Assembly (NCBI GenBank): GCA_012295275.1
Contig: CM022677.1
Coordinates: 12,090,001 to 12,154,000 of the forward strand
Direction: 5' to 3'
From: Chrysomallon squamiferum
Taxonomy: Eukaryota; Animalia; Mollusca
DNA length: 64,000 bases
In this document: piece after piece, positions 1-64,000 of the stretch
Layout of the letters: every line of letters begins with the position of its first letter
Position numbering within the stretch: position 1 is the stretch's first letter
Notes under the pieces: generated by a model
What the model was told of the DNA's origin: nothing
What the model saw: only the letters and a program-made list of their open reading frames with translations
Database searches by the model: none
Program-made: the position numbers and the translations under genes

Positions 1-1010
1 CCTTTATATTCTTCTCCATATTTTTATAACTGAAGCTGATTCCAGAATCATGACTTTCCTGTAGATACAATAATAAAATTTAATAGAAATAATAACTATT
101 TTTCCATTGTGTCTAATACTGTAATGTTAGAAAGAAATTATTATAAATAAAGGTCATCTGTCTCTTATTGTAATATATTTTAATAAATAACAAATAATTT
201 AAACAAAAATACAGATCGATGAAAAAGTATAACACATTTTACATTCTGGTCAACATTAAAAAAAAAAAAATTGTCTTTTATATCTAAATTCATAAAAATA
301 AGTGAAAATATTTCTTTATGAAAGATTTTCTAATACTAAAGAAGAATGCACTGATCAGATCAGAATATGTTAAAGTTAAGCAATACAAACATAACAAGAA
401 AAAAATAAATGTATAACATTAAATGACAGTGGAATACAGTCATAAAAAATAAACATTATCTGTGAATATCATTCAGTTCATCAGCTAGTTTATGTATATT
501 ATTCTAACACAAAACAAAACTGCAGTGTTTAAAATGCTGAAGTGTTATCTTGAACTGAACTGAACTTTTATCTATAAGTATGTTTATTAAAGTCAACAGA
601 TTTGAATCCTGAATGAGGAAGCTGATAAAATGTTTTTTTAAAATTGAACAAAATAATGGAGATACTGCAAGAGGAACACAGAAACTAATCAGCTCTGTGT
701 CATCTCATATATAAAGTGTTGACTGGTAGGAAACAGAGTTGTAAGGATTTACACCTGCTTCTTCCTTAACAATGGCAATTTATAACAATTACCACCAACT
801 TGATGTCTCTGCATTTGGAATGTACATTTTTCAGGAATATCGTGGAATTTTTATAAAAAAGAATCAAGAAATGAAGTACTGGTTTTGACAGGTTTTGTTT
901 TATTTTAGTTATTATTATCGTTGTTGTTGTTGTGGTGGTGGTTGTTGTTACTGCTATTATTACTATTCATGTTGCTATTATATATTTTTAAATAATATAT
1001 CTAAAATGCT

Positions 1011-1210
1011 NNNNNNNNNNNNNNNNNNNNNNNNNNNNNNNNNNNNNNNNNNNNNNNNNNNNNNNNNNNNNNNNNNNNNNNNNNNNNNNNNNNNNNNNNN
1101 NNNNNNNNNNNNNNNNNNNNNNNNNNNNNNNNNNNNNNNNNNNNNNNNNNNNNNNNNNNNNNNNNNNNNNNNNNNNNNNNNNNNNNNNNNNNNNNNNNNN
1201 NNNNNNNNNN
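1011..1210. other. Assembly gap (200 N)
   Basis: Run of N. Confidence 0.99.
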
Positions 1211-1594
1211 CTGAAATAATGTACAGATGCTGAAATTAATACAGTCTTTACATTTTGTATTTTATATCTGTGTATTTTAGTATAAGTTAATTTTTGACAT
1301 CTGTGCATGTTAGTGTTGTATGCTAACTCTCCAGTAAGTCTCTATGTTAATTTTACTAATTAGTGTATGTGTGTTAATTTCAGTAAATCTTTATTTTAAT
1401 TAATTAGATTGTATATGTTAATTTCAATGCCAGCATATTAATTTCTGTAAGTCTGTGTTTATGTGTGTGCATGTGAGAGAGAGAGAGAGAGAGAGTCATT
1501 TTAATAAGTCTATGTTAATTTCAATAAGTCTGTATATTAATTTCAATACGTCAGTATATTAATTTTGCCATGTCTTGATTTTAATTTTATTAAG

Positions 1595-2084
1595 ACTATA
1601 TTAATACAGAAGTGTGTTTTCTCTTTGTTTATTTTCAGTAAGTGTCTATTAATACAGAAGTGTATTTTCTCTGTGTTTATTTCCAGTAAGTGTGTATATT
1701 AATAGAGAAGTGTATTTTATCTGTGTATATTTTCAGTAAGTGTGTATATTAATAGAGAAGTGTATTTTATATGTGTTTATTTTCAGTAAGTGTGTATATT
1801 AATACAGAAGTGTGTTTTCTCTGTGTTTATTTTCAGTAAGTGTGTACATTAATACAGAAGTGTGTTTTCTCTGTTTATTTTCAGTAAGTGTGTATATTAA
1901 TAGAGAAGTGTGTTTTATCTTTGTTTATTTTCAGTAAATGTGTATATTAATACAGAAGTGTGTTTTCTCTGTGTGTATTTTCAGTAAGTGTGTATATTAA
2001 TAGAGAAGTGAGTTTTCTCTGTGTTTATTTTCAGTAAGTGTGTATATTAATACAGAAGTGTGTTTTCTCTGTGTTTATTTTCAG
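1595..2084 (+). repeat. ~50-bp minisatellite (~10 copies) ending at the MCC exon acceptor
   Basis: Unit gtaagtgtgtatattaatacagaagtgtgttttctctgtgtttattttca. tttcagtaag recurs at 1781 and 1831 (period 50). The last copy supplies the AG at 2083-2084. Confidence 0.92.
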
Positions 2085-4813
2085 CTGATGAGTCAGGGGA
2101 GTGTGAGGATCAGGTGGAGGTGACGTCTATACTACAGATAGCTCTTCACTCGAGGAAGTCTGCTGAAGGCGTGGCTCGACATCTACTTCACAAACTGGAC
2201 AGAAGCTGTGGAGTTCACATCACACCCTGTACTTCTCACCCCAGGGAGGATCTGTCTTCTAACAGCAGAACTGCCAGGTGACACTTTACTTGAAGTCTTT
2301 TTGTATTATATGGACTTTGTTTTCTATTATTAGTTTTGTAAGTACTGAAACTGACTTTATTAATTAATACACTTTGTTTTTCACTGTGTTAAATAGTGAA
2401 ACTGACTATTTTATACATTAATAATTTGTTTTTCAGTAACTAAACTAACATTGATTTATATTTCAATGGACTGTATTTTTTTAACCTTGTATTGAATTTA
2501 ATCCACTTTGTTTTTAATACTTAAAGTGATTTTATTTTTATATATATAAATTACCTTTATTTTATATTTATTGAAATCTAATTTTATACCTTTGATATTG
2601 CTTTTATTAACCTAAATGGACTTATAATTAAAAAATAATAGTTTTGCATATAACTAGTTTTTTTTCTTACTAAGATAAATTTAGATTTTGTAGTTTATTA
2701 AAGTCTATTCTGTTATTAACTGGACGTTGCATTTAACTATCTTTTTAAAAGTATTTGACCTAATTAGAGTATTATAAATTTCAAGTGTATTAACTTATTT
2801 TTCCATGACTAGTGATAATCTTTACCAAACCAATTTTTCATTTTGAATTGTCCAGCACGTCCAGTACTCCAGCCAGCTCAGTGGACACTGACTTCACCAA
2901 ACTCGATGAACAGAGACTGTGTGAGTACATTCAGTCACTGAAGAATGACCGGGCAGCGGTCAGAATGACCGTCATGGAGCTAGAGAGTTTACACTGTGAT
3001 CCTCTGATTGATGAACAGAAGAACACTCCAGAAGCTCAAAGACTGGATTTGGAAAATGCTGTGTTAATGCATAAATATAAAAATAAAAATAAATATAAAA
3101 ATGGTCTTCTATTTTTGTATTGTATTATTTCTTTTCATATTCTTTTATCAATAAGACTTATTCTAAATAAAGTGACTTGTTCATATAAACAGAGAAAACC
3201 AAATAATACAAACTTACTGTATAGATCATTGTGTCATAACTACTGATACTGTTTATCACAGTTCTTTATTATAATTTTAAATTGTATCTTTTCTAAGAAT
3301 ACTGAGTAATGTAATACAGAAATGTAATAATAATATGTAATAATGATAGGTTATATCATAATATTGATTATGTATGCCATAACCACTGATACTGTTTTTC
3401 ATAATTACTTTTGAAATGTATCGTTATGATAATAATTAATTGAAAACATTTGGAGATAGTGGACCTGTGTTAAATGTTTTAAAAAAACGACTTTGATTCA
3501 GAATACAAGAGTGTGGCTGCTCTATAAAAACTAAAATCAGACATCAGCAGTTTTGTCAAAACATTTGGAAACATACAGGTGTATAGTCATGTGTAATCTA
3601 TATGGACCTTGGTCTATGAAACACATCACTTTCAAAATTTTAATTCAAATTATATTTAGAGAAAACGACTAAACTCATCAATTCAGAATTATATAAACAA
3701 TATAAATTGAGTCATTGGTTTTCTATCTGGGATTTTTTGTGGAAGAGTTTGTTTGTGCTACTAAAATCAAAATCATTTATATATTTCTAACATAAATTGC
3801 ATCTAAATTGCAGAAATCAGACATCAGCAGTCAGCAGAGTTTGTCACTGACCTGAAACGAGCTAACAGGTAAACATACAGGTGTATGCATGTCATGTGTA
3901 ATCTATATGTTCTACACTAAACATTGGTCTATGCAAACACATAAACACGTTTCAAACAGAAATTCAAATTATATTTAGAGACATTTTTATTATAAACTTA
4001 TGAATATTATAATTATATAAACAGTATATAAATTGACATAATGTCATTGGTTTTTCTATCTGGGATTTTTTGTGGAAGAGTTTGTTTGTGCAGTACTAAA
4101 ATCACTTTTACTAATATTGTTGTTATTAACATTTATATATTTCTAACATAAATTGCATCTAATTTTTATTTAATTTTGTTTTGTTTTGTTTTGTAATGTT
4201 TTGTAGTGATAGCATTAGTATTTCTGTAATATAATTGACATATCTAATCTTTATTTTACTTTATTTTTTGCCCTGTAATGTCTTGATATCATTATTATTC
4301 TAATTTTTTTAATTTTATTGGATAGTATTTTAAATGATTTAATTTTACATCTTCTTATTTCACTTTATTTTATAAAGCATTGCTATATTATTTTTATTTT
4401 TAAATCAAATTAACATAATAGTTACATAGCTTTTTAATTTTATTTTTGTAGTTCCTTTATATGATTAGTATTTTTGTAACATAAATAACATATTCTAATT
4501 TTATATTATTTTTATTTTCCTTTGTTTACCCCCATAGTGCCTTAATACTAATTTTATATATTTATTTTCTATTTTTTTCTATTAATTAATTTATTTATAT
4601 ATTTATTTTTTTATTTATTTTTTCTCTTACAGCGCCTTGATATCAGCGTTTGATAAAGCAAAGAAGAAGTACCAGAGCAAGCTGAAGAAACTTGAGACTC
4701 AGTTACAGGGGATGAGAGATCGCTACGAGAGACAGATAAAACTGCTCAAACAAAGAATTGAAGTGCTTGAGATAGACACTGTTAGGCCACCAACCAATGA
4801 GACTTCATTATAG
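2085..4813 (+). CDS. MCC: Colorectal mutant cancer protein (MCC) orthologue, 3' exons 2085-2277, 2856-~3071 (broken), ~3814-3868, 4633-4813
   Basis: The spliced translation gives ...RKSAEGVARHLLHKLDRSC..., DTDFTKLDEQRLCEYIQSLKNDRAAVRMTVMELES...QRLDLENAVLM, IRHQQSAEFVTDLKRANS and ALISAFDKAKKKYQSKLKKLETQ...TNETSL*. These match recalled vertebrate MCC motifs, including the C-terminal ETSL PDZ-binding motif. GT-AG boundaries are phase-compatible. Confidence 0.93.
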
Positions 4814-6206
4814 CAGACCAGGGATTTTAAATTAACCAATCGCTATGATTGTAACAAAATTCTGTGAGTTCTGTTATCCAGTCACTGTGTCGGTAAGAAA
4901 AGACTGGTAAAAAAGTTTGTAATTTACCAATCATGTAACCATGGTGATCTGAGAGTTAAAAATAGCCAGTCATGATGTCTGTAATAAAAGACTGGCCACT
5001 GGCCTGTAATAAACCAATCATCATGAATGTAACAAATGACCTGCCAAAAATATTTGGAATTAACCAATCAGTGTTGTTCTTGAAAAATTCAGGTCAGACA
5101 AATATGTGCAAACATTATTCAATACCTTGGACCATTCAAACAAATGTGCAAATGAAACATTATTGTGAAAGAACTTTGTGTTTATTTTGACCAACGTCTG
5201 TGACCAAAATGACCAAAACAGACATTACAGAAAACACTTCATTTAAATTACTGTTGATGATCTAAAGAAAATGTTTGTGTGAATCAGTGTCAAAGGATCA
5301 CCGGTTACATCTGAAAAAACAATACAACACAGTGGTACAACACACTAGCCAGTGAAATCTTATTACAGGAAACAGTCTCAGAAAAAATGATTTGTTCATC
5401 TTAACAGATTTTTGTACATATTTGTTAATGTTTTAGTGAATTTACATTTTAAACTCATCACTTGAATCAAACAGTGAAAACTGTGCAGAGAAAAAACTCT
5501 TTAATTATAAATGAAATCCTGAGAGGTGATTGGATCGTCAGCTGACAATGAAAATAATAATTAACCAATGAAATTATTTATTTATTAGAGCTTCTGGCCA
5601 GTCAAACAGTAGAATACATCTGAGCTTTAACCAATGAACAATCCTGTTTTATAACATGACATCAGACAAAGAAAAATATCACATAAAAATTAAAATGTCA
5701 GTTTTATATCACATTTGATATTTATGTATTATCTATAAAAATTTATGTATTATCTATAAAAACTGTTTTTAAACCAATGAAAATGATTTTCTCAGACATA
5801 TTAGCCAATCAAAAGTAGTTTACTATCTGTATTGATCATTAAAAACAGATGTATCTATTTTATCTTTTTAAAATATTGACTTTGTAATTCACTCTTAGTG
5901 AACATGATAAAAAAATCTTACTGTAATTTTATATTTAAACCATCCAATATTATAATATTTTCAATGGATTGGCTAATTATACAGTATAAATATTTTTATT
6001 AAGGGTTTAAGAACATTATTTGAGTCATTTCTGTTATGATAATGACAGAAAATAGACTCTTTGAAGTTAATCTCTCATATCAAATGGTGAAATGTAAAAA
6101 TTATATTATTATTTTTATTTTTATTATTACTATTATTATTCTTCTTATTATTATTATTATGCTATTATGCTAATAATATTGAGATAATTATTGTTATTAC
6201 AACTTC

Positions 6207-6250
<44 letters not shown>

Positions 6251-7233
6251 GTCATTAGTATTATTACACTATTATTACTTCCACTACTACTACTACTACT
6301 GTTAGCAAAATAATTCTTATTAATATTCACCATCTTTGATTTTAACTAAATGGGGTAATGCTGCGTTTGTTTCATCATGATATTACACCAGCTGTTAGGC
6401 TTTTTTTAATTCACAAGTGTTGAAAATATTTGTTATTAGCTGATTATATGCAAAACTTATTTGTGATATGTGTCTTCATTATGCATAATTAGAATCACAC
6501 TGAATTGTTTGTGGCACTCTAACATCATGAAAAGTGATTTAATTTTTTTTTATAAATATGTTATCAAAAGTGCTGTTTTGCTAAGAGAGAGATGATTCTT
6601 GTATTATTAAACAAAATGTTCTCTTTCACAGTTTAAGAGTATGGTCTGAATTTGAATGAATAAAAAGAAATAAGATGTATATATGTTTGTATAACTCAGA
6701 AATTTAAAGAATGTTTAGATGTACCAGTTTCTGCAACTGATCACATCTGGAAATAGAGTTTCACATCAGCAAACTTTGTATTTGTAGACAAACTAAAACC
6801 TTTAAGAATAAGATAATTTCCCTTTAGTTGGCCTAATGGTCTGTTAAAAAATGTATTAAAAAATATATATATTTCGTTAACACCTTAAATGTAGAATTAT
6901 ATGCAGATTTCTTATTTGTTGGTCAATATCATTAAACATTCATTAAAATAGATTGTTATGACATTTTAATTTAAATATATTTTAAATGATATAAATTTCT
7001 TATTCGGTGGCCTATAATGTATTTAAATTTAATTACATTTCCCATTTGGCAACCTAGATCAGTAAAAACGTACACAAAGACATTGTAAAGGCACATACTG
7101 AATCTGAAATAATATGTAAATGTTTTTGTGGGCTGGTGTGAATAGTTACTTTATAAAAAACAGACATGATCATGATGGTAAAGTTTACAAATTGTTAAAT
7201 GGGCATTATCATGTTTAATGTTACTTTGTATGC

Positions 7234-7239
7234 AATAAA
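7234..7239 (+). terminator. Candidate polyadenylation signal of MCC (AATAAA)
   Basis: AATAAA followed by a T/GT-rich tract at the end of a ~2.4-kb UTR-like region. AATAAA is common in this AT-rich DNA, so support is weak. Confidence 0.3.
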
Positions 7240-7994
7240 AAAAACTCATCTATTTCAGCTAAGAAAGTTGTTTAGTTTTATTTCCAAGTGAAGAAACCCA
7301 GTGAATAATGACAGGCAGAATTATTTATAATAATAATAATAATAATAATACAATGACAATAATAATAATAACAAGAACAACAATAATAATAGTAATAATA
7401 GTAATACCAATAATAATAATAGTAATAATAATAACAATAATAACTAGAATGGAAATAACAATAATAGGAATATAATAATAATAATAATAATTATAATAAA
7501 ATAAAAATAATACTTTATTTTACATAATTTAAATGAATTCTCTCTAGAGATAGCTGGTGTGAGTTGTACTTTTTATTCTCTCTTCATAAAATATTAAGTG
7601 AAGTAACAATAATCAAATATTTTTTACAAAATCTGTTAGTAGTGAAAATTAAGTTACTAATAACCACAAATCTGATATTTATTTTCACTCATTCTAACAA
7701 CCATTTGATTAACAAACTATAGATGTCAATAGTCCAACTTTGTCTTAAGTTATGGTGGAATTTAAGACTGTTTTGATTATGCTGAAAATTTAGTTAACTT
7801 GGCTGCACATTGAGTTTGAAATACAGTGATGTCACTTCTAGCTCTGTTTTTCACTTTAATTTCTAACTATATCCAACCAAAAACAAAAACAAAAACAAAA
7901 AAATTAATAATACAATAAATAAAATAATAATTAATAATAAACAGTAAATACAACAAATGAATAAAATAATTATAAATAGATATAAACAAGTGAA

Positions 7995-8270
7995 TGAGGC
8001 AGAGACAAATGACAGAGACAACTGAATTAGACTGAGACAAGTTAGAGATACAAATGAGACAGAGACAAGTTATAAAGACAGCTAAGTGAATGAGAGAGAC
8101 AACTGAATTAGACTGAGACAAGTTAGAGATACAAATGAGACAGAGACAAGTTATAAAGACAGCTAAGTGAATGAGAGAGACAACTGAATTAGACTGAGAC
8201 AAGTTAGAGATACAAATGAGACAGACAAGTTTTAAAGACAGCTAAGTGAATGAGAGAGACAGCTGAATGA
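7995..8270 (+). repeat. 81-bp tandem repeat (~3.3 copies)
   Basis: aactgaatta recurs at 8020, 8101 and 8182. Confidence 0.92.
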
Positions 8271-8799
8271 GATATTTTACTTTCATTCAAACACTCAAAG
8301 AATGAACAGATTATATAAATATGTATATTTCATTAATGTTTTCATGTTGACATTTTTCTTTGATTCATATAGTAAAAATAAAAATCTTTCTCATAGATAA
8401 ATGAGACAATTCCAGTGAAAGTCTTTCATTGCTGTCACTGTGCATAGAAATATTTCTCCATATTTTTAATGTTTTTGTGATTTGTTTGAAAAGACTAACT
8501 ATTTTAATGAACACTAGTGAAATTTCATCCTTCTTTCATTTATCAGATATATTTTTAAATATAGAAATAAGACATTTTTGAAGCAGTAATTTAACATTAG
8601 TCCTAGAAGCAGAACATAATATTTATTAATAGGTTAGAATAGTATATGCCTATCTATAAGATTATTTTCTGTTTAACAGAGAAGTTAATCATAACACTTC
8701 TATAAGGCCAGTAAGATTGATTGCAATAGGATTATTGCATTATTTTCCTCTAAGCATGCAAAAATAAATAAATAATTAAATTAATAACTAAGTAAGTAA

Positions 8800-9400
8800 T
8801 AACGTTAGAAACAACACCGTTATTACGACAACAACGGCGACATTAATACAAACTAATAATACATTTTAATGGGATGCGGACACTAAGACGTTAAGAACAA
8901 CCCCTTTACGATCACCCCATTAATAGATACACCAAAACGTTCAGAACAACGCTGGTACGACGGCAATGACGGCGACATTAACAGAAATTGCATTAATATA
9001 TTTTACCGTAGTATGTGCCTGCTCAGAAAGTATGAGGACATAAAAAGCGCAAAAGAATAACACTACTACGACGGCAACGACGGCGTCATTAATAAAAATA
9101 GTGATAATATTTTTTAACATAGGTTGTGGACACTAAGAAAGTTTGAATACAATAGTTAATAAAAAGCAAAATAATACAGAGAACGTTGAGAACAACGTCG
9201 TATACGACGGTAATGACGGCGACATTAATAGAGATGATAATCATAATATAAGATGGGAACGGTCAGAAAATAAGAATAACAGCGAGTAAAAATTGAAAAG
9301 GAATAATAAGGAGTACACCAATAACGTTAGGGGCAACGACAGTGACATTAATAGAAATTACAATAATATATTTTAATAGGTGATGCGCCCGCTTAGAAAC
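8800..9400 (+). repeat. Degenerate CpG-rich satellite-like repeat (acgacggcaacgacggcgacattaata family), block 1
   Basis: About 5 diverged copies of acgtt(g)agaacaac...acgacggcaa(c/t)gacggcgacattaa...atattttaa...cactaag. Confidence 0.75.
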
Positions 9401-9596
9401 TAACTTGAACGTACTCAGTAAATAAAGAGGAAACATGACCCCTAACACCCGGACCTTTAAAACACGTGTCTGTAGATCTCCAGTATACAGTTTCATATTT
9501 AGTCATGTTTTTAAAACATCGTTATTTTATTTATGTTTTTATTTTTTTATTTGCACTTTTCGTTCGTGCGGTTTTTCTCCTATTTTATTTTTGACG

Positions 9597-9637
<41 letters not shown>

Positions 9638-9937
9638 AAACTTTTTTGTTTTGAAATTTATCTTGCAATTTAGTATTTTTAAACGAGACTTTAAGAATAA
9701 TAATCATAATTAAAACAAATAATAACGAATTGATGAATTAGTTATATATTTAATTAAAAAAGAAATGAAATTAAACAAAGTAACTAAATTAATTACTTAA
9801 TTAATTAAATTAGTAAGTAAATAAATAATATAACTAATTATCTGTTTATTTATCAATTCACGTAAAGAAAGAAATGTCTGTGGACTTTCAACTTCAAAAC
9901 AGTTAAAGTGAAACTAAATTAGCAGACAGTTTCAAGT

Positions 9938-11886
9938 TTACTTTTTACACCATGTAAATATTTTTATTTCATTGCTCTGTGCCACGTACAGTTTGTTGTC
10001 ATCACAACAGACAGACAAAGGTTTGGACAGTCCATCCTGGCATGTGAGAATGTCACGTGTAATGTTACCATCTCGTGACAACTGAACAACACAATTTCTA
10101 TCACAACTACAAACAAAAATATTTCCCTCCCTGTCACATGTAACACCTGTCAAGCCTTTCAGTTTGTGTGAATCACGTGACTCCCATTTGACGTCACCTG
10201 ATGACGTCACACAAACTACACTGTTTAGCTTTGACACAACAATCAGACATTGATCGTGAACTGTGAGACGTGACGGTTCGGGGATCAAATCTGTTGAGAT
10301 GGAATTAATGAGCTGACCACTGTCTGTCAGTATGTCCAAGCACTGACTATTGTACCCAGTGACCGCGAGACGGTTGCCTGGTAGCACAGCGATATGCTGA
10401 TACTTTTTAACAGTTGTAACTGTTTTTACCAGTTTGAAGTTTTTCAAATTTAAAAACAATATTTTACTTTCATGTGGCAGAGCAACAACAACAACAACAT
10501 CACCCCGCTGATCACGTGCTTCAGCAAGACCCCATAGTGGAGAGGAAGTTTCGTATCTTTTTATCAGTGATTTTCTTTTTAAACAAAAACATTTTACACA
10601 TTCATTGAAAATATCACTAACAACCATTTTACTTTTGTCTGCATCTGACATCAGCAGGGAAAACGGAAAAGGATCTGTTTTATCTTTTTGTGTTTTTATC
10701 TTAATGGTGTTTGTGTGTTTGAGAGTGTCTGTCTGTCTGTCTATCTGTGTGTCTGTGTGTTGTGTTTTTGTGTTACTGGTGTATGTGTGTTTGAGTGAGC
10801 CTGTTTGGATGTTTGTGGATATTTCTCCAATGTGGACTGACATTTTTGACTTTTTATCAGATTTTATCAGATTTACTTTAAACTTTGCTTTTTCTATTTG
10901 GGAAAGAGATTTGGACAAAAACTCGGAAGTTGTGTTTTGAAGTTTGGTGAATTTCGAAATGTTAATTTTTATATCTGACTCTGATTTTCTTGTCAGCAAA
11001 TCTTCCCCCAATTTTATCATTTTTTCGTTTTCCTCAATCAGATGTTTGTGTTCATTGAATAATTTGTCTATTTCTGAGTTTACAAAGTTCTGAGATTTTT
11101 CTATTTCTCTTATTAACCTGTCTTGTTCTTTGTGGACTGCGGCAGTAAAATCTGTGATTAGTGTGTTACCAATCATTCTGACCTCTTCTGTAGTGTCCAG
11201 GACGTTGATGCCGACGGCGTGGCGAAGTTGCTCAATCATATCATCTATCTCTGTCTGAAGAATTTCTTTAAAGGTTTTGAGACTTTCAGAAACAGAGCTC
11301 AGAAGTGACATGTGATCTCCCTTTTGAGCTGAAGTAAATAAATAAATAAATAAATAATCAATCAGTCAATTAATTAATTAACTATAACTACTATTATTAA
11401 TAAAGGTATGCCTACAATGTGACGTTTTAGAATGTATTTGATCAACTACTTTAAAAATCTGAGTAGAAAAATGTCATAAATAAAGTTTCCTCTATTTCTT
11501 TAGCTTGTGATGGTTAATATCTTTAGTTAAACAGTCACTAAATGTTTTCTTTTTTTAGTATTTTATTGTAACGAATCTAAACACAACACTGCTGACTCAC
11601 AAAACTTTGATTGTAGCCGATCATTAGCGGCGTCCTGTAATGAAAGGTTTATAGGGAATTGATCTGCCCATGTTTACACTGGTTTCGTGCTGTCTGAGAT
11701 GTGGACATCCTGCCTGCAAAACGGGCAGGTGATTTGTATGTCGTTGTTGTTGTAATTATGACTTATAAAGTCCTGCAGGCATTTGCTGCAGAACGAATGT
11801 CCACAAAATAATATTCGCGGCTTCTTGAAAAGTTCGGTACAAATGCAGCACGAAAGATTACCATCAGAGTTTGCAGCTGTTGCCAT
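9938..11886 (-). pseudogene. TRIM-like E3 ligase gene (C3HC4 RING, coiled coil, NHL-like beta-propeller), exons 11886-11601 and 11328-9938, one in-frame TAA at 11676-11674
   Basis: Exon 1 reads MATAANSDGNLSCCICTELFKKPRILFCGHSFCSKCL...ITCPFCRQ...KPV*TWADQFPINLSL, with a GTGAGT donor at 11600. It joins in phase 1 to the cag acceptor at 11331-11329, in frame with the 457-aa ORF (coiled coil, then GVTCDREGNIFVCS...VVQLSRDG...GLSKPLSV propeller repeats). Confidence 0.85.
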
Positions 11887-11981
11887 ATCTGTGAATAACA
11901 ATAACAATAATAACAACAGCAACAACATAGAAGAATCAGAGAAGATAAAAAGGAAAATACAGAGAAAGAAAAATGTAACTA

Positions 11982-12038
<57 letters not shown>

Positions 12039-12940
12039 AATAAATAAATAAATAACAATAAGAGATAACAAGAATAGCAGTGGAGGTCAAAATTAAAAAC
12101 ATTTTGAATCAAAACCACAAACAAACAAAAGTAAAGAAAAAATTCACACACAAAATAAAAATAAAGTATCAATTCCGTTTACTTCAAAGGGCCAACGGAA
12201 TATACAAATAAATAAATAAATGAAAGGATAAAATAAATAAATAAACGTGCGAATTTAATTATAAAATTATAAATATGCTATTTAAGCTACTCATTTATTC
12301 ATTCATTTATTAAATTTATTTTGTTTGTAAAAAAAATAAAAGAACTATTAAAGTGAATTACAAACTTGCTAAATTTAACCTTGTGACGTAAGTTTGAGAA
12401 GGAAAACGACAGTTCTACTGTTATATGTTATATGAAACAAAGCATGAAATAAATAAATAAACAAATAAATAAACATTTGTGACGTGGCTATGAATGCTGC
12501 AAGGTAATTTCGCACACCACTATTTCAGCCTATGCTACGTAACCAAGCCCACTCATTTTCATGGTAAAACTGGAATGTGGGCAATGAAAGAAACGTGACA
12601 TTCACAGAAGTAATGTATTCAGTGTAATAAAAACGAAACATTTCATAGTAAACGAATGAATTTCTGATTGCTGCTGAACATTATTTTATTAACGTCGAAC
12701 TCAACAAATTTTTAATCTGCAGTTGAATGGCTTCATTCATTGATAAAGTAATCGAGAAAGATAAATGCGACAACACATCGCCAGACACTACTTTTCTCTG
12801 ACCACTGAGCAACACCCTCCACTCTAACACAAAACAATTTTGTACAGAAATTTATGAAAATAACATAGATTACTGTTTTATTTTATAATATCTTACACTA
12901 ACGAAATAACAAGGACAACAACAAAACAAAAATCATAAAT

Positions 12941-13016
<76 letters not shown>

Positions 13017-13024
13017 CATCTTAC

Positions 13025-13182
13025 CTTTGTCTTAAGAAATGGAAATTTTAAGACCTGCAAACAATTCTCTTCTATTCGTCTGCAATGTCAGTTTGCTGGC
13101 GAACAGACGACACTGGTTGAGTGGAATTTACCAATTTCAATAAAGGGGTGGAAGCCTTGACATTTTATAGAACACTTTTGTT
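13025..13182 (-). promoter_or_regulatory. Putative core promoter and non-coding first exon of the TRIM-like gene
   Basis: On the minus strand: TATAAAA at 13169-13163, AAG|GTAAGA donor at 13024, kB-like GGAATTTACC at 13123-13132, and IRF-like GAAACAAAAGTG just upstream of the TATA. Confidence 0.4.
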
Positions 13183-13229
13183 TCTTCTGCGAAAAAAATA
13201 ATCGTGAACGTTTTAAATGCTTGTGATAA

Positions 13230-14100
13230 AGTACACAGCAGTAAAAGTAACAACTACCTTAACATAGTTAGTGCAGTTCATACATTTTTTGATATATGCT
13301 ACGCACAGTGAAAGTGAGACTAACGATTAATAAAAACAGCAACACAATAAGCCGAAGTACACGTTAGGAATAGCGCCATTACAACGGCCACGTCGTCGAC
13401 ATTAATATTAATAACAATGATATATTTTAACAGAGGATGGGCACACTGAAAGAAAGAATAATAGTTAATAAAAAAGCGAAACAGTAAAAAAGAATAATGA
13501 GTGCACCGAGACGTTGAGATCAACGCATGTACTACGGCAACGACAGCGACACTAACAGAAATGAGAAAAATATTTTTCAAAATATGAAGTGCACACTAAG
13601 AAAGTAGAAATAATGATTAATAAAAAAACGCTAAAGAATAATAAGAAGAACACGAAGAACATTAGGAGCAACGCCGTTACAAGACAGCGACATTAATAGT
13701 AATAATAATAAACACTTTAATATATATTGAAACTGAAAGTGAGACTAACAATTAATAGAAAGCGCAACACAATAAGTAGAAGTACACCAACAACATCAAG
13801 GAGAATGCTCATACAGCAGCGACGTCAATAGAAATAAGTAAACGACGTTAATTCTAATACGGATATATATTTATATATAGTAATATATTTTCAAATAGGA
13901 TGAACACACTAAGGAGGTAAGAATAATAGTTTATAAAACGTGAAAACTAATAGAAATAAGTAATCGACGTTAATTCTAATAAGAGTAATGTATTTTTAAA
14001 TAGGATGTTTACACTAAGAAAGTAAGAAAAATAGTGAAACGTGAAAAATAATAAGTAAACGAATAACGTTATGAACAATGCCAGTACGACGGCAACAGAC
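13230..14100 (+). repeat. Degenerate CpG-rich satellite-like repeat, block 2 (same family and orientation as 8800-9400)
   Basis: Examples: acgttgagatcaacgcatgtactacggcaacgacagcgacactaa (13511) and gtacgacggcaac (14084), with repeated cacactaagaaagt. Confidence 0.7.
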
Positions 14101-14204
14101 ACACATGCGCACATACACACACATACGTACCTACCTACAGACATACATAGACATACGTATACGTATATATACAAACATGCTGTAGGAATTACACAAGCAA
14201 CATC

Positions 14205-14440
14205 CAAATCATGTGTCATTTGTTTCTTTGTATGTGTTGTATTTGATCATTGTCATTTGTTTCTGTGTATGTGATGTGTTTGATCATTGTCATTTGTTTC
14301 TGTGTATGTGATGTGTTTGATCATCTGTTATGTGTTTTTGTGTCTTTATTGTATTTGATCATGAGTTATATCTATTTGTATGTGGTGAATGTGTCATGTG
14401 TTTCTGTGTCTGTGTTGTATTTGATCATGTGTCATTTGCT
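14205..14440 (+). repeat. ~37-bp minisatellite
   Basis: Unit tgtcatttgtttctgtgtatgtgatgtgtttgatcat; starts at 14251 and 14288. Confidence 0.8.
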
Positions 14441-16370
14441 TGTATTCTCCACATATCAAAAATACTATGCATTCCTTATTTTCAAAAAAGTTATTTATAA
14501 AAATATTGATACATACATGTCTATGGATCGATACTTGTTTGTTTGCAATTGCAGCTATCCGCCACAGGACAGCAAAAGAAAATCCGTGAAAGGTTTTATA
14601 AACAGTTATGAAAATAAGCACAGCAAAATAATCGACACGAAAAGGGTGCATATCATGTTTCGAAATTTCTCTTGGCAATATAAAAGAACACCTGTGAGTT
14701 TATTGTTGATTGTTTTTTTTGCAGGTATAGAATTTGAATGTATATTGGTGAATAGTAAAATCTGGAGTCCTTTCAAGCAAACCAGTTTCTGTTGTTCAGT
14801 TTGATGAATTATATCTTCCTGCCAGTCAGATTAGATTGAAAACCTTTCTTTTCTTTTCTTTACCTTTTTTTTCTTTTTTTTTTCTTTGATATAAGGCTAG
14901 AATAGAAGTTTGATAATTTACTATCTACATAATTTCTTAGTTTTATAGGCAAATAGTAGGGGTATTAGTTATAGGAGAAATAGTGATAGTAATAGCAGTA
15001 ATAACAGTAGCAAAATTTAATATTAGTCATTAAAGTACGAGTGGTATAGTAAAAGAGCATAGTATAGTGTTTATTAACAGAAGTATTGATAGTAATAAGT
15101 ATTAGTATGTATGAGAGTATCTGTAAACACCATGTTTATCAAAGTCCTCTCTTTTTCAACAATAGAACAACAATAATAACAGTAATAACACCTTAATATC
15201 GCACCTTATCACTTCTTTGTTTATTTATTTATTTATGTAAAAACGGAAGCTTCCTTTATATGTTTGACGCTATTCTCTTAATTTTATAAGAACTGTTCTG
15301 AGAGCGGATATAAAAATTACTTCGAATGTTTTACTGGCCGCGTAAAGTTATCAGAGAAAAAAGAAAAAAAAAGTATATAATAATGATAATAATGAACTGG
15401 GAAATTTTATAGAATCTGTTATTTTTAACTAAAGAATACCGCTATTTGCAATTTTACCATCGATATCAAAATACGTTTTTATTACTGCATTATTTATAAC
15501 GGATATTAAAGTTACATTAATTAGAGATTATCGCTTATATTATTGAATAAATATGGAATTTTATTCGAGATTAACTCCATTTTTCTCAGTGTTTTATATA
15601 TATATATCTATCCTCTATATCTGTAATTATCAATATAATCTGTGTTGTAATACTAATATTTAATTTCCGACGAATACTTACTTATAAAATGAATACACCG
15701 AAATTGCCTGTTATTGTAACAAAATATTTTAAAATCATATAATTTCATGTAGAGAGAGATGTAAATTAATAATAAAATATGAAAGACTATCATTTTTCAG
15801 TGAGAAGGACATTAATTTGGGGAGAAAAAAAAACTTGTTTTCAATGTATAAGCTAATAACGTTACCGAAGGAATCCTAGTTTTCGTGTTGATAATTGTAC
15901 ACGGCATATTAAGAATTAAATTTTAATAACGTGAATATAATTTTAATATTAATATTTCGTCTAAAGAACATATTTGTATTTAGATGTGGAGCGAAGATTT
16001 TACGCTTCTGTTTTACGTTCATTTCACAAAATCATTCATAACGTTAATGTCGTTTATAATAAAATATTTCATTTTTCAAAAACCAGTTTTAGTCATTTTA
16101 TTTAACCTGAGTGTATTCTGTTCCAGCCACTGTCTCACGACATGAGTATCAGATAATTATTATTGTGTTTCTTTTTATTCACACAGTGGTAAATATAAAG
16201 ACATTCTTACTGAATATGTGTGCAACATTTAGGGCGCCGTAAGCTACATTCTAATCATTACAAAATACTTGTCACGTATAAAACGAAACGAAACAAGTAG
16301 TGTTAATCAGTTATTCATTATTCATAATTACTTTTCTAAACTGCAAATACAGGAACTCAGTTGATGCAGG

Positions 16371-16453
<83 letters not shown>

Positions 16454-16856
16454 AAGAATATATTTCTAAATAAATATATAAATAAATAAATAAACAAACA
16501 GAAACATTTGCAGTATTATTGAAATAAATAGCATGAATTTGTTGTAATACAAATAACAGTATAGCCATAAAAACAATTAAATAATTATGTAAACGGTCAT
16601 ATTTTAGTTTTGTCAGAAAACTTTCGAAAACTTTAACATTCAGTTGGATGATAGTAGTAGAAAGGTGTTGTGAAGTTATTTTAATGATTATTTTATTATT
16701 TCCTAATCTAAAAAATTGTCACACCATTTAACATTATAATGTTTTCAATGTAGCTGTTGGATCTCTGTGTCTAAATAAATAAATAATAATAACAACAGTA
16801 TCAACATAGAACAATAAGAGAAAATAAAAAAGAAGATAGAGAAAGAAAAAGGGAAC

Positions 16857-16890
<34 letters not shown>

Positions 16891-17110
16891 AATGATAAAA
16901 TAAACATATAAACGTGCGTATGTAACACTATAATGTTATAAATAAACTGTATAAGCTTTTCATTCGTTCAGTTTATTTTTAGTATTAGTAATAGTATTAG
17001 TAGTAGTAGTAGCAGCAGTAGTAATAGCAGTAGTATAATTATAGTAACAGCAATATTAGTATATTTCTATATATATATACTAATATTGCTGATATTGCTA
17101 CTACTAGTCG

Positions 17111-17112
<2 letters not shown>

Positions 17113-17156
<44 letters not shown>

Positions 17157-18500
17157 AAAAATATATATAACAGAGATTAATGATGAACGTTAATAACTAA
17201 ATACCTTTTTAAGATCTATCCAAACACTATGCATTTCTTTTTTTTTAAATAGGAGAAAACTTTGCAAGTATAAATTTGTGGAAATACACCAAAATAAACT
17301 TCATTTTCCAACTTAAAATAAGTTTTGTTTCCTTTCGAAAAATACATTTTAACCTATGATTTATTATGGTTTATATTTGCCTTACATACAGCTGGCGCAC
17401 CAAAACTGTTTTATAGCTTAGACCTCTAAAGATCTTAATTCGACCATGGCGGTAGTTGTACGCCTAGTCAAAGAAAGTAACAGGACAGCTGTTCACCACG
17501 TTTCTAAACTGCAAATACATTATTATTGATTACATATTATTTGTTAAACATAAACACAGCTGGCCCCTTCTGTGATCTCAGCTAATAATGGTGATAGCAG
17601 CACACCAAACTCACAATAACTTGAGAATTAACGGACTAAACTTAAATAATATTTAATTAACATTCAATTAAAATTTAACCAGCTTTAATTATTACATGCA
17701 ATTTTAACCAGGAAGTAAATTAAAGGCAAGTTTCGATTTCGTTAATGAAACATTATACTTGTCATAATTGAGATCAAATCAATAATAACAATAAATTTCA
17801 TTCATATTTCCGTGTCTGACTCTCTTAAAGCAGTGTTTAAAAATGTAGAAAAACTCAGCGGGTAGTGCAGTGGGTGGAGCAAATATCTGTCACCAAGGTG
17901 CGCTGGCGCGAGAGCTGTAACGCGGAGTACGATCTTACGTCATGCGAGAAGCTGGTTAAACTTTAACTGATTATTATTTACGTTAATTCTCAAGTTATTG
18001 TGAGTTTGGAGTGCTACTGTCACCACAATTAGGTGAGATCAGAGAAAGGGCCAGCTGTGTTTATGATTAACAAATAATATGTAATCAATAATAACGAGCT
18101 AGAAACGTGGTGAACAGCTGTCCTGTTTCTGTGTTTGACTAGGCGTAGAACTACCGCCATGGTCGGATTAAGATCTTTAGTGGCTCTAAGCTATCAAACA
18201 ATTTTGATGCGCAATTTGTATGTAAACAATGTAAACAAATATAAAGAATAATAAATCATAGAATAAAATGTAGTTTTCAAAAGGAAACAAAAGTTATAGT
18301 GAGCTGGAAAATAATCTTTAGTTTTGTGTAGTTCCACTAAATTTATACTGGGAATGTTTTCTCTTATTTTATATTTTTTTATTTTTTTATTTTTATAAGC
18401 AGTGTTTGGTCAGATCGACAATACGTATTTAGTTATTAATGTACACCGTTAATCTCTATTATAATTTTTGTTACTGTGTGTGTGTGTGTGCGTGTGTTTG
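17113..18500. repeat. Long imperfect inverted repeat: arms ~17113-17690 and ~17948-18500, spacer ~260 bp
   Basis: ctaaagatcttaattcgaccatggcggtagttgtacgcctagtcaaa (17426) pairs with tttgactaggcgtagaactaccgccatggtcggattaagatctttag (18134). The arms extend out to (CA)n and (TG)n tracts. Confidence 0.93.
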
Positions 18501-18549
18501 ATTTTCACTCGAAAATAATTCCTTTTAATTCCATTTAAAAGAAACTTAG

Positions 18550-21408
18550 AGTGATATCGGTAGGAGCACGTGTAGTTCGAAGTCCAGACTGGGCTGGTAA
18601 AGGGAAAGATGGTGGCGAAGATGGTCTTGGAACAGTTGTGAAAGAGGATGTCGCTAATGGCAAGGTGAAGGTCATATGGGACATAGGTCACGAAGGTCAC
18701 TATCGTGCTGGATATGATGGACGATATACGAACTCAGTCAGATTTTCTACACTTAATGTTTCTTTAATTTTATTGTTGTTGTCATTTTTTTTTTATTATA
18801 ACCGTTGCTGTCGTTGTTAGAAACGAACAAAACGTTTGTAAATAGTTGATTTTTCAAGAAATGTTAATCATTAACAAAAATGATATCTTTACCGTCATTA
18901 CTTTATTCCTTTAAGAACTGTTTCTATATTTTCTTAAATTAGTCATCTTATGTCAGAGTCAACGTTTGCACATATATACTGAAACTGAAAATGGTGTTAT
19001 TTGGAAAAAAACCTACTAAGATTTGTTGAGGAACATTCTTGTTGCGGGAATATAGACTACTGCATTTTTGTAACTATATGCATGTAATATTTCACTTGAT
19101 TTATTATCAGTCTTTCCATATTTCATCCGTGTACCCTGCCATTCTCTTTAGAGTTATCCCTCTTCCGTCGAACTATTAATAGATTATATTATACCTAGTA
19201 TATTGTTTATTGTACTAATATTTTACAGACTTTAAACTGTATGGTCAGGAACATTTAATTATTCGACAAGTGTTTATAGATTGCTAAAACATGTTTTGAC
19301 AAATCGCAATATCTCAATCATGAAAATCATGCGGAAATACAGCATCAGTTATGTCCCTTTTGTAGATGTCGTATGTCACTAGTGTCCGAATTCAGAACAA
19401 AAAAAAAAAAAAAATTACTCTAAAAAATAAAAAAATAAAAAAATAAAACAATTGAATCAAGAATGTTAAAGAAACCCAAAGCAAAAATGTAATTTATTTT
19501 CTACAGAGGTAAACAATCTTGGAGTAATTTTGTTTTCTCGCTAATAAATTATTAATTTGTAGTTATAAATAACCATAATGGTAATCTAAGACTAATTATA
19601 ATTTGCAATCAATACTTAGTGTAACTAATGTTTGTACGTCAGACACTCTGTCAGATTATATTTATCAGCTTTAGAACGTAATGATTATTTATTTATTGTT
19701 TATTATTATTAGGATCATCATCATCATCATCAACTCACAAGAACAATATGTAATTTTTATGTTGTGTTCATGATAATATTACGTGTTGTTTGCAAAATGG
19801 AACCAATAGAATGTATGCGCAGGAAGTGTGCAACCTGCTGTGACCTTTGCACTCTGTGTTACATGAGTGGAAAACATGATCTTAGTCATCCTTTCGTTCT
19901 CCATCAAACACAGACATCTACACTGTAAGTCAGCAAAACTGAGATTACATGAATAAAACAACAAAGGAAAAAAACATATAAAAAGTAATAAAATTTAAAA
20001 ACAAAAATTAAAAAGGCCTTTTACTGTTAACAGTTTTGTACATTTATTTTAAATTGAATTTAAAACCAATTTATCTTCACAAATGATTTTAAAAAGGAAT
20101 GTATTACTGCTTAAAAGTGCTTAGAGTGCCTATTGATTCAAGAAATTTGCTAAAACCAGAAACTGTACATGGAATTTTGCCAGGTGCTAGTGTTAAGAGA
20201 GGGTTACACTGGAAGTGGAGTAATCAGGATGGTAAGTATTCTTTCAATAAAGAGTTCACAGTGAGGTCAGTACTCTGTTAAGATAGATTTATGGTAAAAA
20301 AAAAGAGGATTTTTTTGGTTTTAAAATTTACAATTAGAAAAATTTACACCAAGGAGTTTAGTAATTTTATGCAAATCATAAAATATATTGTTTAAATCTT
20401 TGTTAGTTTATTATTTATCAATATAGTGTATTTAAATGTGTTCAGCCTTGATGTGTCATGGTGGGATATACACAAAGATAACAGCTGAAGCCTGTTATAA
20501 TAATTGTGACAATAAGCATCACACTATTTTGTAATCATAAAGGAATTAATTATACTGATTTCATTTAAGTCCATATAACAAATATCTTTTTCTGGCTTTG
20601 AAAATGATTAAATGTGAAGTTTGAAAGAATCTGTTTTGCATCTTTTCAAAGATGTTTTTCTTTTATTTTGTTCTTCAAATTTAGGTGAAGGAGCTGGTGA
20701 TGTCATACATTTAGTAAAGTGGGGAAGAAATAGTTATAGAGGTGGTGTTGAAGTTAAATGCAAAACGGTTCAATGAATACCTACAGATGTGGAGGAGAAG
20801 GTTGTATGGATCTCATTCTGATTGCTGAAACAACGGATGTATTACTTTCCACAGCATCTTCCTGTGTTATGTGTGTTTCTTGAACTACCAGCAAATACAT
20901 AACAACTATACTATCAAAGTGATAAATTAACAAACTAATTAAAACCAACTTTTTTGATCTGCATAAACCTGTTATTCTTACTAAGTTTTGATCATTTTAG
21001 TTAATTTTAAAAGAAGCAGTAATGGACGTACCACAGAAGCTCCTAATAGTTTTTGACTTTTATTTTAATATCATTTTTTTTTTTACTTTGATTAAATTAT
21101 CATAGATAATACTCTTAAACAACAACTATTAATAATGATGATGCATGTGATGAGATTATGATGAGGAGGATAATGATGAAGATAAATTATAAACTAAAGT
21201 ACTTTGTGGGTTTAGATGTGAGAAGCCAGTCAGAATATCAGTTGAAACCTGGAGACAAGGTACAAATGGATATAGATGTCAAAGTGGTGAAGAATTTTTT
21301 TTTATCAGAAACTAAATGTGGCATGAAAAGATATCTGATTTATTTAACTTTAATTAATTATAACATAAATGTAATTTATTCATTACAATTAATACATAAT
21401 GAAAAAAA

Positions 21409-21445
<37 letters not shown>

Positions 21446-23177
21446 GTCTGTCTATCTATATATATATATATATATATATGAAATTATGAAAGTACCTTTC
21501 TTCTGCACTCAAATTTGTTTTGTCATTCAAATAAACAATTTTCATAATGTCTGTCTGTTTCTGACTGAAGGATAACAGCAATACTTTTTTTGTTCTATTT
21601 TATTGATTCTATTTAGGGTTTATTTTTAATTTTATTTATTTATTTATTAATTTATTTATGTATTTGCCATTGCCAGGAACAGTCACTGAAATAAATGGCT
21701 CAAGAATAGAAAAAGTTCAGTATGAAGATGCACAGTCATGGTATTTCTTTAGATCAATGTTAACGAAGGTAATCTATTATTATTTACTTTAATTTAAAAT
21801 GTTTTATTTTTATTTTTTATATATATAATTAAAGAAAAATTTATATAGTCTTTATTTAATTTAATTTTGAAAGGTATCTCTTTCATGTTTTTAATTCATT
21901 TTTAATTGACAAAGTATCTTCTATTTGTGGTCTTGTCTTTATGTTTAATTTAAATGTATCTATTTGTATACTTTTTTATTTATATTGTTTTATTTGTTTT
22001 CCTGTAAAGAAATTCCATTTTATACGGTTCTATTTTATTTTTCAGAAGTATTTATTTAAGAATCCATGCAGGTGAATGAGACTGTGGATGCAAACAGTCC
22101 ATTACAACTGGCTTGCTACACAGGTAGCAGTGACGTTGTGAAAATTCTCTTATCATATAAAGCTGATCCAAATCTGGTTGATGAAGAAGGAGACACTGCT
22201 CTTCATTTTGCTGTCTCTCAGTAAGTTAAACTTTACATAACATCACTTCAGAGCAAGTTAAACTTTACATAACATCACTTCAGAGCAAGTTAAACTTTAC
22301 ATAACATCACTTCAGAGCAAGTTAAACTTTACACAACATCACTTCAGAGCAAGTTAAACTTTACACAACATCACTTCAGAGCAAGTTAAACTTTACACAA
22401 CATCACTTCAGAGCAAGTTAAACTTTACACAACATCACTTCAGAGCAAGTTAAACCTGTATTTGTACACAACATTTCATCTATCTGCTTTATAGTAAGAT
22501 GAGTATTTAGTTAACATTATTTCACACTAAGTTAAATTTCTTTCTTTATATATTATCACTGAATCAAGCTGTTTCCTAGTAAATTAAATGTGTATCATTA
22601 CTTAATATCATTTCATTTCATAATGCAATTTTATTAAGATTTATCTGCATCTTTATATCATTTCACAATGCTGTTTTAGTAAATTATATCTATATCTTTA
22701 TATAACATCATTTCATAATGCAGTTTTATTAAGATATATCTATATATTTATATAACATAATTTCTTTATTCTGCCTCATGGTCAGTTATATCTATATCTT
22801 TATTAATCATCTCTTTCTCGTGCTGTTTAACAGTAAGATAAAGCTATATTTTTATATAACATGTCACTTCATCATGTGGTTTCACAATATGTTAAATGTG
22901 TATCTTTAAATTATCACATAACTATTCTCTTTAAAGCTATAATTATACTTTTATATAACACAGATACAAAATTGTATCATTTCATGATTATTATGTTTTT
23001 CAGAGGCCAAGATGAAATTGTGAAAACCCTAACTGATAAAGATGCTGACATGAACAAAAAGAATAAAAAAGGACACACCATGTCACTAAGCAGTGACTGC
23101 AGACAATGAAGAAATTGTGAAAATCCTCACTGACAAGGGTTGTGTTGTTAACACACAGGTTACATGTGTATTTATTT

Positions 23178-23255
<78 letters not shown>

Positions 23256-23660
23256 AAATAAAATGACACAATGTATGTACAAATAACAACTCAGAAAGCT
23301 ACCTAAATTTAAAAAATGCCCTTTTCTAATTATTATTCCTGTTTGCAAATTTTGCTTTGATAAATTTATTCTTGTAGCTTTATAATGAAGTTTTAACTTC
23401 ATATTGCATCTGCTAATTGTCAATTTATTCTGATTTATAAAATTATTTCTTAATCATATAATTTTACATATTTATTTTCAAAAGTTGTGCAAACATTGAG
23501 TTTGTTCTGACAAAGGGTTAATGATGAAGACATGCCACTCCATGCTATGAACAACTACCCATCTGTGAGATGTTGATGAAGGTGAAGAAATTAAATGTGA
23601 CATTTTCAACAGTGATGGAATGTCTGCTTTTCATGTGGCTGTAATAAATAATAAAGAAAA
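18550..23660 (+). pseudogene. Mind bomb (MIB1/MIB2)-like E3 ligase gene, disrupted: MIB/HERC2, ZZ finger, MIB/HERC2, Mib repeat, ankyrin exons; no RING exons seen
   Basis: VGARVVRSPDW...DGGEDGLGTVV...VKVIWDIGHEGHYRAGYDGRY (18551); ZZ-like RKCATCCDLCTLCYMSGKHDLSHPF (~19770-19925); GILPGASVKRGLHWKWSNQDG (20125-20231); NTYRCGGEGCMDL (~20685-20870); LKPGDKVQMDIDV (21216); ankyrin exons SPLQLACYTGSSDVVKILLSYKADPNLVDEEGDTALHFAVS (22072-22220), 23004-23158 and ~23517-23660. Several frameshifts are present. Confidence 0.88.
22223..22455 (+). repeat. 32-bp tandem repeat (~7 copies) starting at an ankyrin-exon splice donor
   Basis: Unit aagttaaactttac(a/c)aacatcacttcagagc, approximately; starts at 22223 and 22255. 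Confidence 0.93.
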
Positions 23661-24948
23661 GTATGTATAGCTTTCAGCTGTCAAGTCAGTCAGCTGCCTT
23701 AATAAGAATGTTTAGAAAGATTTTATTATAATTATTATTATTATTATTATTATTTTAAACATAGCGTTAAGGTGATCTCTATAACGTATCATCATGAAAC
23801 AAATATTAAACAACTTAGCTAATTAGAATATTAATTGTTCCTGAAACAAACCCTTTATAGTCTGTTTATCACATATTGGCTGTACTTGAAGAACATTTTG
23901 AGTATGTGAACACTCTTTGCTTTTATTTTTATTATATCATTGTCTTTCATGTAATCCTAGGTTTATAACTTGTATACTGTAACCACAACCTGAAACCACA
24001 TAAAAAGTTGTACAATGATTTCTTAGAAATACAATTGAAAACAAGAACATTCTTAAAATGACTAAGAACAGCACCAGCTCCTTCAGTGAGGCATCTTGTT
24101 TGTTGTGAGATGTGACATGTGAAGTGGATGATGGATCCTGGTGGTTGAGTCATGTTTGATGTCTGCAACTGAGTACATTGCCACTGACAATTATTCACTT
24201 TGATCTAGAGTTCATGCAGCTAATAGCTATTGATTTGTTTAATTTTGCTAGAATTAGAATTCTTATTTTTATTATTATTGTATGTCTGTATATGTATGTA
24301 TTTATATTATTATTATTATAATTTTTATTTACTTATTTATTTATTTATTTATCAATTTTTCAATCTCTTAACTGCATCTCCATCTTTCTGGTTATTTTTC
24401 TAAATTCTAATAATTCAAATTATTTTATTTTATTATTTATTTATTATTATTATTATTATTAATATTGTAATTATTATTTTTCTTTTTACAAGCTAGTTAT
24501 AATTATTTTTATTATTTTTTTTTCTTCATGTTTCTTTTTATTCAGTAGGGAGCAGACTTTTTTTTAGTTTTTTAATAAAACAAGTCACCTAGTAATATCT
24601 CAGAGAATTAATATTTTTGTTACTAGTGTAGATGTTCTGTCTTCCTTATTCAAAACCTGTTTCCATTGATGATGTCGTATTTCTAGTGTTTGCTGAACAA
24701 ACCCAAACAATAATGAAGTTGTAAACTTGTATTGTCAATATATTTTGTTTTCTGGAAATTATTATTATTACTGATTTTTTTAGAACCAGTATTATTCTGA
24801 TAACTTGTTTGTTACTATTAGTGTCTTTTAAATAGTTATTGTATTTATATTGACAGACACTTTTTTCTCTTAATTTCAAGGTCTGCCCTGTGTTAATATA
24901 TGTATATAATTTGTTTTTCTTTCTATTTTTTGTTTGTTTTTTCCACAG

Positions 24949-27175
24949 AACTGATATAGGTTTAATATCACTGAAAAAAACCAACAGCAGTTGGCACCAA
25001 AAACACCAGTATCACCATTAGACCTGAGACAAACTGACATCACCACACCAACCACTGAAAACTCAAACTCAAACTGCGCCAAGAAACATCCAGACACACT
25101 AGAAAAGAAACCAGAAACACCACCATCCATTGCCAGAGGCATTTTGGTAAAAATAATGTCTAAGAAAGAAAGGGAACAGAACAAGTTTGATCATGTGATT
25201 CAACTGACTAATCTTTTTGTGAAACTGGAATTTTTGTTGAAAGCAGCCGGACCAAGCTTAAACTGCCACAAGCTTTAACACCAACATATCCACTTAGTCA
25301 CATTTTAAATCTTTGAAAAACATTCAGGTAAATATGTCTGTAAATATGTCTTAGTCTATCTGTCTGTTTCTCTTTCTGCCTACCTCCTTATTTATTTATT
25401 TGATTTCTATCTCTGCTTTTCTGTTTGTATTTCTTTCCTTGAAAATGTGCACATAAATATGTTTATCTTTCTTACTATGTCTCTACTTAATATGCTTATC
25501 TGTTTTTCTGCCTGTTTCTTTATGTATCATTTCTTATTTGTTCCTAATTATCATTTTTTTTAGTTTTCTTTCTTTTTTCTTCCTTTCTTTTCTTTATGTT
25601 TTTTAATAATGATTTTCTAAGTTGTAATAGTTTTTGAAGTATAACAAAGAAAGAAAAGATTATATATAATCTTTCTGTAAGTTCTCTTTTGATAATTCTG
25701 AACATAAATAGCTTTAGAATCAGCAATTTAAGTAATTTTAAATTTATTTATAGTTTTAATTTATAAAAATGCTCTTAAAACAGTTTTAGTAGACAGTTGA
25801 CCCCAGTCTTTCTGAGCTGTGTGTTTGGCAGTGTGTTCTAACACAACAGTGATCTTCCTTAGCCTCACCACCAACAAAACAGACACTGAGAGTGCTGTGA
25901 GTAATCTGAATTATAACTGTTATAAAATCTTTTATAATAATAATAATAATAATAAAACCAGTTTAAAGAATTCCATATTCATTACATAATGCTTACACCA
26001 ATAACAAGAAATTATTTTTATATTTATATCTGTATAATTATGAGAAAAAAAATCTTATTTTCTCTTGTTGTTGTTGTTGTTCTTCTTGTTCTTCTTCTTC
26101 TTCTTATTATTATTATTATTGTTCTTGGTATTGTTATTATTATTATTAATATTATATTATATGTCACTGTTATTGTTATTATTATTAGTAGTAGTAGTAA
26201 TTAGTATATGTAATTAATGTGTAATTGTCACTTAGCTACTAATATTGCTAATTCTGCTACTACCACTGTTACTAGTATTATTCAGCTAACAAAAACAGTT
26301 ACTAACAGTGACTTTCATTACACTAAATCAATTACCAGTAATTATTATATATCTATTTACCACTGTGTGTGTTACTGCTATTTGTACTGTTGCTACAAAT
26401 GTTACTACAAATGTTATTTTTACCACTATTATTACATCTACTACTACTACTACTAGTACTACTACTACTACTATGGTGTCTGCAGTTATTTACTACCTCT
26501 ACATATTGTATCTACTGTAAATTGAATAACCTAAGCTAATTCTACCAAAGTTATCACTATTACTGTTACTGCTGCAATTACCACTATTTGTATTACTACT
26601 ACTAGTATTGTTATTACAAACTATTACCACTGTTACTATTACTAGTACTGTTACTACTGATATTACAATTATTACCACTATTACTGCTACTAGTTAGTTT
26701 TTATAACTATTAGTATTGATACAACAACTATGAATTCTGCTGCTGCTGTTACTACTATTACTACTACTACAACTGCTGCTGCTACTACTGCTACTACTAC
26801 TGTTACTGATACTAAAACTACTACAACTACTGCTGTGGCAACTACTCAACCACTGTTACAACTACTACCACTGCTAATGATACTATTACTACTGTTAAAA
26901 CATTAATGTGTCTTCTTCTAACTAGATTTTAATAATAACAAATAAATAAGTGTAAACAATCTGTATTAATAGTTTTACTACTAATACACACAACTTGAGT
27001 GTTTTGTTGCTAGCACTGTGTAATCAAAATATTGTTGGTAAACAGGAATATTTGGATGTATCAAGTAATTCTGTAGGAAATGATTACTTCTCTCACTGTG
27101 TCAGTCCAGCTCTTAAAACTCTCAGGTTTTCTTCTTATTATTCATGTCATTTTATTAACTTTTCTTTATCTGCCA

Positions 27176-27235
<60 letters not shown>

Positions 27236-27431
27236 CTGATACTCTGTCTCTCTTCTGTCTTTCTCTTTTCTCTGTCTCCTCTAAGAAACCCTAGCTTCAA
27301 GAATCTTAATTTATCATTATATATTTTTAACTTTCTTATTTATTTATTTATACTGGTTTTATTAATATAAATGTGTATTTCTCTATAATTTCAGAGCTAT
27401 TTTCTGATAATGTATATTCTGCACATTGTGA

Positions 27432-27476
<45 letters not shown>

Positions 27477-27606
27477 GTTTTGTTTTTTTTATTACCAGCT
27501 GGGATCACTTAATCTTGTATTCGGTTTTTTATCTGAATGATGCAAAAGTTAACAACCAAACTCTTATAGTTGATGGTAAATTTAGATTTGTAAAATATAT
27601 TTACAT

Positions 27607-27669
<63 letters not shown>

Positions 27670-28010
27670 TCTCTCTCTATGTATATATATACATACACAC
27701 ACGTGTATTTCATTCTGTAACTAGCTGGATTTGATGTATCAGAATATGTTTCAACTTTTTTTTCTTCTTCTGCTGATAGTTAAGATACAGTTACCAGGTT
27801 TGTTAATACTGTTTTTCATTTTTTTCAGATATTCCAGATTCCAAAGCAGTCACAAGTTCTCTACAGGAATTAAGTCTGAACTCCAGTTGTTTAACCAACC
27901 AGCTGTTTGAGTTTCCATATAAAACTCCTTTCTTTGAAAAGACGTGGACATTGGAAATTGTCCTGATCTTTCTGTATCTGTCATTGATGATTTAGTTAAA
28001 CTTACTTCAG
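24949..28010 (+). pseudogene. RNI-like leucine-rich-repeat gene fragment, copy A (exons 24949-25327, ~25801-25896, ~27010-27126, 27829-28010)
   Basis: A Pro/Thr-rich exon is followed by AVCLAVCSNTTVIFLSLTTNKTDTESA, YLDVSSNSVG and SLQELSLNSSCLTN LRR motifs. Stops and deletions are present. It is paralogous to 54726-51774. Confidence 0.72.
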
Positions 28011-28369
28011 GTAATGTTTTTAAATTTTATAAATTTTTATAATATTTGAATAATTATTCTATATATAATCCTAATCTTTCTCTATCAGACAGACAATTTA
28101 GTTAAGCCATATGCTAAGAATATTAAACTAAACTTTTTATTATGAAATAATTTTATGTAGATATTTTTTAATGTATATAAATATTTTGTTTTGTTATATA
28201 GTTGTAATTATTATGTATTTGTTATTGAGTAGGTAATTATGTATAAACTGCTTGTTTCCTTTTTGCTTTTGTTCTCATGTTCTCTGTCTCTGAGTCTGTC
28301 TTTCAGTCTGTCTTTAAGCCTTTTATAATTAATTTTCTAATTTCAGCTTTACTTATATTTATATTCCTG

Positions 28370-28866
28370 AGAGTGAGTGAGTATGTGTGTATAAGCAATA
28401 GAGATAATTGCTCTGACAATAGTCTGTGTGTATGTGTGTGTGTGAATATCAGCAATAGTGCAAATTGCTATTCTGATCAGTTTTGTGTGTATGTGTTGTA
28501 TCAGCAACACTGATAACTGCTACTCTGACATTAGTTGTGTGTTTGTGAGTGAGTGTGAGTGTACAAGCAATAATGATAACTGTTATTCTGTGTATGTGTG
28601 TGTGACTGTGTTTGTGAGTGTATCAGCAATAGTGATAACAGCTACTCTGATAATAGTATGTGTGTGTGTCTTTGAGTGTATCAGCAGTAGTGATAACTGC
28701 TTCTGTGATAATAGTCTGTGTGTCTGAGTAACTACTACTTTGCCACAGTGATAATTGCTACTTTGATAATTGTGTGGGTAATGGAAATAGTGATAACTAC
28801 TACTATGATATCAGTATGTGTGTGTTTTTGTGTTTGAGTGTATCAGTGATAATTACTACTGTGATC
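28370..28866 (+). repeat. Degenerate ~50-bp minisatellite running into a gap
   Basis: Repeated gtgtatcagcaatagtgataactgctactctga...gtgtgtg. Confidence 0.8.
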
Positions 28867-29066
28867 NNNNNNNNNNNNNNNNNNNNNNNNNNNNNNNNNN
28901 NNNNNNNNNNNNNNNNNNNNNNNNNNNNNNNNNNNNNNNNNNNNNNNNNNNNNNNNNNNNNNNNNNNNNNNNNNNNNNNNNNNNNNNNNNNNNNNNNNNN
29001 NNNNNNNNNNNNNNNNNNNNNNNNNNNNNNNNNNNNNNNNNNNNNNNNNNNNNNNNNNNNNNNNNN
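28867..29066. other. Assembly gap (200 N)
   Basis: Run of N. Confidence 0.99.
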
Positions 29067-29708
29067 ATTTGGAACCAATTACATCTTTAATCTGAGGTAT
29101 TATTGTAGTATGGATATCGCTTATCGCATAAAGTATGCAAATATGACAAATATCGAAATAATCTATATATCGAATATAGTGGATGTAAATAATTAAAAAA
29201 GAAGGTATTATCTAAAAGTATTCCAAATGATTTGGTCCTTCCTATGAACTTTTTCAGTCATAGCCAAAGTATTTGCAGGTCATAATATCTTTAGTGTACA
29301 TACTATTAATATACTATGTCACATATATTGTATTATATGTGCACAATGTGAATATGTATGTGTGCATAACGTCAATATGATCAGTAACTAATATCTTGAA
29401 CATGTTTAAGTTGAATATGGCTGAATTCGAACAGTTAATGAGAAATGTAACGTTCACATGTTCTGTTTACTGAATATAAGTAAATTACTCGTAAAATGTG
29501 TTAGTTATTTATAATATTTTTGTCGTTTTCTTTTACAGAAGCAAGCCATAAGCATTAATAAAAAAACACATCTTTATGCTTTTTACTTTTCTTTTATTTA
29601 TTTATTATTTTTTTTAATAGAAGATGAAATTGATGTAAAATTGTTTATTATTGGTCGCTTGTTTTGTAACGGAAAGGAAATGTTTATGAATTAGAAATGA
29701 CCAGTTTA

Positions 29709-29745
<37 letters not shown>

Positions 29746-31857
29746 GTAACAGTAACTGTAATTATAGTAATAAGAATAAGAATAAGAAGAATACGAATAA
29801 TAACAATAATAATAATAATGTTCATGATGATGATTATGATCATGATAATGAGGAAGAGGAAGATGATGATGATAATAATGAAAAATCTACAACAAATGAG
29901 CAGTGAACGCTTATTCTGCTTTCGGTTGATGTTACATAATCGTTTTAGGAACAATGCGCTCCGCCTCTGAATGTTAGAAAGAAACCAGATGTATGCACAG
30001 GCCAAGTTCATTATATTGCGGTAGACCAGCCTTTTCTATGAAATGGGAAGACAGCATAAAAATAAGTGTAATTTACAAGACGGCACATTCGGCACAGTTT
30101 CATTGGATCTCAATATCGAATCAGCACTGACTTCCTGAGATGGCAATAATAATACCAAGGAGCCCATAATCCATTTGCCATGTTTCCTCCTTTTGTGCAA
30201 ATGTCGCAAAAGGTAGTTATAATTCTCAAAATGTTCGTTAAGTCAAAAACAAGATTTTCACTGATTTTTAGCCACGATTTGTTGTTATCGTTGTGGTAGT
30301 GTGGGAGGGTGTTTTATTTAAAAAATAAAAGAACAAAAAATAAAAATAAAAATAAACAAAATAAATAAATAAATAAATAAAAGAATGAAAGGAAAGGAAA
30401 AGAAAAATGTGTAGCACTTTTCACTTCCGTAACAAATATGAAATGTAGATCAGGTATTAATCTTTATTTATTTGAAATATCAATATCATGAAAATATGTA
30501 TACCGCTAAATGTTTTCTAAAATCCGTTTTGTATCGTAAACAAACTATTATCGCTTTATTTTGGGAATGTGATAAAAATACTGGTATTTGACTGAATGTT
30601 TATTGTTGTTCTACCTGAATAGATTAAATGTATATTATATTAATATATAATTAATTAGCTATTACATTAGCTACTGTAGGATTGTAATCTCATGCAGTCA
30701 ACATGACATCTTGAACATTTCATAAAAAATATCTTGCGTTTTAAAGAATATTTTAAAATTTAATGAACTTCGATCACAGTATTTGTTTCAATAAAGCTTG
30801 AAACAATGAACTGAAATCAGAAGACTTTCTGGAACATAAAATTTCCATCATCCTCTTATTTTTTAGGTACAAGATATCCTCAATCGTTAATATCGGTTGA
30901 AGAAACTTTCTCGTGCTGCGGTGGCGAAACTTGGAGAAACAGAAACGAGCCTTTAAGAGAATTGTTACTGCTAACAAATTGCATCCATGTTCGCTACTTT
31001 AGCCGATATGTTTAAAATTCCTTCCAGACCTTGGTACCGTTCTTTATGACCGTGGCTTATCGCTTTGCTTTGAACTAGTGTAACTCCTTTTTACCTAAAA
31101 TCTTTATCATTACTTTTTTTCAAGGCAGTGTCACAGGATCCTATAACGATAGCAGTAACTGACCCTAAATTCAGATTTCCATGTAAACGAAATGGAAACC
31201 CATAACAGAATGGGTAAGCTACCCAAATTGGGTTTGCTCTATGAGTAATAACAGATAGGATTTTATATATTTAACTGTTTTATTAGCACGTTTAAGTTTA
31301 CTAGAAACAATACATACAGTACATTTCTGAATCTATATTTGCGCTATCGCTGACAAATTACTACAGCAGTAACAGTGAACAACAATATTTGTAGCATATC
31401 AGAACTACTAAACATATTTATTAGTTACAATTACTCTGAATACACACTCAAAAAGCAGATAAACGAGATTAATTTTTATGTTGCTTGCAATCTGACAACC
31501 ATTTTCGAAGTGAACTTCACGCTGGCTAATGGGGAGTGATGCCAACCGACTAATATCATTAATGACACACATATATATATATATATATATAGTTTTCCGA
31601 CTCCGGTTGAATAGCTAAATTCATAACAATTTCAAGAGAGTTATCTCCTATTAAAAAAAAAAAAAGAAGAAAAAGACTACTTCAAATGCAGATTGTAGAG
31701 TTCAGAATATTTGGTGGTTTCTTAATAAGGATTCTATATTCTATTAACAAAATCAATTTATATTAGATTCACCTTACTGTGACGAAGCTTTCACGTTTCG
31801 TGCGATTAAGTACAAAGCCCGAGACTATAAAATTACATTGATTAAATGAGTGGCGGC

Positions 31858-34800
31858 ATGTCGGATGTTGGGAAGTTGTGTCTGTTTCTTACATTATTCT
31901 TCACCCAGTTCGAAATTATTTCAGGTATTGTTAAAAATAGGATATATATATATATATATATAATTTACTTTACATTTTAACATATTAAATTTAAAACACA
32001 TTATTAATGTATAAACTTGCTATAATTCACTGCATATGTTTAGTAATTTGCAGGTTGTATGCTTTTCTTCAATGTTCTGACTTTTTGCATATGAAATTCA
32101 TAAGTTAGTGAAGGCCTAGTAGTTTTCCATTTTTTTAAAAAAAGCATTTTTCTTTTTCGTGTTTTTTTGTAAATTCGGTTTCATTTCCTTTTTGGGAATA
32201 AATGATGTAATAACAAAAATTAATATAGAAAATGGTCTTTATTCAAGAATCTTCTGGCCATGTAATTGTAACTAAATGAAGCAAACTTCAATGTCTCCAT
32301 TTACATGGCATGTTGCTTTGCTCTTTCTTCTCTCATTAAGTGGATGTTTGTATTGAGAAAAACTTATTTCAACATCAACAGAAGTTACATGCATCCAAAC
32401 AGCATCAGATGCTATGGCAGATAGCTTTAGGAGGCAACTCTGCATTGTGCATGCCTTGCCAAAACTCGGAAATGGACAAAATAGTGATAAGTACTTCATG
32501 ATGCCCCATATACATGAGCCATTCCTCGAGCAGCTCAAGAAATGGATTCAGCAGAGCCTCGAGAGCAGTGAAGTCTTTGATATTGTGTGCGATTGCAGAC
32601 AGCTGAGATGAATCAAAAATTCGTACTGTTTTGTAGTACGGATTTGCTGGATGCTTGTCCCACTAGTCTTCAAGTTCATTTAGGTAGAGACTGAATATAT
32701 ATATTTTTTTAAATGTATGTGGTTTTCCCTTTGATCAACTGGAAAATTCTCAAGAAGTCGATCTGTCTCTGGGCCAGAATTCAAAACAAGAATTCCAGCA
32801 AGATGAGATGGGTAGATGGTAGCTTCACATCAGGAGCAGCAATCAGTTCAGTGAGGTGTTTTATGTACGAGAGTGTTGAGCGCGGTGGGGGTAAACGCAC
32901 TTCGGCGCCCGTGGTCAGCAATTAGCGTGGAGTAAAAAGTCCTAAAATAGGGGCTCTGTACAAACGCCTGGCTTGTTTTCGCCACAATGACTTCAATGTT
33001 ATTTTTAGCACAGCAAGGAGGGTCAAAGTTCAATCTTTCTAGCAGTGTGCGTGTCGTCGCTGGCAATGGCTTATATCAATAGTTGTGTCCAAAATGTACT
33101 TTTTCATGCCTTCAAACCTTTTTTTTTTAAAACTGGCTGAAAATAAATCCTATGTTCACGGGATCAAATGAAAGATCATTCAATTACCTTTCAACCAATG
33201 TGCGACACTACGGTGCGTCTTCTTCGGCGAAAAGAAGCTCCGCGTTTGAAAGGGAAATCGCCATTACGTTACGTTTTTTTACAGAAGGATATCGCCGTAG
33301 ATTTCATGTACAGCTAGAATGGTCTGGCGTAGTTTGAAATGATTATATTTATATGTTGTTTATATTTTTAATAACTTGTTGGCTGATTATTTTTCTTCAA
33401 TGTTCCTACTTTTAGCGTATTATTATAGCACGTGCGTAGCGAAATCGCATTTTGAAATAAACGAATTAACATTGTTTTGACGATTACTATCTTCAGTTTA
33501 AAACCGTCGATTATTTTGCATTCAAAATTCTTGTGATAAACGTCGAATTAAGAATCGTAAGCATAACAAACTATACAACATAATAGAACAATGCATTCAG
33601 AGGTATTGATGGAATGCTGAATAAAAATCTAATCACTTTTAAAAAAATATAAAATCATAAATTGATCAGTTTTAAAACATTATTTTTGCTTATTTGTAAT
33701 CTCTATCAGAGAAAATTTCAACAATGGTCAGATGATAGGTAACTTTTGTTTGCTATTAAATCACAGCAAGTACAAACCTAAGAAAATTATTTTTTGTTTG
33801 GTTCAAATGACAGACTTATAACACCTGTGTCTTTAATTGCCTCTAGTTTCACGATTACATACATTTTATTGTCCCTGATTAAACCTGCAACATCTTTCTG
33901 GAGTTGACTCCAAGGATTAGCTGAGTATATGTATTGCAAAGGATTATGGTTAAACATCAAATGCTTGTAGACCTTTTCAGTAAAAGTTATATATATATAT
34001 GATATATACACATCACAGTATCTTAACTTATTACAGCCAGTTATTTAATAGAGTGAAAATTGAAGCTGCTTATGTAAATAAAGTGGTGCTGTTCTATAAA
34101 ACAAATGTTTTATTACAAATGTTAAATTCAAGTATGTCATTTGAAACATCTTGATAAATTCTTCACAACACAGGTTGAATTTGTCAAATAAGACAAAAAC
34201 TGAAACAACAGTGTTGATTTTTAGTCATTCTGCTGTGTGTCGTTTTGAAGATTTTGGCATGTTCAGCATGTTATTCTGAACACACATACAAACATACAGG
34301 TCTGAAAAAAATTGAGCTCATTTACCAAGTTGGTCCCATCACGCTTGTTGATTTTCAGTATTTTGTATTAATTACTTTTCAAACTACAGTTGGCCAAAGT
34401 AGCCCTTTCTGCTAATTAGCCAAAATAGGGCTAAAAAAGAACCAAATACCTGTCATACCAATTTGCATATATCTTCTTAACCGCTGGAGATAGAGTCATA
34501 CTTTTTTGTGTATATTCATTATTTTTGCTTTTGCATATTATGTGAAATTAAAGTCAGAACAAATTTGCCTGCCGGTACCTACATGATGCCAAGATCACGC
34601 ACTTCAATAGTTTCATCAGCTGTAATACTGACAAGACAATCACACAAAAGAGCCTTTATTGCAGCGAAATGTATGTCAGACAGTTTTGGGACATATGTGG
34701 TACAGAGTGTAGATCCTTGAGATATAGCTCTCCTGCCTACTTAAGATGGTTTTGGGTCATTCCATGTCAAATCACCCCACCTCCCGAAAAAAAAGATAGT

Positions 34801-37800
34801 GATTCCTAGCATCCAAAATTGATCATTCAGGTTTTAGTTAATCAGATGTTATTGGCTGAAAAGGTGTTATATTCATGTATGTGCATATTTCAAATCTATA
34901 TTGTGGCTAGACAAAAAATATTACACCCAGGAAACTTTTATATGTTTTAGTTAACATGTGGGAGATTAAATTTCAATAAAGGTCATCTCAATGTCACGTG
35001 ATCCACACGGTCAATTTCATAGCAAAGGTAAAAAGGTCAGTTTACTCCAGTATTTTCCATTGATCATTCAGGTTTTAGTTAATCAGATGTTATTGGCTGA
35101 AAAGGTGTTATTTTTATGTATGTGCATTTTTTAAATATATAAAAGTTATAAATACTCCAATATGAACATCCAAACTGAACAAAAATGGCAGATTTGGAAT
35201 CCTTGTCATATTGCCTTTTCAATAATTCCAATTTTATGACGATTGGCCCAGTAGTTCCTGAGATGTGAGGGTTCTAAGGTTGGTGGTCACGCCCATTTTT
35301 GCCAAAAATCTCAAACTTCGGTGGGCCATATCTCCCATACCACTGATCCGATTGGGCTAATAATTCAGTCAATAATTTGGTCAATCATCAAGTTACTTTC
35401 AGCAGCACTGAAAACTTTCTGACCATCATGTGCTCTGCTGGCTGTGTACGTCACACTTAATGTTGTCAGTCTGTCAGTAGTAATGGGAGATCCAGTGATT
35501 CTGACAGGAAGCTTGTTACTGTCTACGTACCACAAGATCTGTGTCTCATTTGGTGCTGGTTTGGCTCCCCGTACAACACAGGTAAAAACAGCAGAGTCTC
35601 CCTCAGTGATGCTAAATGAGTTTGGCCTTGATCCAGAAATGTTCGTGTTCGCAGAATTAACTGGAGCTGGAAAAGGAAAATAAAGAAAATTTACTGTGCT
35701 ATTCCTTATGATGTAATCAAACCATAAAATTCAGATAATGACACCAAAATGGGATTTACAGCAATTTCTGAAGTGCATAGAGTACTTTGTAAAGATTGCC
35801 CTACTCCACGTTCATACATACATAAAATATACTCTGTTCCCAATTTAAATAAATTACCTGTTGTGAGCCTTTATTCAGTATTATAATAAACTGCTTGTGC
35901 TAATCTAGAAAGGCCATACAGAGCTCCATAAACCCATGTAAATTTGTCAGCCTTGTAATTTGACCAATTGCTCAACATGAATAGGGGTCATTCCATGTCA
36001 AATCACCCATGTCATATCACCCCGTAAGTACCTTTTCCTATGCACAAACTAACTAAAACCAGTGAAAACCAGTATTGAGAGTATCTGTCACTAATCATTT
36101 TTTTTTTTTTTTTGATATTATCAGCAATTTGCCAACCATAGTTAGGAAGAAATGAACCACATGCCCCAAAAGCTTTATTATTATTTTATGTATTTTTTTA
36201 AAATATTTAATTGTAGTTTTATTTATAACAATTTGTTTCAAACTGATTTCATGGCAATGAAATATTTCTGAATTTATCATATTACATATGGTAAAAGTCT
36301 GAACAGAGGAGAAAAATCATTCAGGCTACAAGTTATTAAAAATAAAAACAACATGCAAGAATGTTAACAAGTTTATACATTTAAAGTATTTTAATAATAT
36401 AATCATTTTAAGCAGTGACAGTCCTTTCCAGTAGCAGTTATGGCATCTTCACAAGTAGGAAATAGAATTTAAGGATATTTTGCCTACATGGAGATCATCT
36501 TGGTAATATTTGTACTAATGTCTATCAAAACCTGACTTTCTATTTATTGGCTGATTTATTGTTTCATGTTAAATTAACCTATGGGTCATTCTGTGTCAAA
36601 TCACCCAATGGGTTAAACCTGACCATCTCAGATTTTTATGAAACTTGGTATACTTGTTGACACAGCACCAAATCTGAAATTTTAGGCCAATCGAAACAGA
36701 ATTTTGAGATAATCAGCCAAAATGACCACCAACCTTTGACACTCATATCTCAGAAACTACTGGGCCAATCTTCAAAAAATTGGTATTGTTGAAAAGGCAA
36801 TATGAAAAGGAAGCAGTTGAGAAGCAGGAGCCAATCCCTTATCACTAGTCGCCAAAGTGACTTAGGAGATAATACAACTAATTGAACTGATGGACTCAAA
36901 TTAGTTCAGTTTCAAGTGTTCCTCTTCAGTTGGATTCTGATGCTTTCACTGCCCTGTCATCATTTAACATTCTACCTGAAATTTCCATCACATGTAGTCA
37001 GAGGAAGATCTGTTTGCAACCATTCCATAGTCTGTTCCAGATGAAGATGCTGACCATATCACTGGAACTGAGACTCTGTACCTGGCCTGACAGTTAATAG
37101 TTGCCAGTGTTTCAAGGACAAGATGCTGTGCAGCTCTGGGTGTCATTCAACACAACATGTACAAATAAACTCCTTCCTTCCTGTAAAGGAACACTAAGCA
37201 AAATATTAGACATAATTTGAACTACTCTTCTTTTTTTTCATTAGAATGATTTCAGGAAATATTTTTAGTATATATTTAAAGTATGTGTGAAATGCTATAA
37301 TTTAGTAATATTAACAGTTTATCAACAAATTAAATTAAGAGAGTGTGGAATAAAAAAGTTTCCAAAAAAATATATATATATCAGAAACAAAGATGATTTA
37401 ACTTAAAAGGTACAGTTTCATAGCTTTCAAACAACAATATAACAATATTATAATTTATCAAAATAGTCTAGAGGCATCTCTTTATATATATTTTATGTTA
37501 ATGATATAGATATTTTAAATCAAACCTGTAATACATCATTTACCATTGTTCAGAGGATTATTGAAAATAATGTGGGTTTTTACATTCGATAATTTTCTTC
37601 ATTTTTTTTATTGTCATTGGTTTAGAGTGTGACATTTTCTGAAGGAGAGATCCATTGCAAAAATTATTTGGCATTTTATATTTAGTAATGTAACGATCAA
37701 AAAATAAATAAATTACTGCAAAATTACAGGGGCAAGCTATACACTTCAAAGCAGTTTATCACATTTGTATAGCTTATAATTTGTTGCTAGATGATACATC

Positions 37801-40111
37801 ATATTTCCGTTTAATAGGTTTTTCTTGTAGAATAAATTCTTCTAAACGTGTAAAACATTACATTCAAGTTTCCAGTTTAGTTATCTCGAAATTCAAAAAC
37901 AGCAGTGATGTGAATTTGATAATCTATGTGTTCGACAAACCACTTAGTGATATATAGTTTCTTAACAGTACTTATTCAGAGACACAAAGTCTGTATCAGT
38001 TAATGAATGGCACAAGAAAATTGGTGTTTATAGTCATTAAAAATATGTTATTTTTTTGTTTGTGATTTATTTACTCAGATCTTTGTATTTATAAAACTAT
38101 AGTTTCTCCACATTAAATTTTTTATCAGTATAATTTGAAGTAAATAACAGTCACTTGCAAAATATGGTCATGTGATCATTGGGAAAAATACTTCCAACTT
38201 CCCAGCAATATATTTTTAAAAAATGAAGGTGATCAATTGGTTCATCATGGATGAAATGGAAAACAGGTTTTAAAGAAAAGATCACTTGCAGGAAACTCTA
38301 TCATCACAGAAGGATTTTATTATTAAGATTGAGAAAAGGAGGAATTATTTCATTTTGACTATTTTTATTTATTTATTTTTTTATAATGAAGTATCTCACA
38401 AACTGGTCACTCACTAAAATCCTTGATTCAATACAAAAAAACTTCCTGGATTATAATTTTTTCTATTGTGTGGACACTTAAATAGTGTGTCACATGTAGT
38501 CATTCCTTTCAACCTGTCGCATGATATCAAGCCATCTATAAATGGTGTGCAAGAACACAACTTAATTGATGTCTGTGCAAGGTATCTATTCAATGATAAT
38601 TCAGCATAATCTGTTGATAGTATATAACCTTATCTCTAGATAAGCCTGACATTGTTATGTAATGCTGGAATAAAGTAGGATCATTATACCTTTTTATTTG
38701 TTGGTGTATTTATATAAATAATCAGCATTTCTGAATTTCAAAGATGATTTATTCCATAGCAGGACACTGATTTTAGATGTAATTCAATATTATTTTGGTT
38801 ATTTGGACTTTTCAAAAATAATGTTTGTGGTGCATTTTCCATTAAACAAATATTCAATAATGTTTGCAGCTTAAAAATTATAAAATCAGGTTTTTCATAG
38901 ATCTGAATAACAAGAACAACAACAAAAAAGAAACAAAAAACCAACAAAAAACCTGAATATATTCAAAAATATTTAAGATGAGAGGGGAAAACTATAATTA
39001 ATTTTATATTTTCAATTAAAAATAACTGTTAGTATTAAAAAATGTTGAACTAAACTTGTTTAAATGTAACTGATTCAACAAAATGAAAAATCAACAATAA
39101 ACTGAAACAATTGTAATATATATTTTTGCAGGTTTGATGAAATTAACAGATTCTGATGAAGGTGTTTTCAATCAAAGCTACATATTCCAGTGTTCTATAT
39201 CAGAAAACATCACTATAACTATGTCATTTACGAGGGGAAAAGATGCTTTATGTTCAGTCATGCCAAACTGTGTTCAATTCCTTGATTCTAATGATTACAT
39301 TTGTAAATGTGCTGGTGACACTCCTAATCTTTTCAATCTGACAATAAACAGTGTCCGAATTGAAGATGAAGCTAGCTGGACATGCACTTACGATAGAAAT
39401 GCCAGTAACGCGTTTTATCTAAAAGTTTGGAGTAAGTTATTTGTTTTTAATTCAATGAAGTAATACATTTTATTTATTTTTAATGTTTTTCTTTGTTCTA
39501 GCTACTATTACTTGTGCTTTTAATACAACAGTTATTCCAGTAAAAAATTATATTGTAACGAATTACAATCAGCAACGATAAAATATTTTTCTATCTTAAT
39601 TTTTTACATTCAGTTATTAAATTTCTTACACATAAATCATTATGGAATTTTAATCTGATATATAATCATTAAAGGATCATACTATTTTTTCTTCAGTATA
39701 ATGTTCAATCTGTGAAAGTTTTTATATTAGTTTATATTGTGCAAGAAAATGATTAACAGTGATAAAATTCTTATTAAAAGATTGTTTTTTCTTTTAATTT
39801 AATTATTTAGATTTTGTTTTGTTTTTTAATATGTTCTGAATTTTTAAAGTTTTACTGAGGAAGTGTTACAATGGTCTGGGATGTGCTTTCCATAAGACGT
39901 CTTTGATTTGAGTTCATTGGGTATAAACTAAACAAAATTTGTTAGACACATAAGGTCAAAAAATCCACCATCATTCACAGAAAGCGGCATATCTGGTCTA
40001 CATTATTAAGAAACAAGAGTTAATTTCTGGCCTAAAGTATGGTGGTGGTGTTTGTGTCTCTTTATTTTGTACCATGTTTAATCATAGTAAAGTTCAGATT
40101 ACTGTTCGGGT

Positions 40112-40147
<36 letters not shown>

Positions 40148-43100
40148 ATAAATAAAATTTAAACCCGACCTTCTCAGGTTTTTATGAAACTTGGTATACT
40201 TGTTGACTGGGATCCCTCAGCACCAAATCTGAATTATTAGCCGAATCGGATCAGTGGTGTGGGAAATATGGCCCACCGAATTTTGAGATTTTTGGCAAAA
40301 ATGGGCGTGACCACCAACCTTAGAACCCTCACATCTCAGGAACTACTGGGCCAATCTTCATAAAATTGGTATTATTGAAAAGGCAATATGACAAGGATTC
40401 GAAATCTGCCATTTTTGTTCAGTTTGGATGTTCATATTGGAGTATTTATAACCTTTATATATTTAAAAAATGCACATACATGAAAATAACACCTTTTCAG
40501 CCAATAACATCTGATTAACTAAAACCTGAATGATCAATTTTGGAATCACCATCTTTCTTTATCATCGAGTAAGACATGAAATCTACAGCGATATCCTTCT
40601 GTAAAAAAACTTAACGTAATGGCGATTTCCATAAGCACTTTCAAACGCGGAGCTTTTTTTTCGCCAAAGAAGACACACCGTAGTGTCGCACATTGTTTCA
40701 AAGGTAATTGAATGCTCAACAATACCAGTTTTATGAAGATTGGCCCAGTAGTTACTGAGATATGAGGGTTCTAAGGTTGGTGGTCACGCCAATTTTTGCC
40801 AAAAATCGCAAAATTCGGTGGGCTGTATCTCCCACACCACTGCCCGATTGGGCTAATATTTCAGATTTGGTGCTGAGGGATCCCAGTCAACAAGTATACC
40901 AAGTTTCATAAAAATCTGAGATGGTCGGGTTTAACCCATTGGGTGATTTGACACGGAATGACCCGTTTTCAGCAGATGTGCCATTTGATGAAATTTTATC
41001 AACTGATAAAACTTAACATTATTGCTACTTCTCTAAATTTTACCTTCCTGTCAGTGATGTGGCCTAGCTCATTCAATTTTACAATACTTTTTTCTTTCTT
41101 TCAAATCTTTAATAATCCCTAGATCTTTTTTAGTTCACTTATATTACAGTCTTCAAAAAACAAAACAAAAATAGAAAAGGAAAGGAAAAAGAACTTAATC
41201 TATGTTGAAAACTCAGAGGTTCTCCTCCAGAAGTTTGTCTGAAGGCCTGACTGCCTTTCTGTGTTCCTAGTAGGTAAAACAGTGCTGAACAAAATAGTAC
41301 ACTAACATAGCCATTACACAACAATGGTGTTTTCCACTCAGAATTCCACATACATGAGATGGTTTAATACATAGTGACGTATTTTAGTTGAGTTTGAACC
41401 CCTCAGTCTCCATTTTTGGTTACATTCCCAGCTGATTTCTCAATATAGCATGTGTCTACTAGTCTTGAGGGTAGGCATTACACATGTACTCTAGGGTAAG
41501 AGCTGTTTATCCCAATTCTCTTTGGGTTTTCATCTGGTATAGTCTTTCGAGTATCTGAAAAGTTCTCTTTTCCATTCAGGAAATATGCAGTGCATTAGGA
41601 GTTTCTTAATCTTATGGTCAACGAGCTATGTCTCATCTGTTTTTGTATCATTCATTTCCTGTTGTTTTCTGTTTTTGGCTATGCTAGAGCAGTTGATTAT
41701 CTGTGATTCATAGGTCACAATTAAACATGATACATAGTAATCTGGCTCTTTGTCTAGAGGTAATATTTCTTTCAGTTTGGAGGCTGTTTTAGTTCTTTGT
41801 TGGTTAATGTAATTTGCTTTTAAATAAACCAGCCATGTCTTTGCATGTTTCCACTGTGTGCAGAGCTTCTCACATTTGCTGTTGTAACTCGTTCTTCTGA
41901 ATAACATATAACCAGGTAGTCTGCATATATTGCACCCATGAATCCACTGTGGGATATCCTTTAATATATCATTACTATAAAATTATAAAGAGAATTAGTC
42001 TCAGAACACCATGGTGTACAGACATTTGTTTTTCTATATTTCGGTATTTTGAACATGTGCAATGTTAACCCAGATTTAACTCCAGTCTTTGTCAAAAGCT
42101 TTTTCTAGACAGCAAATGTAGGATTTGTTCTTTTTAATTTTTTTCTTTGAATGCATCCTTAATCTCTAGTCATATGGAGGTGATCTGATCTTTAGTGGAT
42201 CCTTTTTATCAGCTTTCCTACAAAGCGTTTTAAATTGATGGCTCTGAAGTGGTTTTAATTTATACTTTCCTATTTTGTGGATTCATATAGTGTGGATTTT
42301 CTCTCAGATTGTGCTACAGAGCTATTGACTCAGCTTGCACTGAAGATCTCTCCAGCATTTGTGAAAGGGATGGAGGGAATTGGTGTAACTGGTGCAACTT
42401 AAATGATGGGATGGTACAGAAATGTCCAGGTTACACATGCTTCGAACAATGTTTGTCAAACATACGCCTATAAATAATGGCATCAAAAACATTAACTATT
42501 AACAAGTTTGTTTTATTTGCAATTAAATAAAATCAAAGTGTCTATTAAATTTATTATACAAAATGAAGTTCACTAATAAAACAGGTAGCACTGCCGATGA
42601 ATGGCGGGCAAACTCGTCATAAGCTGTAAGTGATGGCGGGCCCACCCTCTCTTATAGTATGTTGCGAGACCTCTGTATAATCCATTTCCATTTTTTCCTA
42701 ACGTTGTCTTAAATGCTTCTTAATGCCAATGTTCATACCTTCTGCCCAAAGCAAAGGTGTTGCCCATTTTTGTGATATATCTACTTCACTGAAACAGGGA
42801 ATTTTTATTTGATTATTTTTCTTTTTTTATATGTTTTTAAATATTTATGAGTCATTCTGTGTCAAATCACCCAATGGGTTAAACACGACCATCTCCAATT
42901 TTTATGAAACTTGGTATACACGTGTGCATTATTTAAATATATATTGTGGCTAAACGAAAAAGATTACACCTTTGAAACTGTTATATGTTTTAGTTAACAT
43001 ATGGGAAATTAAATTTCAAGGAAGGTCATGTCAAGGTCACATGATCCATAAGGTAAATTTCAAGGTCATAACAAAGGTCAAATGGTCAGAGAACCCAACA

Positions 43101-43957
43101 TTTTTCAAACTGAACAATAATGCCTTTTCAACAATACCAATTTTATGAAGATTGGCCCAATAGTTCCTGAGATATCAGGGTTCAAAAGTTTGTGGTCATG
43201 CCCATTTTGGCCAAAAATCTCAAAATTCGGAGGGTCATGTCTCCAACCCCACTGGTCCCATGGGCCTAAAATTTCGGATTTGGTGCTGTGGGGTCCCAGT
43301 CAACAAGTATACCAAGTTTAATAAAAATCTGAAACGGTCAGGTTTAAAATATTCAGCATTTTTACCAGTTATTTAAAATAACTCTTTAGACCATTTAATA
43401 AGACATAAATCTTGTTTTATGTTTGTTAATATTTGCTATATGAAACAAACTTAATAATTATCAGTGTTTTATGGTTTGATTACATCATAAGGAATAGCAC
43501 AGTGAATTTTCTTTATCTTCATTTTCCAGGTCCAGTTAATTATACAATCACAGAAGTTTCTGGATCAAGGCCAAACTCACTTAACATCAATGAGGGAGAC
43601 TCTGCTGTTTTTACCTGTGTTGTACAGGGAGCCAAACCAGCACCAAATGAGACACAGATCTTGTGGTACGTAGACAGTAACAAGCTTCCTGTCAGCATCA
43701 CTGGATCTCCCACTACTACTGACAGACTGACAACATTAAGTGTGACGTACACAGCCAGCAGAGAACATGATGGTCAGAAAGTTTTCTGTGCTGCTGAAAA
43801 TAACTTGATGATTGACCAAAGTATCCCTGCTGTCAGCTCAACTAACAAAATTGAACTACATATACAAAGTGATCACCATTTTTTCTTTGTATTTTATTTC
43901 TCACCTTGTGTAAAATGAAGAAGTAGTTTCAAATGTAATACATGTTGTGTGTGTATC

Positions 43958-44019
<62 letters not shown>

Positions 44020-45217
44020 TCCGTGAATGTATGGTTTTTAGTAACAAGTCTGAAAGTAACCAGCACCTAACAAATACTGTTTATTTGAAATGTATGATTT
44101 GTAACATTTTGATATTAACGATGATTTAGATTTGTTGTACAGAATTGATTCGGTGCTGTTAACTGTAAAATAGTGTGCATGTGCTTTAAGATTAATTAAA
44201 TCTCACTGTAATGGAACAAATATCAGGAATATTCTTCAGAGAATGATTTGTTGACCTATTCAGAAATTATTCAGGCAGCAAGATCTTGAAACATGACCAG
44301 ATGAATAATTATGTCCCAGTCAGTAAGTTAATTTTGATACCAGAGTCTATTCTTACTGGCTTCATTGCAGAGTTTTATTTGGCTTTGAATAACATAAACA
44401 AATTAAAATATGGCAAATTAGAAACAGTTTGATCAAATGTAGTGACAGGTCTGGTATATTTTCATTTGTGATAGCCATAACTTTATTAACATAGAAAATG
44501 ATAGATCATTTTGATAGAGACAGGAACATTTTTTATATCCAGACTTTAATTTTTTAAATAAAACTGCTAGTAGTGGATGGATCAGTGAATGACATTTTTC
44601 CTTCTTAGCAGAAAAAAGAAATTCAACAAGTGTTCCTACAACAACTCCAAACCTGGGATCAGGTTCTGGCTGTAATTTAGTTTGTATTATCCTCATTACA
44701 GTTATCACTGTCACAGGTCTTTGTATAATCATAACATGCTGTCTGATATCACTAAGAAACCAAAACAAAAAGAAAAATGATAAAACTACAAATATTGAAC
44801 TGAGCAGTAAAACGAACACTGAAAAGTCTCAAACTGAGGTTTCTGTTGATATCAAAGCAGAAGAAAAGTGTAACATTCAAGAGAAAGCAGACAAAAAACA
44901 TGACACTGAAGATGTAGAAACTTCACAGATAGGATTGCTAATAATCTTCACACAATATGCCTGGTAACCATGGAAGTGATGACGATAATGAAAGTTCTGA
45001 AGATTACTCATATAATCAGACAAATGTAAAACCTGCAAATCAACCAGTCAGTAAAGATGTCTGTGAAGAACACAAGTCAGTCACTGATTCACTGATTAAA
45101 ACTGATGTGAGCAACAATACAGCAGAGAGCCAACATCCAACCAGACAGAATCACAATAATGTTGATCATCAGAAAACAAAACATATTACAACTATTGATG
45201 TGAAAATCAAATTATAA
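31858..45217 (+). CDS. Type-I membrane immunoglobulin-superfamily receptor: exons 31858-31924 (signal peptide), 39132-39431 (Cys-rich V-like Ig), 43530-43868 (C2-like Ig), 44609-45217 (stalk, TM, tail; frameshift near 44930-44960)
   Basis: MSDVGKLCLFLTLFFTQFEIIS|GLMKL...YIFQC...FNLTINSVRIEDEASWTC...KVW|SPVNY...EGDSAVFTCVVQGAKPAP..ILWY...ASREHDGQKVFCAAEN|EKRNSTS...LVCIILITVITVTGLCIIITCCLISLRNQNKKK. All three introns are phase 1, as is typical of Ig exons. NAGNAG acceptor at 44606-44611. Assignment of exon 1 to this gene is inference. Confidence 0.8.
32110..33330 (-). mobile_element. Degenerate, internally deleted hAT transposon (CGGBP1-like transposase)
   Basis: The minus strand gives WDKHPANPYYKTVRIFDSSQL...LELLEEWLMY and FWQGM...LSAIASDAVWMHVTSVDVEISFSQYKH.LNERR, resembling the hAT dimerisation motif (SxxxERxFS). 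Ends are approximate. Confidence 0.7.
34753..35368 (+). mobile_element. Non-autonomous DNA transposon (GGGTCATTCC..TCAAATCACCC termini, Sola2-like), truncated
   Basis: Terminus at 34753. The internal and right-arm sequence is the reverse complement of 40230-40540. The family call rests only on the GRG termini. Confidence 0.75.
35377..35740 (-). pseudogene. Antisense, 3'-truncated copy of Ig exon 3 plus ~70 bp of its upstream intron and acceptor
   Basis: The minus strand reads PVNSANTNISGSRPNSFSITEGDSAVFTCVVRGAKPAPNETQILWY...HDGQKVFSAAESNLMIDQ. It has 18 mismatches in ~291 nt versus 43530-43820, and the second Ig Cys is changed to Ser. Confidence 0.95.
35985..36810 (+). mobile_element. Further fragments of the same Sola2-like MITE family (termini at 35985 and 36583)
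   Basis: gggtcattc(c/t)(a/g)tgtcaaatcaccca termini. 36583-36810 matches the left arm of 40108-40964 with deletions. Confidence 0.75.
40108..40964. mobile_element. Foldback MITE with ~250-bp TIRs (Sola2-like) carrying a captured hAT-end fragment
   Basis: The right end is tgggtgatttgacacggaatgaccc. The left end gggtca is followed by an A-run. Arms 40160-40380 and 40717-40935 are complementary. Possible 4-bp TSD gttc/gttt. Confidence 0.85.
41140..42420 (-). mobile_element. Degraded non-LTR retrotransposon (RT plus RNase H-like, I-group-like)
   Basis: Minus-strand remnants LEKAFDK, NDILKDIP..., IYADYLV (YADD-like) and ALTLEYMCNAYPQD*..HAY. Many stops and frameshifts. Confidence 0.65.
42849..43350 (+). 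mobile_element. Sola2-like MITE copy just upstream of Ig exon 3
   Basis: gagtcattctgtgtcaaatcacccaatgggtt terminus. The right arm 43120-43345 is homologous to 40717-40935. Confidence 0.8.
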
Positions 45218-48200
45218 ACAAATGAAGCAGTTTCAAAGTTAATTTGTTTTTTATTCCAGACTTTTTATTTGCTTCAGCTCAGTACATTTAGCAACATTCT
45301 TCATTATTTCAGATAATTTCTAGATGCCAGTGATTGTTTGTGGATTCTGCTTAACTAATCAAGGAATAGCTTTATTTCTATCTTTTTTGCTAATTCTGAT
45401 ATAAGCAAAATAAAAAAGCTTTTAAAAGAAGTTTATACTATGTTGACTGTTTTAGTTCCACACTGAGTAATATGCTTATTAACATAGATAAAGTTACAGC
45501 TTAATGCTTTTCTTTCACAACACACACACACACACACAGACACAAACAAACACACACACACACACACAGTGAGATAAATGCAAGTCTGCTGCTTTATTAT
45601 ACTGTAAAACCTTTTATAAACACTTTTTAACAGTTTTGAATATAATGTTTGCAGTAAGAACTTCCATGACAGATTAAAATATATTAACTAAAATTAAGAA
45701 AAACCTTGAAACAAATTTCTTTTCTCTTTCATTCTTTCTTTTCTTCTTCACTAGATCATAGAGCATCACTATTACTGTTATATACCTGGTTTTTATATAT
45801 GTAAAGTTTCACCAATACATATGTTGAGTATGTATGGTTTGAACCCAGAAATTACCAGTTGTTGGCCTGCTCTGACAGTGTGTTTTGTTGTGGAATGTCC
45901 TGTATGGACTTTTTAATGAGACAGACCAGAATGTTTACATTTGATCTGATTATATTTCTGATTTATTATCTGAAATTATAGTTTGTAAATTAAATATTAA
46001 GGTTACTTGTCTAGTTTTAGTAATCAGATTACACCTTTTGCATCACCTTGTCCTTTGATATTATAGTAATAATAATATTATTATTATTAATATTATTATT
46101 TGTTCGATATTTTTCTTTTTTAAAATGTATTTTCTCCACTTCATTTGTTTTTACCATACTAAAGCTTAACTCATACACATTATTTATTTTATTTCGACAA
46201 CAAAGAAACAACACCATCAAGCAGTAAGTAACATAATCACATTGTTAGCCCTAACCTTGTGCTAATCATTCATGTAACCTCAGTTCCCCTTCCACTGTTC
46301 TTAATAAAACCCTCTGAAATCTTATTATGCAAAATCACTAATGAGAAACTGGTCAAGAATGCTTGAAAATTATTCTTTTCACAATATAATGATCTCATCT
46401 GATCAACACATTTCATTATTAAATTAACGTAAATTATGAGTAAACACAGACTTAAGACAGCCATAACGAAGGTGTTTGACTCAGGCAAAATGATGGATAC
46501 CACTGACATGGATGATACCAACATAGTGGTCATTGCTGACATCCTAGTCTCAGTAAAAGTCCCAGCCAATGTTATGTGCATTCACTTTAACTGGTTAGTG
46601 GTAGACAGAGTTCAGCCAGTCAGTGCAGAATCAGTGTTTTATAACCTCTATTAATTTGGCTTACAAGCAGACAAAAATGTTATGAATTGCATGGAGAAAA
46701 AGATAAAGATTTGCTCATAAACGGAGTGTTGTTGTTTCTTTGATCATGAGTTTTTCTGTGAATTAATAACCTGCACTTGTAAAACAGGATGTTTTAAACA
46801 CTCCACGTAGCACTTTTGCTTTAGATCAACAGTGAAAAACCATGTTAAATATCTTACAAGTATTAGGCTCTGGCTGCTTTTAGCCCCATTGGAAAGCTAA
46901 TAAAATATGTAGCAAGATGGGAATAAAAGTAAAGTCAACATATTTTTCTTCCAAAAAAAATAGATTTCAAGCATAAATTACAATATATTATAATCAGTCG
47001 AATTATCACTGAAACATCGTGTCATAGAGGTAACTGAATTTATATTTGGCAGAACTTAGAGTTGCAAATATTGAAAAGCTGTGACCATTATAGTAGGTTC
47101 AGTTGATTATTTTCAGCGAAAAACATTTGCTGCTGGCGGTTATAAACCAGTGAGTGTACAGAACAGCTCATTTAAAGAAGGAAAGGCTTTTGTGTGAATT
47201 TGTGGTGGGATTTTGAACAGGTGACTGTCAGACGAGTTTCGACTCAGTCTGTGTGTATGTATGTACAAACAGATAGATAAAGAGAGAGACAGATATACTT
47301 TGATAATTCAAAAAAACAACAACTGAAAAGTATCAATAAAATAGTTTAACTTTCAGGGAATTCAAATATTTACAGCAGTTTCTTCTAATGAATATACATG
47401 TACAGGCCTGTATATATGAGCATATATCTATATATCTAGTTAACTATCTATATATGAATGTCTGTATGTATTCAGATTTACAAACATAATTCACACAGTT
47501 CTCTTAAATCACATTTCAATTGCAAATAACATGTTTCCCACAATACACTCCTTTGTAAATACAAAGAAACACCAATCAGTAAGCGTTAATGGTTCACTAT
47601 GGCAGTTCTTTGAAGACTGTATGCAATTATATATTATGTAAAGAAGCCCTTCGCTTTACATAGGCAGATGACCTATAGCAAGTTCATTTTATTCTGCTTA
47701 AAGAACAACTTACTGTTCTCTGCTTTAAGTTTTCAGGGGCTAATTTCAATTAAATCAATAGTCTAGGACCGCAAAAAAACTTTGAGAAATAGGTTTTCAC
47801 TGTTGTCAGCAATTGAATGTTTTAAGGTCATTAAGAACGAATATGAGTTGGTTGGGAGATAGATGTGCTTGAAAGATATGAGTATATGTGTGCTGCTAGA
47901 TATTTGGTAGTAATTAAAGGATTATTTATTTATTTATTTATTTTAGGTAAAATAAGCGGAAGCGATTCCACATTTTCTTCAATGATTTATGTAATAATCA
48001 CGTAAGTAATCTTGTAACCATTTTATTTTTATTAGTTATTTTATTGTAATAGTAATTTTCTCAGCTTACCTCTCAGTATATCTGCATGTATCATCTGTAC
48101 CGCACATGTATCGCTCAGTCTGTTTGTGTTGTCATTCTGTATATCTACTTTTCTGTCGGACCGTCTTCGAGTATTTGTGTGTGTATGTATTACCTATATG

Positions 48201-48497
48201 TACATATAAAGTTTGCCTTTATCAGTGTATGTAATGCTGTATATCTACATATATTGTCTTTTTTGATGTCTGTGTCTGTGTTTATCTATTTCCGTGTGTC
48301 TAATAATTCTTTGTTTATCATTTTTATTTCATCTTTATTTTATCTTTCTTCAGGTTTATCAACACTTTAGTCATCACTGGTTTGCTGTAGATCTACAGAC
48401 TCCTCAGAGATAGATAAACACGGAGATATGAGATGTATAAAATATTGACAACTATCTAAATTATATTCTTGTTTCTTTCTTTGGGTTTTATCCTCAA

Positions 48498-48533
<36 letters not shown>

Positions 48534-51500
48534 AAATTACTTTATATATTTATTTATGTATTAATATGATTGTATTTATTTATTTATTTTTTTAAGTTTT
48601 TCTAATTATATATCCCTAAATGAAATATGTATGGTTCTAGAATTTAATTTGTAAGTAAATACAATATTTTATTTAGTGTGAAAGACTGATCTTATAACAT
48701 TTTGACAGTTATTTTTAGAATAATTGGATAGAATTTAAAAACTGTTTTACTGATGGTAATAGAATGTTTGTTAAGCAGATTATAATTATTAGTTACGTAA
48801 TAATTACGAGTTTATTTTTGTCATTTGTAAGTAAATAGTGAATTAGTATATATCTGCCAAATACTTGTTAGAATTACAGATCAGAAGTAAGTGATCAGTT
48901 AGAATGCTGATATCGTTTCAGTACATGTCAAACCATTTCAGAAAAAATGACATTTTTATAAGAAAAGTGTTGGCGCTGGTTGTTAGTATTCTTACAGTTA
49001 TTAAAGTGTTTAAATATTTGAATTATTGAAATTCATTGTTAAGTGTGAAGTGTTTTAATGTAATATTTTTTGTTCCATATTTAAACAGTTTCAAATTTCA
49101 GTTGTGTTGTTATTTCTACTTTATTTATTTTAATTGAAATTTGTTTCTGTTTGAATTTAGTCTGTTCAAAGTTAAATTTTCATTTGAACATGTCATTAAA
49201 AAGACTGAATTTTGACGTGTGCCTATCTTGGTTTTAAACGGCAACAATAAACACATCTGTATTATGAGACTAATTTTTTTAAATAATGCAATGATGCAAT
49301 ACATGAATTTCAAAGGTTATTGTTTATTAAGTTAGTTATCTATTTATTTATTATTATTATTTCTGCTAAAAAAATTGGAGACGGTTATCAACCAGAGCTT
49401 ATGGTAAAATTAGATAAAACATAACTTTTTTTTTTTTTTTTTTTTTTTTTTGTTGTTTTACCAGTATTTCAGTTATGTTAGAGAGCTGTAATAAAGTGAC
49501 AGTGTAATAATATTAAATAGAACATTGTTGTTTTTCATTATTGTCTGAACTTTGGTCTATAAGGCAACACATAATGTCATCCTCCTTTGTATTTTTATCT
49601 TATTTGCTGATAATGAAACGGATATTTTCACACAAGATCTGTAATAGTGAGATATTTAAATATGATATTTACTGTAATAAAAAAAATGTTCGTTGTATGC
49701 TGGTTTTAATTTCATTCAGCTAATTTGCTTTTCTTGACATTGTGTTCTAAACGACAAAATGATTCCGCTTCAGTTTGGAGTTGGGTTTTGATACAAATAG
49801 AAAACGTAATTAAGAAGATAGTCTTTTGTAGTTCTGATATCTTTACATTCACTTTCTAATGTTTATGAATTAGATGCCTTATATTAAATATAGACAATTA
49901 AGTGATAAAATAATTTGTTGATTAATATTTAATATTTTGTTAGAACAGTACATACATTATATATAAAATAATGAGTAACTGACCGATTCTCAAGTGAGTG
50001 ACATTAAAATGTCACCATGTAAACAGCTGTAGATTAGTTGTTACATTCAAGAATGTAATAAATGTCGTATACGTTTTGCTGAGGAATGATGTAACCTACG
50101 ACAAGAAATCTTCTCTCGTTTTATAAATACAAATATTTTATAAATAGTCAAAAGATATGATTTACTGACAAACAATAAAAAAAAAATAATAAAAAAAAAA
50201 TAACATTCTTGTGAAATGTAATGAATAAAGTGAAATAAATATACCAAAAATAGACACATTAATAGAATAACAGCGCTATAGAAATGTGACTAATAACCTA
50301 ACCTAGACAAAGTACAACTTCGTGTAGCTGCAAGAAACAGGTTTAGTCACAGCATTAACAATGGCGATGTTGAGATATTTACTTGTTTGTCATGATTGTT
50401 ACATTTAGTACAGGTAAGTTTCATTTATTTTTTAACTGTTTATTCATTTATTTATTTATTCATTTGTATTATTAAGATTTATGCTGTTTAGAGTTGGTTA
50501 TTTTTTCATTAAACTTGTTTATCTGTTTTTATTATTTTTATTTAGTCTTGACAAGAATGAGACTTTTTATATCTTAACCGAGATAGAAGTAGACGCTTTA
50601 TTACAGTGAGAGCGCTGAAGTAATACGTGACCGAGTAAGATACCCGAAGGAAACAAATTAAATCACAACATACACTATGGCGATAGTGGGATACATACTT
50701 GTTTCTGCTTCGATTGTTTAGGTAAGTTTTATTGTTACTATTTAATTCATACATTGAAAGAAATATAGTAGATATTACCGATATAAACTGTGTACTGAAA
50801 AGCGATTCACTCTGTGCCTTGGTTAAAACTAGTTTGGTGTATATTATTTAAATTGAACGTCGTCTCTGTGAAAAGTGAATGAATCGGACTATGAAGACCC
50901 ATAAACTGTAAGGAACGTTAAACATATCAGCTTATTTGCATTGCATTCTTTTTTTTGCTATAGTAGTTGCAGAAACATGTGGGATGATTGACGGTATTTT
51001 GGGATTTACTGTTTTGCTTGATGTTCGAAGAATCTTACACAGAATAGCCACTTAAAAAATAAACAATCTCAGAACTTTTGTAGATAATCAGATATAAATC
51101 TTGAAACAAAAAGCTGTTATTCATTATTACATATATATCAATGTTTGATCTACGTCTGAAAGCATTGTCTGAAAAAATAAATTATTTTGCCTTTTATTAA
51201 ATATTGCAATTAGTGCCACATCCTACATCAAAAAAATATCATTAATATTTCTATTAATGAGACCGACATTGCCGTCGTTCCAGGATTGTTCTTAACATTT
51301 CATTATTATTCTTTTTATTCGCTATTATTCTTATTTAGTGACCGTGCCCGTCCTTTATTAAAAACAAAGAATGAATGAGAAAGAAAATATAGAGAAAAAA
51401 CAGAATGTTAATTAGAATGAGGTTGATAACTATGGAAAAAATAAAAATAAAAATAAAAAATAAAAAATGTACTGAGAGAAAGAATGTGTTGGAGAAAAGA

Positions 51501-51773
51501 GAGAGAGAGAGAGAGTTTCCAAGAGCATGAGAACAAAGACAAAAAGTAAACAAGCAGTTTTTACATATTTAATAACACATACCTAACAATTATGAAAATA
51601 CAAACAATTATTTAAGTACATGAAAAACATCTACATAAAATTATTTTATAATAAAAACTTTAGTTTACCTGAAGTAAGTTTAATGACAGATATAGAAAGA
51701 TCAGGATTACATAAAATATATAGAATAATTATTTAAACATTATAAAAAAAATTTAAATTAATGAAAAAATTAC

Positions 51774-54726
51774 CTGAAGTAAGTTTAACTAAATCATCAG
51801 TGACAGATACAGATAGGTCAGGATTATTTCAAATGTCCACATCCTTCAAAGAAAGGAGTTTTCCTTGGAAATGTTCTACCAGAAACTCAATCCGCTTGTT
51901 GGTTAAACAACAGGAATTCAGACTTGATTCCTGTAGAGAACTTGTGACTGATTTGGATTCTGGAATACCTGAAATAAGTGAAAAACAGTATTAAGAAACT
52001 TGGCAACTGCATTTAAACTATGAGCAGAAAAAGAAAAAAATATATAATAATGAGAAATTTGTCAAATCTTGATAGAGAATGACATACATGTCTGTATATA
52101 TGTATATATGTATATATGAGATATATATATGAAGAGAGAGAGAGAAAGAGATATTAATAACACACACATATATATATATATTTTACAAATTAAATCTAAA
52201 TTTACCATCAACAGTAAGTGTTTGGTTGTTAAGTTTTGCATCATTCAGAAGAAAAGCTGTCATCTTTGTAGTAGACAAATCTTTAGACCAACATCATTGA
52301 TATTACACTTACTGACACATACAGACAATAACAAACATACTGGCTTCTGTCAATAAAAATAAATAATGAAATTAATCTAATATTAAAATTGTATATACAT
52401 TCATAGAGAAAGACAGACATATATTGTTAAAGATTATACGACAGATATCCATGTAAGAACTTACACACCCGCACAACACACAAGTTGACACACACATTAA
52501 GACACACACACAAACACCCAAATGTACGTATACATACAAAGAGATAGATGAATTTTGTTAATGCAAATACTATTGACAACTAATGTAATTGTTTATCATC
52601 AGCTACCATGTATCACCAATATTTACTATTACACTTTTCATGTGAACACAGCAAACTGTTTGAGTTGTGAAATTTCCTCTCACCTTTAAAGCAGCAGCCA
52701 GTCCTTTAGTGAGAGCAGTTTTATCAGATAATCCATTACTAGACAGATCTAGTTCTGTGAGTCCAGTGTATAGTGAGAGCAGTTTTATCAGATAATCCAT
52801 TACTAGACAGATCTAGTTCTGTGAGTCCATGTTTTCTACTAAAGTCAGTGATAGAAGTTAGAGAGAGAGAGAGAGAGAGAATAATCATTTCCTAGATAAT
52901 TACTCAACAGCAGTAACAGTGATAATGATAACTGTGTAGAAGAGAATAACTTAGATAATAGCAGTAACAGTGATAATGATAACTGTGGTAGAATTAACTA
53001 CAAGTAGACTATTACAGTAAGCAGAGGTAGTTAACACCTGCAGACACCATAGCAGTAGTGATAGTAGATGTAATAATATAAGTAACAACAGTAGAAATAG
53101 CAGTAACAGACATAGATAAATAGATATATAATAGTTATCTACTGGTAATAGCTTTAGCGTGTTGAAAGTCACTGTTAGTAACTATTTTTTCAGTAGTAGA
53201 ATAATAGTAGTGACAGTCATAGTAACAAAAGTAGCAATATTAGTAGCTAACTGATAATTCTGGATAATTACTGATTACTGATAACAAGAACAATAATAAT
53301 AAGAAGAAGAAGAAATTTTATAACAGTTATAATTAAGATTACTCACAGCACTCTCAGTGTCTGTTTTGTTGGTGGTGAGGCTAAGGAAGATCACTGTTGT
53401 GTTAGAACACGTTGCCAAACACACAGCTTGGAAAGCCTGGGGTCCAAAACTGTTTCCTGATAAATTTAAAACCAAGGTAAAAAAATAATTAAAGAAAATA
53501 TGTAACCACTAAATTATTCAACAGGTTGTAATTTTAAATAAAATAATGAAAAGGTTGATAATAATTAATGTGAATATTATCTAATACAATATGATTATGT
53601 TTTAAACAAATTAAAAATAATAAGAAAAAATAAAAATAAATAAATGATAGATACATACATAGACAGAGAGAAGATAGATAGAAAGATTTATAAATAAATA
53701 AAAATAAATAAACTAAAAACAATCAACTGTCTGCTAAAACATGTTTTAAGAGAATGTTTATAAATTAAAACTATAAATAAATTTAAAATTATTTAAATAA
53801 CTGATTCTTAAGCTATTTATGTTCAGAATTATCAAAAGAGAATTTAAAGAAAGATTATATATAATATTTTCTTTCTTTATTATACTTCAAAAAATATTAC
53901 AACTTTGACAATAATTGTTAAAAATCATAAAGAAAAGAAAGGAAGAAAAAGAAAGAAAACTAAAATCTTGCTAACGAGGAACAAATAAGAAATGATACAT
54001 AAAGACAGAGACTGACAAACAGATAAATATACAGTAAGTAGAGACATGCAGATTATCAGAAAGAAATACACACAGACAAAAAGATAAGTATATAGTAAGT
54101 ATATAGTAAAGTATATAGACAGATTCTCAGAAAGACAAACATATTTATCTGAACATTTTCAAGGAAAGAAATACACACAGACAAACAGAAAAGCAGAGAG
54201 AGATAGAAATAACATAAATAAATAGGCAGACAGAAAGAGAAACAGACAGATAGACTAAGCCATATTTACAGACATATTTACCTGAATATTTCTTAAACAT
54301 TTTAAAAATCTAAGACTAGGTGGTAAAGCTTGTGGCAGATTAAATCTTGGCCTGGCTGCTTTCAACAAAAAATCCAGTTTCACAAGAAGATTAGACATGA
54401 TCAAACTTTTTCTGCGGCTGTGGATGCACATCTTCCATGCTGTCACCCTTACTGAAAGAAAGTTTTGAAACTAATTTCTTTTCTTTTGTCAGAGTTGTTT
54501 CAGCAGTTTGTTCACTTTCTTTCTTAGACATTATTTTTACTGAAAAACCTCTGGAAATGGGTGGTGCTGTTTCTGGATTCTTTTCTAGTGTGTTGGGATG
54601 TTTCTTGGCACAGGAGTTTGAGTTTTCAGTGGTTGGTGTGGTGATGTCAGTTTGTCTCGGGTCTAATGGTGGTACTGGTGTTGTTGGTGCTGACTGCTGT
54701 TTCATTTTCAATAACCCATGTCAGTT
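51774..54726 (-). pseudogene. RNI-like LRR gene fragment, copy B (exons 54726-54282, ~53480-53347, ~52840-52684, 51968-51774)
   Basis: LNLSGNSFGPQAFQAVCLATCSNTTVIFLSLTTNKTD, GLTELDLSSNGLSDKTALTKGLAAALK and SLKDVDI*NNPDLSV. It has an in-frame TGA and a 64-bp internal tandem duplication (52709/52773). It is the inverted paralogue of copy A, introns included. Confidence 0.75.
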
Positions 54727-55959
54727 CTGTGGAAATAAAAAAATATAGAAAGAAAACAAATTATATATATAAACAGAGGGCAGATCTTAAGAGAAATCAT
54801 GGTTGCAAACATAAATACAACAAATTATAACAATAATAATTAAAAAAAAGAATTATAATTCTTTAAATAAAATGAGCAGGAGAATAAAATTAAAAAAAAC
54901 ACAAAAGAAATTAAAATGATAAAAGTAAGACAACTGAAAAACTAAAATAAATAATATGTTAGTTTTTAAGTGATGTCAGAAAAAAAAAAATTAAATAACA
55001 ACTAAAGGTAACATAAAAGAATAAGCAGAAACTAGGAAATGAAGACTAAGAAACAAAAACAATGCAGAATAAGAATGGTTAGTAGTTCAAAAAAAAAAAA
55101 AAAATAATAAAAAAAATAAAAATAATAAGAATCATTAAAATAATAATGAAGAATTTAAAATATGAAGAAATAAAAAGAAAGAAGAATAAGAACTATGAAC
55201 AGAAACTGGGAGACTAAAAATTGTAAGTAAATTGTATATTACAAAAAAAAATAAACAATCAAATAACTTTAAAGAAAACACAAACATTAAAACAAATATA
55301 AATAAACACAGGAATAAGAACAGATGAAGAAGCACTACAGAATGCTCAATAATGGAAATAAGATCTCTTAAATTTTAATATTTATATCAATTTTCATTTT
55401 CATGAACAACAGAAATACAAATAAGCTTCTTTTTTTCTTCTTCCTTTTTATAGCACTGAAAGATTTTAATGAATTTTAAATTTGTATTTATTTATTTTCA
55501 GTATTTTGTTTTCAATCACAAAATAAAAACAAAATATTTCTTTCTTTTTTAATTAACATTTTTCTTCTTTCTTTTTTGTTTGTTTGTTTCTTACTTAATA
55601 TTATATAAGTTTATACTAAATTTTCACTAATTAGGACTATTATTATTATTATTAGTAGTAGTAGTAGTAGTAGTATTTCTTTTTCCAAAAGAAAAAAAGA
55701 GTAAGTTTGTTGAGTGAGAGTAATAAAATAATAATTATTATTATTTAAAATCTGTATTGAATTATATTTAACTTGCATTTTTATCAACAGCAAAAATGAA
55801 AATGTATTAAAATATGTATAATGAATGTGAAAATTAACCCTGAACAACCTGCATTTTTTCTTTTCAACAATGGAATATATATATTCATTTAAAAAATCCA
55901 CTTTCATTCACAATAAACAGTGAAATCTTAAATCAAAACATATTGAACACCATCGCGAT

Positions 55960-58479
55960 CCACAAAAAAACCCACACAGACATCAAAAAAAAGTTGTGAT
56001 ATTTGTTAGAAGCACAAATACACATCATCGACAAAACAACTAAAATAAACAAAAATCAAAATGGAAAAGAAATATATATCGAAATAGATACAAAATCATT
56101 AAAAGCTATAGGTCCCAGCATAACTATCTGGGATGAAGTATTTACTGTCAGGGTTTTACCCTTGTTGACAACAAACAAAGAAAAGACCCACACCACAACC
56201 CAGAAAAACACTGCTCACGCAACAGCAGCCAAAACAAACACTCATTACACAACAACAGCAGCCAAAACACACACTCATTACACAACAACAACAACAGCCA
56301 AAACAAACACTCATTACACAACAACAACTCAGGCCAATGCCGTTCTCTGGCAAAGTGTGCGAATTGCCAGGGTCCACACTCATCACATTACAAAATGTGC
56401 CCATCAAAAATTACAAAATTACAAAAACCAAGCAACAACTTTGAACACAACAGAAGAGAAAACAAAATTCTATGAACTGTTAACAAAAAATGCAAATAAA
56501 TCGAACAAAAAACCAAAACCATCATTGAAAAAAATCGACCACCACAACAACAAACCAAAAGACAAGCTGGACAAGGAGGTCAGAATTGCAGAAATACACA
56601 AATTTATTGTCTGCCTCATCATCGAACTGCACAACATCAGAAACAACCAAGGAAACAGCACAGATGACTCCGATTTGGAGCACACAGTAGCTCAAATAAA
56701 CAAAGACAACTTGGGTTTCAAGATCTCCACAGACAACAAAGACTTAAATTACACACAGACAAGAGAAATCCCACAAACACAAAACAACAGTGAACAAAAA
56801 AAACAACAAAAAAACAAAAAACAAACAGTAACAACCATTTACACGCTCTTCACAACAAGGACACAATAACACAGGCCTCTCCACTCTTCACAACAAGGAC
56901 ACAATAATACAGGCCTCTCCACTCTTCACAACAAGGACACAATAACACAGGCCTCTCCACTCTTCACAACAAGCAAACAATAACACAGGCCTCTCCACTC
57001 TTCACAACAAGGACACAATAACACAGGCCTCTCCACTCTTCAAACAATAACACAGAAGGACATAATAACACAGGCCTCTCCACTCTTCACAACAAGCAAA
57101 CAATAACACAGACCTCTCCACTCTTCACAACAAGCACATAATAACACAGGCCTGTCCACTCTTCACAACAAGCAAACAATAACACAGACCTCTCCACTCT
57201 TCACAACAAGCACATAATAACACAGGCCTCTCCACTCTTCACAACAAGCACATAATAACACACAAACAAGACCTCTCCACAACAAGCAAACACAGGCCTC
57301 TCCACTCTTCACAACAAGCACACAATAACACAGGCCTCTCCACTCTTCACAACAACAAACAAGACCTCTCCACTCTTCACAACAAACATAATAACACAGG
57401 CCTCTCCACTCTTCACAACAAGCAAACAATAACACAGACCTCTCCACTCTTCACAACAAGCACATAATAACACAGGCCTCTCCACTCTTCACAACAAGCA
57501 AACAATAACACAGACCTCTCCACTCTTCACAACAAGCACATAATAACACAGGCCTCTCCACTCTTCACAACAAGCACATAATAACACAGGCCTCTCCACT
57601 CTTCACAACAAGCAAACAATAACACAGACCTCTCCACTCTTCACAACAAGCACATAATAACACAGGCCTCTCCACTCTTCACAACAAGCACGATAACACA
57701 GACCTCTCCACTCTTCACATAATAAACAACTCTTCACAACAAGCACATAATAACACAGACCTCTCCACTCTTCACAACAAGCAAACAATAACACAGACCT
57801 CTCCACTCTTCACAACAAGCACATAATAACACAGACCTCTCCACTCTTCACAACAAGCACAATAACACAGGCCTCTCCACTCTTCAGCTAAAGGCCTCCA
57901 CTCACCAGGCCACAGAGACAAAATCGGACACTTCCTGACCTCCACTGAAAACACACCAGATGTAATATGCATTTAAGAAACATGGCTATGACACTACAAC
58001 AAAAACAACAAAACAACAAAAGCTTTTAAGGTCCCCAGGTATCAAAGTCACTACGTCATCAGATTCAGCAGCACCCAGGAAGGCATCATGACATTCATCA
58101 AACAACACATTCCACACACCAAGCTGTCCCAAGGCAAAGTCCACACCAACATCAAAATACTAAGCATCACAGTACACAACAACAATCAAAACATCGACAT
58201 AATTAACATATACAGCCCACCCACTCCCACACTACACACCTTAAACCCACAACTTCAACAAAATGATAACAACAAACAAGAAGATCATTATAGTGGGCGA
58301 TTTCAACTGTCACAACACCTTATGGGGTGGCTCCACAGATGACAGCCCTGGAAACATCCTAGAAAATTTCATAGAGCAAAACCAGCTGGTTTGTCTGAAC
58401 GATGGAACATTCACATACACTAGCAACATCAATAGTAGCCAGTCCGCCATTGATCTAATATTCAAAGTAAGGACATCAC
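55960..58479 (+). mobile_element. LINE 5' part: gag-like ORF1 (zinc knuckle) and APE endonuclease of ORF2, disrupted, running into a gap
   Basis: An alternative frame at ~56332 gives GQCRSLAKCANCQGPHSSHYKMCP. From 57887 it reads AKGL...PDVICI*ETWL, INIYSPP, IIVGDFNCHNTLWGG, LVCLNDGTFT and SAIDL. Confidence 0.88.
56843..57887 (+). repeat. 38-bp minisatellite (~27 copies) inside the LINE
   Basis: Unit cactcttcacaacaagcacataataacacaggcctctc; starts at 56882 and 56920. Confidence 0.95.
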
Positions 58480-58679
58480 NNNNNNNNNNNNNNNNNNNNN
58501 NNNNNNNNNNNNNNNNNNNNNNNNNNNNNNNNNNNNNNNNNNNNNNNNNNNNNNNNNNNNNNNNNNNNNNNNNNNNNNNNNNNNNNNNNNNNNNNNNNNN
58601 NNNNNNNNNNNNNNNNNNNNNNNNNNNNNNNNNNNNNNNNNNNNNNNNNNNNNNNNNNNNNNNNNNNNNNNNNNNNNNN
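58480..58679. other. Assembly gap (200 N)
   Basis: Run of N. Confidence 0.99.
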
Positions 58680-59050
58680 ATACACATGCCAGTATTGTTT
58701 AGGTAAAGTCAGTTTTTCATGACGTCAATCTAAAACCGGCATAAATTATATAATGTTTCCTTACTGAGTAATGATTTACTTTCACAGTGGTAATAAGTCT
58801 CCTAGCACATTCATGATTTGTTCACCGTTGGCAACAAGCTTCAAACATGGATGTTTTGGGATATTTATTAAGAATATCTAAACAAATGAAAACAATTATC
58901 AAAATTTGAAAGTTTCCCCAAAACAAAGATTCTTGTCTTTAAAACACTGTTTAATAACACTAATTACCAAAGTCAACTCTGAAATCATCATTATCAGAAT
59001 TGCTAAAGCAAGTTCATTTACATTCATGAACAGCTTTTTTTATGGTATCA

Positions 59051-59705
59051 GGTCAATTGCCCCTGGACACTGCCCCTAAGGACAACTGCCCTCATTTTTC
59101 TTCAAATATACCGTTCAAAGTTATTTTTAAGCAACATTCCAATAAATTCGTCAAAGCTACCTAGAGTCAGCTAATTACTAATTGAACTTGATCAGAGGCA
59201 TTTGGATTACTTTGATCTGCTAAAACGTCTGCTGAAACATATTATCAAAAATCATCTAACACCAAAGCTAACGAAAGTCAGCTAATTACTAATTCAGGTT
59301 AATTAAATGCTAAAGATTCCTTTGATTTGGCAACTGATCAATAATTAAGACGAATGAGACAGTATATAAGGTCATAGCGTCAGAGTATGGTCATCCAAAA
59401 CTTGCGTTCGAAAACTATGTGTATGTCCGACAGAAGGAACTCAGTGGTGCAGTGACTTCTTACGAGTGTGAAGGAAGAAGAGAACACGCTTGTAAAGCTA
59501 AACTGAACTGTGTCTGGATGCTTCTTTCATCTGGCGCCAAGTTTAACTCATTAGTCTAGCAGTTCGTTACAATACTGATGAAGAAATTGCAGCTGGAATT
59601 GCATTCGTTCCAGTGCATGAAGTGACGGCAGCTTTTGAAGCGCTATCAGAAGCTGATGACCATAACTCTGTATTACAAATACTTGAGGACAACTTCATCG
59701 GTTTA
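59051..59705 (+). mobile_element. Internally deleted Mutator-like element (FLYWCH finger plus MULE transposase remnant)
   Basis: Subterminal repeats ggtcaattgcccctggacactgcccctaaggacaactgccct. GHPKLAFENYVYVRQKELSGAVTSYECEGRREHACKAKL is fused to VSGCFFHLA...AVRYNTDEE..AGIAFVPVHEVTAAFEAL...EDNFIG. Confidence 0.8.
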
Positions 59706-60129
59706 AAGTAAGTGCTACCAATATAGATTAAGATGACTGCCTCCTACTGGGAGCTTTCGTTACCAGTGGCAACTGTATGGTCGGCCACATATGGCAATTG
59801 CAGCCTGTTATTTAAGGGGGGACACAGCAAAGATTGCACTTAGGTCTTGGACACTGCAGGACCTTAAACACTTCTACAGAAGGTGGCGACACTGGTGTTG
59901 TTTGTTTTGTGTTCTTTTTGTTTTTTTCATACTGGCTTCATGTTTTTTGTTCTCCAACTCTAGAATTTTTATTATGATTTGTTTTATGACTCTGTTTTTC
60001 CTCCTTGGAAATGCCACAGTTACCATATTGTAAATGTTAACATTGTTGTAGCAGAAATTACCTAATATTAAAGCCCTTTGTTTAGACAGTCATATATATT
60101 ACGAATATATATTATACGTACAGCTAGCT

Positions 60130-60325
60130 AAGAGATCCGCTTGCTTCCCCTCACCGCCCAGTTACATTCTCGCGTCAGAAGTGGGATTTTAAGTCAATTA
60201 GGACTGAACCCGGACATTTAGAAATTAAGTGAAAGACGGCCAATGGGCTCACGTGACCAGGCATAGACAAGATTTGATGTTGACGATTATGCGAGACTAC
60301 ATGGTTGACGTCACGAGATTCCCAA
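60130..60325. promoter_or_regulatory. CpG-rich promoter-like motif cluster
   Basis: CCAAT at 60240, TCACGTGAC E-box at 60249, GACTACA at ~60295, TGACGTCA CRE at 60306 and TCTCGCG at ~60167. No linked exon was identified. Confidence 0.35.
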
Positions 60326-60961
60326 CTGAAGAGGCTTACCAAATTGATACAAATTGATCCAAGAACATTTACATTTTTTTCACATGAATAATAATAATAA
60401 TAAAAATAATAACATGTTTATGTAACTAAGATATACAGTATACAGTATATTAAGTTCAGTGTATGTTATAACCATTGGTAAACATTTCTTCAGGTCTACC
60501 TGTAGTTGGGATTGTGTAAAATATTATTTTATATTCCAGTGAATAATAGTCTATAAGTTAATATGGAGCTTTGGAGAAATAAATAACTAAAAACATGTTC
60601 ATTTCAGACAGTTGCAGTACTTTCCGATTCTATGAATGAGTTTGGAAAAATCACGTTCTTTATAAATAATATGTCATAAGCCGTGAATTGTAACCGGAAG
60701 TGGGAGGAGTTTTCTCCGAGAACTAAAAATTATATCGATTAGCGTTATCTCCCTTTCGTGATATGTGTTCACAAACATAGATTAGAGTTATCTCCCTTTA
60801 GTGATATGTGTTCAGAAACATATGTTAGAGATGTACTCACTAAGCTTACATAAGCTAATTATCCCTACGGGATAAATGCAACCTCCAGAAAGGCCGTACC
60901 GCCGAGATTCGATCCACGATACTGGAACAATCACGTTCTTTATATATAATATGACATAACC

Positions 60962-63227
60962 CAGTGTTTCTCAACCTTTTTTTACTCTCGACATACCTAC
61001 GAGCGCATGAAACTGTCGCGATACAGTAATAATTTATAAATCGTAAAATAAATTTAAAAATACATATATGGACTTGTCTGATACAGTTTATTATGTTAGT
61101 ATCCCAGAATTGCCACTTACCTAGTGTGAAACTTGTGCCTGGTGTTGTCTTATAACTTCTTGAATATTTGGTCGTGTGCGATAAGCAAACTCTCATTTCT
61201 TCTTCAGTGGAACGTAGTCTTTCTCTCTTCTTATTTTTTATATTATTTAAGGTTGAAAAGCCCAATTCACACAATTAAGGAGTAGAGAATTGTAAAAGAA
61301 CTAACAGGGCTTTTTCAGCTAATGCGGGAAATTCCTTTTGTATTGAAATCCAAAATGTGTCGATATCTACCTCAGAATGCTTTATTTTAAGACTGCGGTC
61401 ACTTGAAATGGTAGCCAATTCTTCTTCTTCGTATAATTTAAACCCAATATTAGAAGGAACATCTACAAAAGGATTACAAACCCAGTCGTACTTTTCAGTG
61501 TTCAACGACGGAAAGTAGTGGTCGATGTTTTCTTCGAGCGCTATAAGATGCTCAGTCACGATAGGGATCATTTCTTCAATGCAGTTAGTACGCATTGTAG
61601 GAAACATATCAAACTCACCCAACTTTGCTCTGTTTTTCCAAATAACAATGTTCCTTTTTTTTTCTGTCGAAGTTAGAATATTTTCGTTTCGACCTTGCAT
61701 ACTACTGTTCACAATATTATGTTGACCAAATATTTCCGTTAAATATTCCATTTTGGCCATCCAAAATTCACATCGAAGATATTTACAAAATCTTTCGTGC
61801 TTTTCTTTATCAAAAAATACTATTAATTCCTTCTGTAATTCATGAACGCGAGTTAACACTTTACCTTTTGACAGCCATCGAATGTCGGTATGCATGAGTA
61901 AGCGAACATGTTGAGAATTGAAAATTTCAACTACTTGATGTAACACTTGCTTCAAATCTTCTTGTGATACTTTTGAAACCAAAACTTCTCTATGTAAAAA
62001 GCAATGAGTACGAACAAGATTTGGATTTTTTTTCTGTGCTAGTGATGCAAAACCTTTAATGCAGCTACCATATATGGTGCACCATCAGTACAAATACCAA
62101 CACAAAACTTCCACGTCAAATTCATTTTTTTATGTTATCATATCAAAAATATCTTACCTCTAGTAGTTGTTGGCATTTCTTTACAACACAAAAACTGATT
62201 GATTATTTCATCATCATTAATGAAACGAACAAATACAAGCAACTGAGCACTGTTACTGATATCGGTCGATTCATCAACTATTAAAGCAAATTTAGATCCT
62301 TCAAGTTTTTTCTGAACATTAGTTTCAATGTTTTCAGATAAATCTACAATTCTCCTGTGTATTGTATCATTTGAAAGCAGAATTTTACTAATTTCTTTTT
62401 CAGCTGTTTCACCTAACATGGATTTCACCATCTTTTTACAAGCGGGAAGGATAACTGACTCAGCAAGAGTGTGGGATTTGGATTTCATTGCTATTATTTC
62501 AGCTACCTCAACTGAAGTGAGTTGAGCCTGTTCAGACACGGCCATTGTTTTCTGAAAAACATTGCGTTGCTTCGATTGCTGTTGTAACAGTCTTTGAAAA
62601 TAATTAAGATATTTATCTTATAGGTAGTAATGTTTAGTCGTGAAATGTCTTTGTAATTTATTTGATACCATGGATTCATTGGCCATTTGTTCACAACAAA
62701 CTATACATAATGGACACGGTTGAGCAACATCTCCTGACCAAGAAAATCCAAACTTCAAATAATCATCATAATACCGTCTATTATGGTGAACTTTTGCCTT
62801 TTTTGTGCTGGATTTTGTGGGCTTTATTCTACCAATGCAATAACAAAAACTGAATATCCTTATTTAATTAATTCACCATATGATTTAACTAAAGTATTTA
62901 AAACAGTGAAGTTAATTCGGCAATGGGCATTACGCACGCGCACACACGACCAGTGCGGAACAACACCACACACACAACCTATCACACTGACGTCTCATGG
63001 GCAACTTATCGACCTTCAGCGAAAGGAGCAAAGGTTGGTGGCCGCCACTGATTGGTGGACTTTGAATGTGTGCATATTCATTGGAGAAAGGAAGTTGCTT
63101 CCTCCAAGGCATATTAGTAGAACATGAAACCGAGATTTATGCACATTGTCCGTGTTTTCAGGTGTTCGTCACAAAGTTTCGCGACACACCTGAGGGAGCC
63201 TCGCGACACGGCGGTTGAGAATCACTG
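60962..63227 (-). mobile_element. hAT Buster/Charlie-family transposon (ZBED5/SCAND3-like transposase, frameshifted), both TIRs present
   Basis: TIRs cagtgtttctcaacc and ggttgagaatcactg. Minus-strand motifs HTLAESVILPAC, LSNDTIHRRI, FALIVDESTDISNSAQLLVFVRF, THCFLHRE, RWLSKGKVLTR and CELGFS.L. Confidence 0.93.
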
Positions 63228-63239
63228 CTCTAAGTAAAT

Positions 63240-64000
63240 GAATTCATCTACATTACAATCCATCAATAACTATCCATGCATCACCTATTCATCTTTACAT
63301 AACTACTTTACATATCTACCTTTCTCTGTTACTGTCCATTTATAACTCTCATTCACCATTCCCATATTTAGCCATCCTTATCACTGGCACACACAAACAC
63401 ATGCATTTTCTTATGCATATGCATGTGGTTATCACCTATCTACCTATCTATGTACATCTCTATATGTATGTCTATGTATTCAATTTTTCAGTCCATCAAC
63501 CTACCTAGTAGTTTATATCTGCCTATTTTTCTTTTATCGTGTAAATCCATTGACATCAATTACCATCAATACACCAATCAGTCATTTAAACATCTCCTTG
63601 CCTACATACTTACATATCCACCTTCAAATATCCCTATATTTCTGTATGTTTGCACACATATATACTCAATGTATTCACACACTTCAAAAAAGACAAGTAA
63701 ATTTACCTTTCAATACACATCTGTATACTAGTCCCTTATGCATACCTACACCTGCATGTGTGTGTATATCTACATATATCTCCATATCAAACTACTGATC
63801 TACTGACCTACCTACCTATCTGTCTCTCTGTGTGTCTGCTGTGTGACTGATAGATAGAGATAAATAGAGATAGATTACATATAAACCTACTGAACTACCT
63901 ACTATCTATATATATCTATTGAACTACTGACCTACCTTCCTGTCTGTTTATCTATCCACATTACAGATTGATAACTATCCGTCAATCATCTATCCAACTC
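63240..64000. repeat. Low-complexity (CTAT/CTAC/CATA-rich) sequence
   Basis: Degenerate tetranucleotide-like repeats; the overlapping ORFs are compositionally biased. Confidence 0.7.

What the first reader, a model, noticed from the sequence alone, without database searches (positions are those of the whole stretch)
35377..43868. Ig receptor carries an antisense copy of its own exon 3 in intron 1: candidate built-in editing or splicing guide
Seen: 35377-35740 is the reverse complement of ~43460-43820 (acceptor plus most of the C2-like exon), with 18 mismatches in ~291 exonic nt. It lies between the proposed signal-peptide exon (31858) and the V exon. If so, one pre-mRNA could form a ~360-bp duplex that hides the exon 3 acceptor and loops out exon 2. 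Six mismatches place a C opposite an exonic A (43544, 43546, 43552, 43584, 43626, 43800). Established: ADARs edit long duplexes formed with intronic complementary sequences and favour A:C mismatches. Inference: editing would give T>A (destroying the N-Y-T sequon), N>S, Q>R and N>S, diversifying the receptor. The 6/18 count alone is not statistically compelling.
Basis: partly seen in the sequence, partly recalled or inferred. Interest (0 to 1): 0.8.

Follow-up and report, generated by a model that had tools for sequence, protein, structure and literature searches.

The report
Backwards exon scrap in snail receptor
A snail immunoglobulin-type receptor gene really carries a 368-base backwards copy of most of one exon in what is likely its first intron, but the copy looks like a decaying DNA-copying scar whose mismatches are likely ordinary mutation and exchange with sister genes, and RNA editing or exon skipping there is possible but untested.

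Summary
Observation confirmed: 35372-35739 is an ungapped 368-bp, 93.2% inverted copy of 43457-43824 (acceptor plus most of an Ig C2-type exon); 18 mismatches in 291 exonic bases, six A:C as listed. Both junctions stand at single-copy depth in public DNA contigs, so misassembly is unlikely. Exon 1 (31858) is in RNA in one of two runs; its splice to 39132 is inferred, not seen. The guide reading is not supported. Three of the six A:C sites are CpG-to-CpA changes (3/5 versus 3/67, p=0.003); two sit in a predicted open loop; two are silent; the copy has lost the invariant cysteine. It is fused to a transposon piece of the same age (about 3%), its 5' third is a paralogue-like mosaic (13%), its partner lies 7.7 kb and two introns away, and 11 other inverted pairs compete. 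The exon belongs to a multi-copy gastropod family, which confounds editing calls. Editing at the six sites was not testable. Best reading: template-switch inverted duplication decaying as a pseudo-exon; by-product skipping or hyper-editing (as in human CHM and MANBA) remains possible. The scan has noted this kind of copy before in other genomes.

The parts
31858..31924 (+). Exon 1, predicted signal peptide, phase-1 donor (a second in-frame ATG at 31846)
   Evidence: In frame with exon 2; RNA contig depth 52 in X7 for bin 31788-31971, 0 in X9; single-copy DNA depth; CpG o/e 0.87 in 31000-33500 falling to 0.12-0.23 over exons 3-4. Splice to exon 2 inferred.
35059..35368 (-). Transposon (MITE-like) piece, inverted 97.1% match to 40229-40538; first half of the composite insert
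   Evidence: 9 mismatches in 310; summed DNA depth about 400-500 times the flank
35369..35375 (.). 7-base junction; a 7-mer here (35371-35377) repeats one 12 bases upstream (35359-35365), like a templated insertion (inferred)
   Evidence: bridged by X2 record 15 (35256-35426, depth 429.5)
35372..35739 (-). Antisense pseudo-exon: last 73 bases of intron 2, acceptor and first 295 bases of exon 3; no stop, no indel, no donor end, second Ig cysteine lost
   Evidence: right end bridged by X1 record 8 (depth 78.9) and X2 record 16 (depth 468.6)
39132..39431 (+). Exon 2, V/I-like Ig domain (weak)
   Evidence: Pfam I-set E 0.022, V-set E 0.029, both below cut-off; matches the Ig domain before the C2 domain in Gigantopelta P0027, pairwise E 3e-4
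40141..40964 (.). MITE-like element in intron 2 with 220-bp inverted arms (93%, 338-base loop); likely template of 35059-35368 and a competing duplex
43457..43824 (+). Sense arm of the inverted repeat (intron 2 end, acceptor, most of exon 3)
43530..43868 (+). Exon 3, CD80-like C2-set Ig domain, member of a multi-copy family
   Evidence: Pfam C2-set_2 30.3 bits, cut-off 21; Gigantopelta relatives 42-56%; summed DNA depth over the copy 14.7x and 8.7x the flank
43542..43556 (+). Cluster of 8 exon/copy differences in 15 bases, holding three of the six A:C sites
   Evidence: Scan p=0.0002; 43542-43548 unpaired in the predicted duplex
44612..45214 (+). Exon 4: stalk, predicted transmembrane helix, tail. 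The frame stops at 44964; a 90-codon open stretch in another frame (44945-45214) may be the rest of the tail

Best explanation
The 368-base antisense copy is real and is likely a decaying scar of one DNA template-switch event, with no selected role in editing or splicing. Inferred steps: replication or repair copied two nearby templates backwards (an intron 2 transposon piece and the intron 2/exon 3 boundary) into intron 1, joined by a short templated filler, about 3% divergence ago. A paralogue-derived tract later replaced the 5' third on one side, giving 13% there. CpG decay and random change supplied the rest, including the A:C pairs and loss of the Ig cysteine. In the pre-mRNA the arms would pair only rarely, because they are 7.7 kb and two introns apart, intron 1 can be spliced first, and closer transposon duplexes form earlier and cross this one. 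Normal four-exon mRNA is predicted to dominate.
For: Shown: composite insert with two inverted templates. Equal divergence of the transposon piece (9/310) and the 3' part of the exon copy (7/234; Fisher p=1.0), against 18/134 in the 5' part (permutation p=0.006). 3 of 5 CpG guanines of the copy are A in the exon, against 3 of 67 other guanines (p=0.003), in a CpG-poor gene body (o/e 0.12). No constraint: 2 silent and 15 replacement changes fit neutrality (p=0.22), and an open frame is expected half the time; Cys is invariant in 9 of 9 Gigantopelta domains but Ser in the copy. The copy's letter at 35616 is carried by about 934 of 1340 summed depth in X1, far above one copy (about 75), so it is shared with family members. 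Q and R at the 43626 codon are both genome-encoded in relatives (4 and 3 of 9). 12 inverted pairs of 50 bp or more lie in 31760-45300, and the 35059-35368 duplex crosses this one. From papers: Alu editing falls off with distance on a scale of about 800 bp and is weaker across different introns or exons (PMC4066801, abstract and section 12); long duplexes are hyper-edited rather than site-selectively recoded (PMC9989829 passages); Aplysia had 2 coding sites among 12,546 hyper-edited sites (PMC5625713 Table 1 passage).
Against: The duplex is very stable if formed (-605 kcal/mol), and human intragenic inverted duplications go with exon skipping (CHM, MANBA; passages). The insert sits at full single-copy depth in both DNA runs laid, so it looks common or fixed. 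A>G plus T>C places are modestly more frequent in the RNA than in the DNA contigs over 30500-36000 (103:105 against 75:119 relative to C>T plus G>A, pooled p=0.035; p=0.16 and 0.12 per pair). This stretch is mostly repeats from anywhere in the genome, but it fits active repeat editing. ADAR1 is active in a gastropod (PMC6651903 abstract). A local origin of the transposon half is weakly supported: hundreds of family copies exist, and only 1 of 4 diagnostic letters is shared with the intron 2 copy. Which side received the paralogue tract is not resolved. The distance figures come from human Alus, not snails.
Confidence: 0.62

Rival explanations
1. Same accidental origin, but the duplex forms often enough to have an unselected effect: promiscuous A-to-I hyper-editing of both arms and/or skipping of exon 3 or exons 2-3. 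All skipped products would stay in frame (253, 240, 140 aa).
For: Stable duplex covering the acceptor; in-frame skips; CHM and MANBA precedents; slight A>G/T>C excess in RNA contigs. X9 record 32 differs from the copy at 11 of 188 bases where window exon 3 differs at 5, and X7 record 24 at 13 of 150 where exon 3 differs at 18; the letters were not shown, so edits cannot be excluded.
Against: 7.7-kb separation across two introns; competing and crossing duplexes. The CHM hairpin has a 274-base loop. X9 lacks exon 1 RNA, and an X9 contig differs from exon 3 at 2 of 30 further bases by non-A>G changes, which points to a paralogue or another allele.
Confidence: 0.25
2. One reading: a kept editing-complementary sequence or splice switch whose A:C mismatches steer ADAR to recode the receptor and remove a glycan site.
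For: Six A:C pairs, nominal p 0.008-0.12; four of them are predicted single mismatches within helix; four would recode; the insert looks fixed in two DNA runs.
Against: Three of six are CpG decay. 43544, the glycan-site base, and 43546 lie in an open loop. Two are silent. None has the U-A-G context (preference recalled; contexts). 94 adenosines lie in the exon arm, so a 368-bp duplex would not be selective. The changes fit neutral decay. At the 43544 codon relatives have V, I or M, not T, so the exon rather than the copy probably changed.
Confidence: 0.05
3. The copy works at DNA level, as a donor for gene conversion into exon 3 or as one arm of an inversion that would flip out exon 2 and join the copy's intact acceptor and 5' tract to the rest of exon 3, diversifying an immune-type receptor.
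For: Mosaic divergence; intact acceptor and open frame; exon 1 to exon 3 is in frame; inversions between inverted exon copies are reported at mouse and deer-mouse Agouti (PMC2713407 passages).
Against: An open frame is expected by chance half the time; several full paralogues could donate equally well; the cysteine loss would be harmful if transferred; no inverted junction was seen among the rows shown (15 of 102 joints), though only one arm was laid.
Confidence: 0.06
4. Alternative origin (independent of function): the copy is the last relic of a paralogous gene in a larger, older inverted duplication centred near 39.7 kb.
For: 24260-28362 and 55320-51426 form an inverted duplication on almost the same anti-diagonal (coordinate sums 79,250-79,790 against 79,196).
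Against: No mirrored exon 2, exon 4 or unique intron sequence; the copy ends mid-exon at a transposon junction; the outer arms are mostly more diverged (about 6-18% substitutions by block); an assembly gap (28867-29066) lies between.
Confidence: 0.15
5. Assembly artefact: a haplotype or paralogue placed backwards.
For: Multi-copy exon beside high-copy repeats; the window has three gaps; no single record spans the stretch.
Against: Both junctions are bridged by contigs at single-copy depth: left in X2, right in X1 and X2, two studies, whose flanks differ from the window.
Confidence: 0.02

Closest known systems
Human intragenic inverted duplications of CHM exon 12 (PMC8756506) and MANBA exons 8-11 (PMC6549551); passages read
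   Same: An exon with flanking intron copied backwards inside its own gene; template switching proposed, with a short filler in CHM; a pre-mRNA hairpin proposed to cause skipping.
   Different: Those are new, disease-causing alleles with skipping shown in cDNA (CHM loop 274 bases). This copy is partial, 7% diverged, apparently common in the species, 7.7 kb upstream, and skipping is not shown.
ADAR editing-complementary sequences (GluA2 Q/R and R/G type; PMC1920255 and PMC3479170 seen as search listings only, details recalled)
   Same: Intronic sequence complementary to a coding exon, with A:C mismatches.
   Different: Known ones are short, imperfect, conserved between species, mostly close to the exon, and have measured editing (recalled). 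This one is long, near-perfect, young and distant, with no editing or conservation shown.
Inverted-repeat hyper-editing substrates (Alu pairs, PMC4066801; metazoan repeats, PMC5625713, PMC9989829)
   Same: Two 300-370-base inverted copies, over 90% alike, in one predicted pre-mRNA.
   Different: One arm here is coding; the separation is about ten times the human decay length.
Mouse Agouti exons 1A and 1A' inverted duplication (passages in PMC2713407; the primary paper not read)
   Same: Inverted exon duplicate within one gene, able in principle to mediate inversion.
   Different: Non-coding promoter exons there, with inversion observed; none is observed here.
Uncharacterised Gigantopelta aegis Ig proteins XP_041373731.1, XP_041373857.1, XP_041373028.1, XP_041372865.1, XP_041372866.1, XP_041373703.1
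   Same: The same C2-type domain (42-56% identity); in P0022, P0026 and P0027 other Ig domains precede it, and in P0023, P0026 and P0027 a hydrophobic stretch follows closely; all six report the same 53.4-Mb longest contig.
   Different: Function unknown for all; whether their genes hold antisense copies could not be examined.

Membership tests
ADAR editing-complementary sequence (site-selective recoding) | Complementary element in the same pre-mRNA as the target exon | tested here: inconclusive
   Exon 1 upstream of the copy is in RNA in X7 and in frame; the splice joint itself was not displayed.
ADAR editing-complementary sequence (site-selective recoding) | A>G in RNA but not DNA at defined exon sites | tested here: inconclusive
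   None of the six mirror positions is among the 40 of 319 rows shown; contigs only, paralogues mixed, no matched individual.
ADAR editing-complementary sequence (site-selective recoding) | Target A in a helix, mismatch pattern not explained by mutation | tested here: not met
   2 of 6 in an open loop; 3 of 6 CpG decay; remainder 3 of 15, p 0.20-0.33.
ADAR editing-complementary sequence (site-selective recoding) | Conservation of pairing between species | not testable with these tools
   No whole genome held; no related loci in metagenome contigs.
Intragenic inverted duplication by template switching (FoSTeS/MMBIR-like) | Inverted copy of nearby sequence with real, unique junctions | tested here: met
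Intragenic inverted duplication by template switching (FoSTeS/MMBIR-like) | Several templates, with microhomology or templated filler at junctions | tested here: inconclusive
   Two templates of equal divergence and a repeated 7-mer at the inner junction; the pre-insertion allele is unknown, and local origin of the transposon half is weakly supported.
Pseudo-exon (non-coding exon relic) | Truncated, lacking a donor, not under protein constraint | tested here: met
   Ends 44 bases short of the donor at a transposon; Cys lost; changes fit neutrality.
Hairpin-induced exon skipping (CHM/MANBA type) | Skipped products in cDNA | not tested
Transposon-captured gene fragment multiplied with its carrier | Transposon-fragment junction present in many copies | tested here: not met
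   The junction contig is at single-copy depth (429.5 against 412-491).
Immunoglobulin superfamily receptor with C2-set domain | Ig domain above a curated cut-off, signal peptide, transmembrane helix | tested here: met
   C2-set_2 30.3 against cut-off 21; signal peptide and transmembrane stretch read from the translation, no predictor run.

The most novel reading that the evidence does not exclude
A fixed antisense pseudo-exon in intron 1 of a snail immune-type Ig receptor is a built-in diversifier: it pairs with exon 3 to drive ADAR recoding and in-frame loss of one or both Ig domains, or it donates its paralogue-type tract to exon 3 by conversion or inversion, so one gene yields several ectodomains.
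Probability: 0.1. Interest if true: 0.75.

Novelty: new member of a known kind. Interest (0 to 1): 0.25.

Why it matters
As a scar it matters little: it is one more intragenic inverted duplication, here in a fast-evolving gastropod Ig receptor family, and a warning that editing calls in this exon will be confounded by the copy and by paralogues. If editing or regulated skipping were shown, it would be a clean case of a young editing-complementary element born from a coding exon, and a post-transcriptional route to receptor diversity in an invertebrate. That can be tested with one gene-specific RT-PCR and matched DNA.

Tried and rejected
No whole genome is held, so paralogues could not be counted or aligned. 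The ESM Atlas only confirmed C2-set. A crude scan for another signal-peptide exon in 28000-39100 gave no candidate downstream of the copy among the 15 best shown. Rejected: misassembly, and transposon-borne multiplication of the fragment (single-copy junctions). Rejected: the copy as part of an intact minus-strand gene (no mirrored exon 2 or 4; no long open frame at 32250-32900 or 36810-37230). The open frame of the copy is no sign of function. Low RNA depth (1-3) in intron 1 is not used as evidence of pre-mRNA, because it is the same upstream of exon 1. Summed contig depth is not a copy number; short overlapping contigs inflate it, so 9-15x means only several more copies than the window's two. 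Paper searches listed no report of an antisense own-exon copy acting as a guide in a mollusc Ig gene; the library lacks most subscription papers. PMC11263572 (passages) gave nothing decisive; PMC526178 was seen as a listing only. No supplements were read.
Full report
Observation. Self-comparison of the window gives an ungapped inverted repeat, 35372-35739 against 43824-43457, 368 bp at 93.2%. The copy holds the last 73 bases of intron 2, the acceptor, and exon 3 up to 44 bases short of its donor. Directly beside it, 35059-35368 is a 97.1% inverted match to part of a MITE-like element in intron 2 (40229-40538), so the insert is a 681-bp composite with a short filler in which a 7-mer repeats one 12 bases upstream.

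The gene. Exons 31858-31924, 39132-39431, 43530-43868 and 44612 onward join in phase 1 to a 353-residue protein: signal peptide, weak V/I-like domain, C2-set domain above the Pfam cut-off, stalk, hydrophobic helix and tail. Of 129 hits in the representative library I fetched six of the top seven (the 6,980-residue P0025 was left out). All six are uncharacterised Gigantopelta aegis proteins with the same longest contig, 42-56% identical over the domain. The neighbouring TRIM-like protein also has Gigantopelta proteins as its only named relatives (6 of 17 hits). The animal is therefore likely a gastropod, not a coleoid cephalopod. CpG o/e is 0.87 around exon 1 and 0.12-0.23 over exons 3-4, as expected for an unmethylated promoter and a methylated gene body (interpretation from general knowledge).

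Is the arrangement real? Four of the 11 listed runs (two RNA, two DNA, two studies; contigs only) were laid on 30500-36000. The left junction is bridged in X2 (35256-35426, depth 429.5, 5 differences) and the right end in X1 (35700-36000, depth 78.9) and X2 (468.6), all at the depth of single-copy flanks. One run could be the source of the assembly, but both differ from the window in the flanks and come from two studies. Misassembly and transposon-borne multiplication are thus unlikely. Summed depth over the copy is 14.7 and 8.7 times the flank, where the window's two copies predict 2; this is no copy number, but it shows several more family members. Exon 1 is single-copy and has RNA depth 52 in X7, against 1-3 in most neighbouring single-copy bins. 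In X9 it has 0, although C2-like RNA is at 52-57, and an X9 contig differs from exon 3 at 2 of 30 further bases, so X9 likely expresses paralogues. X7 also holds 0.31 of the words of 43400-45300, against 0.12 for X9. The copy is therefore probably inside intron 1, but the splice was not displayed (24 of 798 loose ends and 32 of 4,998 pieces were shown).

The A:C mismatches. Six of 18 has P = 0.008 to 0.12, depending on the transition share and base weighting, for one class chosen afterwards. Three of the six (43546, 43552, 43626) are CpG in the copy and CpA in the exon: 3 of 5 CpG guanines against 3 of 67 others, p=0.003. The remaining 3 of 15 are unremarkable. In the predicted duplex 43544 and 43546 fall in an open loop from 43542 to 43548, so the change that would remove the N-Y-T site is not an A:C pair in a helix. 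43546 and 43552 are silent. In nine Gigantopelta domains the 43544 codon is V, I or M (8 of 8 with a residue), Q and R both occur at the 43626 codon (4 and 3 of 9), N is usual at the 43800 codon (6 of 9), and the cysteine that the copy has lost is invariant. Both sides carry derived changes.

Mosaic. The 5' 134 bases differ at 18 sites (13.4%) and the 3' 234 at 7 (3.0%); permutation p=0.006 for the best split. The transposon half differs at 9 of 310 (2.9%), the same as the 3' part. At 35616 the copy's letter is carried by about 934 of 1,340 summed depth in X1 and 899 of 2,332 in X2, more than one copy in each. The simplest reading is one inverted duplication about 3% old, and a later conversion tract from a paralogue on one side; which side is unresolved. 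Local origin of the transposon half is only weakly supported, since the family has hundreds of copies and 1 of 4 diagnostic letters is shared. Silent and replacement changes (2 and 15) fit neutrality, and an open frame would survive half the time by chance.

Would it pair? The duplex is -605 kcal/mol and covers the acceptor, but its arms are 7,718 bases apart across two introns. The presumed pre-mRNA holds 12 inverted pairs of 50 bp or more, covering 2,990 of 13,541 bases, among them a -528 duplex with a 4.9-kb loop that crosses this one and a -374 hairpin with a 338-base loop. In human Alus editing decays with distance on a scale of about 800 bp and is weaker between different gene segments (PMC4066801, abstract and section 12). 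Long duplexes are hyper-edited in clusters, and most putative recoding sites lie in such clusters (PMC9989829, passages). Aplysia had 2 coding sites among 12,546 (PMC5625713, table passage). On the other side, gastropod ADAR1 is active (PMC6651903, abstract), inverted exon duplications go with skipping in human CHM and MANBA (passages), every skip here would stay in frame, and RNA contigs over the laid stretch show a mild A>G/T>C excess over DNA (pooled p=0.035; not significant per pair; non-independent places, mostly repeats). Two RNA records over the copy differ from it at 11 of 188 and 13 of 150 bases, where window exon 3 predicts 5 and 18; their letters were mostly not shown, so paralogue, allele and editing cannot be told apart. 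Editing at the six sites is untested, not refuted.

Verdict. Most likely (0.62) a template-switch scar decaying as a pseudo-exon with little effect; 0.25 that it causes unselected hyper-editing or skipping; 0.05 that it is a selected guide; 0.06 a DNA-level donor or inversion arm; 0.02 an artefact. A separate question is origin: an older inverted duplication of another gene fragment (24260-28362 with 55320-51426) lies on almost the same anti-diagonal, so a relic of a larger palindrome is possible (0.15), but nothing else is mirrored and an assembly gap intervenes. It works like the CHM/MANBA class of intragenic inverted duplication; it fails the one membership test for an editing-complementary sequence that could be decided here. 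Earlier notes of this scan describe similar antisense exon copies in other genomes, some judged scars and one with RNA support for editing; these are unchecked leads. No paper on such an element in a mollusc Ig gene was listed. New member of a known kind; interest 0.25.

Noticed in passing
window 44612-45214: The receptor's tail stops at 44964, while an overlapping 90-codon open stretch in another frame (44945-45214) looks like the rest of a cytoplasmic tail and holds one tyrosine. Possible frameshift allele, assembly error or further splice; no Pfam hit.
   Followed up: partly
window 24260-28362 and 55320-51426: Older inverted duplication of a spliced gene fragment flanking the Ig gene, both copies pointing inward. 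Some exons look leucine-rich-repeat-like by eye; no Pfam hit. Nearly the same anti-diagonal as the exon copy.
   Followed up: partly
window 35651 / 43545: The window's copy and exon 3 share C (sense) here, while nearly all laid DNA depth has T (1355.5 of 1355.5 in X1; 1374.6 of 1438.9 in X2). Fits a CpG decaying both ways, or a shared derived letter; X1's own allele of the copy is not seen with the window's letter. Unexplained.
   Followed up: partly
window 32900-35370: Nest of repeats in intron 1: summed DNA depth about 10-30 times the flank at 32900-34700 and about 300-550 times at 34730-35280. MITE-like ends begin with GGG or GAG (Sola-like, recalled, not tested).
   Followed up: no
window 9941-12108 (-): TRIM-like gene: RING exon (Pfam zf-RING_UBOX above cut-off) and a long coiled-coil/propeller exon, about 40% identical to Gigantopelta proteins.
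   Followed up: partly
window 18539-18817 and 21119-21478 (+): MIB/HERC2 domain exon (44.3 bits, cut-off 33.5) and further exons of a separate gene.
   Followed up: no
window 60858-62863 (-): Broken transposase-like reading frames (hAT/ZBED-like by eye; weak DUF4371 hit).
   Followed up: no
window 56000-58339 (+): Low-complexity open frames and a tandem array (56814-57886), possibly a decayed non-LTR retroelement (by eye).
   Followed up: no
window 32021-33353: X2 shows joints skipping about 1.3 kb of intron 1 at depth 322-446, while other X2 contigs cover the skipped part; likely due to a short repeat at both ends (76% over 59 bases).
   Followed up: no
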